In this document: piece after piece, positions 1 through 64,000 of the stretch
Position numbering within the stretch: the first letter of the stretch is position 1
Layout: every line of letters begins with the position of its first letter
Sequence record: CP080654.1
DNA length: 64,000 bases
Source: a plasmid
Strand: one strand, 5' to 3'
Notes under the pieces: model-generated
Told to the model about the DNA's origin: nothing
The model's input: the letters and a program-made list of their open reading frames with translations, nothing else
Database searches by the model: none
Program-made: the position numbers and the translations under genes

Positions 1-897
1 ATGTATAAGAAAAGTGTAGATCTATCACTTGAATCGGTTCTCGTAGAAATCGATGAAAATAAGAAGCTCATGCCTTCCAGAAACGCTACTGTCCAGCCTG
101 TAGCTTTGATGCGCTTAGGTCTGTTTCTACCTTCCTTAAAACGAAAAGGAAAGGACACAGAAAATATCAGTATTGATGCGAGTAGCGAACTTCAAAGCTT
201 AGAGTTGGCAAGAGCCGAAGGTTATACAGACATCCGTATTACCGGCCCACGACTTTCGATGGAGACTGACTTCAAGGTGTGGGTTGGCATCATTCTCGCG
301 TTTTCGAAATATGGCTTAAACAGCAGCACCATTGAACTTCCATTCAGCGAGTTTGCTACATTCTGCGGGTTTAGCTCAAAGGACAAAGATAAAGGACTCA
401 GAACGCGCTTGGCCGACTCTCTTATTCGTCTTCGCAGCACAACTATCAAGCTTGCCTCAGAAAAGGATCGGAATGGTGTTGTATCTGGTCTGTTAAGTCG
501 TGGTAAGTGGGACGAAAAAGACGACATCATGGAACTTACCGCCGATGAGTCTCTTTGGGAGCTTTATCAATTCGACCGTCAGGTGCTTCTGCAGATGTTT
601 ATAATCCGGCAACTTGCGAACAAAGGGACAGCACAGGCCCTATACACTTTCATTGAGAGCCTTCCTGAGCGACCAATACCACTATCGTTCGCGCGTATTA
701 AACGTCGCCTAATGCTTACCTCACCCAATAACCAGCAGAATCGAGTGATTAACAAGGCTATAGACGAGCTTAAAGCGGTCGGTTATTTAGATGGCGATGT
801 CGTTAAAAAGGATGGTGAATGGCACTTAATCATAACCCGTCGCACGCCTAGGCCAGACATTAAGGCTATGTCTGAAGCCTTAAAAGATGGAGAGTAA
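1..897 (+). CDS. repA: RepFIB-type replication initiator RepA; the ATG at position 1 may be the true start or the window edge
   Basis: 298-aa ORF with RepFIB RepA hallmark blocks (TVQPVALMRLG, ITGPRL, FKVWVGII, LYQFDRQVLLQ, AQALYTFIESLP) recalled from F-plasmid RepFIB; iterons follow immediately. Confidence 0.8.
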   Translation: MYKKSVDLSLESVLVEIDENKKLMPSRNATVQPVALMRLGLFLPSLKRKGKDTENISIDASSELQSLELARAEGYTDIRITGPRLSMETDFKVWVGIILAFSKYGLNSSTIELPFSEFATFCGFSSKDKDKGLRTRLADSLIRLRSTTIKLASEKDRNGVVSGLLSRGKWDEKDDIMELTADESLWELYQFDRQVLLQMFIIRQLANKGTAQALYTFIESLPERPIPLSFARIKRRLMLTSPNNQQNRVINKAIDELKAVGYLDGDVVKKDGEWHLIITRRTPRPDIKAMSEALKDGE

Positions 898-983
898 AAG
901 CGCCTGACTGTGTTTGTAAAGCGGATATGTGCCGCAGTGACTGCGAGTGTTTGCTGTTTTCCCGGTAACACAGCATCAGCATC

Positions 984-1074
984 CGTTTTATAAACACATC
1001 TATTCCCTCTCATATTGTTTCCGCTTTGTAAACACACCTGTTTGCTCACTTCCGAGCCGATTTATAAACACATG
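984..1074. repeat. Three iteron-like direct repeats TTT(A/G)TAAACACA downstream of repA
   Basis: cgttttataaacacatc (984), gctttgtaaacacacc (1023), gatttataaacacatg (1059), spaced 36-39 bp. Confidence 0.5.
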
Positions 1075-1206
1075 TATCAGCGTTCAGCCTTTGAGTCACT
1101 CGCTGAACGTGCAACAAAAACACCAATATCAATAATTTCTTGCACGTCACGGTATTTGTTGTACACTCCGAGCTGTACAATCAATGTCCTCTACATTGAA
1201 AACATC

Positions 1207-2424
1207 ATGGAGAACAGAATGAAACGAGATTACGGTGGAGTAGGCTCGATAGCGCGACGAGCTGGCATATTGCTTGAGTCAATGAGCCGGGACATTGAAG
1301 ATCAACGCAAAGAGTTTAACCTTACAGAATACTTCCAGACATTTACCCGGAACGCAGTAGCCAAATTACCCAAGCTAAGCCGTCGCATCGTGGAGCAGGC
1401 CATTAAAGAAATGGAAGATGCAGGCTACGATTTCAACAAGAAACGCGTCGGAAATGTTGAGCAATATGCTCTTACAGTACAGAATGTTATTGATATTTAC
1501 GCCCACCGCAAGATCCCGAAGTATCGTGAAATCCATCAATCGCCTTACGTTATTTTCGTCGTTAACTTGAAAGGTGGCGTATCCAAAACCGTATCAACTG
1601 TAACGCTGGCGCACGCGTTGCGAGTGCATCAGGATTTATTGCGTCACGATCTGCGTATTCTGGTTATTGACCTTGATCCGCAGGCATCCAGCACCATGTT
1701 CCTCGATCACACGCACAGTATTGGTTCCATTCTTGAAACCGCCGCGCAAGCGATGCTAAACGATGTCGATGCTGAAACCCTGCGTAACGAAGTGATACGG
1801 CCAACCATCATTCCAGGTGTAGATGTTATTCCTGCTTCTATTGATGATGGTTTTGTAGCCAGCGCATGGAAGGAGCTGGTTAGCGAGCACCTGCCGGGCG
1901 TAAACCAGTACGAAGTGCTTCGCAAAATAATTATCGATCGTGTGGCTGATGACTACGATTTCATCCTGATTGATACAGGTCCGCACCTCGATCCATTTTT
2001 ACTAAACGGTTTGGCGGCAAGTGACCTTATTCTCACCCCTACTCCGCCGGCGCAAGTCGATTTCCATTCCACGTTGAAATACCTTACCCGCTTGCCTGAA
2101 ATGCTGGAAACGCTGGAAGAAGAAGGCATTGAACCGCGTCTGGCTGCCAGTATTGGTTTTATGTCGAAAATGACTGGCAAGCCCGATCATCTGGTTTCAC
2201 ATAGCCTTGCTCGTGAAGTCTACACAAGCAGCATACTGGACTCTTCCCTGCCCCGCCTGGATGGCTTTGAACGTTGCGGAGAAACGTTTGATACGATTAT
2301 TAGTGCCAACCCAGCATCTTATCCCGGTAGCAACGACGCGTTAAAAAAAGCGCGTACAGAAGCAGAGCATTTTACGAAGGCTGTGTTTGACCGTATTGAA
2401 TTCCTGAGGAGCCAATCAGCGTGA
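1207..2424 (+). CDS. parA: Partition ATPase ParA (SopA-like, Walker-type with N-terminal extension)
   Basis: 406 aa; deviant Walker A VVNLKGGVSKTVSTVTLAHAL; overlaps parB by 4 nt (ATGA). Confidence 0.85.
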   Translation: MENRMKRDYGGVGSIARRAGILLESMSRDIEDQRKEFNLTEYFQTFTRNAVAKLPKLSRRIVEQAIKEMEDAGYDFNKKRVGNVEQYALTVQNVIDIYAHRKIPKYREIHQSPYVIFVVNLKGGVSKTVSTVTLAHALRVHQDLLRHDLRILVIDLDPQASSTMFLDHTHSIGSILETAAQAMLNDVDAETLRNEVIRPTIIPGVDVIPASIDDGFVASAWKELVSEHLPGVNQYEVLRKIIIDRVADDYDFILIDTGPHLDPFLLNGLAASDLILTPTPPAQVDFHSTLKYLTRLPEMLETLEEEGIEPRLAASIGFMSKMTGKPDHLVSHSLAREVYTSSILDSSLPRLDGFERCGETFDTIISANPASYPGSNDALKKARTEAEHFTKAVFDRIEFLRSQSA

Positions 2425-3395
2425 AGAAAAAAATAGTAGCTCGCGGGCGAAACATTTTAGGTAGTGATAGCTCAGATTTTATCCGTAGCCTCGAAACCAA
2501 AGAAGCAGAGAAGGTATTCACCCTTAAGTCCGGTAATCAGGCCAAGTTCACCCTCTCAACCATTTTGAATGGTGATATTGAAGAGAAGACATTTGTGGAT
2601 CCAGCTGTTAACGGTCGCGACCAAAGGTATGTAACCCCTGAGTCAGTGAGCGACATAACGCGAACTATCAACCTGCAGCAATTTTTCCCAGCAATCGGCC
2701 GAGTTATTAACGGTTGTATTGAAGTGTTAGATGGTTCCCGGCGCCGGGCGGCATGTATCTTCAGTGGCGCGAAATTCGAAATTCTGGTTACAGAAGATGA
2801 GATAAGTCTTGAAGATGCTCGTCAGCTTGCCAAAGACATTCAGACCGCGCGTGAGCATACGCTTCGTGAGATAGGTCAAAGATATCAATTTATGTACGCA
2901 AATGGCATGTCTAAGGATGAAATTGCGCGCGTAGAGGACGTCTCACCGGCAAGCGTTTCCCGAGCGTTTCAAGCTGCTTCTGTGCCAGCTGAAATGGTCG
3001 AGTTATTCCCGGTTATCAATGAACTCTCCCTTGCTGATTACCAGCTGCTGTTAAAAATTTCAGAGGACTTAGATAGCAAAGGTGTGCCTCTGTCTGATTT
3101 GCTCGGAAAAGTGCAGGCAGACATCAGTGCAGCAAAAGTTGAAAGCGTAAGTAAGTCGCTAATTATGGACTCTTTTAAACGCCATTCGAAGCAGCTGAAG
3201 CCAGCGCCAGTGAAAACTGTACAAACTGAAAAGCTACGTGAGTTTGAAGACAAAAAGCAGTTTGCCCGGAAGAAAACCGATCCGTCTAAACGCTTAGTGA
3301 CCTATGAATTTGCCCGTCTTCCTGCTTCAGTTCAGGCTGAGTTAGATAAGGCCATCAGGCTGGTTATGGGCAACATGCAGTCCTTCGAAAAATAA
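2421..3395 (+). CDS. parB: Partition protein ParB (SopB-like centromere-binding)
   Basis: 324 aa, ParB-like N-terminal region, translationally coupled to parA. Confidence 0.8.
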   Translation: MKKKIVARGRNILGSDSSDFIRSLETKEAEKVFTLKSGNQAKFTLSTILNGDIEEKTFVDPAVNGRDQRYVTPESVSDITRTINLQQFFPAIGRVINGCIEVLDGSRRRAACIFSGAKFEILVTEDEISLEDARQLAKDIQTAREHTLREIGQRYQFMYANGMSKDEIARVEDVSPASVSRAFQAASVPAEMVELFPVINELSLADYQLLLKISEDLDSKGVPLSDLLGKVQADISAAKVESVSKSLIMDSFKRHSKQLKPAPVKTVQTEKLREFEDKKQFARKKTDPSKRLVTYEFARLPASVQAELDKAIRLVMGNMQSFEK

Positions 3396-3566
3396 AAAAA
3401 TGTGGGAATTTAATGTGTGACTCCACTAAAAAGTTCCCACTACATTTTCAGCCCTAACTATCTAAAAAACTAGGTTTTTTGTGATTTCTTTCAGTATGAA
3501 ATTCCCTGTCGCATCGCTTGTAGTTTTATAAAGCACAATGGCGTAATTTTTGGAGAAACAAAATCA

Positions 3567-3752
3567 ATGGAACACTCGACAATTTCTGAAGCTCTAATTG
3601 GTGGTGTTGTTTGCGGCACTATCGCGGCCGGATTTATCTGGCAATTATTCAGACCTTGGAAACTTGAATGGCTCTGGTTAACCTGTTTTATCCTTACCTC
3701 AATCATTGTATTTTTCTTTGGTCCCTCTATGCCAAACCCATTCATGATGTAG
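3567..3752 (+). CDS. Small hydrophobic protein (61 aa), hypothetical
   Basis: GGAGA 8 nt upstream; two predicted TM helices; weak support only. Confidence 0.3.
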   Translation: MEHSTISEALIGGVVCGTIAAGFIWQLFRPWKLEWLWLTCFILTSIIVFFFGPSMPNPFMM

Positions 3753-3771
3753 AAGTACAAGGAGATGTGCC

Positions 3772-4104
3772 ATGACCGTGAGGCTTTATTACAATGCAGT
3801 AGATAGACGAGCCCAAGCGAGCAATGAATGGCATGCTGAGTGGATAAGTAAACGTGGCTTGAAAGCTCGTCTTTGGACTGACAAGGCGATCAGTGAATTT
3901 CTCGGTGCGCCGCTCAGTGCAGGCCCGGTAAAAGCCTGGAAACAGAAGGAAGTGAAAAAAGTCGAAGCGACACCCGCTTTCAAAACATGGCTGGAACAAC
4001 GTCGCGCATGGCTGGTTGCGCGGGGTAAAATATCCTCTGATACAGAGTTGCCTTGCCACCTGGATGCTCCGATAATTCCAGGTAAACAACATAAGGAATC
4101 ATAA
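3772..4104 (+). CDS. Hypothetical protein (110 aa)
   Basis: GGAGA SD before ATG; basic protein; function not recognised. Confidence 0.4.
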   Translation: MTVRLYYNAVDRRAQASNEWHAEWISKRGLKARLWTDKAISEFLGAPLSAGPVKAWKQKEVKKVEATPAFKTWLEQRRAWLVARGKISSDTELPCHLDAPIIPGKQHKES

Positions 4105-4328
4105 TATGGACAAAAAGCCTCGCTATTCTGTCATGCTGGATGGGGATAGAACCGTCTATAGTGGAAATAGTCGGTTTGTCGCCTGGACGTTCTGGCTGAT
4201 GAACCGCCATCGTAGGGCTATCGCATATGATTGCGGAGTTTGGGTTGTTGAACCAGCCTACTGGATCCGTGTCGTTTAATCTGCTTTTGCAATGTGCAGC
4301 TGCTTCATGTCATGCCTAAGGAGTTATT

Positions 4329-4544
4329 TTGAAATGGATTAATTTTTTACAACGTCTTTTACAACGTTTTTTCCCAAAAAAAAATGAAATAATTGAAGTG
4401 AAATACATTGAAAGGGATGAAACAAGAGTATTACCAGACATCCCTGAAAACGTCATAGCTGCCTGTCAGACTCTTCAGGTGAAGCTGGATTCTGTTAAGA
4501 ATAATCCATTTTTGGAAATTAGGGCTATTTGCATTCTGAGGTAG
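4329..4544 (+). CDS. Hypothetical protein (71 aa)
   Basis: AAGGAG SD 8 nt upstream. Confidence 0.35.
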   Translation: MKWINFLQRLLQRFFPKKNEIIEVKYIERDETRVLPDIPENVIAACQTLQVKLDSVKNNPFLEIRAICILR

Positions 4545-4655
4545 GATCGCAAATTTAGCCAAGAATTGAAATCCATCCCCTTTTGTGCAAAATCTGGTTG
4601 ACATTCGCAGATTGACTACAGTACCATTCTGTGCAAAAGGTGGTTGGAGGCCAGA

Positions 4656-6683
4656 ATGAACGAATTTACGGGATCGGCAGCTTCACAGGCTGACTTTATT
4701 TGGAAGAATGCGGAAGACCTGTGGGGTGACTTCAAGCATACGGACTTTGGCAAGATCATCTTGCCGTTTACCCTGCTACGCCGTCTGGAGTGTGCGCTGG
4801 AGCCGACCCGCGAGGCGGTGAGAGAAGCGCATGACGCTTTCAAGGATGCCGATGTTGAGCTGGATACCATTCTGCGCTCAACCGCTGAATACCCCTTCTA
4901 CAACACCTCTGAATACTCCCTCGGCACCCTGGGTAGCACCAAGACGCGCCGCAATCTGGAAGACTACATCGCCCTGTTTTCGGATAACGCCCGCGCTATC
5001 TTCGAGGAGTTTGAGTTTGGCAATACGGTGATCCGGCTGGAGAAAGCGGGCTTGCTGTATAAGATTTGCCAGAACTTCGCCAAGATCGACCTGCACCCGG
5101 ACGTGGTGCCGGATCGGGTGATGAGTAACATCTACGAACACCTGATCCGCCGCTTTGGTGCTGAGGTCAATGAAGGAGCCGAGGACTTCATGACGCCGCG
5201 TGACATCGTTCACCTGGCGACCGCATTGCTGCTTGACCCGGATGATGCCCTGTTTGAGGCCAGCCCAGGTTTGATTCGTACCCTGTATGACCCGACCTGT
5301 GGCACGGGTGGCTTCCTCACCGATGCTATGAACCATGTGGGGGACTACGGTAACCGCGACAAGATCCCGCCAGTGCTGGTGCCGCACGGGCAGGAGTTGG
5401 AGCCGGAAACCCATGCGGTTTGTGTGGCCGGTATGCTGATCCGCCGTTTGGAGTCGGACCCTGGCCGAGATCTGTCGAAGAACATTCGTCAGGGCAGCAC
5501 GCTGTCCAACGACCAGTTTGCCGGTGAGCGTTTCCACTACTGCCTGTCCAATCCGCCTTTCGGCAAGAAATGGGAGAAGGACAAAACCGCTGTCGAAGCG
5601 GAACACAAAAAAGGCGAGCTGGGCCGGTTTGGTCCGGGCCTGCCGAAAATTAGCGATGGCTCCATGCTGTTTTTGATGCACCTGGCGAGCAAGCTAGAAC
5701 TGCCGATCAACGGCGGTGGCCGCGCCGCTATTGTGCTGTCCGGTTCGCCACTGTTTAACGGCGGTGCCGCGTCTGGCGAATCGGAAATCCGCCGTTGGTT
5801 GCTGGAAGACGACCTGATTGAAGCCATTGTAGCTCTGCCAACGGATCTGTTCTTCCGCACCAATATCGCCACCTACCTGTGGATTCTGTCCAACAAGAAG
5901 CCTCAGGAGCGCAAAGGCAAGGTGCAGTTGATCAACGCCACCGACCTGTGGACTTCAATCCGCAACGAGGGCAACAAGCGCCGTATTGTCAGCGATGAGC
6001 AGCGCCGCCAGATTCTGGACATCTACGCAGCAGGCGAAACCGGTGCGCTTTCCCGGATGCTGGACTACCGTACCTTTGGCTACCGCCGTATCAGGGTCCT
6101 GCGCCCGCTGCGCATGACCCTAGAGCTGGATAAGGTGGGTATGGAGCGGTTGGAAGCCGAAGCTGCCTGGGAAAAGCTCTCTGACGCGCATCAGACATTC
6201 TGGCGCGAAGCCCTCAAGCCGCTGATCGGGCAAACGCAGCCCTATAGCTGGGCAGAAACCTTTGTTAGCAACTCGATCAAGTCCGATGAAGCCAAGCAGC
6301 TCAAGGTCAAATCCAACAAGACATTGATCACCGCGCTAATCAACGCCTTTGGTCACAAAGACCCGAAAGCCGAGCCAGTCACGGATTCAAACGGCGAGCT
6401 GGTGCCAGACACAGATTTAACTGATTACGAGAACGTCCCCTATCTGGAGGACATCGACGACTACTTTGCCCGCGAAGTGCTTCCTCATGTGCCGGATGCC
6501 TGGCTGGATGAGAGCTTTACCGATGCCAGGGATGGTCAATTGGGCCGCGTTGGCTACGAGATCAACTTCAACCGCTTCTTCTACCAGTACCAGCCGCCGC
6601 GCAAGCTGCATGATATTGATGAAGACCTGAAGCAGGTAGAAGCCGAGATTGCCGCGCTACTGGCGGAGGTGGCCAGCGAATGA
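4656..6683 (+). CDS. hsdM: Type I restriction-modification methyltransferase subunit HsdM
   Basis: N6-adenine MTase motif IV NPPFGKKW and AdoMet motif DPTCGTGGF; operon with hsdS/hsdR with overlapping stop/starts. Confidence 0.9.
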   Translation: MNEFTGSAASQADFIWKNAEDLWGDFKHTDFGKIILPFTLLRRLECALEPTREAVREAHDAFKDADVELDTILRSTAEYPFYNTSEYSLGTLGSTKTRRNLEDYIALFSDNARAIFEEFEFGNTVIRLEKAGLLYKICQNFAKIDLHPDVVPDRVMSNIYEHLIRRFGAEVNEGAEDFMTPRDIVHLATALLLDPDDALFEASPGLIRTLYDPTCGTGGFLTDAMNHVGDYGNRDKIPPVLVPHGQELEPETHAVCVAGMLIRRLESDPGRDLSKNIRQGSTLSNDQFAGERFHYCLSNPPFGKKWEKDKTAVEAEHKKGELGRFGPGLPKISDGSMLFLMHLASKLELPINGGGRAAIVLSGSPLFNGGAASGESEIRRWLLEDDLIEAIVALPTDLFFRTNIATYLWILSNKKPQERKGKVQLINATDLWTSIRNEGNKRRIVSDEQRRQILDIYAAGETGALSRMLDYRTFGYRRIRVLRPLRMTLELDKVGMERLEAEAAWEKLSDAHQTFWREALKPLIGQTQPYSWAETFVSNSIKSDEAKQLKVKSNKTLITALINAFGHKDPKAEPVTDSNGELVPDTDLTDYENVPYLEDIDDYFAREVLPHVPDAWLDESFTDARDGQLGRVGYEINFNRFFYQYQPPRKLHDIDEDLKQVEAEIAALLAEVASE

Positions 6684-7996
6684 GTCAGTACAAAGCGTAT
6701 ACCTCATACAAAGATTCAGGCGTTGAGTGGATTGGGCAGGTGCCGGAGCATTGGGAGGTGAAAAGGTTACGTCATGTCGGGCGTTACTCTAATAGTGGCG
6801 TTGACAAGAAGAGCTACGAAGACCAGCAGACGGTTGAGCTTTGTAACTACACGGATGTCTATTACAACGAGTTCATCAGTGATGATATGCCTTTCATGCA
6901 GGCTACTGCCAGCGCCCACGAGATTGAGCAGTTCACTCTGAAAAAAGGCGATGTCATTATCACGAAGGATTCAGAAGACCCATCCGACATAGGGATTCCT
7001 GCCTTTGTTCCACATGATATGCCCGGAGTGGTTTGTGGCTATCATCTCACTATGATTCGTGCCTTAAATGATAACTATGGAAGCTATATCCATCGCTCGA
7101 TCCAGTCGGATCATACAAGAGCTCACTTCTTTGTTGAGTCGCCAGGAATAACCCGATATGGCCTGAATCAAAATACTATTGGTAATGCCCCAGTAGCGCT
7201 CCCTCCACCAGAAGAACAAGCCACCATCGCGGCCACCCTCGACCGCGAAACCGCCCGTATTGATGCGCTTGTCGAGAAGAAAATCCGCTTTATCGAGCTA
7301 CTGAAGGAAAAGCGCCAGGCGCTGATTACCCATGCGGTCACCAAGGGCCTAGACCCCAACGTGAAGATGAAGGATTCCGGCGTTGAGTGGATTGGGCAGG
7401 TGCCGGAGCACTGGGAGGTTAAACCCTTCTTCGCGTTGGTGTCAGAACTGAACCGAAAGAATGTGGGCCTAGCTGAAACCAATATACTGTCCCTCAGCTA
7501 CGGAAACATCATCCAGAAGCCTGAAACCAGAAATATGGGATTAACACCAGAGTCTTATGAAACCTATCAAATTGTAGAGTCTGGCGAAGTTGTATTTAGG
7601 TTCACCGATCTGCAAAACGACAAACGTAGCTTGCGTTCAGCCCAGGTTACGCAAAGAGGAATCATTACCTCTGCGTATATGGCCGTGAAACCGCACAGTA
7701 TTGGTTCTACATATTTTGCATGGTTGATGCGTTCATATGACCTTTGTAAAGTCTTTTATGCAATGGGTGGAGGATTGAGGCAGTCATTGAAGTTTGAAGA
7801 CGTCAGAAGGCTTCCTGTACTTATCCCTCCAGTCGGTGAACAGAGTGAAATTACCAATACAATTAATGCAGGAACTGCTCGCATTGATGCTCTAGTCGAG
7901 AAAACAGAACAAAGTATCACCCTGCTCAAAGAACGTCGCGCTGCCTTTATCACCGCCGCTGTCACCGGCCAGATTGATTTGCGAGGAAAACAATAA
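6680..7996 (+). CDS. hsdS: Type I RM specificity subunit HsdS (two target-recognition domains)
   Basis: Duplicated conserved segments (KDSGVEWIGQVPEHWEVK x2; TARIDALVEK x2) flanking two divergent TRDs. Confidence 0.85.
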   Translation: MSQYKAYTSYKDSGVEWIGQVPEHWEVKRLRHVGRYSNSGVDKKSYEDQQTVELCNYTDVYYNEFISDDMPFMQATASAHEIEQFTLKKGDVIITKDSEDPSDIGIPAFVPHDMPGVVCGYHLTMIRALNDNYGSYIHRSIQSDHTRAHFFVESPGITRYGLNQNTIGNAPVALPPPEEQATIAATLDRETARIDALVEKKIRFIELLKEKRQALITHAVTKGLDPNVKMKDSGVEWIGQVPEHWEVKPFFALVSELNRKNVGLAETNILSLSYGNIIQKPETRNMGLTPESYETYQIVESGEVVFRFTDLQNDKRSLRSAQVTQRGIITSAYMAVKPHSIGSTYFAWLMRSYDLCKVFYAMGGGLRQSLKFEDVRRLPVLIPPVGEQSEITNTINAGTARIDALVEKTEQSITLLKERRAAFITAAVTGQIDLRGKQ

Positions 7997-10900
7997 ATGC
8001 AATCAGCAGCACATCAGGAAAAACACTTCCAGCAATACATCATCGACCGGTTGGTAGAGCAGGGCTGGAAGCTGGGTGATTCCAAGTTCTACGACACCGA
8101 GCGGGCGGTGTACCCCGAAGACCTGGAAAGCTGGATCAAAACCAGCGGCCAGCAGGAAAAATGGGACAAGCTGGAACGGCTCAACGGGGCCAAAACCCTT
8201 GAAGTGCTGATGGATCGCTTGGATAAAGCACTGGAGAAACAAGGCACCATGCAGGTGTTGCGCCAGGGTTTTTCCATTGCCGGTTGCGGCCTGATCGAGA
8301 TGACCGAGGCTGCACCGGAAGACAAGCGCAATGCAGCAGTCATTGAGCGCTACCAGGCCAATATCCTGCGCGTGGTGCCGGAGCTGAAGTATCACCCGGC
8401 CCGTGAATTTGCCATTGATCTGGTGCTGTTTATCAACGGTCTGCCGGTGGCAACCGTCGAACTGAAGACCGACTTCACCCAGTCCTGCGAAGCGGCCATG
8501 GATCAGTACCGCAATGATCGCCTGCCGTATGACGCCAAGACCAAACGCCGGGAGCCATTGCTGACCTTCAAGCGTGGGGCGGTGGTGCATTTCGCCATGT
8601 CCGACTCTGAAATCATGATGGCGACCAAGCTGGATGGAGAAAACACCTTTTTCCTGCCGTTCAATAAGGGGCGCAAGGACGAAAGTGGCACGGTACATGC
8701 GGGTAACCCGCCAGGTGAGATTAAGGCCGATGGTACCCAGGAATACCCGGTAGCCTACTTCTGGGAGGCGGTCTGCCAGCCGGATGCCTGGCTGCGGATT
8801 TTCCATAGCTTTGTCTACGTCGAGAAAAAGGACGTTGTGGATATTCAGGGCAACTGGTCGAAGAAAGAAACCCTGATTTTCCCGCGCTTCCACCAATGGA
8901 CGGCAGTGAACCAGATGCTGACCGATGCCCGCGAAAACGGCGCAGGCATGACCTACCTGTGTGACCACAGCGCCGGTTCCGGCAAGACCAGCACCATTTC
9001 CTGGACGGCCCATGACTTGGTGAAACTGCGCGAAGATAACGGCGATTCGGTATTTAACAGCGTGATCATTGTCACCGACCGCAATGTGCTGGACGGCCAG
9101 CTTCAGGACGCGGTGAAGCAGATTGACCATCAGTTTGGGGTGATCGCCGCCATTGACCGGCAGAAGTCATCCAAGTCCAAGAGCAAGCAACTCTCGGAGG
9201 CCTTGTTGTCTGGCACGCCGATTGTGGTGGTCACGATCCAGACCTTCCCCTACGCGATGGAAGCCATCATCACTGACAAGGCCCTGAAAGGGAAAAACTT
9301 TGCTGTGATCATTGATGAGGCGCATAACTCGCAGACAGGCTCTACCGCCGCTAAGCTGCAAGCCGCGCTGGGGATGAGTGGGCAAGGCAAGATGTCCACC
9401 ATGACGGTGGATGAATTGCTGGAACAACTGCAAAAATCTCGGGCTCGCCCGGACAATATCAGCTATTTCGCCTTTACCGGTACGCCGAAGCACTCCACTT
9501 TGATGCTGTTCGGTCGCCCAACAGACCCGAGCCAGCCAGCCTCTAACGATAACCCTCCACAAGCCTTCCACCTGTACACCATGCGCCAGGCCATTGAGGA
9601 GAAATTCATTCTCGATGTGCTGAAAGGCTATGTGCCCTACAAAACGGCCTTCAACCTTTCCAAGCAGCTTGAAGACAGCAAGCGGGTAAGCGGCAAGGCC
9701 GCCAAACGCGCCCTGGCACAGTGGATGTCATTGCATCCCACCAATGTGACCCAGAAGGTACAGTTTATCGTTGAGCACTTCACCAAAAACGTCGCCCACC
9801 GGCTGGATGGCAAGGCCAAGGCGATGGTCGTGACCAGCTCCCGCGCCGCTGCCATTCGCTACAAGAAGGCGTTTGACCGCTATATCGAGCAGCACAGCGA
9901 GTACGGCTTTATTCATTCACTGGTGGCCTTCTCCGGCAAGATGACCGGTAAGCAGGTGATGCACCAGGATGACAGCGAGTTCAAGGATGATGTGTTTATC
10001 GTCGATGAGAACGAAGAGTTCACCGAGCAGAGCATGAACCCGGATGTCCAAGGGCAGGATTTGCGCTTTGCCTTTGACCGACCTGAATACCGGGTGATGT
10101 TGGTGGCTGACAAGTTCCAGACTGGCTTTGATCAACCCAAACTGGTCGCCATGTATGTAGACAAGAAAATCGCTAACCATGTGGAGATTGTGCAGACCTT
10201 CTCCCGTCTCAACCGGACGGCGCCCGGTAAGGATGAGGTCTTTATCATCGACTTTGTGAACGACCCGGAGAACGTGCGTCAGGCCTTTACCACCTATGAC
10301 AAGGGTGCTCACATCGACGAAGTGCAAGACCTCAATGTGGTCTACGAGATCAAGGAGCGCTTGGACGAGCACGGCCTGTACGACGAGAAGGACTTGGCTG
10401 CGTTCAAGGAAGCACGCTTCAAGACCATCCGCGACATCACCCATACCAAATCGCCACAGCACAAGGCGCTGTATGCCGCCACTGCTGGAGCGACGGCCTT
10501 GTATAACGACAAGATGAAGATGCTGCGCGATGGCATGGCGACCTGGGAGGCGGCTTTTGAGAAGGCCCGCGCCAAGGGTGATGAGGCGGGCATGAAGTCT
10601 GCTGACCACCATCAGGATGAGTACGCCGAGCAAATCAAGGCACTGATTGGCTTCAAGTCGGATTTGGGGCGTTTTTGTCGTACCTACTCCTATATCGCCC
10701 AACTGATTGATTTTGGCGACCCGGAGCTGGAGAACTTCGCCGCCTTCGCCAAGCTATTGCAAAAGCGCCTTCAGCACGAAGCACCTGAAACCGTGGACTT
10801 GACCGGCCTGGTGCTCACCGGTTTTGACATCAATGCTCGTTCAGATAACGCGGAGGACGAAGGCGAAACCCCGGTACTGCAACCGGTAGGTGCAGGCGGT

Positions 10901-11254
10901 GGTGGTGTGGCGGGCGACAAGCCGAAATTCGTCAAAGAGATTATTGAGCGACTCAACAGCCTGTTTGGTGAGGCAACGCCGATCCAGGATCAGGTGGCCT
11001 TCGTGAATCAGATCTTTTCAATCGCCGGCGAAAGCGATGTGGTGATGGCTCAGGTGGAAAGTAACACCCGCGAACAGGCCATGAAAGGCAATTTGCCCGG
11101 CGCTGTTCAGCAAGCGGTGGTTCGTGCTTTGTCCAGTCATCAGAAGCTGGCAACCCAAGTGCTCAAGTCTGACCGTCAGGGCATGACCGCATTGGTTGAT
11201 ATGGTGTATGACCTGCTGCGCGAAGGCAAAGACATCGATCTGGGTATGGATTAA
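7997..11254 (+). CDS. hsdR: Type I restriction enzyme R subunit HsdR; 3' end abuts/overlaps an ISL3-family IS
   Basis: 1085 aa; DEAH helicase motif VIIDEAHNSQTG; Walker A GSGKTST; follows hsdS by 1 nt. Confidence 0.85.
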   Translation: MQSAAHQEKHFQQYIIDRLVEQGWKLGDSKFYDTERAVYPEDLESWIKTSGQQEKWDKLERLNGAKTLEVLMDRLDKALEKQGTMQVLRQGFSIAGCGLIEMTEAAPEDKRNAAVIERYQANILRVVPELKYHPAREFAIDLVLFINGLPVATVELKTDFTQSCEAAMDQYRNDRLPYDAKTKRREPLLTFKRGAVVHFAMSDSEIMMATKLDGENTFFLPFNKGRKDESGTVHAGNPPGEIKADGTQEYPVAYFWEAVCQPDAWLRIFHSFVYVEKKDVVDIQGNWSKKETLIFPRFHQWTAVNQMLTDARENGAGMTYLCDHSAGSGKTSTISWTAHDLVKLREDNGDSVFNSVIIVTDRNVLDGQLQDAVKQIDHQFGVIAAIDRQKSSKSKSKQLSEALLSGTPIVVVTIQTFPYAMEAIITDKALKGKNFAVIIDEAHNSQTGSTAAKLQAALGMSGQGKMSTMTVDELLEQLQKSRARPDNISYFAFTGTPKHSTLMLFGRPTDPSQPASNDNPPQAFHLYTMRQAIEEKFILDVLKGYVPYKTAFNLSKQLEDSKRVSGKAAKRALAQWMSLHPTNVTQKVQFIVEHFTKNVAHRLDGKAKAMVVTSSRAAAIRYKKAFDRYIEQHSEYGFIHSLVAFSGKMTGKQVMHQDDSEFKDDVFIVDENEEFTEQSMNPDVQGQDLRFAFDRPEYRVMLVADKFQTGFDQPKLVAMYVDKKIANHVEIVQTFSRLNRTAPGKDEVFIIDFVNDPENVRQAFTTYDKGAHIDEVQDLNVVYEIKERLDEHGLYDEKDLAAFKEARFKTIRDITHTKSPQHKALYAATAGATALYNDKMKMLRDGMATWEAAFEKARAKGDEAGMKSADHHQDEYAEQIKALIGFKSDLGRFCRTYSYIAQLIDFGDPELENFAAFAKLLQKRLQHEAPETVDLTGLVLTGFDINARSDNAEDEGETPVLQPVGAGGGGVAGDKPKFVKEIIERLNSLFGEATPIQDQVAFVNQIFSIAGESDVVMAQVESNTREQAMKGNLPGAVQQAVVRALSSHQKLATQVLKSDRQGMTALVDMVYDLLREGKDIDLGMD

Positions 11255-12560
11255 GCCGATGCTTGACCTGCTGAATCTGCCAGGCATCAAGCCGGTCGAT
11301 ATGCGCCACGAAGGCAAGTGCCTTGTGATAGTTGCTGAGCCGGTAACGGTCGAGGTGCCGTTATGTGGGGAGTGCAACATCCCTATGCACAGACACGGTA
11401 CGCGCAAAAACAAGTTCATGGACACGCCGTTGTACATGGAGCCCGTCCGCCTTGAAGTTCAGCGCCCGCGCTTTCGCTGTGAGTCGTGCGGAAAAATGTC
11501 CATGCCGGAGTTGAGTTTTCTGGATGACAAACGCCGAGCCACCAAACGGCTGGTCGATGTTATTCGGCAACAGTGCCTGGGAACCACCTTCCATGCTTTA
11601 GCCGAGCAAACCGGTGTGGCGGTGAACACCGTCAAGAACATCGCTCGCGATCTCATTGAGGAACTCTCCCAAACCGTTCGTTACGAAACCCCGGTCATCA
11701 TGGGTATTGACGAAGTGAACCTAGCCGGAGGGTATCGCTGTGTAATCACCAATCTGGCAACCAACAACGTCTTTGATATGTTGGAGCATCGTACTCAAGA
11801 GCATTTGAAGCCCTTCTTCAAGGATTTGCCGGATGCTGACAAGGTGGAATGGGTCTGTACGGATATGTGGCGACCCTTCAAACGTTCCTTTGCTCAGTAT
11901 CTGCCCAACGCCAAACTGGTGATCGACAAGTTCCATGTCGTCAAGATGGCCTCTGAAGCCTTGGAAGCGGAGCGCAAGAACTATCAGGCACAGTTAAGCA
12001 AAGAAGATCGCATTTACGTCAAAAAGTCCATTCGCTGGCTCACCCTGAAGCGACCCGGCAACCTAACGCCCGCAGAGCAAAAGGCGCTGGAGGTTGTAAA
12101 GCAGGCAATCCCAGCACTTGCCATGGCCTATGACTTCAAGGAAGCCTTCTTCTGCATCTACGACGAACCCGACAAGCAGAGCGCTCAGAACGCCTTTGAG
12201 GCTTGGGAGAACAGCCTGCCGCCTTATGGCATGGAGCCTTTCAAAAAACTGGTAAAAACGGTACACAACCATTACGACGACATCTTTGCCTACTGGGATG
12301 CGCCGTTCTCAATCACCAATGGCTATACCGAAGGGCTCAACGGCTTGATCAAGATGTCCAACCGGTTAGGTCGGGGTTATAGCTATGAGATCATCCGTGC
12401 AAAGACGTTGTACTCCAAAGAAGCCCGCAAGGTTGGCAGTGGTATTCGAGCAGGACGAGGCAAGGTCGAGTATGGACCGCACATTCCGACATTGTTGAAG
12501 CAGGCAGAAGGTGGAGAGTTGGATTAACGCGAGAGAGGGCGCGTCTGAGAATCCAACCAA
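11185..12560 (+). mobile_element. ISL3-family insertion sequence (boundaries approximate)
   Basis: Single transposase ORF; imperfect terminal inverted repeat candidates CATTGGTTGATA (11190) / TATCCAACCAATG (rc, ~12553); left end inside the hsdR 3' end. Confidence 0.5.
11259..12527 (+). CDS. tnp: ISL3-family transposase (N-terminal zinc-finger CxxC...CxxC)
   Basis: 422 aa; CGECNIPMHRHG...CESCGK zinc ribbon typical of ISL3 transposases; start MLDLLNLPG. Confidence 0.8.
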   Translation: MLDLLNLPGIKPVDMRHEGKCLVIVAEPVTVEVPLCGECNIPMHRHGTRKNKFMDTPLYMEPVRLEVQRPRFRCESCGKMSMPELSFLDDKRRATKRLVDVIRQQCLGTTFHALAEQTGVAVNTVKNIARDLIEELSQTVRYETPVIMGIDEVNLAGGYRCVITNLATNNVFDMLEHRTQEHLKPFFKDLPDADKVEWVCTDMWRPFKRSFAQYLPNAKLVIDKFHVVKMASEALEAERKNYQAQLSKEDRIYVKKSIRWLTLKRPGNLTPAEQKALEVVKQAIPALAMAYDFKEAFFCIYDEPDKQSAQNAFEAWENSLPPYGMEPFKKLVKTVHNHYDDIFAYWDAPFSITNGYTEGLNGLIKMSNRLGRGYSYEIIRAKTLYSKEARKVGSGIRAGRGKVEYGPHIPTLLKQAEGGELD

Positions 12561-12646
12561 TGTTAGATTTTCGCAGGGTGGTGAAAAGCAGAAAAATCCA
12601 ACCAGAAGCAGCTTTTTGTCCGACTAAGAATTAAGGGTTAGAATGG

Positions 12647-13120
12647 ATGAATTCCAACCCTAGAATGCAAATAGCCGAAATTAGTTTGATTTATGGATTT
12701 CTTGATACTTTTGGCGAGTTTGCATCAACCTTTACAGTATGTCAGAAAGGTTGCAGCGCCTGTTGCAAAATAGGTGTCGAAATGACGGCATTAGAAGCAA
12801 GTTTTATAGAAAAAAACACATCCCACAGAATTGTATCTAACAAGCAAAGAAAATTAAAAACCAATACAGATTGCCCATTTTTAATTGATGGAATCTGCTC
12901 CATATATGAATATCGACCTTTCAATTGTAGAACCTTTTTCACAGTAGATAACCCTAAGTACTGCGAAACACCAAACGAACCTCATAGGACATATGGGAGT
13001 TTAGGTGGTCAAGACATAAATATAATTTATCAGTTTCGAAAATATATTGACCATCTAAATGGGAAGAGGAAGAAGAGTGATATCAGATTCTTCTTTGGGA
13101 ATCATAAAGGAATAAAATAG
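12647..13120 (+). CDS. YkgJ-family (UPF0153) cysteine-cluster protein, AT-rich gene
   Basis: CxxCxxCC motif CQKGCSACCK plus downstream CPF...C and CRTFF; ~35% GC unlike flanks. Confidence 0.5.
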   Translation: MNSNPRMQIAEISLIYGFLDTFGEFASTFTVCQKGCSACCKIGVEMTALEASFIEKNTSHRIVSNKQRKLKTNTDCPFLIDGICSIYEYRPFNCRTFFTVDNPKYCETPNEPHRTYGSLGGQDINIIYQFRKYIDHLNGKRKKSDIRFFFGNHKGIK

Positions 13121-13140
13121 CCAGGCATGGAAATATTTCA

Positions 13141-13180
13141 GTCCAGTTCTGCTGGCTGCGCGGGATCTGGCCTGGTAATA
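13141..13180 (+). repeat. Copy A (3' half only) of the ~85-bp direct repeat family
   Basis: gtccagttctgctggctgcgcgggatctggcctggta; follows ykgJ-like gene stop. Confidence 0.7.
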
Positions 13181-13211
13181 TGGACCTGATTTTTTAGAAG
13201 AGAGGTTGTTT

Positions 13212-13442
13212 ATGCCAGGGGAAATATATTCGTACCAGGTTATTACCGATACAACTGAACGCCTGCTCAATCAGTATGTAGCTGATGCACAAGCTAGCCC
13301 TGAGAGATCTGAAGCGTTGGTGGCAGCTTTTAATGGTGCATTTTGGTTGTGGTATCAACTCACCAGAGATTCAGATAATCCTGACAGAGATGCTGACGGA
13401 ACACGTTTCATGGATCTCATACCTGAATTTCCAGAGCAATAG
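13212..13442 (+). CDS. Hypothetical small protein (76 aa), cassette-like ORF 2
   Basis: GAGAGG SD; stop followed by hairpin aggccgggtctgcggcct + T5 and then repeat copy B. Confidence 0.4.
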   Translation: MPGEIYSYQVITDTTERLLNQYVADAQASPERSEALVAAFNGAFWLWYQLTRDSDNPDRDADGTRFMDLIPEFPEQ

Positions 13443-13461
13443 GCCGGGTCTGCGGCCTGTT

Positions 13462-13548
13462 TTTACGCCCCTCATTTAATTCCCCGCGCGGTTAGACATT
13501 CAGGTGATTGCGTCCAGTTCTGCTGGTAGCGCGGGATCTGGCTTGGTA
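13462..13548 (+). repeat. Copy B of the ~85-bp direct repeat (full length)
   Basis: cctcatttaattccccgcgcggttagacattcaggtgattgcgtccagttctgctggtagcgcgggatctggcttggta. Confidence 0.75.
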
Positions 13549-13595
13549 TACTAATCACACAATATCTATTCCCCATTCATAATCAGGTGAATCAT

Positions 13596-13682
13596 GTTCA
13601 ATAATGATTTTCTGTTTTATGCACCTATCTGTATAGGTGTAGGCATAGTTGCCTATTTTCTATTTATTAAAAAGAACTAATG
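13596..13682 (+). CDS. 28-aa hydrophobic peptide (MFNNDFLFYAPICIGVGIVAYFLFIKKN), cassette-like ORF 3
   Basis: Strong AGGTGA SD 5 nt upstream; single TM segment; followed by repeat copy C; below the 60-aa ORF-track cut-off. Confidence 0.35.
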
Positions 13683-13701
13683 TCGCGCCAGTGGCCTTTC
13701 T

Positions 13702-13790
13702 ACTACTCCTCATTTAATTCCCAGCGCAGTTAGACATTCAGGTCATTCCGTCCAGTTCTGCTGGCTGTGCGGGATCTGGCCTGGTAAAAT
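13702..13790 (+). repeat. Copy C of the ~85-bp direct repeat (full length)
   Basis: ~90% identical to copy B over 85 bp. Confidence 0.75.
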
Positions 13791-13819
13791 TAATGAATTG
13801 GTAGGAAAAGGAATATCCT

Positions 13820-14068
13820 ATGACGACAGTTTTCAGGTTGATGGTTGCTTATCAGAAAGAAGACTGTTCTCGGAAGGAGCGTTATCTTTCTGCTTCTTCT
13901 CTTCCGTGGCCGGAACGTTATCAACGAAAGCCATTAATGCGACGATCACCCCGTGACCGGACGTTATTCAAGATAGCTGACAGGGATCTCCGCTATAAAA
14001 AGCGTGGCAGATATGCAAGACCAGAAACGAGTATGGTCATGCCGTTCAGTCTTTGTAGCAAGGCATAA
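13820..14068 (+). CDS. Hypothetical basic protein (82 aa), cassette-like ORF 4
   Basis: AAGGAA SD; stop followed by hairpin tgccagcggca + T6 then repeat copy D. Confidence 0.4.
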   Translation: MTTVFRLMVAYQKEDCSRKERYLSASSLPWPERYQRKPLMRRSPRDRTLFKIADRDLRYKKRGRYARPETSMVMPFSLCSKA

Positions 14069-14096
14069 ACTCATCAGTCAGACCGTGCCAGCGGCA

Positions 14097-14150
14097 TTTT
14101 TTATGCCCCTCGTTTAATTCCCGCGCCCACCTGGACGATCAGGTGATTCT
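14097..14150 (+). repeat. Copy D (5' part) of the direct repeat; contains perfect CTGGAC-N14-GTCCAG
   Basis: cccctcgtttaattcccgcgcccacctggacgatcaggtgattctgtccagt. Confidence 0.65.
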
Positions 14151-14231
14151 GTCCAGTAAAAGAAGACATCATCGGGTTCATCTGCAATAAACAACAGATA
14201 CACAAAAAATGCTTTTCTCCCTGGACATTTC

Positions 14232-14266
14232 GGCACTATCGGAATAAATGTCCAGAAAATATTTTG
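14232..14266. other. Perfect 10-bp inverted repeat CTGGACATTT-N15-AAATGTCCAG, candidate recombinase binding site
   Basis: Shares the CTGGAC/GTCCAG arms found inside each ~85-bp repeat; lies 70 bp from the recombinase gene 3' end. Confidence 0.4.
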
Positions 14267-14333
14267 CTTGGTCGTATTTATTATTCTTGCACAAATACCC
14301 CAGCCTGTGCCGGGAGGTGAGCACTGACAGATG

Positions 14334-15116
14334 TTACCTGCCATTTCCCTTCAGCAGCGCCACCGCCTCATCGCCTGGCATCTGGAACTGCACCCGGTGC
14401 CGTGCCGCGACATCGAGCGCAAACACTTTCGTGTAGACCTCCGTCGAGCTGATCGACTTGTGTCCCATCAGGCTCTGCAGCACCTTCAGCGGGATGCCGG
14501 CATACAGCATGTGCATCCCGTAGCTGTGACGGAACGTGTGCGGGGTAACCGGTACCGAAAACGTCACCCCGTCGGCGGCAGCCGCATCAACGGCTTCACT
14601 TATCCAGGTCCGGACCGTTCTGTCGGTAATTTCCCAGATGCGTGCCTTCTCGGTTCTGCCTGTGCGTTTATTACGGCGCTCCAGCGGAATTTTAAGCGTG
14701 GCCACCATCATCTCCAGCTGGCTGACATAGTTCGCATCGGAAAGCGGAACGATACGATGAGGCTGGCTACCGGCCGGAGCTCGGCCGGCCGTTCTGGTGG
14801 CTTTTTCGGTCCGCTGCTTGAGCGTGGCCAGCTGCACGAACGGGTAGGGCGCCGTCAGCGAAAAATCACTCCGGGTCAGCGCCAGCGCTTCGTTAATTCG
14901 GGCGCCGGTGTTCCACAGGGTGGCCAGCAGCATCTTGCGGTGCAGATCGGGCACGTAGTGGAGCAGGGCGCTCACTTCCGGCGCCAGCAGGTATTTAGGC
15001 AGCTCGTCCTGAACGAGCGCCATCTGTCGCAGGGCCAGCGCGGCCGGGTAATCGATGGCCACCGGCAGCTGCGCGGCCGAAAATGAAACGCCCTGGCCTG
15101 GTATTGCCGGTATCAT
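14334..15116 (-). CDS. Tyrosine site-specific recombinase (phage-integrase/Xer/ResD-like, 260 aa)
   Basis: C-terminal catalytic region HTFRHSYGMHML...LMGHKSISSTEVY (R..HxxR..Y signature); ~60% GC next to an AT-rich island. Confidence 0.8.
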   Translation of the reverse strand: MIPAIPGQGVSFSAAQLPVAIDYPAALALRQMALVQDELPKYLLAPEVSALLHYVPDLHRKMLLATLWNTGARINEALALTRSDFSLTAPYPFVQLATLKQRTEKATRTAGRAPAGSQPHRIVPLSDANYVSQLEMMVATLKIPLERRNKRTGRTEKARIWEITDRTVRTWISEAVDAAAADGVTFSVPVTPHTFRHSYGMHMLYAGIPLKVLQSLMGHKSISSTEVYTKVFALDVAARHRVQFQMPGDEAVALLKGNGR

Positions 15117-15448
15117 TATTTATTGCCCCCGGTGGAGAGGTATTGCACTGTAAGTCGTGCCAGGGCCTTCTGCGCGTAATCCTCGCCCGGGAGCACACTG
15201 ATTTCTCCCCGGCGTTCCATCTCGGCGCCGATAGCGCTCAGGGTCGTAGTTACCGGCAGCAGGCGGCGCAACAACAGGGCGTGCCCGCATGCGGAACGGA
15301 TACGTTCGGCAAACGCATCCTCATCGCGGGAGTATGCGCCGGGCGCCGGTCGTTCCCGGCCGTCCTTTTCCGACTGCAGTTCCTGGCACAGCGTCAGCAG
15401 CTCAACGATCTCACTGGCTGCATAAACAGCCATCAGGTCATGGTTCAT
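15116..15448 (-). CDS. Hypothetical protein (110 aa), co-directional and overlapping the recombinase start
   Basis: ORF in the same transcriptional unit; no recognisable motif. Confidence 0.4.
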   Translation of the reverse strand: MNHDLMAVYAASEIVELLTLCQELQSEKDGRERPAPGAYSRDEDAFAERIRSACGHALLLRRLLPVTTTLSAIGAEMERRGEISVLPGEDYAQKALARLTVQYLSTGGNK

Positions 15449-15454
15449 TCCGGC

Positions 15455-15985
15455 TTATCCTGATTTGCCAAACAGCTGAGGCAGTTCATCAAACAACATC
15501 ACATGACGGGTGCGCTTGCCGCGAAAAATACGCCTCATCATCGGCGTGAAATCCGCAGGCTCCCAGCCATAGGGCCACGTATAGTAAATCCCTACCTGCA
15601 GCGTGCTGTCGCGTCGTTCTGGTCCGGCAACTATACGCCTGACCTCCCTGTTCAGCGCCTCACCGCGCAGACCGTACTGGCCCAGGTAGCGGCGCAGCCG
15701 CATTCTCGGCATCCGCGGATCGGATTTCACGTAAGCATTAATATCCATATGCTGGGTGGCGGTGAGGATATTCATGCCGTACTTGCGCATGGTGCTGAAA
15801 GCGGTGGCCATCACGTCCGCTTCTGTCCGTGGTTCATCATCGGTTCTGTTCATCTGGGTTGTTGCGTGGTCCGACCGTCTAAGCTGACGCGGTATCATCC
15901 TGCAGCGACCGGAAGACAAGCAGGGCGTCCGTCCTGGAGAGTAGCTCGGTACAGTCCCCGCGCTGCGGGTTAATCTCTTCATCAA
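15455..15985 (-). CDS. Hypothetical protein (possibly the C-terminal part of a frameshifted gene with 15879..16208)
   Basis: Two overlapping minus-strand ORFs in different frames. Confidence 0.3.
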   Translation of the reverse strand: MMKRLTRSAGTVPSYSPGRTPCLSSGRCRMIPRQLRRSDHATTQMNRTDDEPRTEADVMATAFSTMRKYGMNILTATQHMDINAYVKSDPRMPRMRLRRYLGQYGLRGEALNREVRRIVAGPERRDSTLQVGIYYTWPYGWEPADFTPMMRRIFRGKRTRHVMLFDELPQLFGKSG

Positions 15986-16208
15986 TGGCCTCGTTATACT
16001 GCATGCGCAGCCGCCATCCCGTCACGGGAGGCGCGTTCTGTATGGCCAGCACCATCCCTTCCGGCGACAGCAGTTCACGGAGGGTGTAGCAGGCGCCAAT
16101 CCGGGTCGAATCCCGCAGCCACATCACGGGGTACTCACTGACCAGCTGGTCATACACACATTCCGGCGTATGGAAATAATTCCCGTCCGCCCTGCATAAA
16201 TTACACAT
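15879..16208 (-). CDS. Hypothetical protein (109 aa; possible N-terminal part of a frameshifted gene)
   Basis: Overlaps 15455..15985 by 107 nt in another frame. Confidence 0.3.
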   Translation of the reverse strand: MCNLCRADGNYFHTPECVYDQLVSEYPVMWLRDSTRIGACYTLRELLSPEGMVLAIQNAPPVTGWRLRMQYNEAIDEEINPQRGDCTELLSRTDALLVFRSLQDDTASA

Positions 16209-16235
16209 TCGCGTTCCTTGTATTGAGAAACCCCG

Positions 16236-16544
16236 TCAGGCCAGGTCTGTCATAAAACGGCCAGGCTCAAAAGGCCAGCGCCTGTCGCCCTGCGAGTACA
16301 CCTCGATCCACGCCAGTGTCCCGTGCTCAAAATACAGGTGATAACCGTCATCGGCACTGAGGGTCAGCATCCCGTCAAAACAGGTATCGGTTCGCGTACC
16401 GTCACCCATCCAGCGAAGCAGGCGGCCTTCAGCGGAAATCTCGTAAAATTCACACTCGCAGTCCAGGTCGTCGGTCTGAAAGTCCGTCCCGGTGACTCCG
16501 TCAGGCATCCGGTACCGGAATCTGACCGTATCAAACATTCCCAT
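16236..16544 (-). CDS. Hypothetical protein (102 aa)
   Basis: Compact ORF in the same orientation as neighbours. Confidence 0.4.
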   Translation of the reverse strand: MGMFDTVRFRYRMPDGVTGTDFQTDDLDCECEFYEISAEGRLLRWMGDGTRTDTCFDGMLTLSADDGYHLYFEHGTLAWIEVYSQGDRRWPFEPGRFMTDLA

Positions 16545-16589
16545 AATTTTGCTTCCTTAAATTGCTTAAAAATCCCGCCCCGTCGGTTG

Positions 16590-16841
16590 TCAGTTTGCGC
16601 TAGTCGGGGCTGTCTCCCGGCGTTCACCGGTCAGCTCCCAGGCTCTGACGGCGCGCGCATAATCCGCCGTCGTCACACGCAGACTCATCGCCTGGCACTC
16701 CAGCTGCACTACATGACCGGTCCGGGAGGTTTCCACACACCGGTTCGTCAGGCTGCGGCCGTTGGCAATGTCATCAGCCAGATCCGGTGCGGACACATAG
16801 CTTTCGTAAAGAATCGTTCCGGCGATGGCCAGTCCTGCCAC
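16590..16841 (-). CDS. Hypothetical small membrane protein (83 aa)
   Basis: N-terminal hydrophobic segment; weak. Confidence 0.3.
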   Translation of the reverse strand: MAGLAIAGTILYESYVSAPDLADDIANGRSLTNRCVETSRTGHVVQLECQAMSLRVTTADYARAVRAWELTGERRETAPTSAN

Positions 16842-17327
16842 CAGAACGGTGTACAGAACGAGCGCAATAGGTTCGGTTGCATATGCCTTCCCTTTAATTA
16901 ATGCCCCGCCCGATAATACCGACAGGGTAATGCTTTACGCGGCACTGTTTAGGGAGTAATTACCCCATCAGCAATCATCATGATGGCAATTATCACTGCA
17001 CTGATAATAACCATCCTTATAGCCACGCCGTTAAATTACAGGACGGCCGTTCCGTCCGGATCCGACTTTTCGCGCTTTACGAAGTTTCCGGAAGTGTACC
17101 ACGGTGAGAGAATAACCACAGCGCCCTTTTAGGGTGGTGAGCGGCCGGTCACGGGGCAGGGGAGGGACACAACATCTAGCGTCACTGTCAGCTGGTAACA
17201 CCGCTACATCTTGTGTTTTTGGGCCGCTGCGCGCCGGAGGGCGGAAAGCAGATCCGGAACTACCTTTTTTCGGATCTGACCGGGAAAAGAGAGAATACAA
17301 CATAGGTTCAACATATCCATATGCCGG

Positions 17328-17410
17328 GCATCTGCATAGGTGTGGCATACGCATATACTTACCATCTGCATATGCTATGACTATACATATGCTTTGCATC
17401 TGCATATACT
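17328..17410. repeat. Five tandem ~17-bp repeats CATCTGCATAT(G/A)C, candidate iterons/operator
   Basis: Units at 17328, 17345, 17362, 17381, 17396 directly upstream of vapB. Confidence 0.5.
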
Positions 17411-17445
17411 GAACATAGTCATACAGGCCGGTCGGCCAGGAGGAA

Positions 17446-17679
17446 ATGATGAGAACTGTATCCATTTTTAAAAACGGCAATAACCGCGCCATTCGTCTGC
17501 CCCGCGATCTGGATTTTGAGGGAGTGAGCGAGCTGGAGATCGTCCGGGAAGGGGACAGCATTATTTTGCGTCCCGTCCGGCCGACCTGGGGCTCGTTCGC
17601 GCAGTTCGAGAAGGCAGACCCGGACTTTATGGCGGAGCGCGAGGACGTTGTCAGCGACGAAGGACGATTTAACCTGTGA
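17446..17679 (+). CDS. vapB: VapB antitoxin (AbrB/MazE-type; VagC-like)
   Basis: 77 aa SpoVT/AbrB-like N-terminus; stop overlaps vapC start (ATGA). Confidence 0.85.
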   Translation: MMRTVSIFKNGNNRAIRLPRDLDFEGVSELEIVREGDSIILRPVRPTWGSFAQFEKADPDFMAEREDVVSDEGRFNL

Positions 17680-18092
17680 ACAAGACCTATATGCTCGACA
17701 CCTGTATCTGCTCGTTCATCATGCGCGAGCAGCCGGAAGCCGTCCTGAAGCGCCTGGAGCAGGCGGTGCTGCGCGGCCAGCGCATCGTTGTCTCGGCCAT
17801 CACTTATTCTGAAATGCGCTTCGGGGCCACCGGCCCGAAGGCCTCCCCGCGCCACGTCGAGCTGGTCGACGCGTTCTGCGCCCGCCTCGATGCCATCCTG
17901 CCCTGGGATCGCGCTGCGGTGGACGCCACCACGGAGATTAAGGTGGCGCTGCGAATGGCCGGGACGCCGATCGGCCCGAACGACACGGCCATTGCCGGGC
18001 ACGCCATCGCCGCCGGTGCCGTGCTGGTGACGAATAATACGCGGGAATTTGAGCGGGTACCGGGTCTTGTGCTGGAAGACTGGGTAAGATAA
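17676..18092 (+). CDS. vapC: VapC PIN-domain toxin (VagD-like)
   Basis: 138 aa; PIN acidic residues (MLDTCIC..., NNTREFERV). Confidence 0.85.
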   Translation: MNKTYMLDTCICSFIMREQPEAVLKRLEQAVLRGQRIVVSAITYSEMRFGATGPKASPRHVELVDAFCARLDAILPWDRAAVDATTEIKVALRMAGTPIGPNDTAIAGHAIAAGAVLVTNNTREFERVPGLVLEDWVR

Positions 18093-18165
18093 CGCTGTAA
18101 AACAAAACAGGCGGTCTGGCGCAGCCGGACACTCTTTCAGTCAGCGGTATATAAAGGAATAAAAG

Positions 18166-18854
18166 ATGCCTCTGATCACGCGGCTTATGCTGCAAAACTT
18201 TAAAAAGTTTCCGGAACTGGACCTGCGCTTCACTCATGACCGTAACATTCTGGTCGGGGACAATGAGTCCGGGAAAAGCACGATTCTGCTGGCCCTTGAC
18301 CTTGTGCTGAGTGACAGCCGGCACCGGGTCGAGGCATTGGGTGTGGAATCGCTCCTGTCCCAGTCAGCAGTAAGGCAGTTTCAGGAAGGTGAGCGCCGCG
18401 CCGATCAGTTACCCGTGCTGACAGCTGACGTTTTCCTGAGTAATGGGGGAGATCCTGACCTGAACGGCAGGCAAAATCTGGCGGGTATCAATGCGGATGG
18501 TCTCAGAATGCGTATTGCACCAATGACGGAGGAATACGGCCAGGATATTCACAATGTACTACAGCAGGATCCCGATAATTTTCCCTATGAATACTATTCC
18601 GTGCGGTTCAGCACCTTCTCCGGTGGTCATTTCGCCAGCTTCAGACGCTATCTGCGCCATCTGCTCTTAGACAGTGCACGCATCGATAACGAGCACGCCG
18701 CACAGGAATATACGCGCACAGTTTACAGCGTCAATGTGCCGGTGGCCGATCGGTACCGGCTTGAAAACAGTTACCGGCAACAGAAAATGCACTTCTGCAC
18801 CCGGCATCTGTCAGCCATAAACGACACGCTGGAAACGTATCAGTTTGGCGTGCG
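18166..18854 (+). pseudogene. OLD-family/AAA ATP-dependent nuclease gene, N-terminal ~230 codons only, cut by IS1
   Basis: Walker A GDNESGKST and OLD-family N-terminal region; reading frame runs into the IS1 left IR (last 8 codons are IS1-encoded). Confidence 0.6.
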
Positions 18855-18909
18855 GGTGATGCTACCAACTTGCTGATTTAGTGTATAATGGTGTTTTTGA
18901 GGTGCTCCC

Positions 18910-19185
18910 GTGGCTTCAGTCTCCGTCTGCTGTCCCTCCTGTTCCGCTACTGAAGGCGTGATGCGTAATGGCAAAAGTACTGCCGGGCATCAACGTTATC
19001 TCTGCTCTCACTGCCGTAAAACATGGCAGCTCACCTTCACTTATGCCGCTTCTCAGCCCGGTACACACCAGAAAATCATTGATATGGCTATGAACGGCGT
19101 CGGTTGCCGTGCCACCGCACGACTAATGGGCGTGGGCCTCAACACCATTTTGCGCCATTTAAAAAACTCAGGCCGCAGTCAGTAA
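18910..19185 (+). CDS. insA: IS1 InsA
   Basis: 91 aa, C4 zinc-finger InsA. Confidence 0.9.
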
Positions 19186-19607
19186 CCTCCCGGATACAGC
19201 CGGGCAGTGATGTCATTGTCTGTGCGGAGATGGACGAGCAATGGGGCTACGTCGGTGCAAAATCACGTCAGCGCTGGCTGTTTTACGCGTATGACAGGAT
19301 ACGCAGGGCGGTGGTAGCCCACGTTTTCGGTGAACGCACTATGGCCACACTGGAGCGTCTTCTGAGCCTGCTGTCAGTTTTTGACGTGGTGGTATGGATG
19401 ACGGACGGCTGGCCGATGTATGAGTCACGTCTGAAGGGAAAACTGCACGTCATCAGTAAGCGTTACACGCAGCGAATTGAGCGACACAACCTGAATCTGA
19501 GACAGCATCTGGCAAGGCTGGGCAGGAAGTCCCTGTCGTTCTCAAAATCGGTGGAGCTGCATGACAAAGTCATCGGGCACTATCTGAACATAAAACACTA
19601 TCAGTAA
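19104..19607 (+). CDS. insB: IS1 InsB (expressed as InsAB' by -1 frameshift)
   Basis: 167-aa ORF in -1 frame relative to insA with A6C slippery region. Confidence 0.85.
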
Positions 19608-19622
19608 ATTGGAGTCATTACC

Positions 19623-19733
19623 GGCTTCGAGAAGCGCGAGGCCGTCGTCACTTTTGACGACACCAAGGCCAGCGTACAGAAGCTGACCAAGGCCACCGCA
19701 GACGCCGGCTATCCGTCCAGCGTCAAGCAGTGA
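19623..19733 (+). pseudogene. merP: merP 3' fragment (last ~36 codons), truncated by IS1
   Basis: Encodes ...TFDDTKASVQKLTKATADAGYPSSVKQ*, the MerP C-terminus, immediately before merC. Confidence 0.75.
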
Positions 19734-19767
19734 GCCAGCAAGCCAACGACAACAGCGAGAGCCGCTT

Positions 19768-20191
19768 CATGGGACTGATGACACGCATTGCCGATAAAAC
19801 CGGCGCGCTCGGCAGCGTCGTTTCCGCGATGGGCTGCGCCGCCTGCTTTCCAGCCCTCGCCAGCTTCGGCGCGGCCATCGGGCTGGGCTTCTTGAGCCAG
19901 TACGAGGGACTGTTCATCAGCCGCCTGCTGCCGCTGTTTGCCGCGCTGGCCTTCCTGGCGAACGCGCTGGGTTGGTTCAGTCATCGGCAATGGCTGCGCA
20001 GTCTGCTCGGCATGATCGGCCCGGCCATCGTGTTTGCGGCCACGGTCTGGCTGCTCGGCAACTGGTGGACGGCGAACCTGATGTACGTCGGCCTGGCCTT
20101 GATGATTGGGGTGTCGATCTGGGACTTCGTGTCGCCGGCGCATCGCCGTTGCGGACCGGACGGCTGCGAACTCCCCGCCAAGCGCTTGTGA
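19768..20191 (+). CDS. merC: Mercury transport protein MerC
   Basis: MGLMTRIADKTGALGSV...GCAAC matches Tn21 MerC. Confidence 0.9.
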
Positions 20192-21937
<1,746 letters not shown>

Positions 21938-21954
21938 GGACAAGGAGGTGTGCG

Positions 21955-22317
21955 ATGAGCGCCTACACGGTATCGCAACTGGCCCATAACGCTGGGGTGA
22001 GCGTACATATCGTGCGCGACTACCTGGTGCGCGGCTTGTTACGGCCGGTGGCCTGCACCACGGGCGGCTACGGCGTGTTCGACGATGCGGCCTTGCAACG
22101 GCTGTGCTTCGTGCGCGCGGCCTTCGAGGCGGGTATCGGCCTGGATGCCCTGGCGCGGCTGTGCCGTGCGCTCGACGCAGCGGACGGCGCACAAGCCGCA
22201 GCGCAGCTTGCCGTGCTGCGCCAGTTGGTCGAGCGGCGGCGCGCGGCGTTGGCCCATCTGGACGCGCAACTGGCCTCCATGCCAGCCGAGCGGGCGCACG
22301 AGGAGGCATTGCCGTGA
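21955..22317 (+). CDS. merD: MerD co-regulator
   Basis: MerR-like HTH, 120 aa, Tn21-type order. Confidence 0.85.
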
Positions 22318-22550
22318 ACGCCCCTGACAAACTGCCGCCCGAGACGCGCCAACCCGTTTCCGGCTACCTGTGGGGTGCGCTGGCCGTGTTGACCTGCCCC
22401 TGCCATCTGCCGATTCTCGCCGCCGTGCTGGCCGGGACGACCGCCGGTGCCTTCCTTGGCGAGCATTGGGGTGTTGCCGCGCTCGCGCTGACCGGCTTGT
22501 TCGTTCTGGCCGTAACGCGGCTGCTGCGCGCCTTCCGGGGCGGATCATGA
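22314..22550 (+). CDS. merE: MerE (GTG start)
   Basis: 78 aa with CPCH motif; overlaps merD stop. Confidence 0.8.
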
Positions 22551-23187
22551 CGAGTTCGCAGCCCGCCGGATGGACGGCGGCCGAGTTGGCGCAGGCGGCG
22601 GCGCGCGGACAGCTTGACCTGCATTACCAGCCGCTGGTCGATCTGCGCGATCACCGGATCGCTGGCGCGGAAGCGTTGATGCGCTGGCGGCATCCGAGGC
22701 TTGGCCTGTTGCCGCCCGGCCAGTTCCTGCCGCTGGCCGAGTCGTTCGGCCTGATGCCGGAAATAGGCGCGTGGGTGCTGGGCGAGGCCTGTCGCCAGAT
22801 GCACAAGTGGCAAGGACCGGCATGGCAACCGTTCCGTCTTGCCATCAATGTGTCCGCCAGCCAGGTTGGGCCAACGTTCGACGACGAGGTAAAGCGGGTG
22901 CTGGCCGATATGGCCCTGCCCGCCGAGCTTCTGGAGATCGAACTGACCGAATCGGTCGCATTCGGCAATCCAGCCCTGTTCGCCAGTTTCGACGCCTTGC
23001 GCGCCATCGGCGTGCGCTTCGCCGCCGACGACTTCGGCACCGGCTATTCCTGCCTGCAACATCTGAAATGCTGCCCCATCACCACATTGAAAATCGACCA
23101 ATCCTTTGTCGCCAGGCTCCCGGATGATGCCCGTGACCAAACTATCGTGCGGGCGGTGATCCAGCTCGCGCACGGGCTGGGCATGGA
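22547..23187 (+). pseudogene. urf2: urf2 (EAL-domain) of the Tn21 mer module, truncated by a class 1 integron IRt
   Basis: EAL domain motifs (ELTE, DDFGTGYS); interrupted at 23188 by TGTCATTTTCAGAAGACGACTGCAC. Confidence 0.75.
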
Positions 23188-23212
23188 TGTCATTTTCAGA
23201 AGACGACTGCAC
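23188..23212 (+). repeat. IRt, the 25-bp terminal inverted repeat of the tni end of a class 1 integron/Tn402
   Basis: Exact match to recalled IRt TGTCATTTTCAGAAGACGACTGCAC. Confidence 0.85.
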
Positions 23213-23328
23213 CAGTTGATTGGGCGTAATGGCTGTTGTGCAGCCAGCTCCTGACAGTTCAATATCAGAAGTGATCTGCACCAATCTCGACTATGCTCAA
23301 TACTCGTGTGCACCAAAGCGAGGTGAGC

Positions 23329-24580
23329 ATGGCGACGGACACCCCACGGATTCCAGAACAAGGCGTGGCCACTCTGCCTGATGAGGCTTGGGAGCGTGCG
23401 CGCCGTCGTGCGGAGATCATCAGTCCGTTGGCGCAGTCGGAGACGGTCGGGCACGAAGCGGCCGATATGGCGGCTCAGGCGCTGGGCTTGTCTCGGCGCC
23501 AGGTATACGTTCTGATCCGGCGTGCCCGGCAAGGCAGCGGCCTCGTGACGGATCTGGTGCCCGGCCAGTCCGGTGGAGGTAAAGGTAAGGGGCGCTTGCC
23601 GGAACCGGTCGAGCGCGTCATCCACGAGCTACTGCAAAAGCGGTTCCTGACCAAGCAGAAGCGCAGCCTAGCGGCCTTTCACCGCGAAGTCACTCAGGTG
23701 TGCAAGGCTCAAAAACTGCGAGTGCCGGCGCGCAATACCGTGGCCTTACGGATCGCTAGCCTTGACCCGCGCAAGGTCATCCGCCGGCGGGAAGGCCAGG
23801 ATGCCGCTCGTGACCTACAAGGTGTGGGCGGCGAGCCTCCTGCCGTGACCGCGCCGCTGGAGCAGGTGCAGATAGACCATACGGTCATCGACCTGATCGT
23901 GGTCGATGACCGCGACCGGCAACCTATTGGCCGCCCGTACCTGACCCTCGCCATCGACGTGTTCACCCGCTGCGTGCTCGGCATGGTCGTCACGCTGGAA
24001 GCGCCGTCTGCCGTTTCGGTTGGCCTGTGCCTCGTGCATGTCGCCTGCGACAAGCGCCCTTGGCTGGAAGGACTGAACGTGGAAATGGATTGGCAGATGA
24101 GCGGCAAGCCCTTGCTGCTCTACCTAGACAACGCGGCCGAGTTCAAGAGCGAGGCCCTGCGCCGGGGTTGCGAGCAGCATGGCATCCGGCTGGACTATCG
24201 CCCGCTGGGACAGCCGCACTATGGCGGCATCGTGGAACGGATCATCGGCACGGCGATGCAGATGATTCACGACGAACTGCCGGGAACGACCTTCTCCAAC
24301 CCTGACCAGCGCGGCGACTACGATTCCGAAAACAAGGCCGCCCTGACGCTGCGCGAGCTAGAGCGCTGGCTCACATTGGCGGTCGGCACCTACCACGGTT
24401 CGGTGCACAACGGCCTGCTCCAACCGCCGGCCGCGCGCTGGGCCGAGGCCGTGGCGCGTGTCGGCGTACCGGCCGTCGTCACACGCGCTACTTCGTTCCT
24501 GGTCGATTTTCTGCCGATCCTCCGGCGCACGCTGACCCGCACCGGCTTTGTCATCGACCACATCCACTACTACGCCGATG
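23329..24580 (+). pseudogene. tniA: tniA-delta (Tn402-type transposase, first ~417 of 559 codons), truncated by IS26
   Basis: MATDTPRIPEQGVATLPDEAWERARRR... matches TniA; ends at the IS26 IR GGCACTGTTGCAAA. Confidence 0.85.
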
Positions 24581-25017
24581 GGCACTGTTGCAAATAGTCG
24601 GTGGTGATAAACTTATCATCCCCTTTTGCTGATGGAGCTGCACATGAACCCATTCAAAGGCCGGCATTTTCAGCGTGACATCATTCTGTGGGCCGTACGC
24701 TGGTACTGCAAATACGGCATCAGTTACCGTGAGCTGCAGGAGATGCTGGCTGAACGCGGAGTGAATGTCGATCACTCCACGATTTACCGCTGGGTTCAGC
24801 GTTATGCGCCTGAAATGGAAAAACGGCTGCGCTGGTACTGGCGTAACCCTTCCGATCTTTGCCCGTGGCACATGGATGAAACCTACGTGAAGGTCAATGG
24901 CCGCTGGGCGTATCTGTACCGGGCCGTCGACAGCCGGGGCCGCACTGTCGATTTTTATCTCTCCTCCCGTCGTAACAGCAAAGCTGCATACCGGTTTCTG
25001 GGTAAAATCCTCAACAA
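24581..25017 (+). mobile_element. IS26 5' fragment (437 bp) truncated by a Tn3 38-bp IR
   Basis: IS26 IRL GGCACTGTTGCAAATAGTCGGTGG; tnpA 24644 onward reads ...RFLGKILN then enters GGGGTCTGACGCTCAGTGG. Confidence 0.85.
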
Positions 25018-25055
25018 GGGGTCTGACGCTCAGTGGAACGAAAACTCACGTTAAG
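25018..25055 (+). repeat. Tn3/Tn1331 38-bp terminal inverted repeat (bla end)
   Basis: GGGGTCTGACGCTCAGTGGAACGAAAACTCACGTTAAG. Confidence 0.9.
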
Positions 25056-25164
25056 GGATTTTGGTCATGAGATTATCAAAAAGGATCTTCACCTAGATCC
25101 TTTTAAATTAAAAATGAAGTTTTAAATCAATCTAAAGTATATATGAGTAAACTTGGTCTGACAG

Positions 25165-26037
<873 letters not shown>

Positions 26038-26207
26038 TCAATATTATTGAAGCATTTATCAGGGTTATTGTCTCATGAGCGGATACATATTTGAATGTAT
26101 TTAGAAAAATAAACAAATAGGGGTTCCGCGCACATTTCCCCGAAAAGTGCCACCTGACGTCTAAGAAACCATTATTATCATGACATTAACCTATAAAAAT
26201 AGGCGTA

Positions 26208-26525
<318 letters not shown>

Positions 26526-26526
26526 T

Positions 26527-26724
26527 CATGATATATCTCCCAATTTGTGTAGGGCTTATTATGCACGCTTAAAAATAATAAAAGCAGACTTGACCTGATA
26601 GTTTGGCTGTGAGCAATTATGTGCTTAGTGCATCTAACGTTCAAGGTGAGCGGACTCGCGCGGCTTTATGCGCGAGGTCCGCTCGAGCGCAGGGTTATGC
26701 ATCTGCTCTCGATGACGCCACATA
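26527..26724 (-). other. Class 1 integron 3'-CS start fragment (qacE reduced to 4 codons) plus blaOXA-9 attC
   Basis: rc reads GTTAGATGCACTAAGCACATAATTGCTCACAGCCAAACTATCAGGTCAAGTCTGCTTTTATTATTTTTAAGCGTGCATAATAAGCCCTACACAAATTGGGAGATATATCATGAAAAGAGTTTGA. Confidence 0.7.
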
Positions 26725-27564
26725 TCATTTGTTACCCATCAACACGGGTAATTCCACGAGAATATCCTCTCGTGCTTTAGACCCGCCGGGAATATCGGAC
26801 TTTTCCTTTCCTATTTCCAATCGGGCGAAAACAACTTGCCGTCCGTTTTTTTCAGCCCAGCCCACGAACCAGCCCTGCGGACGACTTTCATTTATCTTGC
26901 CGTTATTGTCCCGAAGCCAGCCGCTGCCGCTTTTTCCATGTACAGCCCATCCTTCGGCTGCCTGGTACTGCGGGATTGTGGCATACGCCATGTCATAAGC
27001 CGCTTCGGATACAGGCAGCTTATGCGCGACAAAGCGTAGAAGAAACTGAATTTGCTCCTTGGGAGATATGGTGAGCGACGACATCAGCCATGACTGGGTC
27101 AAGCCGTTATGCTTCCCCGAGTCACCGGAAACATCTTGATTACCGTACTCAAATTTCTTTACGTATTCCGTGAACCGATCAACTCCCAGACGGCTTGTTA
27201 ATTGCTGCGAGAACTAGACAACAGAGTCGCTTTGCCATAGCGCCGGATAGACTTGTTTGTATGTGCGATCTCTCGGAGACGGGTTGTATTCCGGCTTCAA
27301 TTCCCACGTAGGTGATTTTGGCGACTGCAAGATTCCACTATCAAACCCCATGATTGCCAATGGAAGTTTAAAAGACGAGCACGGAGACACACGACGGGCA
27401 CATTCTCCGGTCTCATATAAGGTATTTCCGGTAATGGCGTCTGCGATGATGGTGCATTTAAGCGTTTCAACCTCATCAGAAGCCACGGAACTGATTGGGA
27501 GAGTGGCGGAAACGAACACCAACATATGCAGCAGCAAAATTTTTTTCATCAAGGTATCCTTCAT
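26725..27564 (-). pseudogene. blaOXA-9: blaOXA-9 with in-frame TAG (Trp to stop)
   Basis: Full OXA-9 sequence, but ...QSDSVV-TAG-FSQQLTSRLGVDRFTEY; stop at ~27217-27219 where TGG is expected; ORF track shows two pieces. Confidence 0.85.
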
Positions 27565-27608
27565 TGCTCCGCTGTGCGCTTAATAGGTGCATAACTTTGT
27601 TTTAGACA

Positions 27609-27716
27609 TTATTTGCCGACTACCTTGGTGATCTCGCCTTTCACGTAGTGAACAAATTCTTCCAACTGATCTGCGCGCGAGGCCAAGCGATCTTCTTGTC
27701 CAAGATAAGCCTGCCT
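27609..27716 (-). pseudogene. aadA1: aadA1 3' fragment (last 36 codons) truncated by IS26
   Basis: Encodes ...AGLSWTRRSLGLARADQLEEFVHYVKGEITKVVGK*. Confidence 0.75.
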
Positions 27717-28536
27717 GGCACTGTTGCAAAGTTAGCGATGAGGCAGCCTTTTGTCTTATTCAAAGGCCTTACATTTCAAAAACTCTGCTTACCAGGCGCA
27801 TTTCGCCCAGGGGATCACCATAATAAAATGCTGAGGCCTGGCCTTTGCGTAGTGCACGCATCACCTCAATACCTTTGATGGTGGCGTAAGCCGTCTTCAT
27901 GGATTTAAATCCCAGCGTGGCGCCGATTATCCGTTTCAGTTTGCCATGATCGCATTCAATCACGTTGTTCCGGTACTTAATCTGTCGGTGTTCAACGTCA
28001 GACGGGCACCGGCCTTCGCGTTTGAGCAGAGCAAGCGCGCGACCATAGGCGGGCGCTTTATCCGTGTTGATGAATCGCGGGATCTGCCACTTCTTCACGT
28101 TGTTGAGGATTTTACCCAGAAACCGGTATGCAGCTTTGCTGTTACGACGGGAGGAGAGATAAAAATCGACAGTGCGGCCCCGGCTGTCGACGGCCCGGTA
28201 CAGATACGCCCAGCGGCCATTGACCTTCACGTAGGTTTCATCCATGTGCCACGGGCAAAGATCGGAAGGGTTACGCCAGTACCAGCGCAGCCGTTTTTCC
28301 ATTTCAGGCGCATAACGCTGAACCCAGCGGTAAATCGTGGAGTGATCGACATTCACTCCGCGTTCAGCCAGCATCTCCTGCAGCTCACGGTAACTGATGC
28401 CGTATTTGCAGTACCAGCGTACGGCCCACAGAATGATGTCACGCTGAAAATGCCGGCCTTTGAATGGGTTCATGTGCAGCTCCATCAGCAAAAGGGGATG
28501 ATAAGTTTATCACCACCGACTATTTGCAACAGTGCC
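27717..28536 (-). mobile_element. IS26 (820 bp, complete)
   Basis: 14-bp IRs GGCACTGTTGCAAA at both ends. Confidence 0.95.
27769..28473 (-). CDS. tnpA: IS26 transposase Tnp26
   Basis: 234 aa MNPFKGRHFQRDIILWAVRWY... Confidence 0.95.
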   Translation of the reverse strand: MNPFKGRHFQRDIILWAVRWYCKYGISYRELQEMLAERGVNVDHSTIYRWVQRYAPEMEKRLRWYWRNPSDLCPWHMDETYVKVNGRWAYLYRAVDSRGRTVDFYLSSRRNSKAAYRFLGKILNNVKKWQIPRFINTDKAPAYGRALALLKREGRCPSDVEHRQIKYRNNVIECDHGKLKRIIGATLGFKSMKTAYATIKGIEVMRALRKGQASAFYYGDPLGEMRLVSRVFEM

Positions 28537-28545
28537 CGAATTTGT

Positions 28546-31443
28546 ATGTCACGACGCCATATTTTCACCGAACGGCAGCGAGCAGCGCTGTTCGATCTGC
28601 CCACGGACGAACTGTCGCTACTGAAGTTCTACACGCTGGGCGATGATGACCTGGAAAACATTAGGCAGCGCCGCAGACCGGAAAACAGGATTGGCTTTGC
28701 CCTGCAACTTTGTGCCTTACGATATCCGGGCCGTGCACTGGCTCCTGGTGAGATGATCCCGCGTGAAGTCCTTTCCTTCGTCGGTGCTCAGCTTGGAGTT
28801 CCGGCTGATGCGCTTCTCACTTATGCCACACGGCGCCAAACCCGTCAGCAGCACATGGACACGCTGCGCGAAATTTACGGCTACAAGACCTTCACGGGCC
28901 GTGGTGCCCGTGATCTGCGGGAGTGGACTTTCGGCCAGGCCGAAGATGCCAGATCAAACGAGGATCTTGCTCATCGTTTTATTGTGCGGTGTCGGGAAAC
29001 TTCCACCATTCTGCCCGCAGTATCGACAATCGAGCGCTTGTGCGCGGATGCTCTGGTCGCCGCTGAGTGGCGGATTGAAACGCGGATTGCGGAAAATTTA
29101 ACAGCGGATGTTCGCGATCACCTGGACAAACTTCTGAGTGAAATGCTCGCCGGCAATATCAGTCGTTTCATCTGGCTTCGCAACTTCGAGGTTGGTAACA
29201 ACTCGGCTGCTGCTAACCGTTTGCTCGACAGGCTCGAATTTCTGCGTACCCTGAATATCAATCATAGTGCTTTGGCCAGCATACCTGCCCATCGCATTGC
29301 CCGGCTGCGTCGGCAGGGTGAACGCTACTTCACCGACGGTTTGCGTGACATCACTTCGGACCGCCGCTGGGCGATCCTTGCCGTCTGTGTTGTGGAGTGG
29401 GAAGCGGCGATTGCTGATGCCATAGTCGAAACCCATGACAGGATCGTAGGAAAAACCTGGCGGGAAGCGAAGCGCCAGCATGACGAAACAATTTCCGGCT
29501 CTAAAGCCACACTCACGGATACGATCCGTACCTTCACCGCGCTGGGAGCTTCGTTGCTTGAGGCCCGCAGTGACGGAACCCCGCTGGAGATGGCTGTCGC
29601 CAGTTCGGTTGCATGGGACCGGCTCGCTCAACTGGTAGCGACAGGGACTCAACTCAGCAACACGCTAGCCGATGAGCCTCTTGCATATGTCGGGCAGGGA
29701 TACCATCGCTTTCGTCGTTATGCGCCCCGCATGTTGCGCTGTCTGAAGCTCGAAGCCGCGCCGGTCGCCGGACCATTGGTAGCAGCAGCTTTGTCGATCG
29801 GAGAGATGAAAGGTGTTGCATCGCCAGAAAGGCGTTTCCTGCGGCCCAGCTCCAAATGGAACCGTCATTTACGAGCTCAGGAAAAAGGAGATACCCGTCT
29901 TTGGGAAGTGGCGGTACTCTTTCACCTCCGGGATGCTTTTCGTTCCGGAGATGTCTGGCTCGCTCATTCGCGCCGCTATGGTGACCTCAAGCAGGTACTG
30001 GTGCCGATGATCGCGGCGCAGGAAAATGCAAAACTGGCCGTGCCTTCCAACCCACAGGATTGGCTGGCAGACAGAAAGGCGCGACTCACGATCGCTCTTA
30101 AGCGGCTGGCCCGGGCTGCCCGTAACGGCACTATTCCGCACGGTAGCATAGAAGATGGAACGTTGCGGATCGACAGGTTGACAGCAGACGTGCCGGATGG
30201 TGCCGAGGCACTCATACTGGATCTGTATCGCCGAATGCCGTCCGTTCGGATTACCGACATGCTGCTTGAAGTTGATGCAGCCCTTGGTTTCACAGATGCG
30301 TTTACCCATCTGAGAACCGGGGCTCCATGTCGCGACCGGATCGGTCTGCTCAACGTCCTGCTCGCTGAAGGGCTCAATCTGGGCCTGCGTAAGATGGCGG
30401 AAGCTACAAACACGCATGATTACTGGCAGCTCTCACGCCTTGCCCGCTGGCATGTTGAAAGCGAAGCCATGAACCAGGCATTGGCAATTGTGGTGGCCGC
30501 GCAGGGTAAACTGCCGATGTCACGCGTCTGGGGGATGGGCACGTCAGCATCGAGCGATGGTCAGTTTTTCCCGACAGCGCGGCATGGCGAAGTCATGAAC
30601 ATGGTCAATGCCAAATATGGTTCTGTTCCCGGCCTCAAAGCGTATACTCACGTAAGCGACCAGTTCGCGCCATTCGCTTGTCAGTCGATCCCGGCGACCG
30701 TGAGCGAGGCACCGTATATTCTCGATGGACTACTGATGAACGAGGTCGGTCGCCATGTTCGCGAACAGTATGCCGATACAGCAGGATTCACCGACCATTT
30801 GTTCGGAGCCAGTAGCCTGCTCGGCTACAATCTCGTTCTGCGAATCAGGGATCTGCCATCGAAGCGGTTGTACGTATTTAATCCCGATACGACCCCCAGG
30901 GAGTTACGCAAGTTGGTAGGTGGAAAAGCCCGGGAGGATCTTATCGTTGCGAACTGGCCTGATATTTTCCGTTGTGCCGCGACGATGACCGCTGGCAAAA
31001 TCAGGCCCAGCCAACTCCTGCGCAAGCTCGCTTCTTACCCACGACAAAACAACCTTGCAGTTGCGCTTCGTGAAGTTGGTCGTATTGAACGGACCCTTTT
31101 CATTATTGAGTGGATCCTGGATACGGACATGCAGCGGCGTGCTCAGATCGGTCTTAACAAGGGAGAGGCCCACCATGCGCTCAAAAATGCGCTCCGTATC
31201 GGGAGGCAGGGGGAAATTCGCGATCGCACGACAGAGGGGCAGCACTACCGAATCGCTGGGCTCAATTTATTGACTGCGGTGATCATTTACTGGAATACCG
31301 TCCATCTTGGTCATGCCGTCACGGAGCGGCGGAACGAAGGGTTGGATGTTCCCCCTGAATTTCTTCCCCACATATCCCCATTGGGCTGGGCGCACATTCT
31401 ACTGACTGGCGAATATCTTTGGCCCAAGGAACCGAAAGCTTAG
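28546..31443 (+). CDS. tnpA: Tn3-family transposase TnpA (Tn5403-like); its IR removed by IS26 9 bp upstream
   Basis: 965 aa; MSRRHIFTERQRAALFDLPTDE... aligns to the Tn3 TnpA N-terminus; C-terminal ...SPLGWAHILLTGEYLW. Confidence 0.85.
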   Translation: MSRRHIFTERQRAALFDLPTDELSLLKFYTLGDDDLENIRQRRRPENRIGFALQLCALRYPGRALAPGEMIPREVLSFVGAQLGVPADALLTYATRRQTRQQHMDTLREIYGYKTFTGRGARDLREWTFGQAEDARSNEDLAHRFIVRCRETSTILPAVSTIERLCADALVAAEWRIETRIAENLTADVRDHLDKLLSEMLAGNISRFIWLRNFEVGNNSAAANRLLDRLEFLRTLNINHSALASIPAHRIARLRRQGERYFTDGLRDITSDRRWAILAVCVVEWEAAIADAIVETHDRIVGKTWREAKRQHDETISGSKATLTDTIRTFTALGASLLEARSDGTPLEMAVASSVAWDRLAQLVATGTQLSNTLADEPLAYVGQGYHRFRRYAPRMLRCLKLEAAPVAGPLVAAALSIGEMKGVASPERRFLRPSSKWNRHLRAQEKGDTRLWEVAVLFHLRDAFRSGDVWLAHSRRYGDLKQVLVPMIAAQENAKLAVPSNPQDWLADRKARLTIALKRLARAARNGTIPHGSIEDGTLRIDRLTADVPDGAEALILDLYRRMPSVRITDMLLEVDAALGFTDAFTHLRTGAPCRDRIGLLNVLLAEGLNLGLRKMAEATNTHDYWQLSRLARWHVESEAMNQALAIVVAAQGKLPMSRVWGMGTSASSDGQFFPTARHGEVMNMVNAKYGSVPGLKAYTHVSDQFAPFACQSIPATVSEAPYILDGLLMNEVGRHVREQYADTAGFTDHLFGASSLLGYNLVLRIRDLPSKRLYVFNPDTTPRELRKLVGGKAREDLIVANWPDIFRCAATMTAGKIRPSQLLRKLASYPRQNNLAVALREVGRIERTLFIIEWILDTDMQRRAQIGLNKGEAHHALKNALRIGRQGEIRDRTTEGQHYRIAGLNLLTAVIIYWNTVHLGHAVTERRNEGLDVPPEFLPHISPLGWAHILLTGEYLWPKEPKA

Positions 31444-31531
31444 GGTGTCATTTCGCCCTCAGCCGGAACCGACCCCTTTAAGTGATACCATTTTAAGCAG
31501 TACCACTTAAATGTTACCATCAGGACAAAAA
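31444..31531 (+). promoter_or_regulatory. Probable res site between tnpA and tnpR
   Basis: Position only; short AT-rich intergenic region. Confidence 0.3.
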
Positions 31532-32152
31532 ATGTTCGTTTTTGGTTACCTCCGGGCATCAACATCAGAGCAGGATGCCAGCCGGGCAAAAAATGCACTG
31601 AAGGCATTTGCAAACCAACATGGCCACCGTATTGCTGGCTGGTATATCGATAATGTCTCCGGTACGACAATGAACCGCCCTGAACTGATCAGGCTTCTTG
31701 GTGATGCGGAACCTGGTGATGTGATCCTCATTGAACAGGTCGACAGGCTTACTCGCCTCGATGATGCTGGCTGGGAGACACTAAGAAAGCAAATTACCGA
31801 CAAGCAGCTGGCCATCGTCAGTCTTGATCTACCGACCAGCCATCTGGCGCTATCCAGCACAGTAAGTGATGACTTTACCCGAAGCATGCTGAAGGCCGTA
31901 AATGGAATGCTGCTGGATATGCTGGCCGCTATTGCCCGAAAAGATTACGAAGATCGTCGACGTCGTCAGTCAGAGGGAATCAGTAAGGCGAAAGCTGAAG
32001 GGAAATACCGGGGCCGGGTGGCTGATGCGCAGAAACATGAACTGATACGTACCCTGCGCCTGGTCAACGGAAAATCGCTGCGCGAAACAGCTCGCCTGGC
32101 TGGCGTTTCTAAAATGACAGTGATTCGGGTCTGCTCCAGCGCTGATAAATAA
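31532..32152 (+). CDS. tnpR: Serine resolvase TnpR (Tn5403-like)
   Basis: 206 aa; N-terminal catalytic YLRASTSEQD, C-terminal HTH. Confidence 0.85.
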   Translation: MFVFGYLRASTSEQDASRAKNALKAFANQHGHRIAGWYIDNVSGTTMNRPELIRLLGDAEPGDVILIEQVDRLTRLDDAGWETLRKQITDKQLAIVSLDLPTSHLALSSTVSDDFTRSMLKAVNGMLLDMLAAIARKDYEDRRRRQSEGISKAKAEGKYRGRVADAQKHELIRTLRLVNGKSLRETARLAGVSKMTVIRVCSSADK

Positions 32153-32250
32153 CACTTACATCGGGTAGAATTCGTTTGTCCGGTATCAGTATCAGTGATT
32201 ATCTGAGACAGAGCGGGACTGGCCGAACGACTGAAAGGCATTTGTGATCT

Positions 32251-32661
32251 ATGAAAATTAATTTATACGGGGAAGGTATGAAAACAGTGTCAGGAGTGTT
32301 GGTGTATCTCGCGGTATGTTTTCTGGTATTTACAGCATGGCTGATCTGCTTTGCGCAGCACGCTCCGTTTCCGGGAGGCGAACAAGCTTTGACTTTAACT
32401 TATCTACTTAATGTATTCTTCGTATATTTTTTGATGGTACCCTTTATCCACTTCTTTCAGGTAGAGACATATTACAAAGCTTTGATGGGCCTAGCTGATG
32501 GTACTGAACATATAATACAGTTCTATGAGGAAGTGCCTGTCATGTTGATATACCTTTTATCCGCAGGTTTAACTTTGTTCTTTTATTTCATACCCTTAAA
32601 ACTTTTCTTTAATAAAAAATTAAAATTACAATTACAGCAAAAACAAAGGAAAGATATTTAG
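32251..32661 (+). CDS. Hypothetical multi-pass membrane protein, AT-rich
   Basis: 136 aa with 4 hydrophobic segments; low GC. Confidence 0.4.
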   Translation: MKINLYGEGMKTVSGVLVYLAVCFLVFTAWLICFAQHAPFPGGEQALTLTYLLNVFFVYFLMVPFIHFFQVETYYKALMGLADGTEHIIQFYEEVPVMLIYLLSAGLTLFFYFIPLKLFFNKKLKLQLQQKQRKDI

Positions 32662-33013
32662 ACGGCTAATACCTGAGATGAATAAGTCAACAACCAACGG
32701 ATATCCGTCAACGAGATCAGTTTAACCAATTTATTGAACACTCATAACCCAAATAATCATGCGACTGCGCGCTGCCACGGAAACGCGTAAAAATCAGAAC
32801 TGAAAGAGGGAAGACGGATGACGGACCAGAAACACAATGATGCCTATTCGCGCTGGTTAATTGAATAGGCAGACAGAGAAGAAAAGGAAGAATTCTCGCG
32901 TTCGTTCAGCAGACTGAAATGCATCCTGTTAAATATCGTGGTGTTCGGTATCATTTCACTGGGCGTTTGCCTGGCTGTTCAGCAGGTGACGCATTGACAT
33001 CCACCCCGGCACA

Positions 33014-33212
33014 CAGGGCGAGAGCATGAGTTGATTTTTTGTTGTTTTTCATGATGAGATAGGTGGCTCGGCCAATGCTGAACAAATTTGAGATCGCATT
33101 TTCAGCACACCCCTGTACAAAATACGAGCAGAAAATGCAATTGCACCTTGGGATGACAGTGGTTAAATTTTTTTGGTTAACATGTCAGTAACTCATGCTC
33201 TCGCCCTGAGTT
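33014..33212. mobile_element. ~200-bp MITE-like element with ~20-bp terminal inverted repeats
   Basis: CAGGGCGAGAGCATGAGTT (33018) and AACTCATGCTCTCGCCCTG (33193), no internal ORF; related solo copy at 45244-45269. Confidence 0.4.
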
Positions 33213-33317
33213 CGCACCTTCCGCTACTTCGACAGTTGTGTAAAAAACCGTGCTCGTTGATAACCAGAAGGTGCGGTACTGAAAAACTATTGCTTGCAAC
33301 AATTTGCTCAAACGTCA

Positions 33318-33677
33318 CTATGGCTTTTCATGGTTTTTAACCCATTTTTGCATCTGGTCGATTTCTGGTTGCTGGGCTTTGATAATATCTTCTGCCAGCT
33401 TTCGCATTTCAGGATCCTTACCAAATTTAAGCTGCGTTTCAGACATTTGAATGGCACCTTGATGGTGGGCAATCATCCCTTTTGCAAAGGCAACATCTGG
33501 ATCAGAGGACATCACTCCTGCCATCATGTCGTTATGCATACTTTTCATACCAGACATCAACTCTTGAGAAGCTGGAGACATGGAATGGTGATCGCCCATC
33601 GGCATGGTTTTGTCAACCGCAAAAACAGCAACAGGAGACATTAATAGGGCGGTCAGTATCAATATTTTTTTGTTCAT
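33318..33677 (-). CDS. DUF305-family secreted protein (metal-resistance associated)
   Basis: Signal peptide MNKKILILTALLMSPVAVFA; His-rich GMIAHHQGAI motif. Confidence 0.6.
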   Translation of the reverse strand: MNKKILILTALLMSPVAVFAVDKTMPMGDHHSMSPASQELMSGMKSMHNDMMAGVMSSDPDVAFAKGMIAHHQGAIQMSETQLKFGKDPEMRKLAEDIIKAQQPEIDQMQKWVKNHEKP

Positions 33678-33848
33678 TTTACTACCTCTTAAAGAAAACT
33701 CGTTCGCTGAGAAGTATTTACTTATCTCACTTCAAGTTACCTGACTATTGGACTTTGGCCTACAAGAAACTCGAATTATTCAGAGTGTAGATGGCGTTGT
33801 TTCCCAAATCAACCATCAAGCCACGACTGCCCCAGCCCCAAGTGACCG

Positions 33849-34094
33849 TTACACTCGGCGCTTTCTGACAGGCAGACCAAGGGGGTTCAGTTTGTTGATT
33901 GCACCAACATACGCCATCACTTCCCCTACCTGACCGTTGTATGTTCGCAGACTGATTTTGCCCGTCATCAACTGCTTGAACCGATACATCGCCGTCTCTG
34001 CCTGCGAGCGACGGTGATATCCCGATATCTTCTTCCAGTGCACCAGCCCTTCCTTGCGCATCACCAGCACCGCCTCATTTACGCCCCAGGGCAA
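33849..34094 (-). pseudogene. IS903-group (IS5 family) transposase C-terminal fragment
   Basis: ...HRRSQAETAMYRFKQLMTGKISLRTYNGQVGEVMAYVGAINKLNPLGLP resembles the IS903 Tnp C-terminus. Confidence 0.55.
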
Positions 34095-34180
34095 GATCGC
34101 GAACGTTTTTTGACCAAGAAAAACAGGTTTGACCCTGCGATCCAGCTGTGATCTTATGCTCCTTTTTCAGGAGTGCCTTC

Positions 34181-35287
34181 ATGTCTATTGATGCTGTTTT
34201 TGCTCAGTTTTTCGATGATATTCCCGACCCTCGCCAGCATGCCAAGATTTATTATCCTTTCTACGATGTCCTGTTTCTCACCGTCTGCGCAGTGATAGGT
34301 GGCGCAGACGGGTGGGAAGATATTGAAGATTTCGGTGAGGTTCATCTTCCTTGGTTTCAATCCAAGGGGCTGTTTAAAAATGGTATTCCTGTCCATGACA
34401 CCATCGCCAGGATCATCTCCGGTATCAAACCAGAGCCGTTTCAGGCCGCGTTCGTACGTTGGACTCAAGCCATCAACCAGCACACCGAAGGCGCCTTGGT
34501 CGCTATCGATGGCAAAACCCTGCGCAGTTCCTATAACCGTGAAGATCGAACGTCGACCATTCACATGGTAAGCGCCTATGCCGCCGCTAATAAACTGGTG
34601 CTCGGACAGATAAAAACCGACGCCAAGTCCAATGAAATCACCGCCATTCCCGACTTGTTGGCGTTGCTCGACATCAAAGGCTGCCTGGTATCCATCGATG
34701 CGATGGGGTGCCAAACCGAGATCGCCGAGACCATCCTCCAGCAAAGTGGCGATTACTTGTTAGCCGTCAAAGGCAACCAGCCCAAGTTGTTCGAGGCGGT
34801 CCGGCAAGCCCTGGCCCCGCTGGCGGCTACCCCATTATGCGCAGCAACGATGACTCTTGATAAGGCTCATGGGCGCATCGATGGTCGTGAGTACCATATC
34901 ATGGCGGCGGGTGAGTTAGCCGCCCAGTTTCCTCATTGGGAACAGTTGCGCAGTATTGGCGTGGCCATCTCTTATCGCATTGAAAAAAGGGAAAAAATCA
35001 CTATTGAACAGCGTTATTACATCAGTTCCAAAGCACTGACGCGGGATGAGTTTGCACGATCGGTGCGTGGGCACTGGGCCATCGAAAATAGCCTGCACTG
35101 GGTGCTGGACGTCACGATGGGCGAGGACGATTGCCCAATTTATCGCGGTGATGCCGCAGAGATCCTTGCGTGCATCCGGCACATGGGGCTGAACATGCTC
35201 AGGGCTGAAACTTCACGCAAAGCGAGCATCAGACGGAAGCAAAAGATTGCAGGAATGAGCAGTGAATACCTGGAAAAGGTACTCAAT
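34181..35287 (+). CDS. tnp: ISAs1-family transposase, 3' end interrupted by the Tn4401a insertion
   Basis: HWAIENSLHWVLDVTMGEDD motif; ORF reads through the 5-bp TSD into the Tn4401 IR; its natural C-terminus (...LNAGLNKLGEF*) resumes after 45195. Confidence 0.7.
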
Positions 35288-35641
35288 GGGGGGGTAAGCG
35301 GGAACCCCAGAAAATTCCGCCATTCCGCATTGTGGAATTTTTTGGGGGGGTGGTCCGCGGCATGACGACCCGCCAAAGGCTACCGCATCTATCTGAGGCG
35401 CTGTGGCGCGACGCTGAAACCCCGGGGAATTCCGCTACTCCAGTTCCAGGTCCGCAATAGTTCGTCCAGGTCGGGTGGCGTACGCCGGAAACGCCGATTT
35501 TTCCGCAACCGTTTCTGCGTTGTCGGCAAGGTGGTCTCAGAGAGCGCTCAAGAAGCGGTTTTTCTCGTATGTTTAGCTACGGTGGCCTAGGAGCCTGCGC
35601 GGCAGAAGCCAAATCGGCGGAAGATCGAGGACGATACGGGG

Positions 35642-36961
35642 ATGGCTGCCAGTTACCTTCCTTACCGACCCGACCAATCCTATCTGCTGCCCCCTTCTCT
35701 GGGAGAGTGGCTACCTGAAGGGCATCTTGCCTACTTCATCAGCGAGACTGTCGATACGCTGGACTTGAGCGCATTCCACGCCCGGTATGCCGGCGGTGGT
35801 CCGGGCAATCAGCCGTTTCATCCGGCGATGATGGTCAAAGTGCTGATCTATGGTTACGCGAGCGGCGTCTTCTCTTCGCGCAAACTAGCCAGGAAGCTGT
35901 ACGAGGATGTCGCGTTGCGTGTGCTGGCCGCTGGAAACTTCCCGGCCCACCGCACGCTGAGTGACTTCCGTGCCCTACACCTGACCGAGCTTGAGAATTT
36001 GTTCGTTCAGGTGGTGCAACTGGCGCGCGAATGTGGGCTGGTGAAGCTTGGCACGATCGCGGTCGACGGCACCAAGGTAAAAGCCAACGCCAGCCGCCAC
36101 AAGGCGATGAGCTATAAGCGCATGAAGCCGGCCGAGGACGAATTGCATTGCGAGATCAAGGCGCTGCTTGATCGCGCCAAGGCTACCGACGACCAGGAGC
36201 GTAACGAGCCGGAGCTGGACATTCCTGCCGAGATTTCTCGCCGCGAGAAGCGCCTGGAGGCGATCCAGGCGGCAAAGGCGCGCCTGGAAGCGCGCCAGCG
36301 TGAAGCGGACCAGGCCCGGGGGCGCAGCGAAGACGATGGCCGCCGGCCTCGCCATCCGGATGGCTCGGACAAGGGCGGTGGCTCGTACAAACGCGAGTTT
36401 GGTGTGCCGGATGACCGTGATCAGGAAAGCTTCACCGATCCGGACAGCCGGATCATGAAACACGCCGGTGGTGGCTCCGAGCAGAGCTACAACGGGTACA
36501 CAGCGGTCGATGCCGAGCACCAGATCATCGTGGCGGCGGAGTTGACCAACTGCGCCGCGGACAGTCAGGCGCTGCTGGGCATGCTGGCAGCAGTTCAGGC
36601 CAACACCGGAGAAATGCCGGCCCAGACGCTGGCGGATGCGGGATTCCGTAGTGAGGCTGTTCTGGCAAAGGTCGCCGATCACCACGGCGATGTCATCGTT
36701 GCCCTCGGCCGCGAGGGACGTGAAGATGCCAAGGTCAATGCCAAGACCCATCCGCATACGGCGGCGATTGCGGCGAAATTGAAAACGGAGCAAGGCGATG
36801 CAGCTTACCGCCGGCGCAAGTCGATCGTGGAGGCTCCGAATGGTTGGATCAAGGCGGTGATGGGATTGCGTCAGTTCAGCATGAGGGGCCTGGACAAGGT
36901 GCAAGCCGAGTGGAAGCTCGTCTGCATGGCGCTAAATCTGAGGCGAATGGCGTATCTGTGA
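35642..36961 (+). CDS. tnp: ISKpn6 transposase (IS1182 family)
   Basis: 439 aa; position downstream of blaKPC as in Tn4401. Confidence 0.85.
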   Translation: MAASYLPYRPDQSYLLPPSLGEWLPEGHLAYFISETVDTLDLSAFHARYAGGGPGNQPFHPAMMVKVLIYGYASGVFSSRKLARKLYEDVALRVLAAGNFPAHRTLSDFRALHLTELENLFVQVVQLARECGLVKLGTIAVDGTKVKANASRHKAMSYKRMKPAEDELHCEIKALLDRAKATDDQERNEPELDIPAEISRREKRLEAIQAAKARLEARQREADQARGRSEDDGRRPRHPDGSDKGGGSYKREFGVPDDRDQESFTDPDSRIMKHAGGGSEQSYNGYTAVDAEHQIIVAAELTNCAADSQALLGMLAAVQANTGEMPAQTLADAGFRSEAVLAKVADHHGDVIVALGREGREDAKVNAKTHPHTAAIAAKLKTEQGDAAYRRRKSIVEAPNGWIKAVMGLRQFSMRGLDKVQAEWKLVCMALNLRRMAYL

Positions 36962-37210
36962 GGGCGAAGGTTAAATGGGGCGGCTCAAATGCACCCCAGT
37001 CGTCATAACACGCCGCGCGCCGCAAGATTGGTATCCTTGGCGCCGACGCCTTGCCAATTGCAGAGAGCGCCGCCGCCATCGTCAGTGCTCTACAGAAAAC
37101 CGGTCACACGGCTCTGCCGCGCAGACTCCTAGCCTAAATGTGACAGTGGTTGGTAATCCATGCCGCCCGCAAGGGCGGCGGTGGTGGGCCAATAGATGAT
37201 TTTCAGAGCC

Positions 37211-38092
37211 TTACTGCCCGTTGACGCCCAATCCCTCGAGCGCGAGTCTAGCCGCAGCGGCGATGACGGCCTCGCTGTGCTTGTCATCCTTGTTAGGCGC
37301 CCGGGTGTAGACGGCCAACACAATAGGTGCGCGCCCAGTGGGCCAGACGACGGCATAGTCATTTGCCGTGCCATACACTCCGCAGGTTCCGGTTTTGTCT
37401 CCGACTGCCCAGTCTGCCGGCACCGCCGCGCGGATGCGGTGGTTGCCGGTCGTGTTTCCCTTTAGCCAATCAACAAACTGCTGCCGCTGCGGCGCAGCCA
37501 GTGCAGAGCCCAGTGTCAGTTTTTGTAAGCTTTCCGTCACGGCGCGCGGCGATGAGGTATCGCGCGCATCGCCTGGGATGGCGGAGTTCAGCTCCAGCTC
37601 CCAGCGGTCCAGACGGAACGTGGTATCGCCGATAGAGCGCATGAAGGCCGTCAGCCCGGCCGGGCCGCCCAACTCCTTCAGCAACAAATTGGCGGCGGCG
37701 TTATCACTGTATTGCACGGCGGCCGCGGACAGCTCCGCCACCGTCATGCCTGTTGTCAGATATTTTTCCGAGATGGGTGACCACGGAACCAGCGCATTTT
37801 TGCCGTAACGGATGGGTGTGTCCAGCAAGCCGGCCTGCTGCTGGCTGCGAGCCAGCACAGCGGCAGCAAGAAAGCCCTTGAATGAGCTGCACAGTGGGAA
37901 GCGCTCCTCAGCGCGGTAACTTACAGTTGCGCCTGAGCCGGTATCCATCGCGTACACACCGATGGAGCCGCCAAAGTCCTGTTCGAGTTTAGCGAATGGT
38001 TCCGCGACGAGGTTGGTCAGCGCGGTGGCAGAAAAGCCAGCCAGCGGCCATGAGAGACAAGACAGCAGAACTAGACGGCGATACAGTGACAT
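37211..38092 (-). CDS. blaKPC-2: Carbapenemase KPC-2
   Basis: 293 aa [12 protein letters not shown]...; KDDKHSEAV (His at the position where KPC-3 has Tyr). Confidence 0.95.
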
Positions 38093-38379
38093 CAACGATA
38101 TTCCTTGTTTGAAGGTGGAGCTAGGTGTAGCGGCCGGATGTAATCAGGCCGCTACAGCTGGGATTATCACCGAGCTTGAAAAACGAATCAGGTCGGCGTT
38201 CATGGGTCGGCCACCTCGCCTGACCTCGGCATCCACGTTACGGACGGCCTCAGGAAGTCCTGGCCAAGCCCCGACTATTGGGGCGCGAAGATAGCACCGA
38301 GGGTACGCCGGTGTCAACACCAACTGAAAACTGACCCACTTTACCCCTGAATCACCAAAGTAATACTGACCCACCTGGA

Positions 38380-40205
<1,826 letters not shown>

Positions 40206-40287
40206 ACTAGCCCAGGTGGATCAGTTTTACTTCGCTGGGGTGGGTCAGTTTTACACTGCTGCTAACACGGAACCGCTGAAAATTCCG

Positions 40288-43200
40288 TCACTCCAGTTCC
40301 AGGCCTGCGACGATCGCATCGAGATCGATCGTCTTGCCGCTGCTTTGAAAGGTGTAGTGCCCGTTGAGCAGGATGTGCCGCCATGCCGCAGGCGAAATTT
40401 TTGTGATGAGTGCCAGCGCCTTGCTGTTGCCGGCCGCCTCGTACTTGGTCACCAGCCGCGACAAGATTGCCGAGTTGTAGAAAATGATCGTGTTGGCGAT
40501 CAGCCGTGCGCACTGGTTGCTGATCTCGATTTCAATGTCGGTGCGACCGGTCAGTTCCTTCTTACCGCCGACCTGGGCAATGGCCGAGCGTAGCTGATGG
40601 TAGGACTCGAGGCGATTTTGCGAGCGGTGCACGTTGCGTTCCAGTTGCGGATCGCGCAGGTAGCGAAGCGTGTAGATGCTGCGGATGAGCTTGTCGAACT
40701 CGAAGATCGCGCGCCGCGTCGGGTTCGTCGTGGTGTAGGTGCACAGCTTGCGGATCAGCGTGCCCTGCGTCATTTCCTTCAGCCCGAGTGTGGCGACGAT
40801 CCGGTCGATGTTCGGCTTCTCGCGATGGATGAGATCGCAGTCGATTTTCCCGACTGGCCGAATCAGGCACGCCTGATACTGTGCTGGATCGTCAGCGCAG
40901 TAGAGTTCTTTCAATTGCGCGTTGAGGTCGGTGAAGCGCGGCTCGAACCGCCGGCCAAACCAATGCAGGATGGCGAAGTTGGCCTTGTTGACGCTGTGCA
41001 TGTCGCCGGTGATCGCGGTCGGCATGATGTCCGACGTGTTGCGATACCAGATGTCGAACACGTGGTGGGCCTCGTAGTCGTGCGCGCCGATCAGGTAGCC
41101 GTTGAGCGGGATGTGGTTGCACAGCAGCGTGTAGGCGACCACGCCCTTGCCGCGCCCGAAGTACTTGCGCGAATAGCGCGCCTTCACGGTCGGCCGTTCG
41201 ACGCTGAATTTCTGCCCGTCGACGGCACCGTACAGCGTTTCGAGGTCGAACGAGTAGTATGGGAAGATCGGTAGCGTGGCGATGGCGTTGCTGATGCAGT
41301 CGTTGGCCGCGTGCAGCGTTGCCTGGCGCAGGTACTGCTGGTAGCCGCTATCCAGCACGTGGTACGGGATGTCGCTGGTGCGCGCCATGACGTGGTTGCC
41401 GTGGTTCATCGCTTGCGCGATGATGACCGCCATCAGGCTGTCAGCGTCGGCGACCTTCTTCGCGTAGCGCGGCTGCATGGGCGTGAACGCCGACAGAAAC
41501 TTGCACTCGTCGTTGACGAAGCGAAACACGTCGGCCACGTCGCAGAACGGAAGCTTCTCGTAGAATGCCTTTTCGCGCGCTTTCTCATTCTCGCTCTTGG
41601 GCTTGCGCCAGGTCAGTTTCTGCGTGTCCTTGTTGTATTCGAGGTGCGTCAGCTTGCCCTGTTTCAGCTCGCGGTTGAACGCCAGCCACTGCGTGCGCAG
41701 TTCGGCAGTCAGCGCATCGAGTTGGGCATGGACGGGTTGCTGCAGGAAGGGGATCTCCATTTTTGCGAGCACATCGATCTTCCTGTCCATCTCAACCAGT
41801 TCATCTGAGAAGTGCCGGTGTTGCAGGCTGTCGTCGAGGTAGAGTTCACCCGATTGGAGACGCTTCCTGATCTGGCGGTACAGCCAGAACTCGTAGCGGT
41901 CAGCGTGCAGGCCGGTTGGTTTACCGTCGGCGTCGAAGGTCAGCAGGTACGGCCGCAAGCGTTTCGGAAGTGTCGCCGCGGGCCACTCGTCGAGTGGCCG
42001 TTGCGACAGCCGCTGCTGCTTGGCAAAAACACCTTTGGCCCAGGCCAGCGCGGCAAGCCATGGACTGTCTGGATTGGAGCCGGAGAGGTCGAGCGCAACG
42101 TACAGTGGACGAAGATGGCGGCGCATGCGGTCGGCCAGCCCGTCCACCGCCTGCCACTGCAAGGCCAGCTTGCTCGCCGGCTTCACGCTCATACGCTGCG
42201 CCGTGGTTTGCAGCGTATCGCGAGGCATGATCTTGTAGGCGCGCTGCCGCACCTCGCCGAAGGGCGTGGGATCGGCCACGCTATCATCAACGTAGAGTGA
42301 CAGCAGGCGGCCTACCCGCGGCGTTTCCTGCTGACGGCGCACCTGCTCGTCGGCAAAGGATTGTTTGGCACCAGCGCTGCTTTCGTCCTCCAACTGCTTC
42401 ATGTGGTACGCCATCGCATCGACCAGGTTGTCGGAGAGCTGCCGGTAGCGTACCCAGGCATAGCACAGCAGGTAGAGTTGGGTCTGATCGGCCTTCAGAT
42501 TGCGCAGGTCGTGGACGGTGTAGAAGTTTGCCAGGCTCGCGTAGTACAGCAGGTTCTGCTGCGAGACGTCGAGTTTAGGCAGCAGTGTCTTGGCGATTGC
42601 GTGCAGCGGCTCCAGCGTGGCGCGCTTTTCGCGCTCGCGGACCATCTGGCGCCAGCCGAAATTCTTGGCGTCCTGCTTGAGCGCCGCCAGTTGCGACAGG
42701 GTGTCATCACGGACCAGAAGCTGGCTCAGCGCGGCCTTGGCAGATTCGTCCAACGCTTGCTCCAGCAGATTGCCCAGGCGCCGGCGCTCGGCGGATAGCG
42801 TTTCGCTGACCAACTCTTGCAAGGTCGTATAGCCGGGCCGGATAATCTTGTGCTCATTGAGCCAGACGATCAGCTCGGCGGCGACGAACCCCGGCGTTAC
42901 GTCACGCCGCACGGTCCGTGCGGCCTGCTGCTCGAGCTGCGGCAGGAAGGCGGCCGACCACGGCCAGTAGCCGAATAGTTTGGCGATCTGCTCGCGCTGG
43001 GTGTAGCGTTCATGCTTGGTGATCGCCTTGGGTTCGAACACCTCGCCGTGGAAATAGCGGCTCAGCACGAAAGCGCAATCGTCCTCGACTTCGTCCCAGT
43101 CGAAACTGAAGAAGGCATGCTTGGCCTTGAAGTAGCCGATCTGCAAGAGGCAATAGACCTTGGCATGAAGACTGGGCCGGCTGTTGGCAAGCGCCAACTC

Positions 43201-43317
43201 GGTTTCTGTCACAGCCAGATATTCCAGCTGCTGCGCATCATCGAACTCCGGCAGGCCATACAAGGCCTCCTGTTCGGCGTCGGATAGGACGCTGAGTAGC
43301 TTGTTCTTCTTGCTCAT
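40288..43317 (-). CDS. tnpA: Tn4401 Tn3-family transposase TnpA
   Basis: 1009 aa; divergent from tnpR across a 109-bp res region. Confidence 0.9.
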   Translation of the reverse strand: MSKKNKLLSVLSDAEQEALYGLPEFDDAQQLEYLAVTETELALANSRPSLHAKVYCLLQIGYFKAKHAFFSFDWDEVEDDCAFVLSRYFHGEVFEPKAITKHERYTQREQIAKLFGYWPWSAAFLPQLEQQAARTVRRDVTPGFVAAELIVWLNEHKIIRPGYTTLQELVSETLSAERRRLGNLLEQALDESAKAALSQLLVRDDTLSQLAALKQDAKNFGWRQMVREREKRATLEPLHAIAKTLLPKLDVSQQNLLYYASLANFYTVHDLRNLKADQTQLYLLCYAWVRYRQLSDNLVDAMAYHMKQLEDESSAGAKQSFADEQVRRQQETPRVGRLLSLYVDDSVADPTPFGEVRQRAYKIMPRDTLQTTAQRMSVKPASKLALQWQAVDGLADRMRRHLRPLYVALDLSGSNPDSPWLAALAWAKGVFAKQQRLSQRPLDEWPAATLPKRLRPYLLTFDADGKPTGLHADRYEFWLYRQIRKRLQSGELYLDDSLQHRHFSDELVEMDRKIDVLAKMEIPFLQQPVHAQLDALTAELRTQWLAFNRELKQGKLTHLEYNKDTQKLTWRKPKSENEKAREKAFYEKLPFCDVADVFRFVNDECKFLSAFTPMQPRYAKKVADADSLMAVIIAQAMNHGNHVMARTSDIPYHVLDSGYQQYLRQATLHAANDCISNAIATLPIFPYYSFDLETLYGAVDGQKFSVERPTVKARYSRKYFGRGKGVVAYTLLCNHIPLNGYLIGAHDYEAHHVFDIWYRNTSDIMPTAITGDMHSVNKANFAILHWFGRRFEPRFTDLNAQLKELYCADDPAQYQACLIRPVGKIDCDLIHREKPNIDRIVATLGLKEMTQGTLIRKLCTYTTTNPTRRAIFEFDKLIRSIYTLRYLRDPQLERNVHRSQNRLESYHQLRSAIAQVGGKKELTGRTDIEIEISNQCARLIANTIIFYNSAILSRLVTKYEAAGNSKALALITKISPAAWRHILLNGHYTFQSSGKTIDLDAIVAGLELE

Positions 43318-43426
43318 GGCCCGTTCTTGCTATCTTGAGGTTTCGTAGAAACATGGGGCATTTTCGATTCTACTGAAATAATCGTTATTATCGCGTTACT
43401 CGCTTTTCGAATCGCAACCTGTCCAT

Positions 43427-45142
43427 ATGAAAACGGGCCAGACTACGGCTTCGAGTTCTACCCCAGTCGGCTTTCCCGATGCGGATTCGCTGGCTGCCTT
43501 GCGCGGCTGGTACGCGGGACTCAGCTCTCGCGCGGCCGTTGAACACTACCTGGCGGCACGCAAGGCCGCCGGTCAATCAGCGCGAGGGATGCTGGGGCAT
43601 ATCCGCCGCCAGCTCATCGTTTTCGCCAACAGCCGCCACCGGCCGGATCTGGCCGACGTGTTCCAGCACGCCCCCGAAGAGCGACAGGGGCGCGCGGGTG
43701 CCGTCGAACGCGCGATCCGGCTCTTGCCCACGCTGCCGGCGCCGAAGCCCCAGATCAGCGACAGCATCGACCAGTGGCTGTCTCCGAGGACCGTCAGGGC
43801 ACTGCAGGCGTACGGTATCCACACCCTCTCGGCGCTGACCGTGCGCATTCCCCGCCGGCGTGGCTGGTGGAAAGCCATCGAGGGACTCGGCATGACAGGC
43901 GCCCGGCAGGTCGAGGCTTTCTTTGCCGCACATCCGCAGCTCACCGAGCGCGCCCGGGCCCTGATCCCGATTATTCAGCCCAGCGGCATCGTGCCGTGGG
44001 AGCAGTTGCGTCTGCCGAACGAAGTCGACGGCTCGCAGGGCAATTTCCGGGCCCCGCGCAACGCTTGCACGCTGAATGCGACCAACGACTACGAGGCCGT
44101 GCAGGCCTGGCTGGCGCTGCACGAGACTGTCGCCACACAGCGCGCCTATCGCAAGGAGGCTGCGCGGCTAATCCTGTGGGCCATCGTCGAACGCGGACGG
44201 GCGCTATCATCCCTGACCACGGACGATGCAATCGCGTACCGGGCCTTTGTCCGGCACCCGACCCCGCGCGAGCGTTGGGTGGGGCCACCTCGACCACGCG
44301 ATTCGGTGGAATGGCGCCCCTTCTCGGGCGGCTTGTCCGCACGCTCGGCAGCGTATGCGCTGACGGTGCTCTCGGCGCTGTTCCGGTGGCTCATCGAGCA
44401 GCGCTATGTGCTGGCCAACCCTTTCGCCGGCGTCAAGGTACGCGGTCACGCCTTGCGGCCCGCACTGGATACGGCGCGAGGCTTTACCGAGGGAGAATGG
44501 CTACTGCTGCGCGCCATTGCAGACGGCCTGGAATGGTCCTACGGCTGGTCCGAGCCGGCAGCACAACGCCTGCGCTTCATGCTCGACTTCGGCTATGCCA
44601 CGGGCCTGCGCGCTAGCGAACTGGTCGGCGCCGTCCTGGGTAATGTCCGCCTCGACGAGCACGGTGACCACTGGCTGCATTTGGTTGGCAAAGGTGGCAA
44701 ACCAGGTAAGGTGGCCTTGCCGCCGCTCGCGTATACGGCGCTGGACCAATACTTGGCACAGCGTCAACTGCCAGTCAGCCGGGAACGGTGGAATCCGAAA
44801 ACGCCCCTGGTGGGCAGTCTTGGGGAAGACGGTAATGCCGGCATCACCGGCCCTCACCTTTGGTGCGTGTTGCGAAGATTCTTTACGCAAGCCGCTGAGG
44901 CCATTGAGGCCGATCATCCGGTCGCCGCCGAAAAGCTGCGCCGTGCCACGCCTCATTGGATGCGTCACAGTCATGCCAGCCATGCGTTGGCCCGGGGAGC
45001 TCAGCTCACCGCGGTGCGCGACAACCTACGCCATGCGTCGATCGCCACGACGTCGATGTATTTGCATGGCGATGAGCTCGAGCGCGCCAGGCAGATGCGG
45101 CAGGCTTTTGGCGCTCGTCACGTCAAGCGAGGAGTCGACTGA
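43427..45142 (+). CDS. tnpR: Tn4401 resolvase/recombinase (large tyrosine-recombinase type)
   Basis: 571 aa; C-terminal R..HxxR..Y block (WMRHSHASHALARGA...SMYLHG). Confidence 0.85.
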   Translation: MKTGQTTASSSTPVGFPDADSLAALRGWYAGLSSRAAVEHYLAARKAAGQSARGMLGHIRRQLIVFANSRHRPDLADVFQHAPEERQGRAGAVERAIRLLPTLPAPKPQISDSIDQWLSPRTVRALQAYGIHTLSALTVRIPRRRGWWKAIEGLGMTGARQVEAFFAAHPQLTERARALIPIIQPSGIVPWEQLRLPNEVDGSQGNFRAPRNACTLNATNDYEAVQAWLALHETVATQRAYRKEAARLILWAIVERGRALSSLTTDDAIAYRAFVRHPTPRERWVGPPRPRDSVEWRPFSGGLSARSAAYALTVLSALFRWLIEQRYVLANPFAGVKVRGHALRPALDTARGFTEGEWLLLRAIADGLEWSYGWSEPAAQRLRFMLDFGYATGLRASELVGAVLGNVRLDEHGDHWLHLVGKGGKPGKVALPPLAYTALDQYLAQRQLPVSRERWNPKTPLVGSLGEDGNAGITGPHLWCVLRRFFTQAAEAIEADHPVAAEKLRRATPHWMRHSHASHALARGAQLTAVRDNLRHASIATTSMYLHGDELERARQMRQAFGARHVKRGVD

Positions 45143-45436
45143 ATTTTCATCATACGGAATGACGGAATTTTCTGGGATTCCCGCTTAGAACCCCTCAATG
45201 CTGGCCTCAACAAATTGGGTGAATTTTAACAATATGTTCACGCTCTCGCCCTGCCCCGGCACAGTCCGCTGAAGGAATGGCAGTTCCGTTCACCACATTT
45301 GCTAAGACATCAGGACTTACTTTGTAATCTGGAAGTACATCGAAGTTGCAACAATAGTACTCTATTGCGTGACGTAGATTCGTGACGTATAGTTACTGCA
45401 ACTTTTTTGTTTATAACTACCGTCAGGTACAAAATT

Positions 45437-45592
45437 ATGTCTCCCGTACAAGCTAAACAAAAGCAGCATGAACGCTACGAAGCCGTAGCGGTGCAGGTTT
45501 TGCGTGGTCGTGCCGGTTACAAACCTGCCGTGAAAAGCCGCTTCAGTAAGTCAGCTAGCAGCAAATTCTCTCATACTATCGCTTTTGCCTGA
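45437..45592 (+). CDS. Small basic protein (51 aa), first gene of a two-gene module
   Basis: MSPVQAKQKQHERYEAVAVQVLRGRAGYKPAVKSRFSK...; upstream region has CGTGACGTA x2 and palindromic TTGCAAC...GTTACTGCAAC. Confidence 0.4.
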   Translation: MSPVQAKQKQHERYEAVAVQVLRGRAGYKPAVKSRFSKSASSKFSHTIAFA

Positions 45593-45601
45593 TCCTGGAC
45601 T

Positions 45602-46633
45602 TTGAGGCACAATAAACCATCATTCGCTGATGGTTTTTTTATGCCTGTTCAAGACGTTATTCCCCCCTATGAGCAGATGTACCTGCTAAATCAGCAGCTG
45701 ATCTGCAACGCTGACCAGTTCAAACATGCCGTTATCACAGTTGGCGGTCAGGCTGTGCAATACTGGATATCCTATTATCATGCACAATACGGCGACAGAT
45801 TGCCTGATGAGCGCCTCACCACATCTGTTGACTGCGACTACAGCGCCCGGAAAGATGATATTGCGGCTATAGCAAAAACGCTCAACGTTAAGACGTGGGA
45901 GAACAAAGACGGTCAGCCCCCATCCCTTGCGCAGTTTATGCTTATCGATCAGGATACACACGATATCAAACGGGATGATGGACGCTTATTTGCCGTACCG
46001 GATGCGCCTGACGAGCCAAATGTGGTGGATATTATCGACCGCCCCGGAGGCTTTGACCGTTCTGATTTTCAGGGGAAAAAGCTTTACCTGTATACCGCCC
46101 CGTTTTATGTAGAAGCAACCGGCCCCGGCATGCCTGAAATGAATGAAAAGGTAAGGGTATTGAACCCTGTTGCCTGTATGCGCTCGCGCTTTAGCAATCT
46201 GATTGCCTTGCGCCGTGATGCTGAAATTGAAATTGCGCGTATTAACGCGCTCAAGATCCCGTGTTATTTCTTTCTCATCGAACAGTTTGATGAACAGCCG
46301 TTCAAAGTTGCACGAGGAATCTTTATGGATTTATGGAGGCTCGCGAATGACGAAAGCTGTCTGCGCCATCAGGCCTTCTGGCATAGCTGGCAGGGGCCGC
46401 TTCTTGAAGGGCAACAAAGTAACAACATCACTCTGATTGATGTGTTGGAAGGCGTACATGTATACCTGGAAGGGCATCTTGATGACTTTGAAATACCGGA
46501 AGCCTTTGTCACCAAAGAAGTACCGCTAAAGCTCGCACAGCTGCGTGAACGCTGGGAGCGTTACGTGGTACTCAATGCTGAATGGGCAGCAAGAGGGCGC
46601 AGGGGATTTGAACGTAATCCCCGTGATGATTAG
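45602..46633 (+). CDS. Hypothetical protein with Pol-beta-superfamily nucleotidyltransferase-like motifs (start may be TTG 45602 or ATG 45641)
   Basis: ITVGGQAV...TTSVDCDY...FMLIDQD resembles hG[GS]...DxD...hDh; 9 nt after the small ORF stop. Confidence 0.45.
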   Translation: MRHNKPSFADGFFMPVQDVIPPYEQMYLLNQQLICNADQFKHAVITVGGQAVQYWISYYHAQYGDRLPDERLTTSVDCDYSARKDDIAAIAKTLNVKTWENKDGQPPSLAQFMLIDQDTHDIKRDDGRLFAVPDAPDEPNVVDIIDRPGGFDRSDFQGKKLYLYTAPFYVEATGPGMPEMNEKVRVLNPVACMRSRFSNLIALRRDAEIEIARINALKIPCYFFLIEQFDEQPFKVARGIFMDLWRLANDESCLRHQAFWHSWQGPLLEGQQSNNITLIDVLEGVHVYLEGHLDDFEIPEAFVTKEVPLKLAQLRERWERYVVLNAEWAARGRRGFERNPRDD

Positions 46634-46689
46634 CCTCCTTTGGGCTGAAAAATTTGCGCATGTGCAAATCACCGGAGCACACGCTAATA

Positions 46690-46821
46690 GGCCGTTCAGA
46701 AGGTGAGCGTCAGGCCACTCTGAAAATTGACCGCACCATGCTGCAGAACGGCATTGACCGCAATACCGTCATGAAAATGACCGGTCTGACTGAAGACGAC
46801 CTGGCGCAGATCCGCCACTAA
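46690..46821 (+). pseudogene. C-terminal remnant of an Rpn/YhgA-like (transposase_31) gene, truncated by a Tn3-family IR
   Basis: ...EGERQATLKIDRTMLQNGIDRNTVMKMTGLTEDDLAQIRH* ; no upstream start. Confidence 0.35.
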
Positions 46822-46823
46822 TC

Positions 46824-46861
46824 GGGGGCTGATGCTCAGTCGAACGAAAACTCACGTTAGG
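46824..46861 (+). repeat. Orphan Tn3-family 38-bp terminal inverted repeat (34/38 identical to the Tn3 IR)
   Basis: GGGGGCTGATGCTCAGTCGAACGAAAACTCACGTTAGG. Confidence 0.7.
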
Positions 46862-46872
46862 CGAGAGAAGTC

Positions 46873-46990
46873 GTCTGAAAAATCGATTAATGGACAATGG
46901 TGTCCATTAAGTGCCATTTGCCGATTAAAAACACACCGCTTTAGGCACATTTTTCACTGTCCACAATATTCTGATTTATCGGACAAAAAG
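46873..46990. promoter_or_regulatory. Serine-resolvase res-like site (two palindromic subsites) with no resolvase gene
   Basis: TTAATGGACAATGGTGTCCATTAA (46873-46896) and TGTCCACAATATTCTGATTTATCGGACA (46952-46979), the latter resembling gamma-delta/Tn3 res site I. Confidence 0.55.
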
Positions 46991-47029
46991 TCCTTAACGT
47001 GTGAAACCGTTCCGTTGAGCGTCAAACCC

Positions 47030-47641
47030 CTAATCCCCCTTTCCTGGCACTCCCTGTCCGGCCATCAGCGTAAACAGGTGGGGCAGGGAGGTATTCCTTT
47101 CAGGCGCTGCCAGCCAGCCACAGCGGCTGAACAGCGGCATCAGGTCTGCCACATTCCCGGTCAGACGCGTCAGCAGCGGATTTATCTGTCGGCCATTGTC
47201 GTCAAAGGCCGCATCGAGGTGAGTCCGGGAGAGATAAATGCCGTTCACGCCGGCATTCAGGGTGACGGCATACCGGCCGGCCCATTCCCTGTCGTTCAGC
47301 AGGCGGTAGTTCCAGAGCATATCCTTCGCAGTTTCCAGGGCATACGTCAGCCGGAACAGGTCGTTCTGTTCAGACAGCTCGCCGGAGCAGGAGCGCCAGA
47401 GGTAATCCATTTTTTCGGGCAGTCTGGCCTTGATGCCATGCCGTCGCCCCTGAGCCAGCAGCCAGCTGATGTCCTGCGAGACCTCCCGCGGAAAACGCCG
47501 CTGCTTCAGGGCCGTGGCCAGCCAGCGGGTGAGAAAGAGGTTTGCCTGAGCAGCCGACCGGACGCCGCCGTCCTGCCGGGCCAGCGCCAGGGCAATCAGG
47601 CCGCACCAGGCAAGGTGCCCGGACTTATTCAGTTTCGTCAT
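47030..47641 (-). CDS. Hypothetical protein (203 aa), second gene of the FinO-paralog operon
   Basis: GGGAGA SD 8 nt upstream of MTKLNKSG; overlaps upstream gene by 17 nt. Confidence 0.45.
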   Translation of the reverse strand: MTKLNKSGHLAWCGLIALALARQDGGVRSAAQANLFLTRWLATALKQRRFPREVSQDISWLLAQGRRHGIKARLPEKMDYLWRSCSGELSEQNDLFRLTYALETAKDMLWNYRLLNDREWAGRYAVTLNAGVNGIYLSRTHLDAAFDDNGRQINPLLTRLTGNVADLMPLFSRCGWLAAPERNTSLPHLFTLMAGQGVPGKGD

Positions 47642-48188
47642 GGTTTTTTTTCTCCCTGGCCGCCCGGGAGAGGTCCATTTTCGCCCTGATTCGGGAGACC
47701 TGGAGGCGGGCATACTCCGCCTCCGGCGCGGTTACCGTGCCCACGGGCTCACCGTGAATGTCATAGCGGGGGGTTCCTTCCTTCAGGCAGCGCTGGTACT
47801 CAATGCGGCTGGTAACAGTCCGGATGGCCTGTATCCACGTCCCGAATGTCATGCCGCAGTCAGGATGCGCATCGATGTACGCCTTCACCTGCTCTTTAAT
47901 CCCCACCTTCATGGGCCGGAATTTCCCCTTCTCAAACTCCGGCCACAGTGCCGGAAAGGTTCTGGCAAAGAGCGCCATTCTGTCGCGGCTTTTCTGCGCA
48001 TGCCGGTTCCGTTTATCCGGAGAGCGGGCCGTCGTGTTTTTCGCATCCGGGGTATCAGGCGCGGCAAGAGCCGCCGGGGCTCCGGTGGTTATCTCCCGGA
48101 GAGGGGGGGCAGGATGTGTCTGTCCGGATTCAGGGTCTTTCAGACGTGATTTTCTGACCACAATCACAGGGGCTTTTTTCTCGGTCAT
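47625..48188 (-). CDS. ProQ/FinO-domain RNA chaperone paralog (FopA-like), distinct from tra finO
   Basis: MTEKKAPVIVVRKSR... N-terminus parallels FinO MTEQKRPVLTLKRK; C-terminal FinO-domain similarity to the finO at 54076. Confidence 0.65.
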   Translation of the reverse strand: MTEKKAPVIVVRKSRLKDPESGQTHPAPPLREITTGAPAALAAPDTPDAKNTTARSPDKRNRHAQKSRDRMALFARTFPALWPEFEKGKFRPMKVGIKEQVKAYIDAHPDCGMTFGTWIQAIRTVTSRIEYQRCLKEGTPRYDIHGEPVGTVTAPEAEYARLQVSRIRAKMDLSRAAREKKNHDETE

Positions 48189-49149
48189 AAGGGACTCCGG
48201 GGGCAGTGTTGTCACCGTCTGATTATATCATAATACCATGTTTCTGTTACGAATTATGTATCCGGAATGTCTTGTTTTTCGGGTTTTCAGATGCGCGGTG
48301 TACGAAACTATCAGGCTGTCGGTTTGTGGTTTTGCTTACTTTCGGACACACAGGCGGCATGGTGTACGTAATCGCTCGATTTCGGACACAGAAACGCTGT
48401 AGCCCCGCAATCCGAGGGTTCGCTAATAGCCGTCTGGTCAAAAAGTAGTCTTAGCGTAAGTTATTTTCCCTTTTCCAGGCGGCCCCCTGATGCGCGTAGC
48501 GCATGGGAGCGAAGCGATACGACCGCGCAGTATTGCGCGGGGTTTTTCTTTTCCGGCTCAGAAGTGAGTGAATCACTTAAGTCAAATGACCAGAAGCAGG
48601 TTAATACGGTAGTTCACCCCCCCTTCCTGCCAGACAATAGCGGATTGTCAGTGTCACAGGAGGTTCTGTACGCGGTCGGAGTGGTCACGACAAGGCGCAG
48701 CCGCCGTCGGGGCGTATCTCCGCGTTAGCGGGCCGTGAGGGCCGCTTACGAGCGTGTTACTCAATACTTACAGCGACACTACTTACCGCGACGCACAACT
48801 ATAGTTACAACACCCATCATTAAAAGCGACACTACTCCCGGCCTTCGGCCGGGGGCGGCGGCGCTTTTCAGTGGTGGGGAGGGGCACCTGGCTGGCAAAC
48901 CGGCGCCGGTTTTATGACGGATTTCCTTTTGAATGCTGTAACTAATGTGGTTCTCCGGTCGGGGCCCGTCGCGAAGCGATGGGAGCTCTCTCTGGTGTTG
49001 CCGAACCGTCGCGACCGTCAGGTCGCTGCAAGGGCGGGGATTCTCCGCAGCCTGTCCACAGGGCAGGCGATGAACAGGTTATTTGTTTACAGGATTTATT
49101 AAAGGATCTTTAAAAGAGGTACAGAGCTGGTGTTTAAAAGGAACCACGC

Positions 49150-49400
49150 GCCCTGAAAGCCCGACGGCATGTGCTTTGTGCGTATCACGGTTGTAGCCTA
49201 ATGAAATACTCCCTTGCAGTTATATGTGGATAACAGAAATCGGCCGTCAGAAGTGACGCCGGCGATAACATTTAAGGCCACGTTGACGCCAGGAAGACCG
49301 GAATTATGGTGAGGAATGCAGGCCTGAAGATAAGATAATACGTAGTAGCCGGCCAACAGGCGTGCGAAAGCCTCCGGCGCCGGCCGGATTTTTTAAAGAA
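49150..49400 (-). other. oriR: IncFII oriR region downstream of repA1 (DnaA box TTATCCACA at 49230-49238)
   Basis: Position relative to repA1; tgtggataa; AT-rich stretch 49100-49140. Confidence 0.55.
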
Positions 49401-49406
49401 GGAATG

Positions 49407-50264
49407 TTATAGGGGGGCAGTGGCCAGCCGCGTGTAGTTGTTTCCGCGCGACAGCAGCATGCGCTCCTGCACACGGCGCTCAACCTCACGCTTCAGCGCT
49501 TCTTTATCGCCCCTGAAGCGGCCGGTGGCGTATTCGCGGGTCAGTTGCTGACGCACGCGCGTCTCGATGTCATGACGCTGCCGTGATGCATCCCGCCGTG
49601 CAGTATCCCGCTTCCGGCCGTGAGATTTACGCTCAGCCTGATAGCTGCGAAAACGCTCACGCACGAACCGCCACGCTTTTGCGATCAGCTCGTCCATCTC
49701 CAGCGGTTTCAGTTTCTGCTTTTTGCGCTGCAGGTTTTCCCACTCCACACGGCTGCGGCGCGCGGCCACCACAGCCACCTCAGAAACGTCAAGCGCGGAA
49801 AACAGAGCCGGGGTGAAGGTGATATCGGTCGGGATGTTACAGCCGATCTGCGGGTCATATTCCGTCTGATAGGTGATGAGCCCCAGCTCCGCCAAAAACT
49901 TCAGCGCCCGCGTGGCACGGCTGACTGACAGGTTGCCGCTCCTTGACTCGGTGGCCAGTCCACACTCGATGGCCATATTGGTAATCGAGCGCTGCACGCG
50001 ATTGGCCAGCGGATCATAGTGAAAACACATTGCCTGCAGTAGCGCGTCAATTGCACGCCGGCGCAACAGTGGTGGCATCCTGTGCCGCTTACCCAGCGAA
50101 CGCAAAAACGCCACATGAATGGAAAAATCAAAACGGGACGTGAAGCCTTCGGCTTTCGCCATCAGCTTACGGCAGAACGGCAGGGTCTTTTTCCCTTCTC
50201 GCGGCGTGAAAACCGGGTTCGGGTTTTTAACCTGTGAATAGTGGTTTTGAAGGATATCAGTCAC
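49407..50264 (-). CDS. repA1: IncFII replication initiator RepA1
   Basis: 285 aa [24 protein letters not shown]... near-collinear with R100 RepA1. Confidence 0.95.
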
Positions 50265-50329
50265 CGCTTCCTGCGCTTATGTTGCACAGAAGGAGCGAAT
50301 GACACAGAAACTGATCTTGAAGTTTTCTG

Positions 50330-50425
50330 AGCATGTACATATACTCCCTGCATAGAGCAACACGTTCTATGCAGTTTATGAAGGCCCCGTTAATCTTTTC
50401 GTTCCGCCAAGATTGAAGAAGATTA
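50330..50425 (+). ncRNA. copA: Candidate CopA/Inc antisense RNA of the FII replicon
   Basis: Stem-loop ctgcatagagcaacacgttctatgcag in the repA1 leader, antisense orientation; terminator-like cggggtttttgc. Confidence 0.35.
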
Positions 50426-50565
50426 TCGGGGTTTTTGCTTTTCTGGTCCCGGGTAGATACCTCATCAGAACCAGTTCCCTGCCACCTTACGGCGTGGCAC
50501 ACCAAAAACTCTACTCTCGCAGCAATTTAACACTCATCGGGTAAAGGTTCAAGAAAGTAAGCCCA

Positions 50566-50817
50566 TTAAGCTATGTTTCTGGCTAATGCTTCGCGGTGGA
50601 TCAACCGGGACAGTACTTCAGCCTGTGTTAACCCATCGTCATGACACATTTTCATCAATATTTCTTTGAGCTGTGGTTCCAGAAACACTTTAACTTCTTT
50701 ATGGGTGGCCCTTTTCTTTGCCACTGAAGATCGCTGTTTATCAGCAGCGCTAAGTGGGTTCCCTTTTCGGTAGGGACGTTTCGATGAGGAAGTAACTCCG
50801 TTAACGACCTGTGACAT
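50566..50817 (-). CDS. repA2: RepA2/CopB transcriptional repressor of repA1
   Basis: 84 aa; KGNPLSAADKQRSSVAKKRATHKEVKVFL... parallels R100 CopB. Confidence 0.8.
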   Translation of the reverse strand: MSQVVNGVTSSSKRPYRKGNPLSAADKQRSSVAKKRATHKEVKVFLEPQLKEILMKMCHDDGLTQAEVLSRLIHREALARNIA

Positions 50818-50952
50818 CTCTGCCTCCTCAAGCATTAAACCAAATACCTGGACAAAGATACTACATGTCTTTATAGGCAGCGAGAGCACACATTAATTTA
50901 ATGTAAAATACATTTTCCTGTTGGCGCAGAAAAAATGTGTTCAATGTGATCG

Positions 50953-51513
50953 TTAGTACGATGAATACCAGTCAGTACCGCCATTCCAGCGGGACTGCCA
51001 GTGCCGCAGATAGTGTTGAGCAACGACTGGAACATCCCACACGACAAGCACGTTCTCTGAATTGACCCGATCAGCGGCTCGAGTGTAGTTAAAAGACCCC
51101 ACTTCAACATTACGGCCGTCAGCAATAATGACTTTATCGTGCATGATTTTGTACTGCGACACTGTGCGAACCGGGATACCGGCATTGACCAGAAGATTCA
51201 TGGCCGCCAGACTCGCCTTGTTTTGCCTGCCTGTATTGGCTTTCCAGTCCAGAACCACTTTCACATCGAGACCACGCTGTTTTGCCCTGACAAGCGCGCC
51301 GGCGACTTCGGGTGAGGTGAAGGAATAGCCCATCAGCCGGATTTCCTGCTGTGCAGAATTAATAGTCTTCAGGACCAGCTGCAGAGCCGTTCCTTCCGGC
51401 GAATACCCCGTCTCGATGCTGGCGGCATACACGGCCGGAACGGGTGCAAACAAAGACAGGCTGATAAGCCCGTACAGACAACATCTGCGGAGCGTACGGT
51501 TCATTTTTTTCAC
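50953..51513 (-). CDS. nuc: Phospholipase-D-family nuclease (Nuc-like), secreted
   Basis: Signal peptide; HKD motif MHDKVIIADG. Confidence 0.75.
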   Translation of the reverse strand: MKKMNRTLRRCCLYGLISLSLFAPVPAVYAASIETGYSPEGTALQLVLKTINSAQQEIRLMGYSFTSPEVAGALVRAKQRGLDVKVVLDWKANTGRQNKASLAAMNLLVNAGIPVRTVSQYKIMHDKVIIADGRNVEVGSFNYTRAADRVNSENVLVVWDVPVVAQHYLRHWQSRWNGGTDWYSSY

Positions 51514-51607
51514 AGTATTTCCTTAACGGGTGTTTAAGAAACGCCGGGAGCGGGGAAACTGGCTTTTCCCCGTTCCCGGGGTTGGACAACGACGCGATGC
51601 GGAGGCG

Positions 51608-51916
51608 TCAGGATTTTGTGGTATGACGAAACCAGTAGCAGACGGGTCCGTCGCCGGTATCGTGGACAGATCCCAGAAACCAGCCATCATCATCCGGTGG
51701 CTCCGGTATCCAGCCACGGGCATCCGGGGCTTCATCCGTAAATCCGGCAGCGAAAGCTTCAGGCGCTTCATCGCGCATTGTCATCACAAAGCACTGTAGT
51801 TTATGGGTTCTGAGCCAGTAACTTAATTCTGCGGAAGTTTCACAGCCACTTCGTACCAGCGCAGGATGTGTCCAGTACCCCTGTTCATCACGTTTCACTT
51901 CGGCGGCGATAATCAT
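51608..51916 (-). CDS. Hypothetical protein (102 aa)
   Basis: Overlaps the upstream gene stop by 4 nt. Confidence 0.4.
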   Translation of the reverse strand: MIIAAEVKRDEQGYWTHPALVRSGCETSAELSYWLRTHKLQCFVMTMRDEAPEAFAAGFTDEAPDARGWIPEPPDDDGWFLGSVHDTGDGPVCYWFRHTTKS

Positions 51917-52563
51917 TTTTCTTTCTCCTTGTGTTCGCTATGCTTTGTCGTTGATTTCATAACGCTTATGGATTTTTCTTCAGCACCGGCTTCCCGGTAT
52001 TTCAGAAACTCTACGACCTTTCTTACCAGACTCTCCGAATCCCGATCGCGTAGTAGTGGAATGCCGGCCTGCCTCAGAACCTCTTCCAGCAGAATATCGC
52101 GCCGGATACGGTGTTTTTTCTGGTGTGAGGCATCATCCAGTTCAACTGCGCCGATGATAGCGAAGGTATGGATGTCAACGATGACCACATCGCAGTGCCA
52201 CTGTGATGCCATCCGGAAGAGTTGCCACCAGGTCCGGGATCGTGGCCGGATATGGGGAGAGAGTGTGGCAATATCTGCCACCCGGACCTGAGGACACAAC
52301 AGCCAGCGTGTTCGGCTGGTATGCCTCAGCAATGCCCGGAAAAAATGTTGTTCCCGTGGCGTCATCAGTGTGTCATTACCCACCCAGACCCGCTGGCGAC
52401 ACAACCGTTGCTCAGCCTCTGAGGGGCGAATACCCAGGGCTTTCAGTGACCTCAGAACCGGGGAAGTCTTCGTTACTGCGCGTCCTTTCAGAAGCAGCAC
52501 CAGAAATCCCAGCAAACTCAGCACAACAACGGTACTGCCCGCCATCATTAATATCTTTGCCAT
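51913..52563 (-). CDS. DUF2726-domain protein (NERD/nuclease-related fold), N-terminal TM anchor
   Basis: MAKILMMAGSTVVVLSLLGFLVLLL then WHCDVVIVD...AVELDDASH block typical of DUF2726. Confidence 0.5.
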   Translation of the reverse strand: MAKILMMAGSTVVVLSLLGFLVLLLKGRAVTKTSPVLRSLKALGIRPSEAEQRLCRQRVWVGNDTLMTPREQHFFRALLRHTSRTRWLLCPQVRVADIATLSPHIRPRSRTWWQLFRMASQWHCDVVIVDIHTFAIIGAVELDDASHQKKHRIRRDILLEEVLRQAGIPLLRDRDSESLVRKVVEFLKYREAGAEEKSISVMKSTTKHSEHKEKEK

Positions 52564-52618
52564 GTATTTTATTCCCTGATGTTCCTTTCTTTCCCGATGC
52601 GTTTTCCTGTCGTCTTCC

Positions 52619-53263
52619 TCATCTTTCTGTCCCTCTTCTGATAAGGCAGAACTCTGCCGGCAGCCTGTCGAGCAACGCGCGGCGAAATACATTCGGCAGT
52701 CCTCTCCCGGCTACAACATCAGCAATCAGAACTGATATGACGCTAATCTGCAGGAAGTGGCACAGGACAAAACCAATCTGATGCACCAGTTCCGCAGCAG
52801 GCATATTACGAAGAGCATTAATCAGCCGGATGGCATCCTGTGGGGAACCCCAGGCGAGAATACCGATACCGACCAGCATCACCGCCGGCGTATACAACAG
52901 CCCCCGGCTGATAACCCGTCCGGTCAGGCCTGTAAGCTCACACCTTTGCTGGCGAAACACCTCATCATCCCGGAGGATTTCCCATTCCAGCCGGGCCTTT
53001 TCATGGCGCGGCACCTCGGCCACCACCTGAATACCGTCGCGAATACTGACCAGCGGTGAGACCTCTGGCTTTCTCATCCGGTCGATGTGCCGGGTGTACA
53101 GGGCCAGACCGGCCCAGAACAGCGCGACAGATAACGCAACCAGATAAAATCCGCTTGCCCGGGATACAGGAGAAAATAAAACCATCTGAACCAGTGCCAG
53201 CGCGCAGCCGTATAAATAACAGAATAACTGCTGCTCAGGGCGCAGAATGAAATATCTGAACAT
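52619..53263 (-). CDS. Hypothetical inner-membrane protein (214 aa)
   Basis: 4-5 hydrophobic segments. Confidence 0.4.
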   Translation of the reverse strand: MFRYFILRPEQQLFCYLYGCALALVQMVLFSPVSRASGFYLVALSVALFWAGLALYTRHIDRMRKPEVSPLVSIRDGIQVVAEVPRHEKARLEWEILRDDEVFRQQRCELTGLTGRVISRGLLYTPAVMLVGIGILAWGSPQDAIRLINALRNMPAAELVHQIGFVLCHFLQISVISVLIADVVAGRGLPNVFRRALLDRLPAEFCLIRRGTER

Positions 53264-53312
53264 ATTGATTCCTTTTTAGATAAAAATAACATTCACAGCC
53301 GTCTTAATTTCA

Positions 53313-53915
53313 TTATCGCCAGACCACTGTTTTCTCATACACCGCAATCACACCACGCCTGATTAATTCCTCTTTAACGCGACCATAAAGCGCCATGCCT
53401 TTTGTATTACCGGACAGGGATTTAATATAATTCATCAGGGATGAAGTATTCGCCGGGCGGTTCCCTGCAGATTTTTTACTTAATGACTGGACTTTATCGG
53501 TCAGGTGCAGCACTTCATCGTTACTGATTACCATAGGTGCCGCCTTCGGTTTCTCTGCAGAGCAAGGCGATGGTATACGGCAACATCGTCTCCCCGCCCT
53601 GCATAGCTCGGCAATGACGCCATCATAGCCTTTATCATTCGAGATAATATGAAATATCGTCTCTTCCGGTGCAGTCGCGCTAAGTCTTCCCAGCTCAAAC
53701 ACCAGATGGAAGTCCACATTATTTTTTGACACATTTGCAACCTGGAATACGCTTACCGATATATCACCTGCATACGTTACAGCTGGAAAACGTATAAACT
53801 CCTGCTGAGGCCCGGTAAATAAAATAAGGCGTTCATAACGGGACAGACGGACACTTTCAAGTGTACCAATATTTTCATAATCTACGAGAGCAATAATTTT
53901 TTCAGTCATCGTCAT
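53313..53915 (-). CDS. Hypothetical protein with NYN/PIN-like N-terminal domain
   Basis: IIALVDYENIG...HIISNDKGYDGVI matches acidic NYN-domain signatures. Confidence 0.4.
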   Translation of the reverse strand: MTMTEKIIALVDYENIGTLESVRLSRYERLILFTGPQQEFIRFPAVTYAGDISVSVFQVANVSKNNVDFHLVFELGRLSATAPEETIFHIISNDKGYDGVIAELCRAGRRCCRIPSPCSAEKPKAAPMVISNDEVLHLTDKVQSLSKKSAGNRPANTSSLMNYIKSLSGNTKGMALYGRVKEELIRRGVIAVYEKTVVWR

Positions 53916-54075
53916 CCAGAATCTGTCTGCACGGACAGTTATGATGCCGCAGCCTGTAATGCGGCAAATATAAAATGAATACCTGTTGCTATTTCAGGCA
54001 TACCCTCAGCTAATTTTCGTTACATCTATTAGCTGAGGATTCCCAGGTATAATTATCAGGAATGGGTAAATATAA

Positions 54076-54669
54076 TTAAAGGGTCTGACTCATCTTTCGT
54101 TCAGCTCGCAGCAGCTCCTTCATCATGCGCTCACTGGCGTACTGCGCTTCCTCTGCAGTGACGGTCGCAACGGCATTCCCCTGCAGATCATAGCGGGAGG
54201 CCCCCACCTTCATCCGGGACAGATAGCCCGCAGACCGGGTCAGACTCTTCAGGCACTTAATGACCTGTTTATGCGACAGCGGCAGGTCGCGGTTCACAAT
54301 GTCGGCAAACAGCTGCTCGCGCATTCCCGTCGCCAGCAGACGGGGTGAGTTTCCGTCGAACAGCTGTGGCCAGAATGCCTTCAGGGTCATGATGGCCTGT
54401 TCCGGCGGCAGCAGGCGAAGATAACGCACCGGAGGTGGCGTCTTTACCGCTTTATCCGGCGCCGGCGCAGCGTTGCGCGCGTCGGCTTCGGCCGCTTGTT
54501 TAGCCTTCTCAAGTTTCGCTTTCTTTGCCTTCCAGGCTGGCGGGGACGAGACCACCACGACCTTCTTTCGGCGCACCACACCAGGAGCAGGGGTTGCCTC
54601 TGCGGGGGCCGTGCTGTTCTCCGCCGGTTTTCGTTTCAGGCTCAGTACAGGGCGTTTTTCTTCTGCCAT
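54076..54669 (-). CDS. finO: Fertility inhibition protein FinO
   Basis: MAEEKRPVLSLKRK... FinO family; position after traX. Confidence 0.9.
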   Translation of the reverse strand: MAEEKRPVLSLKRKPAENSTAPAEATPAPGVVRRKKVVVVSSPPAWKAKKAKLEKAKQAAEADARNAAPAPDKAVKTPPPVRYLRLLPPEQAIMTLKAFWPQLFDGNSPRLLATGMREQLFADIVNRDLPLSHKQVIKCLKSLTRSAGYLSRMKVGASRYDLQGNAVATVTAEEAQYASERMMKELLRAERKMSQTL

Positions 54670-54740
54670 AACAATTGCCTATCGTTCAGTTAATAAGAGC
54701 TACTATACCTGAACGGTATCACCCTTTCCTGCTCCTGCGT

Positions 54741-55466
54741 TCACATTGAGACGACAATACCCAGTACCGCCAGGTGCACAGCATAGAACATTGCGAAGAA
54801 ATGCCGCGGCCAGAAACGTTTCACACGTTCTCCGGAAGATGAGCACACCATCAGCGTCAGCAGCGCAATCGCCAGCCCGGCCACTGATTCACTCACGTCA
54901 TGCATATTCATCAGCAACACCATGAGGGCCCACAGCACCCCGTACACCAGCCGTTCCGGTGCATGCTGTGCGCGACAAAGCAGCCAGCTGGCGGCGAGCA
55001 TGCCCACTCCGGCCATGCCGTAGCTGGCGGTCGACAGGGGTATCCAGATGACCAGTAGTCCAGCCGCCGGGAGGGTGTAATACCAGGACGGCTGACTGAC
55101 CCACCGCAGGACCTGGCCCGTGACGGCAAAGGCAAACAGAATATTCCCGGAATACCACGGGTATCCAATAAGCATAAACGACACCTGGGCGACCAGCGCC
55201 CAGCCCCACAGGCTGTTCAGCTGCGACTGGCGTATTTCCGCGTGCCGGGCCAGGTTCATTCCCCATGCCAGACCGAACAGCGGAAAACAACCCCGTCCCA
55301 GCAGGCGCATCACTTCATTGTTTCCGGCCAGCAGTAAGCCGGTGTGGTCCGTCACCATCAGTACCAGTGCGACCGTTTTAATCATATCCGTTTGTCCCGG
55401 TGTCCAGGTCAGCAGGCGCTGAAGCCAGCTGTCTGTCGCGCCTGGAAATGTGTGTTGTGCTCTCAT
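54741..55466 (-). CDS. traX: F-pilin acetylase TraX
   Basis: 241-aa polytopic membrane protein downstream of traI. Confidence 0.85.
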   Translation of the reverse strand: MRAQHTFPGATDSWLQRLLTWTPGQTDMIKTVALVLMVTDHTGLLLAGNNEVMRLLGRGCFPLFGLAWGMNLARHAEIRQSQLNSLWGWALVAQVSFMLIGYPWYSGNILFAFAVTGQVLRWVSQPSWYYTLPAAGLLVIWIPLSTASYGMAGVGMLAASWLLCRAQHAPERLVYGVLWALMVLLMNMHDVSESVAGLAIALLTLMVCSSSGERVKRFWPRHFFAMFYAVHLAVLGIVVSM

Positions 55467-55546
55467 GTTTTTTTTCCTTTTAGCGCTCCGGCAGACTGCC
55501 CGATTTTAATCGGGGAGGCTGCCGGAGCAGACAAGCCGCAGGCGCG

Positions 55547-58500
55547 TCAGTCGCCCCCGAGGGTTTTCTCGCGGTTCAGGTCGCGCACCATGTCCCGCTC
55601 CACAGCCTGCAGACGTTCACGCTGCAGACTTTCTGAGGCCACCTGCTGAATCGCCGCCTCCTGGCGCCGGAACTGAGGATCATCCGGTAGCGTCGTTTTC
55701 TCCGTACCCGGCCGGTCACGCTCCAGTCCGCGAATGACGTCCCCGATAACCTCTTTCACCCGGTCCGCCGGCTCGCCGGCTTTACGCGCCTCCCCGGCCA
55801 CTTCCCGGGCAGTCTGTTCCGCCTGTTTTTCCATTTCCCGGCGCTGCTGTTCTTCTGCCGCCCGCTGCGCCAGAACCTCTGGCGGGAGGATAATGTCAGC
55901 CCCGGCCTGCGGTACCGGAGCCACCGGCGCCGGTTCAGCCCATACCCGCCCGCCGGTCATGGCCCCGGGGTTCCAGGGGCGGTCATCACCGGCCAGACGC
56001 ACCACCACCCCGGTATCGGGATTGTCGCGGGCCATTCTGACGCCCTCCCCCATATTCCCGGCCAGCAGGCTTTCACCGTTGCGGCTGTTCTGCAGCGCCA
56101 CGAACCGGGCGTCTTCATTGCCCATAATTCGTCCCTCCCCGCCGATAGCCTCAAGCCGTCCGTCCCGATCGGTCAGTGGGCTGAGCCAGATACCGGCGGC
56201 TTTCCCGTTTTTATCAAATGCCGGCAGCGCCACATGCGGCTGAGGGTACTTTTTCCCCGGAGAAATGAATTTTCCTGGTGAACTTCCCTGTGCCAGACCG
56301 GACTGCTGCAGGGCTGCCCGGCCCGCGGCGGTTTCATCCAGTGGCCTTGCCCGACCGAACAGCAGATCTGCGCTTTTCACCGCCCGGTCGTTACGGGGTT
56401 CCAGAATATCGTGCGCCGTCGCTTTCTCAGGTGAATGCTGGATGGCCTTTATCCAGCCCTCACGGCTGTCGGTGTAGACCTGAACATGCTGTTTCATGCG
56501 AGATAAAGCCACATAGGCAGACTCAAAGCTGGCCATCTGTTCCCGACCACCGGCCACCCCTTCCAGCGCGATGGCATACGGTTCGCTGGCCCCCTGGGCG
56601 CCGTGGGCGGTGATGGCGTAGGCGAGGTCGATATGCTGCTGCGCCTGATCCGCCTTCGGGGTCAGCGTGCGGGTTAGTTTGCCATCAGACAGCGTGACAC
56701 TGTCACCCGAAACAGACTGCACCTCCCAGATACTGTTGGCCACATAGCCGCGCTCCGGGTCACTTTTGCTGAAACGCATTCGGTCCCCCTGAGACACGGT
56801 GATCTTTTCCTGACGATAGAGCGTGACGCCTTCTGCCGATGCCTCCCGGGGTGAGATAAATCGCTCCTTTCCTTCACTGTCAGTCAGAGTGATCAACTGA
56901 TTATCCTTATCCACTTTGCTGATACGGTGGTATACGTTATCAACCAGCGCCACCGCCTCCTTGTGAGCCGTCCAGGTCGACAATTTGCGCAGTTCACCGT
57001 CACGGATGTTACTCGTGACCAGCACCGGCAGGGTGATTTCCTCTTTGCCGGTTTCCCCGTTCTCCCGCCGTGCGTCATGGATCAGACTGTTCAGCGCCCG
57101 CCGGTCCTTATTCAGATGGGTGATCACCAGCGTCTGCGACTGTGCCTCCGGGGTCCGTCCGGTATAGTCCTTCACCAGCGCCTCGTAGAGCGACGCGGGC
57201 TGACCTGCCGGCAGGGTTTCCCCCTCGCTCAGTGCCTTTTGTATCGCCTTTTCCTGTGCCTGCGTGAATTCCACCACAGAACTGCCCGGCGCCCAGACGC
57301 CTTCTTTTCTCGGCACCTGTTCCGGCGTGACCTGCTCAATGGTGGTCAGGGCGCGGTGCACATCCCGCTCAATCAGGCTGTAGACCGCCGGTCGCAGCTC
57401 AGGCACCTGGCGCACAATCTCTTTCATGATGGCAACGTCGGCGGCGCTGCGCTGCTGCATCAGCCTGAACGGCTGGCCCGGCGCGATGGGCTGCAGCTGG
57501 TCGTTATCCCCACTGGACACCGCCCGTCCACCGCCGGCGACGATGAGGGAGTGGGCTTTTGCCATATCGGCCAGCCCCACCATCGAGCTCTCGTCGAGCA
57601 GAAACAGGGTGTTGCTGAAATCGGGTGTCTGGCCATTGCGCTGCAGCAGCTGCGTGTCGTGGAGGAACGACGCCGTCGTGCGCGCCTCCACGCCGGCACT
57701 CTGCATTTCCCCGACCGCGCGATGCGTCGGCGCCAGACCGATGACGCGCGGACGGGTCTCTTCCGGCAGCAGACTGATGGCACTCATGACTGCCCGGAAC
57801 TGGGTGGTTTTCCCCACCCCGGCATACCCCTGAACCACCGTGAACCGATCCGTGCTTTCCAGAATCATCCGGGTCGCCGCCCGCTGTCCGGCGGTCAGGT
57901 CCGTCATCAGACTGGCCGGCACGCGGTCCATCAGGGGGGCCACCGCGCCTTTACCTTCCAGCACGTGGGTCAGGATGCTTTTTTCGGCGTCCCAGGTCTG
58001 ACGGGAAATCAGCAGGTCATTGCCGTAGCCGTGCGCCACCGGTGCATTCAGCAACTGCCCCGACCTGATTTGTGTCTGAATGGTCGTGTCGATGTCCGCC
58101 ATCGGAACCTTCCCGCCCCCGGTTTCCAGCGCCGTCGCCAGCAGCTGGGGCCGGGAGAAGGTCAGTTTCTCACTTTCAAGCAGCGGGATGGCCAGGTGAA
58201 TGGCCTGTTCTGCCGGGGTACGCAGTCCGGCCTTCTGCTGCGCAATGGCCGCATCCAGGTCCGTCTCGCCGGATCGGGTCTTCAGCTGCTCTGAGACCAC
58301 GCTGAAGGAGGTATGCCGCGACAGCTTCTCCGTCGTGCGCGCCGCATCCTGCGCCGAGTACAGCCGGAGATGACTTCCGCTCTGCGCCAGCTGGTTGAGG
58401 GTGGCGTTATCCAGCTCACGCTGCGTCACCGACGCAAAGACCGTTGCCGTCTCGCTAACCGACCTGCCGGGACTTTCCACCCAGCCGTGGCCGATTTTAA

Positions 58501-60808
58501 TACCGTCAAACACGCCCGCGCCCACGGCCAGGGTCTGCGTGGTTTTCTGCCCCGGCCGCTGTACCGTCAGCTGCCCCTCCTCCACTTTCATCACCGTGAT
58601 GCTTTCCCCGCCTTTCAGGCGTGTGTCCGGTATCTTCCCGAGCACCGCCAGACGTTCCCCCTCTGCCACCGGCAGTGTTTCTGCCCGGAACAGCGTCCAC
58701 TGGCTGTCGACCGCGGAAACCTTCAGATCCAGACGGCCCCCTTCCCGGTCTTTCAGGGTCAGCATATTGCTGCTCGCGGTCACCCGGTCAATGACAAAGC
58801 GATCGTGCGTCCGGGTCTCCGGATCCCAGCGTTCCATCACCATCCCCTCCCGGTAATAATCCCGCACGCCCCGGCTTTTGCTGTCCAGCCACACCGGCGT
58901 CAGGGCTGTAATAGTCGTGTCTTTCTCACCCAGCACCCCCTCCTGTCTGAGGGAGTCACGGATGAGGCCGTTGAGTACGCTCTGTTCACGGGTCCCGCTG
59001 ATTTGGGCCACGCTTTTCTGCCCTTCACGCACGCTGACGGCAAACTCCTGTGCCAGCCGGCTGTAGCGTGCTCCTTTATCCGGTTCACTGATGATGTCGG
59101 CTGTGGTCTGATGGCCACCCTGCCAGCGATACGTATTCACGCCGCTGTCCTTCAGCACCGTCAGCGCGCTGCCGGTCCCGCTGCGCTTCCCGCTGTCGGA
59201 GAGCAGGACCTGCACGTTATGGCGCATCGCGCCATCGAGCAGGGAAATCGTTTCCTTCAGGCTCAGCTTCTCCGCCTGATCCACGATGAGTGTTCCGCCC
59301 GGAATAAACGCCGTCCCGTCCTGCAGGGCGGATTTACCGGTCACCGTTTCCCCGGCCAGACGCACATCACCGGCGAGAAAATCACGTGAGCGGTTATCGG
59401 CCGCCAGGATATGGACGTCACGCCCCTGCTCCCGGGCCATCAGGGTTAACTCGGCCACCCGCTCCCGCTGGCCGCTTGCACCGCCCTGACCGGAAACGAT
59501 ACCCATTACCGGGCGATCCTGCGCCAGCACGCTGACGGCATCGCTGAAAGGGACCTGGCGCACCACAGACGCATCAGGCGTGACTGAGACATGATTATGG
59601 CGCTGCACCTCCTGACTCAGGGCTTTGACGGCGAGTTCATCGAGAACGTGGATGTTTGAGGTGAACAGGCCTTTCTCGCGATCGAGAGGGATAAGCTGCT
59701 CCCGTTCAATGGCGGCATCGATGCCCTTTCTCGCCAGCTCAAACATACCGTCCTTCGCCTCCAGCTGGCCGACCGTGCGTGCCAGCAGGTCGGCATACGT
59801 GAACTGCACCTTGCGGTCGCTGAGACCGGCAATCGCTTTCGTCACCACATCCGTGATATCCGGACCGTCAGTGTTCACCGGCGCGGCAGGTGCACGGGCC
59901 AGCTCTGCGGCTCGCGCATCGGCGGCCTCACGGTACCCCCGGATGTCAAACCCGGTCTCCTTCAGCGTGTTCATCCACTCCACCATCTTCTCTGCCGGAT
60001 CGATGGCTTCTTTCGACTTGCGGGTATCGAGCGCGGCCACATCCCGTGACTTCAGGGAGGCATCGGGCCCTGCGGCCTCCCTGACCTCCTGAGACCGGGT
60101 GGAGAACGGTTCCACAGGGACCCCTTTCATCTCCCACATCCCGTGTTTGCCCACAACTTCCGTCTCATAGCCAAGCTTCTCAACCAGGGGTTTGAACGCC
60201 TCCCGGTAAAGCTTCCCGAACGCTATCTGGTTCGCGTACACGTTCTCGATAAAACCTGTTTTACCGATCTTATCTGTGCCGAGAGACTGCCATTTGTCCC
60301 CGTTCTGCGTGGCGTTAATGACGACGGCATGGGTGTGTATCTGAGGTTCCTGGTTACGGTTCGTGTCGTGGTTGAATTTCGCCACAATCAGATTTCCGGT
60401 CAGCACCGTTTCGCTTTTACCGTCCGTCATGACCCGGGTCGCGGCCAGCGTCTCCAGTTGCCGCACCGCTTCGGTTACCGCCTGGTTGTGGGCATCGATA
60501 AGGCGTTTATCGCCGCCCAGCATCGCCATGACCGACACGCTTTTGGGGGCCGAGAAGGTCAGGTCATAACCGGGCCGGTGCTTGTTGGCGCCGTCCTGTA
60601 TTCGGGTCAGGTCGCTGCCATCCGGCAGCTTCCCTTTCAGCAGTTCCGTAAACAGCGCCTTATCCACGGCTTTCCCGTCGATCCCCAGCGCCTCAGCCCC
60701 CTTACCCTGCCAGCGTTCGTCCATGCTCCCTATGACGTAGTAATTATCCTTATCCGTATAGTAATTACCGGCACTGCCCGCCGATTTAACGGAGCCAATC
60801 GACATCAT
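55547..60808 (-). CDS. traI: Relaxase/helicase TraI
   Basis: 1753 aa; N-terminal [24 protein letters not shown] relaxase; helicase Walker motifs. Confidence 0.95.
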   Translation of the reverse strand: MMSIGSVKSAGSAGNYYTDKDNYYVIGSMDERWQGKGAEALGIDGKAVDKALFTELLKGKLPDGSDLTRIQDGANKHRPGYDLTFSAPKSVSVMAMLGGDKRLIDAHNQAVTEAVRQLETLAATRVMTDGKSETVLTGNLIVAKFNHDTNRNQEPQIHTHAVVINATQNGDKWQSLGTDKIGKTGFIENVYANQIAFGKLYREAFKPLVEKLGYETEVVGKHGMWEMKGVPVEPFSTRSQEVREAAGPDASLKSRDVAALDTRKSKEAIDPAEKMVEWMNTLKETGFDIRGYREAADARAAELARAPAAPVNTDGPDITDVVTKAIAGLSDRKVQFTYADLLARTVGQLEAKDGMFELARKGIDAAIEREQLIPLDREKGLFTSNIHVLDELAVKALSQEVQRHNHVSVTPDASVVRQVPFSDAVSVLAQDRPVMGIVSGQGGASGQRERVAELTLMAREQGRDVHILAADNRSRDFLAGDVRLAGETVTGKSALQDGTAFIPGGTLIVDQAEKLSLKETISLLDGAMRHNVQVLLSDSGKRSGTGSALTVLKDSGVNTYRWQGGHQTTADIISEPDKGARYSRLAQEFAVSVREGQKSVAQISGTREQSVLNGLIRDSLRQEGVLGEKDTTITALTPVWLDSKSRGVRDYYREGMVMERWDPETRTHDRFVIDRVTASSNMLTLKDREGGRLDLKVSAVDSQWTLFRAETLPVAEGERLAVLGKIPDTRLKGGESITVMKVEEGQLTVQRPGQKTTQTLAVGAGVFDGIKIGHGWVESPGRSVSETATVFASVTQRELDNATLNQLAQSGSHLRLYSAQDAARTTEKLSRHTSFSVVSEQLKTRSGETDLDAAIAQQKAGLRTPAEQAIHLAIPLLESEKLTFSRPQLLATALETGGGKVPMADIDTTIQTQIRSGQLLNAPVAHGYGNDLLISRQTWDAEKSILTHVLEGKGAVAPLMDRVPASLMTDLTAGQRAATRMILESTDRFTVVQGYAGVGKTTQFRAVMSAISLLPEETRPRVIGLAPTHRAVGEMQSAGVEARTTASFLHDTQLLQRNGQTPDFSNTLFLLDESSMVGLADMAKAHSLIVAGGGRAVSSGDNDQLQPIAPGQPFRLMQQRSAADVAIMKEIVRQVPELRPAVYSLIERDVHRALTTIEQVTPEQVPRKEGVWAPGSSVVEFTQAQEKAIQKALSEGETLPAGQPASLYEALVKDYTGRTPEAQSQTLVITHLNKDRRALNSLIHDARRENGETGKEEITLPVLVTSNIRDGELRKLSTWTAHKEAVALVDNVYHRISKVDKDNQLITLTDSEGKERFISPREASAEGVTLYRQEKITVSQGDRMRFSKSDPERGYVANSIWEVQSVSGDSVTLSDGKLTRTLTPKADQAQQHIDLAYAITAHGAQGASEPYAIALEGVAGGREQMASFESAYVALSRMKQHVQVYTDSREGWIKAIQHSPEKATAHDILEPRNDRAVKSADLLFGRARPLDETAAGRAALQQSGLAQGSSPGKFISPGKKYPQPHVALPAFDKNGKAAGIWLSPLTDRDGRLEAIGGEGRIMGNEDARFVALQNSRNGESLLAGNMGEGVRMARDNPDTGVVVRLAGDDRPWNPGAMTGGRVWAEPAPVAPVPQAGADIILPPEVLAQRAAEEQQRREMEKQAEQTAREVAGEARKAGEPADRVKEVIGDVIRGLERDRPGTEKTTLPDDPQFRRQEAAIQQVASESLQRERLQAVERDMVRDLNREKTLGGD

Positions 60809-63120
60809 CAGAAGTTCCCCCCAATCTCGACATCATCCTGTTCATCGTGGCGGTGGCTGTGGTTGATATTGACCTCTTCACGCCGCTGCATATCCCGCTG
60901 TGTCTGCTCATCTGCCAGCCAGGCGTCATACGCCTGCATGTCCTCGATGACGCCGTCCTCGTTCATGCCGGCCGGCAGCATGTCCTGTCCCTGTTCCGCT
61001 GACTGCTGCGCCAGTTCCTGTTCTGTCCCGCCTGCAGCTGCCGCAGGGGCACCGGCAGAGGATGCTGTTGAGGCAGCAGTGGCCGCTGCGGCTGCTTTTG
61101 GTTTGATCAACGGTACGGTCGTGCCCCGCAGGACGGGAGGCTCCGTTGCTCTGACGGAAGGCTCCGCTGCCGGACGCTTTGTTGTCGGCGGCGATTTTAC
61201 CGGTGCAGGAGTTACCGTCATTACTGCTGGCGCAGGCGGGCTGACCGGCTCAGGTTGTTCACTGGCGTGACTGTCTGTATCAGCTGGCCCGGGTTCCGGC
61301 GTATCCGGCGTGAAAAGCGCCCGGGCAAGGCTGCCTTCAGCTTCCCGGGCCTCAAGCAGCGCACTGAGCCGTGCATCCACCCGCGCATCGAGAGTGCGAG
61401 GAATAAATCCCTCGGCAATTTTCGGACGCGGCTTGTATTTGAGGGCCAGTTTCACGGCCGGATACGGCCCGGGCAGCGTGACGTAACAGGACAGGTCAGG
61501 CAGCGTCTGAATATCGGAGTAACTGACCAGCGTTTCCCGCTCTTTTTCTTTCCCGGTCGATACACCATCACGCACCGGGTCAGCACCGTAGGAGTACTGC
61601 TCGCTGGCCTTGAGGATTTCCTTCTCACCAATTTCACCGGCAGCAAACTCCGCAATCTCTTTACTCGGGGAGCGGAAGAAGGCCCGGGTGTTCATCACGT
61701 CAAAGAGCGTGGCGGCAGGCTTAACGCCATAGATGTCTTCCAGCTGGGCATAAGACTGAATACCGAACACATAACAACCACCAAATTTACGCGCCTCCGG
61801 GAGGATTTCGACCAGGTCCGGCAGCTTGTGCAGCGTGGGAAGTTCGTCAGCGAAGATCCACACACGCCGGTTACGGTTCTCGCCCATCGCCAGGAGGCCG
61901 CGGATGGCAATCGACAGCCACATCGAGATAACCGGCTTCAGGGAGGCATGGGTGTCAGCATTGGAGGAGATAAACAGCCAGCCATTGGGTCGGTCCTCAC
62001 GGACGCCGCGCATCCAGTCCCGGATAGTGAACGGCTCGCCGTTCTTCTCAATGCCCTGCAGGTAGCGAATAGCCTTGACGTAGTTGGTCAGCACAGCTCG
62101 AATGGAGATGGCGGTTTTCTCAATTTTCTCTTCAACCAGGTTCGCTGCCGGCGTGTTCTGCAGATAGGCGCGCAGCTTGTCGATCTTAATGGACAGCATG
62201 GTATCGACCAGCTTCTCGTAGCTCCGATCGTCGTCTTCGCGCATCAGATACGCGCCTTCGGCAAAGATAGTGCGACCGGAGCCCTGCCAGAACGGATCTT
62301 CTTTGGTACCCATCGGGATAAGGGTGTTGGAGATGTTGTCGAAGTCCGGCAGCGTCAGGCACTCTTTCCACAAATCCCAGGCTGCACAGCGCGAGTCCAG
62401 CGGGTTGAGGATTTTATCCAGTGACGGGTCGTAATAGCTTTTGACGAACTCACAGGAGCGATCGTAAATGATGGCCATATCGCCCCGGGCACGCACGTAG
62501 TTCAGTAGCCGGCGTATAACTTCGGATTTACCGGAACCCACGGTACCGTGGAGGCAGAAGTTCTGAATTTCGGAGTTTTTAAGAATAGGCAGGTCGCCAA
62601 TCTTAATATCGGAGGCCACTCCATCACGCTTCATCTGGCGGGCCACTTCTTTGGGCTTATCGGAAAGCTGGCGCCCGCCGGTGTTCTCATCCTCACTCTG
62701 CTGTTTCCCCTGGCGGCCCAGCACCCAGCTGGCGATGAAGAACGTCACGATACAGATAACAAGAGAAACCACGGCAGCAAAGGCGAAACCAGTCCACAGC
62801 TGCTCTCCGCACCAGATAGTATATTTATCGGCCAGGATTTGTTCTGAGGTATATTCCAGCGACTGGCCGTAATACTGAATGGTGTATACCGGCTGGGAAC
62901 GAATAATATCGCGCATCGGACCCAGCGTCGTACACCACCAGTATACGCAGCCGTTCACAAAGGTTTGCCAGCTGAGCCGGTACATCAGCATCAGTCCGCA
63001 CAGCACCCAGAATAAAATAAACAGCACGTAGAAAATAATATTGGCAATCTGACCAAACATGCGAAAGCGCATATTGGCGATCTGACCGCCCTGCGTCATA
63101 TCTTTGGCATTGAAACTCAT
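60808..63120 (-). CDS. traD: Type IV coupling protein TraD
   Basis: 770 aa; Walker A GTVGSGKS; Q/P-rich C-terminal tail. Confidence 0.95.
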
Positions 63121-63248
63121 GGCACTAATCCGTCAGTAAAGTATTAGGGTCGGAAGGACAAATTAATCAGCGGAAATACACCGGCACAGAAAACAGGATT
63201 ACAGTCATGCCCGGATCCATAGATGACCAGGCCGGATACTTATTGCTA

Positions 63249-63995
63249 TTAAGAGGTTATGCAGAAGGAATAGCCCTCTGAGCCAGGGCAGTGCCCGCCT
63301 TTAATATACGACTTCGCCACCTGCCGTCCGGCCTCATCGACCAGGGCATGCAGTGTGGATGGCAATGTTTCAGCCGTGTACTGCAGGCAGACGCAGTAGC
63401 ATTTCACCGGAGGTTTAATCATATCCGGACGTTCAAACCAGCCGGTCGACGGGAAAATCCGTGTGCCGAAGAGCCTGTCAGAAGGAAACTGAGTCTGCAC
63501 GGACCAGGCAAACACGTCGTCAGCGCTGTCGCGGCGATTGACGCCGGGGATATACAGATTTTCTGCTTCGCGGACAACACGGGAGGCAAGAGAGGACAAG
63601 GCGGAGTCATCCGTGCTGGCCGGGCCTTCCACACATATGGAAAGATGGAAGTATTCCGGTTTGCTCTGTGCTTCTGGCTTTGTATCGGGAATAACTGACA
63701 CCGTGTCTCGCTTACGCCCCGTGGAAGACGTCATTAATTTTCTAAAAAATACACCTGCAATGAAAACAAGCAGAAGAATAACTAACGCGCTGCAGATATA
63801 CATGAAGTGGTCACTGAAGAGAGAACAGACCTCGCAATGTGACAGGGAATAACTTTCCCCCACTGCAGGATGTGGGTAAATATCGCCAGGCATCAGTTCA
63901 TGTGTATCAAGAGACCTGACAGGCTCAGATATTGTCATAAATAACCTCTGTTCAAATAAAGACGAAAAACTCCGCCGAAGGCGGCAACGCCTCAC
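63249..63995 (-). CDS. Hypothetical membrane protein immediately upstream of traD (position where traT is expected)
   Basis: One TM helix ICSALVILLLVFIAGVFF; no lipoprotein signal. Confidence 0.35.
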   Translation of the reverse strand: MRRCRLRRSFSSLFEQRLFMTISEPVRSLDTHELMPGDIYPHPAVGESYSLSHCEVCSLFSDHFMYICSALVILLLVFIAGVFFRKLMTSSTGRKRDTVSVIPDTKPEAQSKPEYFHLSICVEGPASTDDSALSSLASRVVREAENLYIPGVNRRDSADDVFAWSVQTQFPSDRLFGTRIFPSTGWFERPDMIKPPVKCYCVCLQYTAETLPSTLHALVDEAGRQVAKSYIKGGHCPGSEGYSFCITS

Positions 63996-64000
63996 AGATG

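Follow-up and report, generated by a model that had tools for sequence, protein, structure and literature searches.

Phage morons and the PeSL of T4-type phages, known as mobile regulatory cassettes, are self-contained promoter-gene-terminator units between backbone genes. Regulatory repeats have precedents in PeSL and in the CUP repeats of plasmids pKM101 and R46. The pdif modules of plasmids carry resistance, toxin-antitoxin and other accessory genes (PMC9455709, PMC9771954). The recombination site of ResD is the 28-bp rfsF, with 10-bp arms (AGATCCGNAA) and an 8-bp spacer (PMC8299605); exchange of gene sets between plasmids has already been attributed to rfsF (PMC8004404, PMC9412624, PMC8299605).

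Here we analyse a stretch of 64,000 nucleotides from a Klebsiella plasmid (CP080654.1; the window), with a shared signature of about 45 bp that lies at the joints between exchangeable gene cassettes on enterobacterial plasmids. No published description of the integron-like cassette arrangement was found.

Architecture of the locus

The four short ORFs of the initial annotation are all present on the + strand, each with a readable SD sequence upstream: ykgJ (12647-13120; 157 aa, CxxCxxCC, PF03692, E 1.8e-7), a 76-aa ORF (13212-13442), a hydrophobic peptide of 28 aa (13594-13680) and a DUF7301 protein of 82 aa (13820-14068; E 1.4e-8). The annotated 260-aa tyrosine recombinase (PF00589) is the product of resD (14334-15116, − strand), the 3' end of which faces the array, and the GC contrast is likewise as described (0.60-0.64 against 0.36-0.47 in the array). 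Upstream of resD lie four co-oriented, tightly packed small genes (15116-16544, − strand; 110, 135, 109 and 102 aa), none of which matches a Pfam family. Membership of the first ORF in the YkgJ Cys-cluster family holds, but the gene is not complete: intact ykgJ encodes 209 aa in NZ_CP085731.1, window homology to it starts only at 12677, and the ORF is best described as a 5'-truncated gene. Because of this truncation, the ISL3 element is placed inside ykgJ. The gene is the left boundary of the array, not a cassette, and an nhmmer search of the window with the core model found no core upstream of it.

The repeat between these ORFs is real, a 31-nt pattern giving three matches in the window against 0.00 expected, far beyond chance. 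Its number and length were misjudged: rather than four copies of about 85 bp, there are two full copies, B (13441-13552) and C (13681-13790), and two half copies, A (13137-13181, 3' half only) and D (14080-14157, 5' half only). A full unit consists of three modules: an intrinsic terminator, a core of about 45 bp with the consensus TTTAATTCCC-N7-TRGACA-N12-TGTCCAG, and an extended −10 promoter with the consensus TGnTAnnnT. The hairpin and T-run, annotated after every ORF, precede copies B, C and D, and a hairpin scan of the array detected no terminator-like hairpin after ykgJ. Similarly, the CTGGAC/GTCCAG arms ascribed to all repeats occur in one; among the copies, a perfect TGGAC-N14-GTCCA is present in D only (14132-14155), the left arm in B and C is TTAGAC, and A retains GTCCAG alone.

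We interpret positions 13147-14156 as a tandem array of three gene cassettes belonging to a widespread, plasmid-restricted family, each with the order promoter, ORF, terminator, core, and all on the + strand. The first junction is a partial core (13123-13146; nhmmer model positions 53-76), with its right arm GTCCAG at 13141-13146. Cassette 1 (13147-13517, 371 bp) starts with a promoter module (13147-13181, TGGTAATAT at 13173-13181) and ends with a terminator (13445-13459, T-run after) and a core (13470-13517), which contains a box at 13476-13485 and the arms TTAGACA (13492-13498) and CGTCCAG (13511-13517). In cassette 2 (13518-13755, 238 bp), the promoter module (13518-13552, TGGTATACT at 13544-13552), hairpin (13682-13695) and core (13708-13755) follow the same plan. 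Cassette 3 (13756-14156, 401 bp) has a promoter module (13756-13790, TGGTAAAAT), a terminator (14085-14097, T-run after) and a core (14108-14156) with the perfect arms CTGGACA-N12-TGTCCAG (14131-14156). Past this last core, an anchor remnant (14157-14333, + strand) holds the separate perfect-armed site that had been noticed earlier, confirmed here as IR2 (14221-14255), CTGGACATTT-N15-AAATGTCCAG, with TATCGGAA inside; the IR2 anchor hairpin has a z-score of −3.3. Plasmids of Serratia and Enterobacter carry anchor homologues in the same orientation after the last core, as do metagenome contigs whose gene content is IncX-like; one contig from a viral collection also has an anchor homologue after its last core.

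The core family on other plasmids

Selecting loci on core sequence alone, we collected 113 core copies in 45 sequences, lying on a single strand within each locus. The modules are combined as terminator plus core, core only, core plus promoter, or all three; most copies have no promoter module beside the core, and many are without the terminator module too. T-G-n-T-A-n-n-n-T is retained in 19 of 20 distinct promoter-module variants, the exception having A for G, and the retained positions are exactly those that define an extended −10 element. An SD sequence and start codon come about 25-45 nt downstream of the module. Some terminator stems vary between copies with pairing kept, for example GGCCAC...GTGGCC and GGTCGC...GCGACC. 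The core arms show neither compensatory change nor pairing covariation between copies, and single-stranded DNA folds of the cores are no better than those of shuffled sequences. In full units the core is probably untranscribed, because it is placed between terminator and promoter.

The core is a plasmid-restricted element carried by hundreds of enterobacterial plasmids. Restriction to plasmids is established by comparison: of 532 matches in 5,426 complete E. coli genomes, 523 lie on plasmids and 9 on chromosomes (median, one place per genome), and the promoter-type pattern has only 3 matches among 185,579 species-representative genomes.

Cassette turnover and breakpoints

Core-to-core intervals number 62, span 106-2698 bp and contain 57 ORF clusters (the ORFs of metagenome loci being called by a simple longest-ORF rule); some cassettes bear phage-defence genes. 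Single genes flanked by cores recur in varied neighbourhoods and orders (c3 at nine loci; also c8, c42 and c89-c35). Genes lie on either strand, and the orientation of each with respect to its own 3' core is constant; c3 keeps its own core variant on the downstream side and has five different cores upstream. Many cores directly adjoin a convergent gene at its 3' end, without a nearby promoter; in c3, about 5 nt separate stop codon and joint.

Cores account for only about 1.5% of the sequence, but 134 of 256 left ends of inter-locus homology blocks are located within one. Among 247 right ends, 28 fall at −5 to +4 of GTCCAG and 47 at most 60 nt from the core end. Conservation is one-sided: it extends about 45 bp leftwards from the joint and is absent on the right, where 72 different flanks follow the core. 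In 16 aligned anchors, the mean entropy is 0.84 bits at the five positions after GTCCAG against 0.26 over the next 133, and in c89 the final base of GTCCAG moves with the downstream cassette. At the level of sequence comparison, these cassettes have a modular anatomy, a variable content and a sharp joint, GTCCA|G.

Turnover in near-identical backbones is evident comparatively as well. Loci L014, L023 and L038 are 98.7-99.0% identical over 1100 bp beginning 1-6 nt past the last core, with no detectable similarity upstream of it, and L012 and L023 form a pair of empty and occupied sites. The sister plasmid pINF019_1 has the same ParA, and its ykgJ is 98% identical to that of the window plasmid; its slot is occupied not by the three small cassettes but by an Abi gene, with the joint at the same GTCCAG, and its resD stop codon is in contact with a degenerate core. 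Inside the pKpQIL lineage, the array appears invariant (about 280 records cover at least 80% of the query; seven of seven sampled are 100% identical). The initial reading of the ORFs as cassette units has thus stood up: the same core occurs at the joints of many unrelated genes, homology between plasmids breaks there, and pINF019_1 shows that gene content varies between homologous plasmids. With the core also restricted to plasmids, neither of the two refutations foreseen in the initial annotation came about. At core-only joints the common sequence is about 45 bp long and roughly 75-85% identical (alignment read by eye), judged too little for efficient RecA recombination, and homologous recombination is disfavoured for this reason.

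The neighbouring recombinase

With 86% identity to the ResD of the F plasmid, the window recombinase is an ordinary F ResD orthologue. A canonical rfsF, AGATCCGGAACTACCTTTTTTCGGATCT (17250-17277), with zero mismatches to AGATCCGNAA-N8-TTNCGGATCT, lies 2.1 kb from resD on the other side of the resD operon, and no core-like motif is present around it; F has its own rfsF copy upstream of ccdA. The core arms TRGACA/TGTCCAG do not match rfsF. The ResD-rfsF module for dimer resolution and replicon fusion is a separate, known function of the neighbouring gene.

Linkage of the cores to ResD-family genes also emerges from the comparison. Of 34 evaluable loci, 19 have an intact ResD-family gene downstream of the last core, 18 of these within 700 bp, at fixed distances; in another five, the anchor persists together with roughly the first 14 codons of the recombinase gene. 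Identical cores also adjoin recombinases only 44-48% identical to ResD. A second, IncX-like, recombinase group has its own palindrome, IR3 (TATCCTG-N7-CAGGATA), unlike the core; here the recombinase gene is preceded, at a distance of about 100 bp, by IR2, with arms as in the core. The orientation of the IR2 anchor is constant relative to the cores, and the recombinase gene occurs in either orientation. The E. coli IncFIB-type loci L002, L006 and L010 have a cassette and no recombinase nearby.

Proposed mechanism and alternatives

Our preferred reading, which we hold with slightly more confidence than doubt, is that of a mobile three-cassette array, subject to site-specific recombination at the core, with a ResD-family enzyme as the likeliest catalyst. 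A cassette comprises a conserved core of about 45 bp at its 3' end and, optionally, its own 5' extended −10 promoter and an intrinsic terminator just ahead of the core. Cassettes are stacked head to tail, in one core orientation, at a fixed hot spot: downstream of the resD 3' end in F-like plasmids and 264-265 bp upstream of the ResD-like gene in contigs with IncX-like gene content, with the conserved IR2-containing anchor after the last core. Insertion and excision may proceed by conservative site-specific recombination at the core, with the crossover confined to a few bases, at GTCCAG and immediately to its right, and with catalysis most likely by a recombinase of the ResD family, supplied in cis or in trans. 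For the recombinase-driven capture and excision put forward initially, the cassette behaviour is borne out; the role of the recombinase is a matter of linkage, because identical cores adjoin such divergent recombinases with other sites. A neighbour-specific recombinase would be expected to have co-diverged sites, and one-sided conservation is unusual for a two-arm tyrosine-recombinase site.

In a tentative alternative, the same cassette system is served by another cutter, and resD and the ResD-like gene are mere landmarks of a permissive region. The cutter could be an Enterobacterales-wide host factor, an unrecognised plasmid protein or a single-stranded DNA enzyme needing one-sided sequence. 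Cores are indistinguishable beside three recombinase types that are 44-48% identical, both rfsF and IR3 differ from them, some arrays have no recombinase or only a gene stump, and the anchor orientation tracks the cores, not the recombinase gene; all this, like the one-sided conservation, would fit. The very tight linkage to ResD-family genes, intact or as remnants, fits poorly, and a permissive region alone is no obvious explanation for it. The core has no match to XerC/XerD arms (by eye), a folded single-strand site is unsupported because the two core arms show no compensatory change, and the relaxases of core-bearing plasmids belong to different families (MOBF, MOBP), so no shared relaxase is available as cutter.

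It seems improbable that the repeats serve regulation as intergenic units made up of terminator, protein-binding site and promoter, like CUP or PeSL, spread by duplication, with genes shuffled by homologous or illegitimate recombination and no dedicated recombination site. Core orientation is independent of gene orientation, most cores are without a promoter module and often without a terminator module, and cores abutting convergent 3' ends (c3; resD in pINF019_1) are promoterless. Joints are limited to a few bases at GTCCAG over at least 72 contexts, and RecA would need a longer and less diverged stretch of common sequence. Nevertheless, the promoter and terminator modules are convincing, a regulator could bind the core at about −43 to −68 from the start site predicted from the −10 positions, and IR2 carries core-type arms upstream of the second-group recombinase gene.

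The resolution sites of related systems are repeat-rich, crs of pSDL2 being an example, and the repeats adjoin an F ResD orthologue; it is still very improbable that they form accessory or duplicated portions of the site at which ResD resolves dimers, used for plasmid monomerisation and not gene exchange. This suggestion of the initial annotation is not supported, given the perfect rfsF, which is unlike the repeats and complete on its own; active resolution sites in direct repeat would delete the intervening genes, and cores occur between unrelated genes and beside non-ResD neighbours. A generic dispersed element (REP/ERIC/MITE-type) or a structured RNA, which a short, partly palindromic, intergenic repeat might recall, is scarcely credible given the plasmid-bound matches, no Rfam match at E ≤ 1, no pairing covariation and a core that, in full units, is probably untranscribed.

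Comparison with known systems

The core system is not an integron, a set of pdif modules, a family of IncN CUP repeats or a REP element. With the ResD-rfsF system of F, IncR and IncI1 plasmids, the window shares the ResD orthologue and the perfect rfsF, but the core arms differ, the spacer is 12 bp instead of 8 bp, and the array adjoins resD on its 3' side, with rfsF upstream of the operon. The pdif modules of Acinetobacter plasmids (XerC/XerD) are also bounded by short recombination sites and shuffled between plasmids; pdif sites are, however, 28-bp XerC-6-XerD sequences in alternating orientation, while the cores are about 45 bp, all direct, without Xer-arm match by eye, and hosted by Enterobacterales.

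Morons and PeSL resemble the array in their repeated terminator-plus-promoter sequences around small novel ORFs. Unlike them, every unit here has a conserved core independent of gene orientation, many units are without a promoter module and some without a terminator, and joints are at a fixed base. CUP repeats are likewise promoter-bearing and upstream of small plasmid genes, but they are 240-650 bp long, limited to leading-region genes in one orientation, and have no sequence relationship to the core; a search of R46 with the terminator-core-promoter model found nothing (best E 2.8).

From integrons, the array differs in its recombinase, which belongs to the ResD family and not to IntI, scoring 58.7 against a cut-off of 265 with the NCBIfam integron-integrase profile. 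The core is not a folded attC, being without RYYYAAC/GTTRRRY and compensatory pairing and folding like shuffles; on both counts, the initial annotation was right. Many cassettes carry a promoter and a terminator of their own and do not depend on a platform promoter, and the recombinase gene, at the array's far end, runs convergently or co-directionally with it and is not divergent from an attI. Like integrons, the array has tandem cassettes in the same orientation with a recombination signature at each 3' end, joints at the signature edge with almost nothing conserved to the right, and a tyrosine recombinase gene beside it. Empty and occupied sites are both found, and the genes are densely packed, very diverse and mostly small and of unknown function, with phage-defence genes included.

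Content of the array region

Base by base, the window is identical to Klebsiella pneumoniae plasmids of the pKpQIL type, and its coordinates are common to several records. The array region contains open reading frames for a 157-residue protein matching the Pfam family CxxCxxCC ('YkgJ'; 12647-13120), a 76-residue protein (13212-13442), a 28-residue peptide (13594-13680) and an 82-residue DUF7301 protein (13820-14068), next to the resD gene for a tyrosine recombinase of 260 residues on the minus strand (14334-15116). The G+C fraction is 0.60-0.64 over the recombinase gene versus 0.36-0.47 over the array. A 31-nt pattern taken from the repeat has three matches in the window against 0.00 expected, and no further repeat copies were found in the rest of the 64 kb.

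The initial annotation, which described four small genes each followed by a repeat, was essentially right, but segmented the region wrongly. The repeat is real; of the four copies of about 85 bp (A to D), A at 13137-13181 is a 3' half and D at 14080-14157 a 5' half, which leaves 13441-13552 and 13681-13790 as the complete ones. The hairpins assigned to every copy are present, as terminator-like structures, before copies B, C and D, and there is none before A. As for the CTGGAC/GTCCAG arms, copy D has a perfect left arm, as does the separate site at 14221-14255, but B and C read TTAGAC. The YkgJ reading frame is also present, but represents just the 3' portion of a gene that the ISL3 element has interrupted: the intact ykgJ of NZ_CP085731.1 encodes 209 residues, its homology to the window starts at 12677, and the 157-residue frame is a truncated remnant with an internal ATG as its start. 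The ISL3-family element (transposase 11196-12527) sits inside ykgJ, in the stretch 11196-12677. Directly upstream of the element is a helicase-like reading frame of 1085 residues (7997-11254), whose motifs make it a probable R subunit of a type I restriction enzyme.

Anatomy of the repeat unit

A profile seeded with the two full window copies was iterated over related DNA: BLAST hits among plasmid records, three genomes of species representatives, and 36 contigs from metagenomes, the last obtained with a core-only pattern. The metagenome sample favours well-conserved cores. The profile yielded 113 copies in 45 sequences, lying on a single strand throughout any one locus; core ends were placed by a pattern close to the profile match. 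The terminator module, T, consists of a GC-rich hairpin followed by a T-run (GGCCGC-nnnn-GCGGCC-TTTTT), and alignment shows that stem differences among some copies preserve pairing. The core, about 45 bp long and ending in GTCCAG, reads TTTAATTCCC-N7-T[TG][AG]GACA-N12-TGTCCAG; its 12-bp spacing is kept in 59 of 60 scored cores, and the 'spacer' sequence is itself conserved (ATWCAGGTnATTC). The promoter module, P, reads TTCTGCTGGCWGCGCGRGATCTGGCCTGnTAnnnT. Of the extended -10 element, all 20 distinct variants have the T, T, A and T, and 19 have the G, with a Shine-Dalgarno sequence and start codon 25-45 nt downstream. A simple sigma-70 scan missed these promoters because the -35 element is weak; the extended -10 element came from the alignment.

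The modules occur as T+core, core alone, core+P and T+core+P. Terminator-like sites number 8 in the region versus 1.9 expected and, as far as sequence can tell, single small genes are enclosed by a promoter and a terminator of their own, as in a moron-like expression unit. The window holds cassettes of 371 bp (13147-13517), 238 bp (13518-13755) and 401 bp (13756-14156), each in the order promoter, reading frame, terminator, core. Its first junction is without T and the core's left part and its last is without P, the pattern expected from tandem stacking of units with a complete site.

Cores as joints between cassettes

The 62 core-to-core intervals, ranging from 106 to 2698 bp, contain 57 different clusters of reading frames (those of metagenome loci chosen by a longest-frame rule, clusters formed by BLASTP at 30% identity or more). 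Genes recur among varied neighbours and in varied order: one cluster, c3, has cores on both sides in nine loci, and the order of the c89-c35-c8 group relative to c97-c3 is reversed between loci L024 and L029. Cassette genes keep a fixed orientation relative to their own downstream core; they are found on either strand, while the cores all point one way. At its end the c3 cassette invariably has a core variant of its own (AGTATAAATCCCC ... CAGCnCTTTCTGTCCA), and ahead of it stand cores of five unrelated variants; the core is therefore part of the 3' end of the cassette.

Homology blocks from an all-against-all BLAST of the loci have their left ends inside a core in 134 of 256 cases, versus about 1.5% of locus sequence made up by cores. 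Right ends lie at -5 to +4 of GTCCAG in 28 of 247 cases, and no more than 60 nt from the core end in 47. To the right of GTCCAG there are 72 different flanking sequences, with nothing conserved except a weak preference for T. As in integrons, variable cassettes stand in tandem, each with its own terminal site and a fixed joint, and they would be inserted and excised at GTCCA|G by site-specific exchange.

Turnover and the probable point of exchange

Three loci (L014, L023 and L038) are 98.7-99.0% identical over 1100 bp starting 1-6 nt past the last core, and in the 1000 bp before that core no similarity is detectable among them. An empty and an occupied site can be compared directly: locus L012 has the order backbone, core, anchor (the conserved segment after the last core), whereas L023 has backbone, core, then a promoter, reading frame and core, then anchor. 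The K. pneumoniae plasmid pINF019_1 has the same ParA protein as the window plasmid and a ykgJ that is 97.9% identical; past the identical ...ATATTTCAGTCCAGTTC it carries, in the window's slot, an Abi-family gene on the other strand, in a unit ending in a degenerate core (GTTCTGTCTAG) that abuts the resD stop codon. A single promoter-type cassette lies between resD and repE in pKPN49_2, and five cores lie ahead of the recombinase gene in E. coli O157 pMB9_3. Within the pKpQIL lineage (about 280 records at a query coverage of at least 80%), seven of seven sampled records are 100% identical and the array appears invariant. Judging from these sequence comparisons, turnover is recent and reaches the window's own slot too.

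Variation within the joint helps to locate the likely exchange more closely. Spacer variants go with the upstream cassette up to ...TTTC, while for c89 the final base of GTCCAG goes with the downstream cassette, GTCCAC being present in two different contexts. In 16 aligned anchors, the five positions past GTCCAG carry 0.84 bits versus 0.26 for the rest. Taken together, these observations would place the exchange within a few bases at and just to the right of GTCCA|G, which is compatible with a short overlap region.

The recombinase and its resolution site

The window recombinase is an orthologue of ResD (D protein) of the F plasmid, with 86% identity over 256 residues, and its NCBIfam scores for XerC, XerD and integron integrases fall far short of the cut-offs. 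ResD has a published site of 28 bp, rfsF (AGATCCGNAA-N8-TTNCGGATCT), which has been shown by experiment to fuse F-type and Klebsiella virulence plasmids (PMC8299605). The window's only rfsF match, without a mismatch, is at 17250-17277 (AGATCCGGAACTACCTTTTTTCGGATCT), upstream of the resD operon and between it and vapBC (17446-18092). In F, rfsF lies upstream of ccdA, and Serratia and Enterobacter relatives carry it too. With a ResD orthologue and a perfect rfsF, the known resolution and fusion module is complete and separate from the array. The proposal that the repeats themselves are ResD dimer-resolution sites finds no support, as 12560-15116 contains no rfsF-like match with up to three mismatches, and there is no core-like motif around rfsF. 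A likeness between GATCGGAA of the anchor and the rfsF arm GATCCGGAA was too weak to use.

Even so, linkage of arrays to ResD-family genes is striking in loci picked by core sequence alone. Of 34 evaluable loci, 19 have an intact family gene past the last core, 18 of them within 700 bp, and five more loci retain the anchor and the first 14 or so codons of the recombinase gene. Where the enzyme is ResD proper (82-100% identity), the gene is convergent, with its 3' end 181-320 bp from the last core. In a second arrangement, on metagenome contigs, the enzyme is 44-48% identical to ResD and its gene is co-directional, starting 264-265 bp past the last core, with topB-hha-hns-like genes before it and a ParA-like gene after it. 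We take this gene content to be IncX-like; among typed plasmids with the second-group anchor, only L051, from which the tyrosine recombinase gene has been lost, is IncX1. A perfect and conserved palindrome, IR3 (TATCCTG-N7-CAGGATA), lies between core and second-group recombinase gene, about 95 bp past the former and about 170 bp before the latter (2190-2215 in L023, 27442-27462 in L052 and 6669-6689 in L051). It is probably the second-group enzyme's own resolution site, the counterpart of rfsF. The core centre TTCAGGTnA matches the IR3 arm TTCAGGATA at seven of nine positions, too weak a likeness to use.

An anchor segment that includes IR2 (TGGACA-N21-23-TGTCCA, with TATCGGAA inside) comes after the last core in all types. 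Its orientation relative to the cores is constant, even though the two arrangements have the recombinase gene in opposite directions. The cores are alike in all recombinase contexts and differ from both rfsF and IR3; the catalyst could therefore be a ResD-family enzyme with a second specificity, a host factor or a protein so far unrecognised. In the initial proposal of a recombinase-driven cassette system, the cassettes are supported by comparative evidence, while for the driving role of the adjacent recombinase the evidence is linkage.

Several loci show further features. In L011, L024 and L025 the recombinase gene past the last core is cut after about 14 codons and is followed by genes for proteins of 211, 513 and 580 residues, presumably resembling a microcin-J25-type (mcjBCD) maturation and export set. 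The F plasmid (L003, about 7970-8015) has a degenerate core-like stretch, ...TTAGGTTGTTCTGTCCAT, some 300 bp downstream of resD and on the opposite strand, by a GC-rich hairpin upstream of repE; it was recognised by eye and has no profile score. Loci L035, L045 and L008 share a conserved block about 100-170 bp after IR2, with the palindrome CTGTTCAGA-N7-TCTGAACAG and with GGGTTGGACAAGCCCG-N-CGGGCGCGTCAGC; this block lies past the anchor in some plasmids and before the array, by the parA promoter, in E. coli IncFIB plasmids (L002, 5860-5930). In the Enterobacter plasmid L050 (NZ_CP126764.1, 30236-38691), an insert of about 8.6 kb, beginning with a serine recombinase gene and carrying sugar-acid catabolism genes, parts array and anchor from resD-ccdAB-rfsF. 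A contig of the IMG/VR viral collection (L053, 9027-10250) has three cores followed by an IR2-like anchor.

Alternative identities of the repeat

Integron cassettes are similar in organisation, but, as initially annotated, neither component belongs to that system. Besides its identity to F ResD, the recombinase scores 58.7 bits with the IntI-type profile TIGR02249 (cut-off 265) and 45.6 with NF011946 (cut-off 435), and the repeats are without the RYYYAAC...GTTRRRY motifs of attC. When copies B, C and D are folded as single-stranded DNA, neither strand does better than shuffled sequences (z +0.9 to -1.9). In 23 of 60 cores the arms have an uncompensated A.C mismatch at position 3, and the arms do not co-vary. 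An Rfam scan of 12400-15300 at E<=1 gave no match, and in full units the core, lying between terminator and promoter, is probably not transcribed.

Modules of the pdif type, exchanged by Xer recombinases, need alternating 28-bp XerC-spacer-XerD sites, while the cores within a locus are all direct; by eye, no convincing match to the XerC/XerD arms of dif, cer or psi was seen.

A dispersed REP/ERIC-type element, ubiquitous in chromosomes, is contradicted by the distribution of the repeat. Complete E. coli genomes, 5,426 in all, gave 532 matches, of which 523 are on plasmids, and the median is one place per genome. Of 185,579 species-representative genomes, only three have the exact promoter-type pattern. 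In these scans the element is plasmid-restricted; the unit matches about 900 PLSDB plasmids, whose hosts include E. coli, Klebsiella, Enterobacter, Salmonella, Citrobacter and Serratia.

Comparison by eye with ArcA, ArgR, IHF, CRP, LexA and MetJ boxes, sigma-54 and sigma-E promoters, and MOBF and MOBP nick regions gave nothing convincing. Homology to the CUP repeats of the IncN plasmids R46 and pKM101 can be dismissed, the T-core-P model giving a best E of 2.8 against R46 (nhmmer), in which the CUP repeats are 240-650 bp long (self-BLAST).

Cassette cargo

Family matches were obtained for three of the ten larger cassette products tested, and most products are without a family. The three are an AbiD/Abi_2 protein, a CAP12/Pycsar-type TIR protein (PADLOC PDC-S35) and a DpnII/MboI-type restriction endonuclease-like protein; annotated arrays also hold dinQ or dqlB type I toxin genes (L051 and L052) and SprT-like genes. 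For the window's 76-residue protein, 28-residue hydrophobic peptide and DUF7301 protein, family matches assigned no function, and the pBIC1a transcriptome paper (PMC6286996) offers no data on the small genes of the array. The 28-residue product of 13594-13680 (MFNNDFLFYAPICIGVGIVAYFLFIKKN) has the look of a small hydrophobic type I toxin. As a store, the array would include single-gene phage-defence systems (AbiD, TIR effector, restriction endonuclease-like) and toxin-like peptides.

Relation to known systems

The best account of these comparisons is a plasmid-restricted array of often self-expressed cassettes, anchored beside ResD-family genes and subject to site-specific exchange at the core. 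We found no prior description of such a cassette system in the open-access literature. We suggest tentatively, as a serious possibility that falls somewhat short of probable, that it is an undescribed integron-like capture system of F-like plasmids and plasmids of IncX-like content. Cassettes with a core of double-strand type, often self-expressing, would be exchanged at GTCCA|G beside a ResD-family recombinase, and the arrays would serve as a reservoir of small accessory genes open to exchange.

Should the cores prove to be true recombination sites, they would constitute a second cassette-exchange platform alongside integrons, on resistance plasmids. The plasmids concerned, pKpQIL-type, other F-like and of IncX-like gene content, are those by which carbapenemase genes and other resistance determinants spread in Klebsiella, E. 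coli, Enterobacter, Salmonella and Serratia. Such a platform would explain the movement of small uncharacterised genes, Abi and TIR defence genes and toxin-like peptides between unrelated backbones, and the core would be a short searchable signature for locating them. The promoter and terminator modules make up a compact, naturally insulated expression unit. The arrays also raise the questions of what cuts a one-sidedly conserved site that is identical beside recombinases less than 50% identical, and whether the long-known ResD protein has a second activity. In its workings the array is like an integron or a set of pdif modules, yet it fails the defining tests of both.

Follow-up and report, generated by a model that had tools for sequence, protein, structure and literature searches.

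Here we report that the window, by which we mean the whole 64,000-nucleotide stretch of plasmid DNA analysed (CP080654.1), contains a complete and intact copy of the Tn3-family transposon Tn4401a carrying blaKPC-2. The transposon is nested in the ISAs1-family element ISKpn31, and this in turn is nested in an IncFII(K)/IncFIB backbone. We give this reading, with the arrangement taken as an inherited signature of the pKpQIL lineage, a probability of about 0.97, and nothing in the sequence contradicts it. Because the nested structure is a signature of the epidemic pKpQIL lineage, we regard it as inherited in this plasmid and not as a fresh event.

The nested arrangement is said to have been published already by Partridge in 2014. 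It was also published in the TETyper paper of 2018, and a Tn4401a at the standard pKpQIL-type position in a Klebsiella plasmid is known and represents no new biology. The value of the analysis lies in a clean, fully verified annotation: the layout of the elements, their sequence identities, the deletion, the two empty sites and the blaKPC allele were all observed directly. In clonal group 258 of Klebsiella pneumoniae, pKpQIL-type plasmids with blaKPC on Tn4401a are among the main vehicles of carbapenem resistance, and recognising Tn4401a marks the window as part of a clinically important epidemic resistance plasmid. Isoform a would also point to the high-expression promoter configuration, and the 11,109-Da MALDI-TOF proxy for KPC is based on the linked gene p019.

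Structure and gene content of Tn4401a

The features of the region are listed in Table 1. The original prediction had placed a 9,907-bp Tn4401 between inverted repeats at 35288-35326 and 45156-45194 with TCAAT on either side, all of which was borne out by direct reading. The conserved core of the imperfect terminal repeats occurs in two places only in the 64-kb window, where shuffled sequences give an expectation of 0. Compared with the 10,006-bp Tn4401b of pKPC_CAV1741, all 9,907 common bases were identical. When Tn4401a with 200-bp flanks was used as a query, 100% identity was found to many plasmids annotated with Tn4401, KPC-2 or ISKpn31, and 616 records spanned at least 80% of the query. 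The element combines 39-bp inverted repeats, a 5-bp target duplication, an intact gene order and identity to the reference.

Table 1 Features of the nested region (window positions)
Feature	Position	Strand	Remarks
Left 10-bp target duplication of ISKpn31	33004-33013		CCCCGGCACA; identical decamer at 45254-45263
ISKpn31, left portion	33014-35287	+	outer inverted repeat 33014-33031; up to Tn4401 insertion point
p019 passenger gene	33318-33677	-	DUF305/CopM-like, 119 aa
ISKpn31 transposase gene, codons 1-369	34181-35287	+	reads into Tn4401 end, stops at 35365
Left 5-bp target duplication of Tn4401	35283-35287		TCAAT; ATTGA when the transposon is read in its usual orientation
Tn4401a	35288-45194	-	complete, 9,907 bp long; runs opposite to the usual tnpR-to-ISKpn6 orientation
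39-bp terminal inverted repeat, ISKpn6 end	35288-35326		34/39 positions match the other end
ISKpn6 (IS1182 family)	35587-37132	+	approximate ends, from 20-bp inverted repeats; transposase gene 35642-36961
blaKPC-2	37211-38092	-	293 aa plus stop
P1 promoter sequence	38138-38166	-	-35 TAATCC 38166-38161, 17-nt spacer, -10 TTACAT 38143-38138
99-bp isoform-a deletion junction	38175/38176	-	-182 to -84 relative to blaKPC ATG; from alignment and prefix/suffix comparison
P2 promoter sequence	38288-38317	-	-35 TTGACA, 18-nt spacer, -10 TATCTT
ISKpn7 (IS21 family)	38311-40268	-	approximate ends; inverted repeat 38311-38339; istB 38380-39159, istA 39156-40181
Tn4401 tnpA	40288-43317	-	Tn3-family DDE transposase, 1,009 aa
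Tn4401 'tnpR'	43427-45142	+	571 aa, divergent from tnpA; annotated Tn4401 family resolvase TnpR
39-bp terminal inverted repeat, tnpR end	45156-45194		read directly; pairs with 35288-35326
Right 5-bp target duplication of Tn4401	45195-45199		TCAAT, read directly
ISKpn31, right end	45200-45253	+	displaced codons 45200-45229; right inverted repeat 45236-45253
Right 10-bp target duplication of ISKpn31	45254-45263		CCCCGGCACA; copy of the 33004-33013 decamer

The gene order is tnpR, tnpA, ISKpn7 (istA-istB), blaKPC-2 and ISKpn6, and tnpR, tnpA, istA, istB, blaKPC and the ISKpn6 transposase gene are all full length, as judged from the open reading frames and the annotation of identical records. Curated cut-offs were exceeded by the KPC, Tn3 transposase, IS21 IstA, IstB, IS1182 transposase and ISAs1 transposase matches. 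TnpA scored 855.8 bits with NF033527 and 373.7 bits with Pfam DDE_Tnp_Tn3, IstA 316.8 bits with NF033546 (IS21 transposase), the IstB helper 452.5 bits, and the ISKpn6 transposase 398 bits with NF033551 (IS1182 transposase). TnpR has Phage_integrase and DUF3701 domains (PF00589 and PF12482, both above gathering), which are of the tyrosine-recombinase type; no NCBIfam family scored above its cut-off for this protein, and its name comes from the record annotation and the Pfam domains. Target duplications of ISKpn7 and ISKpn6 were sought inside Tn4401 and nothing unambiguous was found, hence the approximate ends of both elements.

The blaKPC-2 assignment made from the sequence was likewise correct: codon 272 is CAC (His), where KPC-3 has Tyr, the product scored 684.8 bits with NF012141, for which the cut-off is 625, and records in which AMRFinderPlus calls blaKPC-2 at 100% have the same DNA sequence.

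The isoform-a deletion and the blaKPC-2 promoters

Isoform a had been proposed for this copy, and alignment with Tn4401b established it. The single difference is that the reference has 99 bp between istB and blaKPC, at positions 7020-7118, which the window lacks, so that an identical prefix of 7,019 and an identical suffix of 2,888 add up to 9,907. In a four-way alignment the gap was distinct from those of the d-like (68 bp) and e-like (255 bp) records; neither an undeleted region nor the deletion of another isoform was observed.

The P1 hexamers were read from the sequence, and their identities follow in part those reported by Naas et al. in 2012. In position, the hexamers at 38166-38138 agree with the SNV coordinates of P1 in the Tn4401b reference (T7152, A7153 and C7154; PMC8547452) once these are mapped to the window. 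P2 was found by a promoter scan with 10/12 matches, and its -35 hexamer falls within the ISKpn7 terminal repeat; the P2 promoter position G6909 (PMC8547452) corresponds to 38286 of the window. Both promoter sequences are kept in Tn4401a and the segment between them is gone. Going by the literature on promoter activity, blaKPC-2 would be transcribed from these two upstream promoters, P1 and P2; the 99-bp deletion takes out the segment that lies between P2 and P1. Published work treats the 99-bp deletion as the defining mark of isoform a and links this isoform, compared with Tn4401b, to stronger KPC expression and raised carbapenem MICs. A comparable expression level, as well as competence for transposition, may be expected of the present copy by analogy with the literature.

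Insertion of Tn4401a into ISKpn31

The target of Tn4401a is the ISAs1-family element ISKpn31, a name which derives from RefSeq annotation (ISAs1-like ISKpn31 transposase) and not from an ISfinder reference. As had been anticipated, Tn4401a has inserted close to the 3' end of a transposase gene of the ISAs1 family: its product, a 378-aa protein once reconstructed, scored 416.3 bits with NF033564 (ISAs1 family transposase), and an uninterrupted copy of the gene exists. The number of interrupted codons, given as about 12, is in fact 9 plus the stop (AGLNKLGEF*), and the frame does resume to the right of Tn4401, at 45200 after the second copy of the target duplication, where the prediction had said after 45195. 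The split transposase has lost its last 9 residues and gained 25 from the Tn4401 end.

The uninterrupted ISKpn31 was found in Aeromonas popoffii by an exact-pattern scan of species-representative genomes. It differs by 1 mismatch in 1,223 bp, without gaps, and at the insertion site there is one TCAAT with the sequence continuous on either side; the tandem TCAATTCAAT was not observed. With the reconstructed empty site as query, no uninterrupted ISKpn31 was found at a coverage of at least 80% in a collection of 72,556 plasmids, and a 201-nt search of that collection in distant mode gave no hits other than ISAs12 relatives, whose identity over the junction is about 90%. These relatives align unbroken across the Tn4401 junction to about the right end of ISKpn31. 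In our reading Tn4401a once transposed into ISKpn31 and duplicated ATTGA, at a point that leaves the final 9 codons of the transposase gene on the far side.

ISKpn31 as an insertion and its passenger gene

The original prediction included neither the identity of ISKpn31 nor its status as a nested insertion, nor the p019 passenger gene. The element has an ISAs1-family transposase, terminal inverted repeats and a target duplication of about 10 bp; sequences resembling its inverted repeats are present at 33014, 33191, 34087 and 45236. The empty backbone site, with a single decamer and neither ISKpn31 nor Tn4401, gave one continuous 800-bp match in other Klebsiella plasmids (100% identity in NZ_CP117735.1 and 99.9% in NZ_CP087582.1). 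The mobile unit is 2,328 bp long, an extent that is taken from the duplicated decamer together with the empty site and not from an ISfinder comparison. The p019 product scored 73 bits with Pfam DUF305 and 123 bits with NCBIfam CopM; p019 of ISKpn31 is named in PMC6286996, and the literature documents both that ISKpn31 flanks Tn4401 and that it has p019 as a passenger gene. In our reading ISKpn31 with p019 had entered earlier than Tn4401a, in an intergenic stretch of the IncFII(K)/IncFIB backbone, duplicating CCCCGGCACA.

What is called ISKpn31 could itself be composite, made up of a 195-bp MITE-like piece (33014-33208), a captured 878-bp segment with p019 and a 1,255-bp core IS, and have moved once as the 2,328-bp unit by means of the outermost repeats; we think this unlikely. 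The 1,255-bp core does exist alone in Aeromonas. Much of such a structure was probably described already by Partridge in 2014. If the composite origin were true, p019 as a marker in MALDI-TOF screening for KPC would be tied to blaKPC through one ancestral event only.

Alternative explanations

Before the alignment, isoform a was backed only by a 99-bp difference in length, and 9,907 bp might have arisen by coincidence, through other indels, in a different isoform (b with no deletion, c with 215 bp, d with 68 bp, e with 255 bp, or h). This is now extremely improbable, since the alignment has one 99-bp gap at 7020-7118 of the reference and otherwise no difference, and the d-like and e-like records show different gaps in the same alignment. 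We see next to no chance, too, that blaKPC lies here in a non-Tn4401 context or a truncated Tn4401 (Tn1721- or IS26-based), with the inverted repeats and pentamers as remnants. Many plasmids do match no more of the istB-blaKPC region than the 267 bp next to blaKPC, so that other blaKPC contexts are common, but in the window everything from tnpR to the ISKpn6 transposase gene is full length, both 39-bp ends are present and all 9,907 bp are collinear with the Tn4401b reference.

The pentamers might also be something other than a footprint of transposition, if Tn4401a arrived through plasmid fusion or homologous recombination, with TCAAT matching by chance or already present in tandem. By chance alone, 5 bp would match about once in 1,024 cases, which taken by itself is not negligible, and the arrangement was certainly inherited as a block here, being identical in many records. 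Inheritance as a block is, however, compatible with an ancestral transposition and does not replace that event, and at this point TCAAT stands just once in the uninterrupted ISKpn31, as a 5-bp duplication by a Tn3-family transposase predicts; we hold this alternative to be highly improbable. Three kinds of alternative were rejected: isoforms b, d and e on the Tn4401b alignments, a context other than Tn4401 on the full-length genes and the collinearity with Tn4401b, and a coincidental duplication on the single-TCAAT target.

Comparison with pKpQIL-type plasmids and related elements

In the literature ATTGA/ATTGA goes with pKpQIL and Tn4401a, and the TETyper paper states that it corresponds to pKpQIL. 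The suggestion that ATTGA is the pKpQIL duplication is upheld by that statement and by comparison of the flanks, which was made with pKpQIL-IT and pKpQIL-like records in place of the original pKpQIL (GU595196/NC_014016). Relative to pKpQIL-like plasmids the flanks of Tn4401a were 100% identical over 25 kb on the left and 18.8 kb on the right, and the window has the context of these plasmids: ATTGA/ATTGA, ISKpn31 beside p019 and a Tn5403 remnant, and an IncFII(K)/IncFIB backbone with F-type tra genes.

Over 23.8 kb the window and pKpQIL-IT (NC_019155.1) are collinear and align without gaps, differing by 4 SNPs. Within Tn4401 the two differ solely at KPC codon 272, which is TAC (Tyr272, KPC-3) in pKpQIL-IT and CAC (His272) in the window; the other 3 SNPs fall outside the transposon. 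pKPN101-IT (NC_019165.1) and pGR-1870 (NC_023905.1) are 100% identical to the window over the region compared. All three share with it the 9,907-bp Tn4401a (the KPC codon apart in pKpQIL-IT), the 99-bp deletion, ATTGA and the insertion point in ISKpn31, and the neighbours in pKpQIL-type plasmids are also the same, namely p019, the Tn5403 remnant, the IncFII repA and tra genes.

The Tn4401b of pKPC_CAV1741 (NZ_CP011656.1) is identical to the window's transposon at all 9,907 shared positions, blaKPC-2 included, but keeps the 99 bp between P2 and P1, and it lies within a Tn2-like element with GTTCT duplications, whereas the window has ATTGA in ISKpn31. The 1,255-bp core of ISKpn31 is 99.9% identical to an A. 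popoffii contig, and ISAs12 copies are about 90% identical to ISKpn31 across the insertion point. Unlike uninterrupted ISKpn31 and ISAs12, the ISKpn31 of the window is split by Tn4401a and has a passenger region with p019.

Structure of the Tn4401 element and its beta-lactamase gene

The pentamer TCAAT was present at 35283-35287 and recurred at 45195-45199, on the outer sides of the Tn4401 terminal repeats (35288-35326 and 45156-45194). The first repeat matched the reverse complement of the second in 34 of its 39 bases, and its conserved core was found at these two sites only in the 64-kb window and nowhere in shuffled sequences. From outermost repeat base to outermost repeat base the element measured 9,907 bp, so the pentamers, 39-bp repeats and length of the original prediction were exact. 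Gene layout was determined from the open reading frames inside the element and from the annotation of the pKpQIL-like plasmid pKPN101-IT, one stretch of which is 100% identical (Table). The NCBIfam scores for the KPC, Tn3, IS21, IstB and IS1182 families all exceeded the curated cut-offs. The genes follow the Tn4401 order backwards; the transposon is therefore inverted here, and in its conventional orientation the duplicated pentamer is ATTGA.

Features of the window, with the evidence for each (left-side cargo mapped from the annotation of the pKpQIL-like plasmid pGR-1870; window position = locus position - 1701)
Feature	Position	Strand	Basis
IncFIB repB	1-897		pGR-1870 annotation
Type I restriction-modification system	~4656-11254		pGR-1870 annotation
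ISKpn25	within 1-33000		pGR-1870 annotation
vapBC	~17449-18092		pGR-1870 annotation
IS1 and partial mer operon (merC, merA, merD, merE)	~19769-22550		pGR-1870 annotation
blaTEM-1	25165-26025		pGR-1870 annotation
blaOXA-9, broken, two pieces	~26725-27549		pGR-1870 annotation
IS26	within 1-33000		pGR-1870 annotation
Tn5403-like transposase and resolvase	28546-32152		pGR-1870 annotation
p019 (DUF305/CopM-like)	33318-33677		within ISKpn31 unit
ISKpn6 transposase	35642-36961	+	ORF, pKPN101-IT annotation; IS1182 transposase, 398.2 bits
blaKPC	37211-38092	-	ORF, pKPN101-IT annotation; KPC, 684.8 bits
istB	38380-39159	-	ORF, pKPN101-IT annotation; IstB, 452.5 bits
istA	39156-40181	-	ORF, pKPN101-IT annotation; IS21 transposase, 316.8 bits
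tnpA	40288-43317	-	ORF, pKPN101-IT annotation; Tn3-family transposase, 855.8 bits
tnpR	43427-45142	+	ORF, pKPN101-IT annotation

The 571-aa product of tnpR, annotated as 'Tn4401 family resolvase TnpR', matched the Pfam Phage_integrase (PF00589), DUF3701 and Xer-type tyrosine recombinase models, and the domain and family model searches returned no serine resolvase match for it; the name TnpR is thus misleading as to chemistry.

The beta-lactamase gene is blaKPC-2, as predicted. Residue 272 of the translation is His, and the sole difference within the transposon from pKpQIL-IT, a pKpQIL-like plasmid annotated with KPC-3, lies at window position 37279 (codon 272, CAC to TAC). AMRFinderPlus called blaKPC-2 at 100% in identical records.

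Isoform and promoters upstream of blaKPC

A 701-nt query covering istB-blaKPC retrieved three types of plasmid record, in which the interval was 800 bp (no deletion, isoform b), 732 bp (68-bp deletion) or 545 bp (255-bp deletion). When one record of each type was aligned with the window, the latter lacked exactly 99 alignment columns, a gap different from both the 68-bp and the 255-bp gaps. The complete Tn4401b of pKPC_CAV1741, bounded by the same terminal repeats, is 10,006 bp long; the window element matches it exactly over its first 7,019 and its last 2,888 bases, 9,907 in all, and so differs from it solely in lacking reference positions 7020-7118. This segment runs from -182 to -84, counted from the blaKPC start codon, and the junction falls between window positions 38176 and 38175. 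The istB-blaKPC intergenic region accordingly measures 287 bp in the window (38093-38379), against 386 bp in Tn4401b. The pKPC_CAV1741 element is flanked by GTTCT/GTTCT; the window element has TCAAT on both sides. In the literature a 99-bp deletion upstream of blaKPC defines Tn4401a, identical to pKpQIL (PMC12211030), and the alignment, which was the check suggested with the prediction, gave isoform a.

A promoter scan located the P2 sequence on the minus strand at 38317-38288 (TTGACA, 18-nt spacer, TATCTT; 0.1 expected), and reference position G6909, reported as a P2 promoter position (PMC8547452), maps to window 38286 via the Tn4401b comparison. By its sequence P2 is taken to be a hybrid promoter made by ISKpn7 insertion, because the terminal repeat of ISKpn7 (38311-38339) takes in its -35 hexamer and leaves its -10 outside. 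The reported P1 positions T7152, A7153 and C7154 (PMC8547452) map onto TTACAT at 38143-38138, with TAATCC 17 nt upstream of it. Both promoter sequences are therefore retained, and the deleted 99 bp lay between them. Published work associates this configuration with stronger KPC expression and higher carbapenem MICs than Tn4401b. Across the promoters and the deletion junction RefSeq places a 'hypothetical protein' of 79 aa, WP_004152395.1 (38144-38383, minus strand), probably an artefact of annotation in the 5' leader of transcripts from P2.

Insertion of Tn4401a into ISKpn31

The open reading frame starting upstream at 34181 continues into the Tn4401 end. Joining 35287 to 45200 restored a 378-aa protein ending ...EKVLNAGLNKLGEF, which scored 416.3 bits against the ISAs1-family transposase model. 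An insertion near the 3' end of such a gene had been proposed and holds; the insertion point follows codon 369 of the ISKpn31 transposase gene, so that 9 codons and the stop, not ~12 codons, are displaced to 45200-45229. The interrupted gene reads on through 25 codons of the Tn4401 end, giving the RefSeq 394-aa 'ISKpn31 family transposase'.

When species-representative genomes were scanned for a 38-nt pattern across the rejoined site, there was exactly one occurrence, on a 1,223-bp contig of Aeromonas popoffii CIP 105493. The contig matched the reconstruction with one mismatch and no gap and carried a single TCAAT. This copy is an empty site and shows that Tn4401 duplicated the pentamer on insertion. 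Among 72,556 plasmids, no copy of ISKpn31 uninterrupted at the Tn4401 site was found; the nearest plasmid relatives are ISAs12 (~90% identity), largely from Aeromonas. Since the sole uninterrupted match is in an Aeromonas genome and these relatives are also largely from Aeromonas, the sequences hint at an Aeromonas origin of ISKpn31.

Sequences related to the right inverted repeat of ISKpn31 (45236-45253) occur at three other places in the window, 33014 (+), 33191 (-) and 34087 (+), and the decamer CCCCGGCACA stands immediately left of 33014 and right of 45253. With both insertions and one decamer removed, the resulting 800-nt backbone gave one continuous match in a Klebsiella grimontii plasmid (100%) and one in a K. 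quasipneumoniae plasmid (99.9%). The flanking decamer and the intact backbone elsewhere indicate that a 2,328-bp ISKpn31 unit including p019 inserted into the plasmid backbone first, and Tn4401a then into ISKpn31. The gene p019 has been described as an ISKpn31 passenger gene (PMC6286996), and other papers list ISKpn31 fragments on either side of Tn4401.

The unit also holds two additional internal copies of the terminal repeat, at 33191-33208 (-) and 34087-34104 (+), because of which it looks like a composite of a 195-bp MITE-like piece, an 878-bp passenger segment with p019 and a 1,255-bp core IS. The A. popoffii contig starts exactly at the left repeat of the core IS (34087).

Comparison with known plasmids

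The original prediction was confirmed in its observations and supported in its interpretation, the only corrections concerning the displaced-codon count and the target, which is a nested insertion in its own right. Tn4401a in ISKpn31 is a textbook structure that has already been published; the element is clinically important and not surprising. The TETyper paper equates ATTGA/ATTGA flanks with pKpQIL, and in a UK outbreak study 465 of 604 isolates carried blaKPC-2-Tn4401a-ATTGA. The 25 kb left of the element and the 18.8 kb right of it match many conjugative Klebsiella plasmids of the IncFIB/IncFII type at 100% identity, several of them at identical coordinates, and the remaining genes on the left are typical pKpQIL cargo (Table). 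With pKpQIL-IT, taken as a stand-in for pKpQIL, the window is collinear over 23.8 kb, with 4 SNPs and no gaps.

What the first reader, a model, noticed from the sequence alone, without database searches (positions are those of the whole stretch)
46690..48215. Orphan Tn3-family IR plus resolvase res site with no tnpR/tnpA, abutting an operon encoding a second FinO/ProQ-domain protein
A 38-bp IR, 34/38 identical to the Tn3 IR, truncates an Rpn-like gene. It is followed within 12 bp by two palindromes, one of them a 28-bp TGTCC-N18-GGACA element resembling res site I. No resolvase or transposase follows. Instead there is a minus-strand operon with a FinO paralog (MTEKKAPV...) and a 203-aa unknown protein. 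The plasmid therefore encodes two FinO-domain RNA chaperones. The isolated res site may be a relic of res-targeted recombination or a TIME-like element.
Basis: partly seen in the sequence, partly recalled or inferred. Interest (0 to 1): 0.55.

Follow-up and report, generated by a model that had tools for sequence, protein, structure and literature searches.

The report
Complete miniature Tn3-type transposon in pKpQIL
The "orphan" transposon end is one end of a complete 207-bp gene-less hitch-hiking transposon, a relative of IS101 made of two ends plus a resolution site, and an identical copy has fused two carbapenem-resistance plasmids in clinical Klebsiella.

Summary
The window is plasmid pKpQIL. 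The 38-bp Tn3-like IR at 46824-46861 is real (34/38 to the Tn3 IR) but not orphan. Its partner lies inverted at 46993-47030, and both are flanked by a 5-bp duplication, TAATC. Related plasmids hold the uninterrupted target. So 46824-47030 is a complete 207-bp Tn3-derived miniature element (TIME), collinear with IS101 at 68% identity.

Its interior is a full three-subsite res with Tn3/gamma-delta architecture.

The element did not truncate the Rpn gene. It landed in the overlapping stop codons of the convergent Rpn and DUF2913 genes and regenerated both. Rpn lost its 5' part in a separate event.

About 377 PLSDB plasmids carry relatives. In a K. pneumoniae IncN+R KPC plasmid, two direct identical copies bracket a whole IncR plasmid, with a GTATT duplication in an IncN gene. 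This is the signature of an unresolved replicative-transposition cointegrate.

The second FinO/ProQ-domain protein is confirmed. It belongs to the plasmid backbone and is unrelated to the element.

Verdict: a new, apparently unnamed member of a known kind. Interest is moderate.

The parts
46824..47030 (+). Complete 207-bp non-autonomous Tn3-family miniature element (TIME, IS101-like): IR, res (III-II-I), IR
   Evidence: Collinear over its full length with IS101 (68%) and with copies in pMT1 (90%), Buttiauxella (86%) and Pantoea (76%) in unrelated contexts. Empty sites are in L009-L011.
46819..46823 (.). Left copy of the 5-bp target-site duplication TAATC. It contains the TAA stop of the Rpn remnant.
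46824..46861 (+). Left 38-bp terminal inverted repeat, on the res site III side
   Evidence: 34/38 to the Tn3 IR, 26/38 to the gamma-delta IR, 14-16/38 to the Tn4401 IRs
46872..46896 (+). res site III, 25 bp: CGTCTGAAAAATCGATTAATGGACA
   Evidence: Aligns with site III of Tn3/gamma-delta res and has the same length. Mean column conservation in the family is 0.91, against 0.78 for spacers.
46901..46935 (+). res site II, 35 bp: TGTCCATTAAGTGCCATTTGCCGATTAAAAACACA, 4 bp from site III
   Evidence: Aligns with the 34-bp site II of gamma-delta/Tn3
46958..46985 (+). res site I (crossover site), 28 bp: TGTCCACAATATTCTGATTTATCGGACA. It lies 22 bp from site II. The central dinucleotide is CT/AG, not AT.
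   Evidence: Aligns with the 28-bp site I of Tn3/gamma-delta. The 22-bp I-II spacer matches theirs.
46993..47030 (-). Right 38-bp terminal inverted repeat (reverse complement GGGGTTTGACGCTCAACGGAACGGTTTCACACGTTAAG), on the site I side
   Evidence: 30/38 to the Tn3 IR and 26/38 to the left IR. In PLSDB it is found only as part of this element.
47031..47035 (.). Right copy of the target-site duplication TAATC. With C47030 it forms the TAG stop of the DUF2913 gene on the minus strand.
46654..46821 (+). Context: 3' remnant of an Rpn-family gene (the last ~41 codons are recognisable). It is truncated at the 5' side, not by the element.
   Evidence: TIGR01784 positions 233-273/273, E=7.5e-9. Intact Rpn genes end at the same TAATC in L010 and L011.
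47030..47641 (-). Context: DUF2913 gene (203 aa), convergent with Rpn. The stops overlapped by 4 bp before the insertion.
   Evidence: PF11140 E=1.9e-16. It is 74% identical to the L010 homologue, which overlaps an intact Rpn gene.
47625..48188 (-). Context: ProQ/FinO-domain protein (187 aa), overlapping the DUF2913 start by 17 bp
   Evidence: PF04352 E=6e-17. 33% identical to the plasmid's FinO, E=2e-14. A profile hits FinO, RocC and ProQ structures. It scores below the NCBIfam cut-offs for both FinO and ProQ.
25018..25055 (+). Other Tn3-type IR in the window (Tn1331 end next to blaTEM-1), inverted relative to the element's right IR
   Evidence: 38/38 to the Tn3 IR

Best explanation
Positions 46824-47030 are a complete 207-bp non-autonomous transposon of the Tn3 family (a TIME). 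It is a sister lineage of IS101 and consists of little more than two 38-bp Tn3-type terminal inverted repeats and a full three-subsite res.

Shown: it arrived by transposition into the 4-bp overlap of the stop codons of the convergent Rpn and DUF2913 genes. It duplicated TAATC, and the duplication regenerated both stop codons, so no coding sequence was changed.

Inferred mechanism: a Tn3/Tn1/Tn2-type TnpA supplied in trans binds the IRs and drives replicative transposition. This joins donor and target replicons into a cointegrate with one copy at each junction. A Tn3/gamma-delta-type serine resolvase acting on the two internal res sites, or RecA, can then separate them.

Shown by structure: an identical copy made exactly such a cointegrate, an IncR KPC plasmid fused into an IncN conjugative plasmid. 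That cointegrate has stayed unresolved although an intact Tn3-type TnpR is encoded on it. This suggests, by inference, that this res is a poor substrate for Tn3 resolvase, as reported for IS101.

The neighbouring FinO/ProQ-DUF2913 operon is plasmid backbone and not part of the element.
For: - Two IRs and a 5/5 TSD.
- Uninterrupted target ...CCGCCACTAATCCCCCTTTCC... in L009, L010 and L011; 716 of the plasmid records matched span at least 80% of the reconstructed 600-nt empty site, many as a single uninterrupted alignment.
- Full-length collinearity with IS101. IS101 is mobilised by Tn1000 transposase and has a working res (PMC13367494, PMC4133298).
- The interior aligns subsite by subsite with Tn3 and gamma-delta res: 28/35/25 bp with spacers of 22 and 4 bp.
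- Subsites and IRs are better conserved than spacers across 13 family members: 0.88-0.91 against 0.78.
- Independent insertions exist: pLAO76 with TSD ACATA, and pMT1, Buttiauxella, Pantoea, Salmonella, K. michiganensis and metagenome copies.
- Cointegrate in NZ_AP024786.1: two direct 100%-identical copies at 31521-31727 and 108481-108687, with outer flanks GTATT/GTATT.
- The reconstituted IncN target is 100% contiguous in the listed IncN-type records, and 929 matched records span at least 80% of it.
- The IncR plasmid CP020500.1 has one copy with the same inner flanks, TAATC and TATCC.
- The IRs are closest to the Tn3 IR (34 and 30 of 38) and unlike the Tn4401 IRs (10-16 of 38).
- An intact Tn3-type TnpR (98% identical) and a canonical Tn3 res are present on the unresolved cointegrate.
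Against: - No transposase has been shown to act on these IRs.
- The two IRs match each other at only 26/38, and the right IR differs from Tn3 in the inner TnpA-binding part.
- No autonomous transposon with the same right IR was found in PLSDB.
- Several copies lack a perfect TSD: pMT1 has 4/5, and Buttiauxella, Pantoea, Salmonella and K. michiganensis have none. Many copies may therefore be old or rearranged.
- res function is untested, and the persistence of the cointegrate next to a Tn3 TnpR argues against efficient resolution.
- The site I conservation figure is inflated, because some family members were retrieved with a pattern that lies in site I.
Confidence: 0.92

Rival explanations
1. 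One reading: an orphan left end (IR plus res) of a decayed Tn3/Tn21-type transposon whose tnpR and tnpA were lost, or a relic of res-targeted recombination.
For: No tnpR or tnpA follows the IR and res. One-ended relics of this element do exist elsewhere, for example upstream of spvR in Salmonella virulence plasmids (L007) and in L033, L056 and L103.
Against: A partner IR lies 131 bp away, with a perfect 5-bp TSD and exact empty sites. The same 207-bp unit, with the same boundaries, recurs in unrelated plasmids.
Confidence: 0.02
2. The site is the plasmid's own multimer-resolution site, serving a backbone resolvase. An example would be the Tn5403-type recombinase, which in ancestral plasmids sits just upstream of Rpn. 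The IR-like ends would then be incidental.
For: In ancestral arrangements a serine recombinase gene lies about 1.4 kb upstream: L010 has recombinase, then Rpn, then DUF2913. pMT1 has the element within 1.4 kb of an 84%-identical recombinase.
Against: Backbones with that recombinase lack the element (L010). The DNA upstream of those recombinase genes carries conserved GATACC/GTTACC repeats, not TGTCY half-sites. That recombinase is only 33% identical to Tn3 TnpR. The element's half-sites and spacing copy Tn3/gamma-delta res.
Confidence: 0.03
3. The element is a complete TIME but an inert fossil in pKpQIL. The IncN+R structure would have arisen by transposition of a pre-existing composite (TIME-COMP), or by homologous recombination between copies already present on both plasmids, not by a fresh cointegrate.
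For: Only one copy is in the window, and no Tn3-type tnpA is in the window. The IRs are imperfect. Composite structures bounded by this family do occur (L134).
Against: The listed IncN relatives have the intact target without any copy, so homologous recombination has no partner there. The GTATT duplication demands a transposase-made staggered cut. The insert equals a whole circular IncR plasmid opened at its single copy. That is the cointegrate prediction. Composite transposition would also need the element's IRs to be active.
Confidence: 0.08

Closest known systems
IS101 of pSC101 (209 bp; TIME-IS101)
   Same: Same architecture base for base: 38-bp Tn3-family IRs, an interior that is a res, no ORF, nearly the same length (207 against 209 bp) and 5-bp TSDs. 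The two are collinear without large gaps. IS101 is known to be mobilised by Tn1000 TnpA and to carry a res that works poorly with Tn3/Tn1000 resolvases (PMC4133298, PMC13367494).
   Different: Only 68% identical. Its IRs are Tn3-like (34 and 30 of 38), whereas those of IS101 are gamma-delta-like (33 and 31 of 38). The central dinucleotide of site I differs: AG here, GA in IS101 and AA in the pMT1 copy, all read on the strand used. BLAST searches seeded with IS101 would probably miss it at stringent settings.
res of Tn3 and gamma-delta (Tn1000)
   Same: Three subsites in the same order. Site I is 28 bp, the spacer is 22 bp, site II is about 34 bp and site III is 25 bp. The TGTCY-type half-sites are the same.
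   Different: Site II is 35 bp with a 4-bp II-III spacer, against 34 bp and 5 bp. The crossover dinucleotide is not the AT of Tn3/gamma-delta, so recombination with a genuine Tn3 res should be unproductive (inference from serine-recombinase chemistry). There are no flanking tnpA or tnpR genes.
TIME244, IMU, MITESen1 and TIME1-4 (other TIMEs)
   Same: All are non-autonomous Tn3-family miniature elements found mainly on Enterobacteriaceae plasmids. They can bound composite or cointegrate structures that carry resistance genes, including blaKPC-2 (PMC13367494).
   Different: Their sequences are unrelated. TIME244 and IMU derive from the Tn21 subgroup. MITESen1 has no recognisable res.
FopA (IncI1 pCol1B9) and PcnR (IncI2), for the neighbouring gene only
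   Same: All are plasmid-encoded FinO-domain proteins additional to, or other than, FinO. FopA and PcnR control the replication of their own plasmids (PMC9977716). The pKpQIL protein lies 1.2 kb from the IncFII repA.
   Different: No RNA partner is known. The pairing with DUF2913 is not universal: in L010 a different gene occupies that position.

Membership tests
TIME (Tn3-derived inverted-repeat miniature element) | Terminal inverted repeats of about 38 bp related to Tn3-family IRs, starting with GGGG | tested here: met
   The left IR is 34/38 and the right IR 30/38 to the Tn3 IR. Both start with GGGG.
TIME (Tn3-derived inverted-repeat miniature element) | Short (50-500 bp) with no transposase gene | tested here: met
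   The element is 207 bp. IRs and res subsites take up 164 bp of it.
TIME (Tn3-derived inverted-repeat miniature element) | 5-bp (occasionally 6-bp) target-site duplication, with an identifiable empty site | tested here: met
   TAATC/TAATC in the window, with empty sites in L009-L011. ACATA/ACATA in pLAO76. GTATT/GTATT around the IncN+R cointegrate.
TIME (Tn3-derived inverted-repeat miniature element) | Mobilised in trans by a Tn3-family transposase | not testable with these tools
   The evidence is only indirect: several independent insertion sites and a cointegrate signature. The acting transposase is unknown.
IS101 (as the same element or an isoform) | Near-identity to the 209-bp IS101 sequence, with gamma-delta-type IRs | tested here: not met
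   It is 68.4% identical, and its IRs are closer to Tn3 than to gamma-delta. It is a sister lineage, not IS101.
Tn3/gamma-delta-type res site | Three resolvase-dimer subsites (I of 28 bp, II of about 34 bp, III of 25 bp) with I-II spacing of 22 bp and II-III spacing of about 5 bp | tested here: met
   The subsites are 28, 35 and 25 bp with spacers of 22 and 4 bp, aligned to res taken from real Tn3 (L012) and Tn1000 (F plasmid, L013) copies.
Tn3/gamma-delta-type res site | Recombined by a cognate serine resolvase | not testable with these tools
   The indirect evidence is negative. Two direct copies stay unrecombined on a plasmid that encodes an intact Tn3-type TnpR.
Orphan or truncated end of an autonomous Tn3-family transposon | A single IR without a partner or a TSD | tested here: not met
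   The partner IR and the TSD are present.
FinO/ProQ family (neighbouring gene 47625-48188) | FinO/ProQ domain (PF04352) above the gathering threshold | tested here: met
   62 bits against a cut-off of 27, E=6e-17, covering model positions 11-107 of 109. A profile hits 1dvo, 7rgt and 5nb9.
FinO/ProQ family (neighbouring gene 47625-48188) | FinO-domain fold in a predicted structure | tested here: inconclusive
   The model has mean pLDDT 60, and 70-84 within the domain. All top Foldseek PDB hits are FinO-domain proteins (RocC, FinO, NMB1681), but TM-scores are only 0.25-0.44 and rmsd is about 11 A.
FinO proper / ProQ proper | Score above the NCBIfam cut-off of the FinO model (a subfamily model) or the ProQ model (an equivalog) | tested here: not met
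   36.6 bits against 136 for FinO, and 44.3 bits against 127 for ProQ. It is a separate FinO-domain lineage.

The most novel reading that the evidence does not exclude
This Tn3-IR branch of the IS101 family may be an active but resolution-defective 'plasmid glue' in clinical Enterobacterales. It would be mobilised by the ubiquitous blaTEM transposons (Tn1/Tn2/Tn3) and make cointegrates that Tn3 resolvase cannot undo, because its res has diverged (non-AT crossover dinucleotide, altered site II). That would stably fuse non-conjugative resistance plasmids to conjugative ones. It may also prefer the resolvase-Rpn-DUF2913 neighbourhood of F-like plasmids.
Probability: 0.25. Interest if true: 0.6.

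Novelty: new member of a known kind. Interest (0 to 1): 0.4.

Why it matters
pKpQIL is the archetypal blaKPC plasmid of K. pneumoniae ST258, and this element is unannotated in every record inspected. Three points follow.

- It corrects the map of that region: the element is a clean insertion between two convergent genes, not a scar.
- It explains how a published IncN+R KPC-2 plasmid family arose. The authors described that family as novel and gave no fusion mechanism (PMC8565517). A whole IncR plasmid was fused into the IncN nuc/PLD gene through this element.
- It extends the recently surveyed set of enterobacterial TIMEs (IS101, TIME244, MITESen1, IMU). This lineage is about 68% identical to IS101, so searches seeded with IS101 probably miss it. 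It occurs in about 377 PLSDB plasmids, including Y. pestis pMT1.

In practice, annotation pipelines should look for it at plasmid-fusion junctions.

Tried and rejected
- I searched for a parent autonomous transposon with the same right IR. In PLSDB the right end occurs only within the same 377 element-bearing records, never next to an annotated tnpA. In the metagenome scan, 15 of the 16 loci are full-length or contig-truncated copies; L135 retains only the right IR and about 8 bp inside it, in mid-contig. No parent was found.
- The genome-collection scan used a 17-base pattern that was too short for 596 Gb, so most of the 107 hits were chance. Only Enterobacterales hits were real: Y. pestis, Pantoea, Serratia symbiotica, Cedecea, Izhakiella and three others.
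- I tested whether the Tn5403-like TnpR could be the cognate resolvase and rejected it on divergence and on different upstream repeats.
- I tested whether Tn4401 could mobilise the element and rejected it, because the IRs are unrelated.
- I tested whether the Tn1331 IR at 25018 and the element's right IR moved the 22 kb between them as a unit. They share no TSD.
- I tested whether the gene upstream of DUF2913 is always a FinO-domain gene. It is not.
- I tested whether the pMT1 ORF beside the element is a DUF2913 fragment. There is no similarity.
- Literature searches for 'IS101-like', for pKpQIL with MITE, and for pMT1 with Tn3 found no description of this element.
- Structure prediction of the FinO paralog gave only a mediocre model.
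Full report
**Identity of the window.** Positions 46400-48500 are 100% identical to many pKpQIL-type IncFII(K) plasmids. One of them is NZ_MT809694.1, at the same coordinates. Its annotation gives the following map:
- Tn4401 with blaKPC at about 35.3-45.2 kb
- two hypothetical genes
- a DUF2913 gene (47030-47641, minus strand)
- a ProQ/FinO-family gene (47625-48188, minus strand)
- the IncFII repA (49407-50264, minus strand)
- finO (54076-54669, minus strand)
- a Tn5403-family tnpA and a 206-aa recombinase at 28.5-32.2 kb
- a Tn1331 remnant with blaTEM-1

**The observation.** The 38-mer at 46824-46861 is unique in the window, with none expected by chance. It matches the Tn3 IR at 34/38. I read that IR from a real Tn3-family copy (L012) and from the Tn1331 end at 25018-25055. 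Both palindromes are present. No resolvase or transposase gene follows.

Reading on, the reverse complement of 46993-47030 is GGGGTTTGACGCTCAACGGAACGGTTTCACACGTTAAG. This is a second Tn3-type IR (30/38 to Tn3, 26/38 to the left IR). Both IRs are flanked by TAATC, at 46819-46823 and 47031-47035.

A BLAST of 46815-47030 found the same unit, starting and ending at exactly these IRs, in unrelated contexts:
- Y. pestis pMT1 (90% identical)
- a Buttiauxella plasmid (86%)
- Pantoea megaplasmids (76%)

I rebuilt the putative empty site by removing the element and one TAATC. Of the plasmid records matched, 716 span at least 80% of that query, many of them as one uninterrupted alignment. L009, L010 and L011 read ...ATCCGCCACTAATCCCCCTTTCCTGGCAC... 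without interruption. So 46824-47030 is a discrete 207-bp insertion made by a transposase that cuts with a 5-bp stagger.

**What it is.** The element aligns over its whole length with IS101, the 209-bp element of pSC101. I took that sequence from Table S2 of PMC13367494, and an identical copy sits next to tet(C) in pRAS3 (L006). Identity is 68%.

IS101 is the classical Tn3-derived miniature element. It has no transposase, is mobilised by Tn1000 TnpA, and carries a res that works, poorly, with Tn3 and Tn1000 resolvases (PMC4133298 and PMC13367494).

I aligned the interior with the tnpA-tnpR intergenic regions of a Tn3 copy (L012) and of Tn1000 on F (L013). All three res subsites are present in order:
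- site I, 28 bp, 46958-46985
- a 22-bp spacer
- site II, 35 bp, 46901-46935
- a 4-bp spacer
- site III, 25 bp, 46872-46896

Only 10 bp separate the left IR from site III, and 7 bp separate site I from the right IR. The element is essentially ends plus res.

Across 13 family members, IR and subsite columns are better conserved (0.88-0.91) than spacer columns (0.78). One caveat applies: some members were retrieved with a pattern that lies inside site I.

The central dinucleotide of site I is AG on the strand used. It is AT in Tn3 and gamma-delta, GA in IS101 and AA in pMT1.

**Effect on neighbours.** The 55-aa ORF at 46654-46821 is the extreme C-terminus of an Rpn-family protein (TIGR01784 positions 233-273 of 273). 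In plasmids with intact Rpn genes (L010, L011), the gene ends at the same TAATC and overlaps the convergent DUF2913 gene by 4 bp.

The insertion fell in that overlap, and the duplication regenerated both stop codons. The IR therefore truncates nothing. Homology to intact Rpn genes starts near 46690, so the gene lost its 5' part in a separate event. That event is also seen in L009, which lacks the element.

As RNA the element folds into a long hairpin (-69.7 kcal/mol, z = -4.8). It could act as a terminator between the convergent genes, but that is only inference.

**Who moves it, and who resolves it.** The IRs are closest to Tn3 (34 and 30 of 38). They are less close to gamma-delta (26 and 26) and unrelated to Tn4401 (10-16). 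The likely mobiliser is therefore a Tn1/Tn2/Tn3-type TnpA. This is inference. None is intact in the window, and no autonomous element with the same right IR exists in PLSDB.

The Tn5403-type recombinase is not a likely partner for the res:
- It is only 33% identical to Tn3 TnpR.
- It is 84% identical to the pMT1 backbone recombinase.
- Its upstream region carries GATACC/GTTACC repeats rather than TGTCY half-sites.

**Distribution.** In PLSDB, 377 records match at E<=1e-25:
- Klebsiella, 220 (mostly the pKpQIL insertion)
- Yersinia, 63
- Pantoea, 27
- Escherichia, 22
- Salmonella, 20

Species-representative genomes and metagenomes add Serratia symbiotica, Cedecea, Izhakiella and others. A second perfect TSD, ACATA, flanks the copy in the 3.6-kb ColRNAI plasmid pLAO76. 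Other copies have imperfect TSDs or none.

**Evidence of recent activity.** K. pneumoniae TUM12137 plasmid 'IncN-R' (NZ_AP024786.1) holds two copies, each 100% identical to the window's, in direct orientation at 31521-31727 and 108481-108687.
- In element orientation, one copy reads pKpQIL-type flank, TAATC, element, GTATT, IncN. The other reads IncN, GTATT, element, TATCC...
- Joining the two IncN flanks through a single GTATT gives a sequence that is 100% contiguous inside a phospholipase-D-family gene in the listed IncN-type records; 929 matched records span at least 80% of it.
- The IncR plasmid CP020500.1 has a single copy flanked by TAATC and TATCC.

The about 77 kb between the copies is therefore a whole IncR plasmid opened at its element. 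This is the textbook product of replicative transposition, a cointegrate.

The paper describing these plasmids reports the IncN+R hybrid in 15 isolates from one patient. It calls the structure novel and does not mention the element (PMC8565517).

The hybrid encodes an intact Tn3-type TnpR (98% identical) with a canonical Tn3 res, yet the two direct copies persist. This suggests that Tn3 resolvase handles this res poorly. It remains an inference, because selection for the conjugative hybrid could also keep it.

**The FinO part.** The 187-aa protein is a FinO-domain protein on the following evidence:
- It matches PF04352 at 62 bits, against a cut-off of 27.
- It is 33% identical to the plasmid's FinO over 102 residues.
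- A family profile hits FinO, RocC and ProQ structures. The FinO hit is partly by construction, because FinO was in the profile.
- It falls below the NCBIfam cut-offs for both FinO and ProQ, so it is a separate lineage.

The AlphaFold model is mediocre (pLDDT 60). Its best PDB matches are all FinO-domain proteins, but TM-scores are low. The fold test is therefore consistent with a FinO domain but weak.

So the plasmid does encode two FinO-domain proteins, and RefSeq already annotates this. Plasmid FinO-domain proteins that control replication are known (FopA and PcnR; PMC9977716). A similar role next to the IncFII replicon is an untested idea.

The operon is backbone. DUF2913 homologues sit at empty sites, and the upstream partner gene differs in L010.

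**Verdict.** The sequence features are real and the res call is right. 'Orphan' and 'truncates Rpn' are wrong. The object is a complete IS101-like TIME with Tn3-type ends. It appears to be unnamed in the literature I could search, though I could not consult ISfinder or TnCentral. It is a new member of a known kind, of moderate interest, made more relevant by the cointegrate evidence in KPC plasmids.

Noticed in passing
NZ_AP024786.1 31521-31727 and 108481-108687 (loci L124, L125, L127); donor-type plasmid CP020500.1 (L128 3366-3572): Two direct identical copies of the element bracket a whole IncR KPC plasmid inside the IncN PLD/nuc gene, with a GTATT duplication. This is an unresolved cointegrate. 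It explains the origin of the published IncN+R KPC-2 plasmids, whose authors did not note the element.
   Followed up: yes
L134 224-422 and 2579-2780 (metagenome contig Ga0308167_1019805): Two direct copies of a relative (80-84% identical) flank Hcp, a Tlde1-domain protein and a 192-aa ORF. This looks like a composite (TIME-COMP) carrying a type VI secretion effector cassette. The outer flanks are AGATA and AGATG, matching at 4 of 5.
   Followed up: partly
L007 4001-4057 (Salmonella virulence plasmids, between spvR and an IS630-family element): A 54-57-bp relic of this element (part of the left IR plus the start of site III, about 90% identical) sits upstream of spvR. Many of the 552 Salmonella plasmid records matched show this same 57-bp match.
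   Followed up: partly
window 31532-32152; L002 7535-8155; L010 1139-1771: The 'Tn5403-family' 206-aa recombinase is 84% identical to the backbone recombinase of Y. pestis pMT1. In ancestral plasmids that recombinase sits next to parAB and upstream of Rpn and DUF2913. The upstream regions share GATACC/GTTACC repeats, probably this recombinase's own res.
   Followed up: partly
window 46824-47030; L002 6001-6207; L135 11706-11751: Copies or relics of the element lie at three different positions within the same resolvase-Rpn-DUF2913 neighbourhood in different plasmids. Whether this reflects regional target preference or shared ancestry is unexplained.
   Followed up: no
window 25018-25055 and 46993-47030: The Tn1331 IR next to blaTEM-1 and the element's right IR are inverted Tn3-type ends. 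They enclose 22 kb that holds blaTEM-1, blaOXA-9, the Tn5403 remnant and Tn4401/blaKPC, so the stretch is a potential mobilisable unit. No shared TSD is present, so there is no evidence that it has moved.
   Followed up: partly
window 47625-48188 and 49407-50264: A FinO-domain protein of a lineage distinct from FinO and ProQ lies 1.2 kb downstream of the IncFII repA/ori and is translationally coupled to a DUF2913 gene. A copy-number role like that of FopA or PcnR is conceivable but untested.
   Followed up: partly
window 46654-46821: The Rpn remnant keeps only the last ~41 residues of the family model, preceded by a possible TTG start. From memory, Rpn genes are reported to encode small C-terminal antitoxin-like products, so the remnant might still be expressed. 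This was not tested.
   Followed up: no
window 45641-46633: A 330-aa conserved hypothetical protein (WP_001145103.1) has no Pfam or NCBIfam match. It travels with the Rpn remnant and Tn4401 flank in pKpQIL, IncR and IncFIB plasmids.
   Followed up: no
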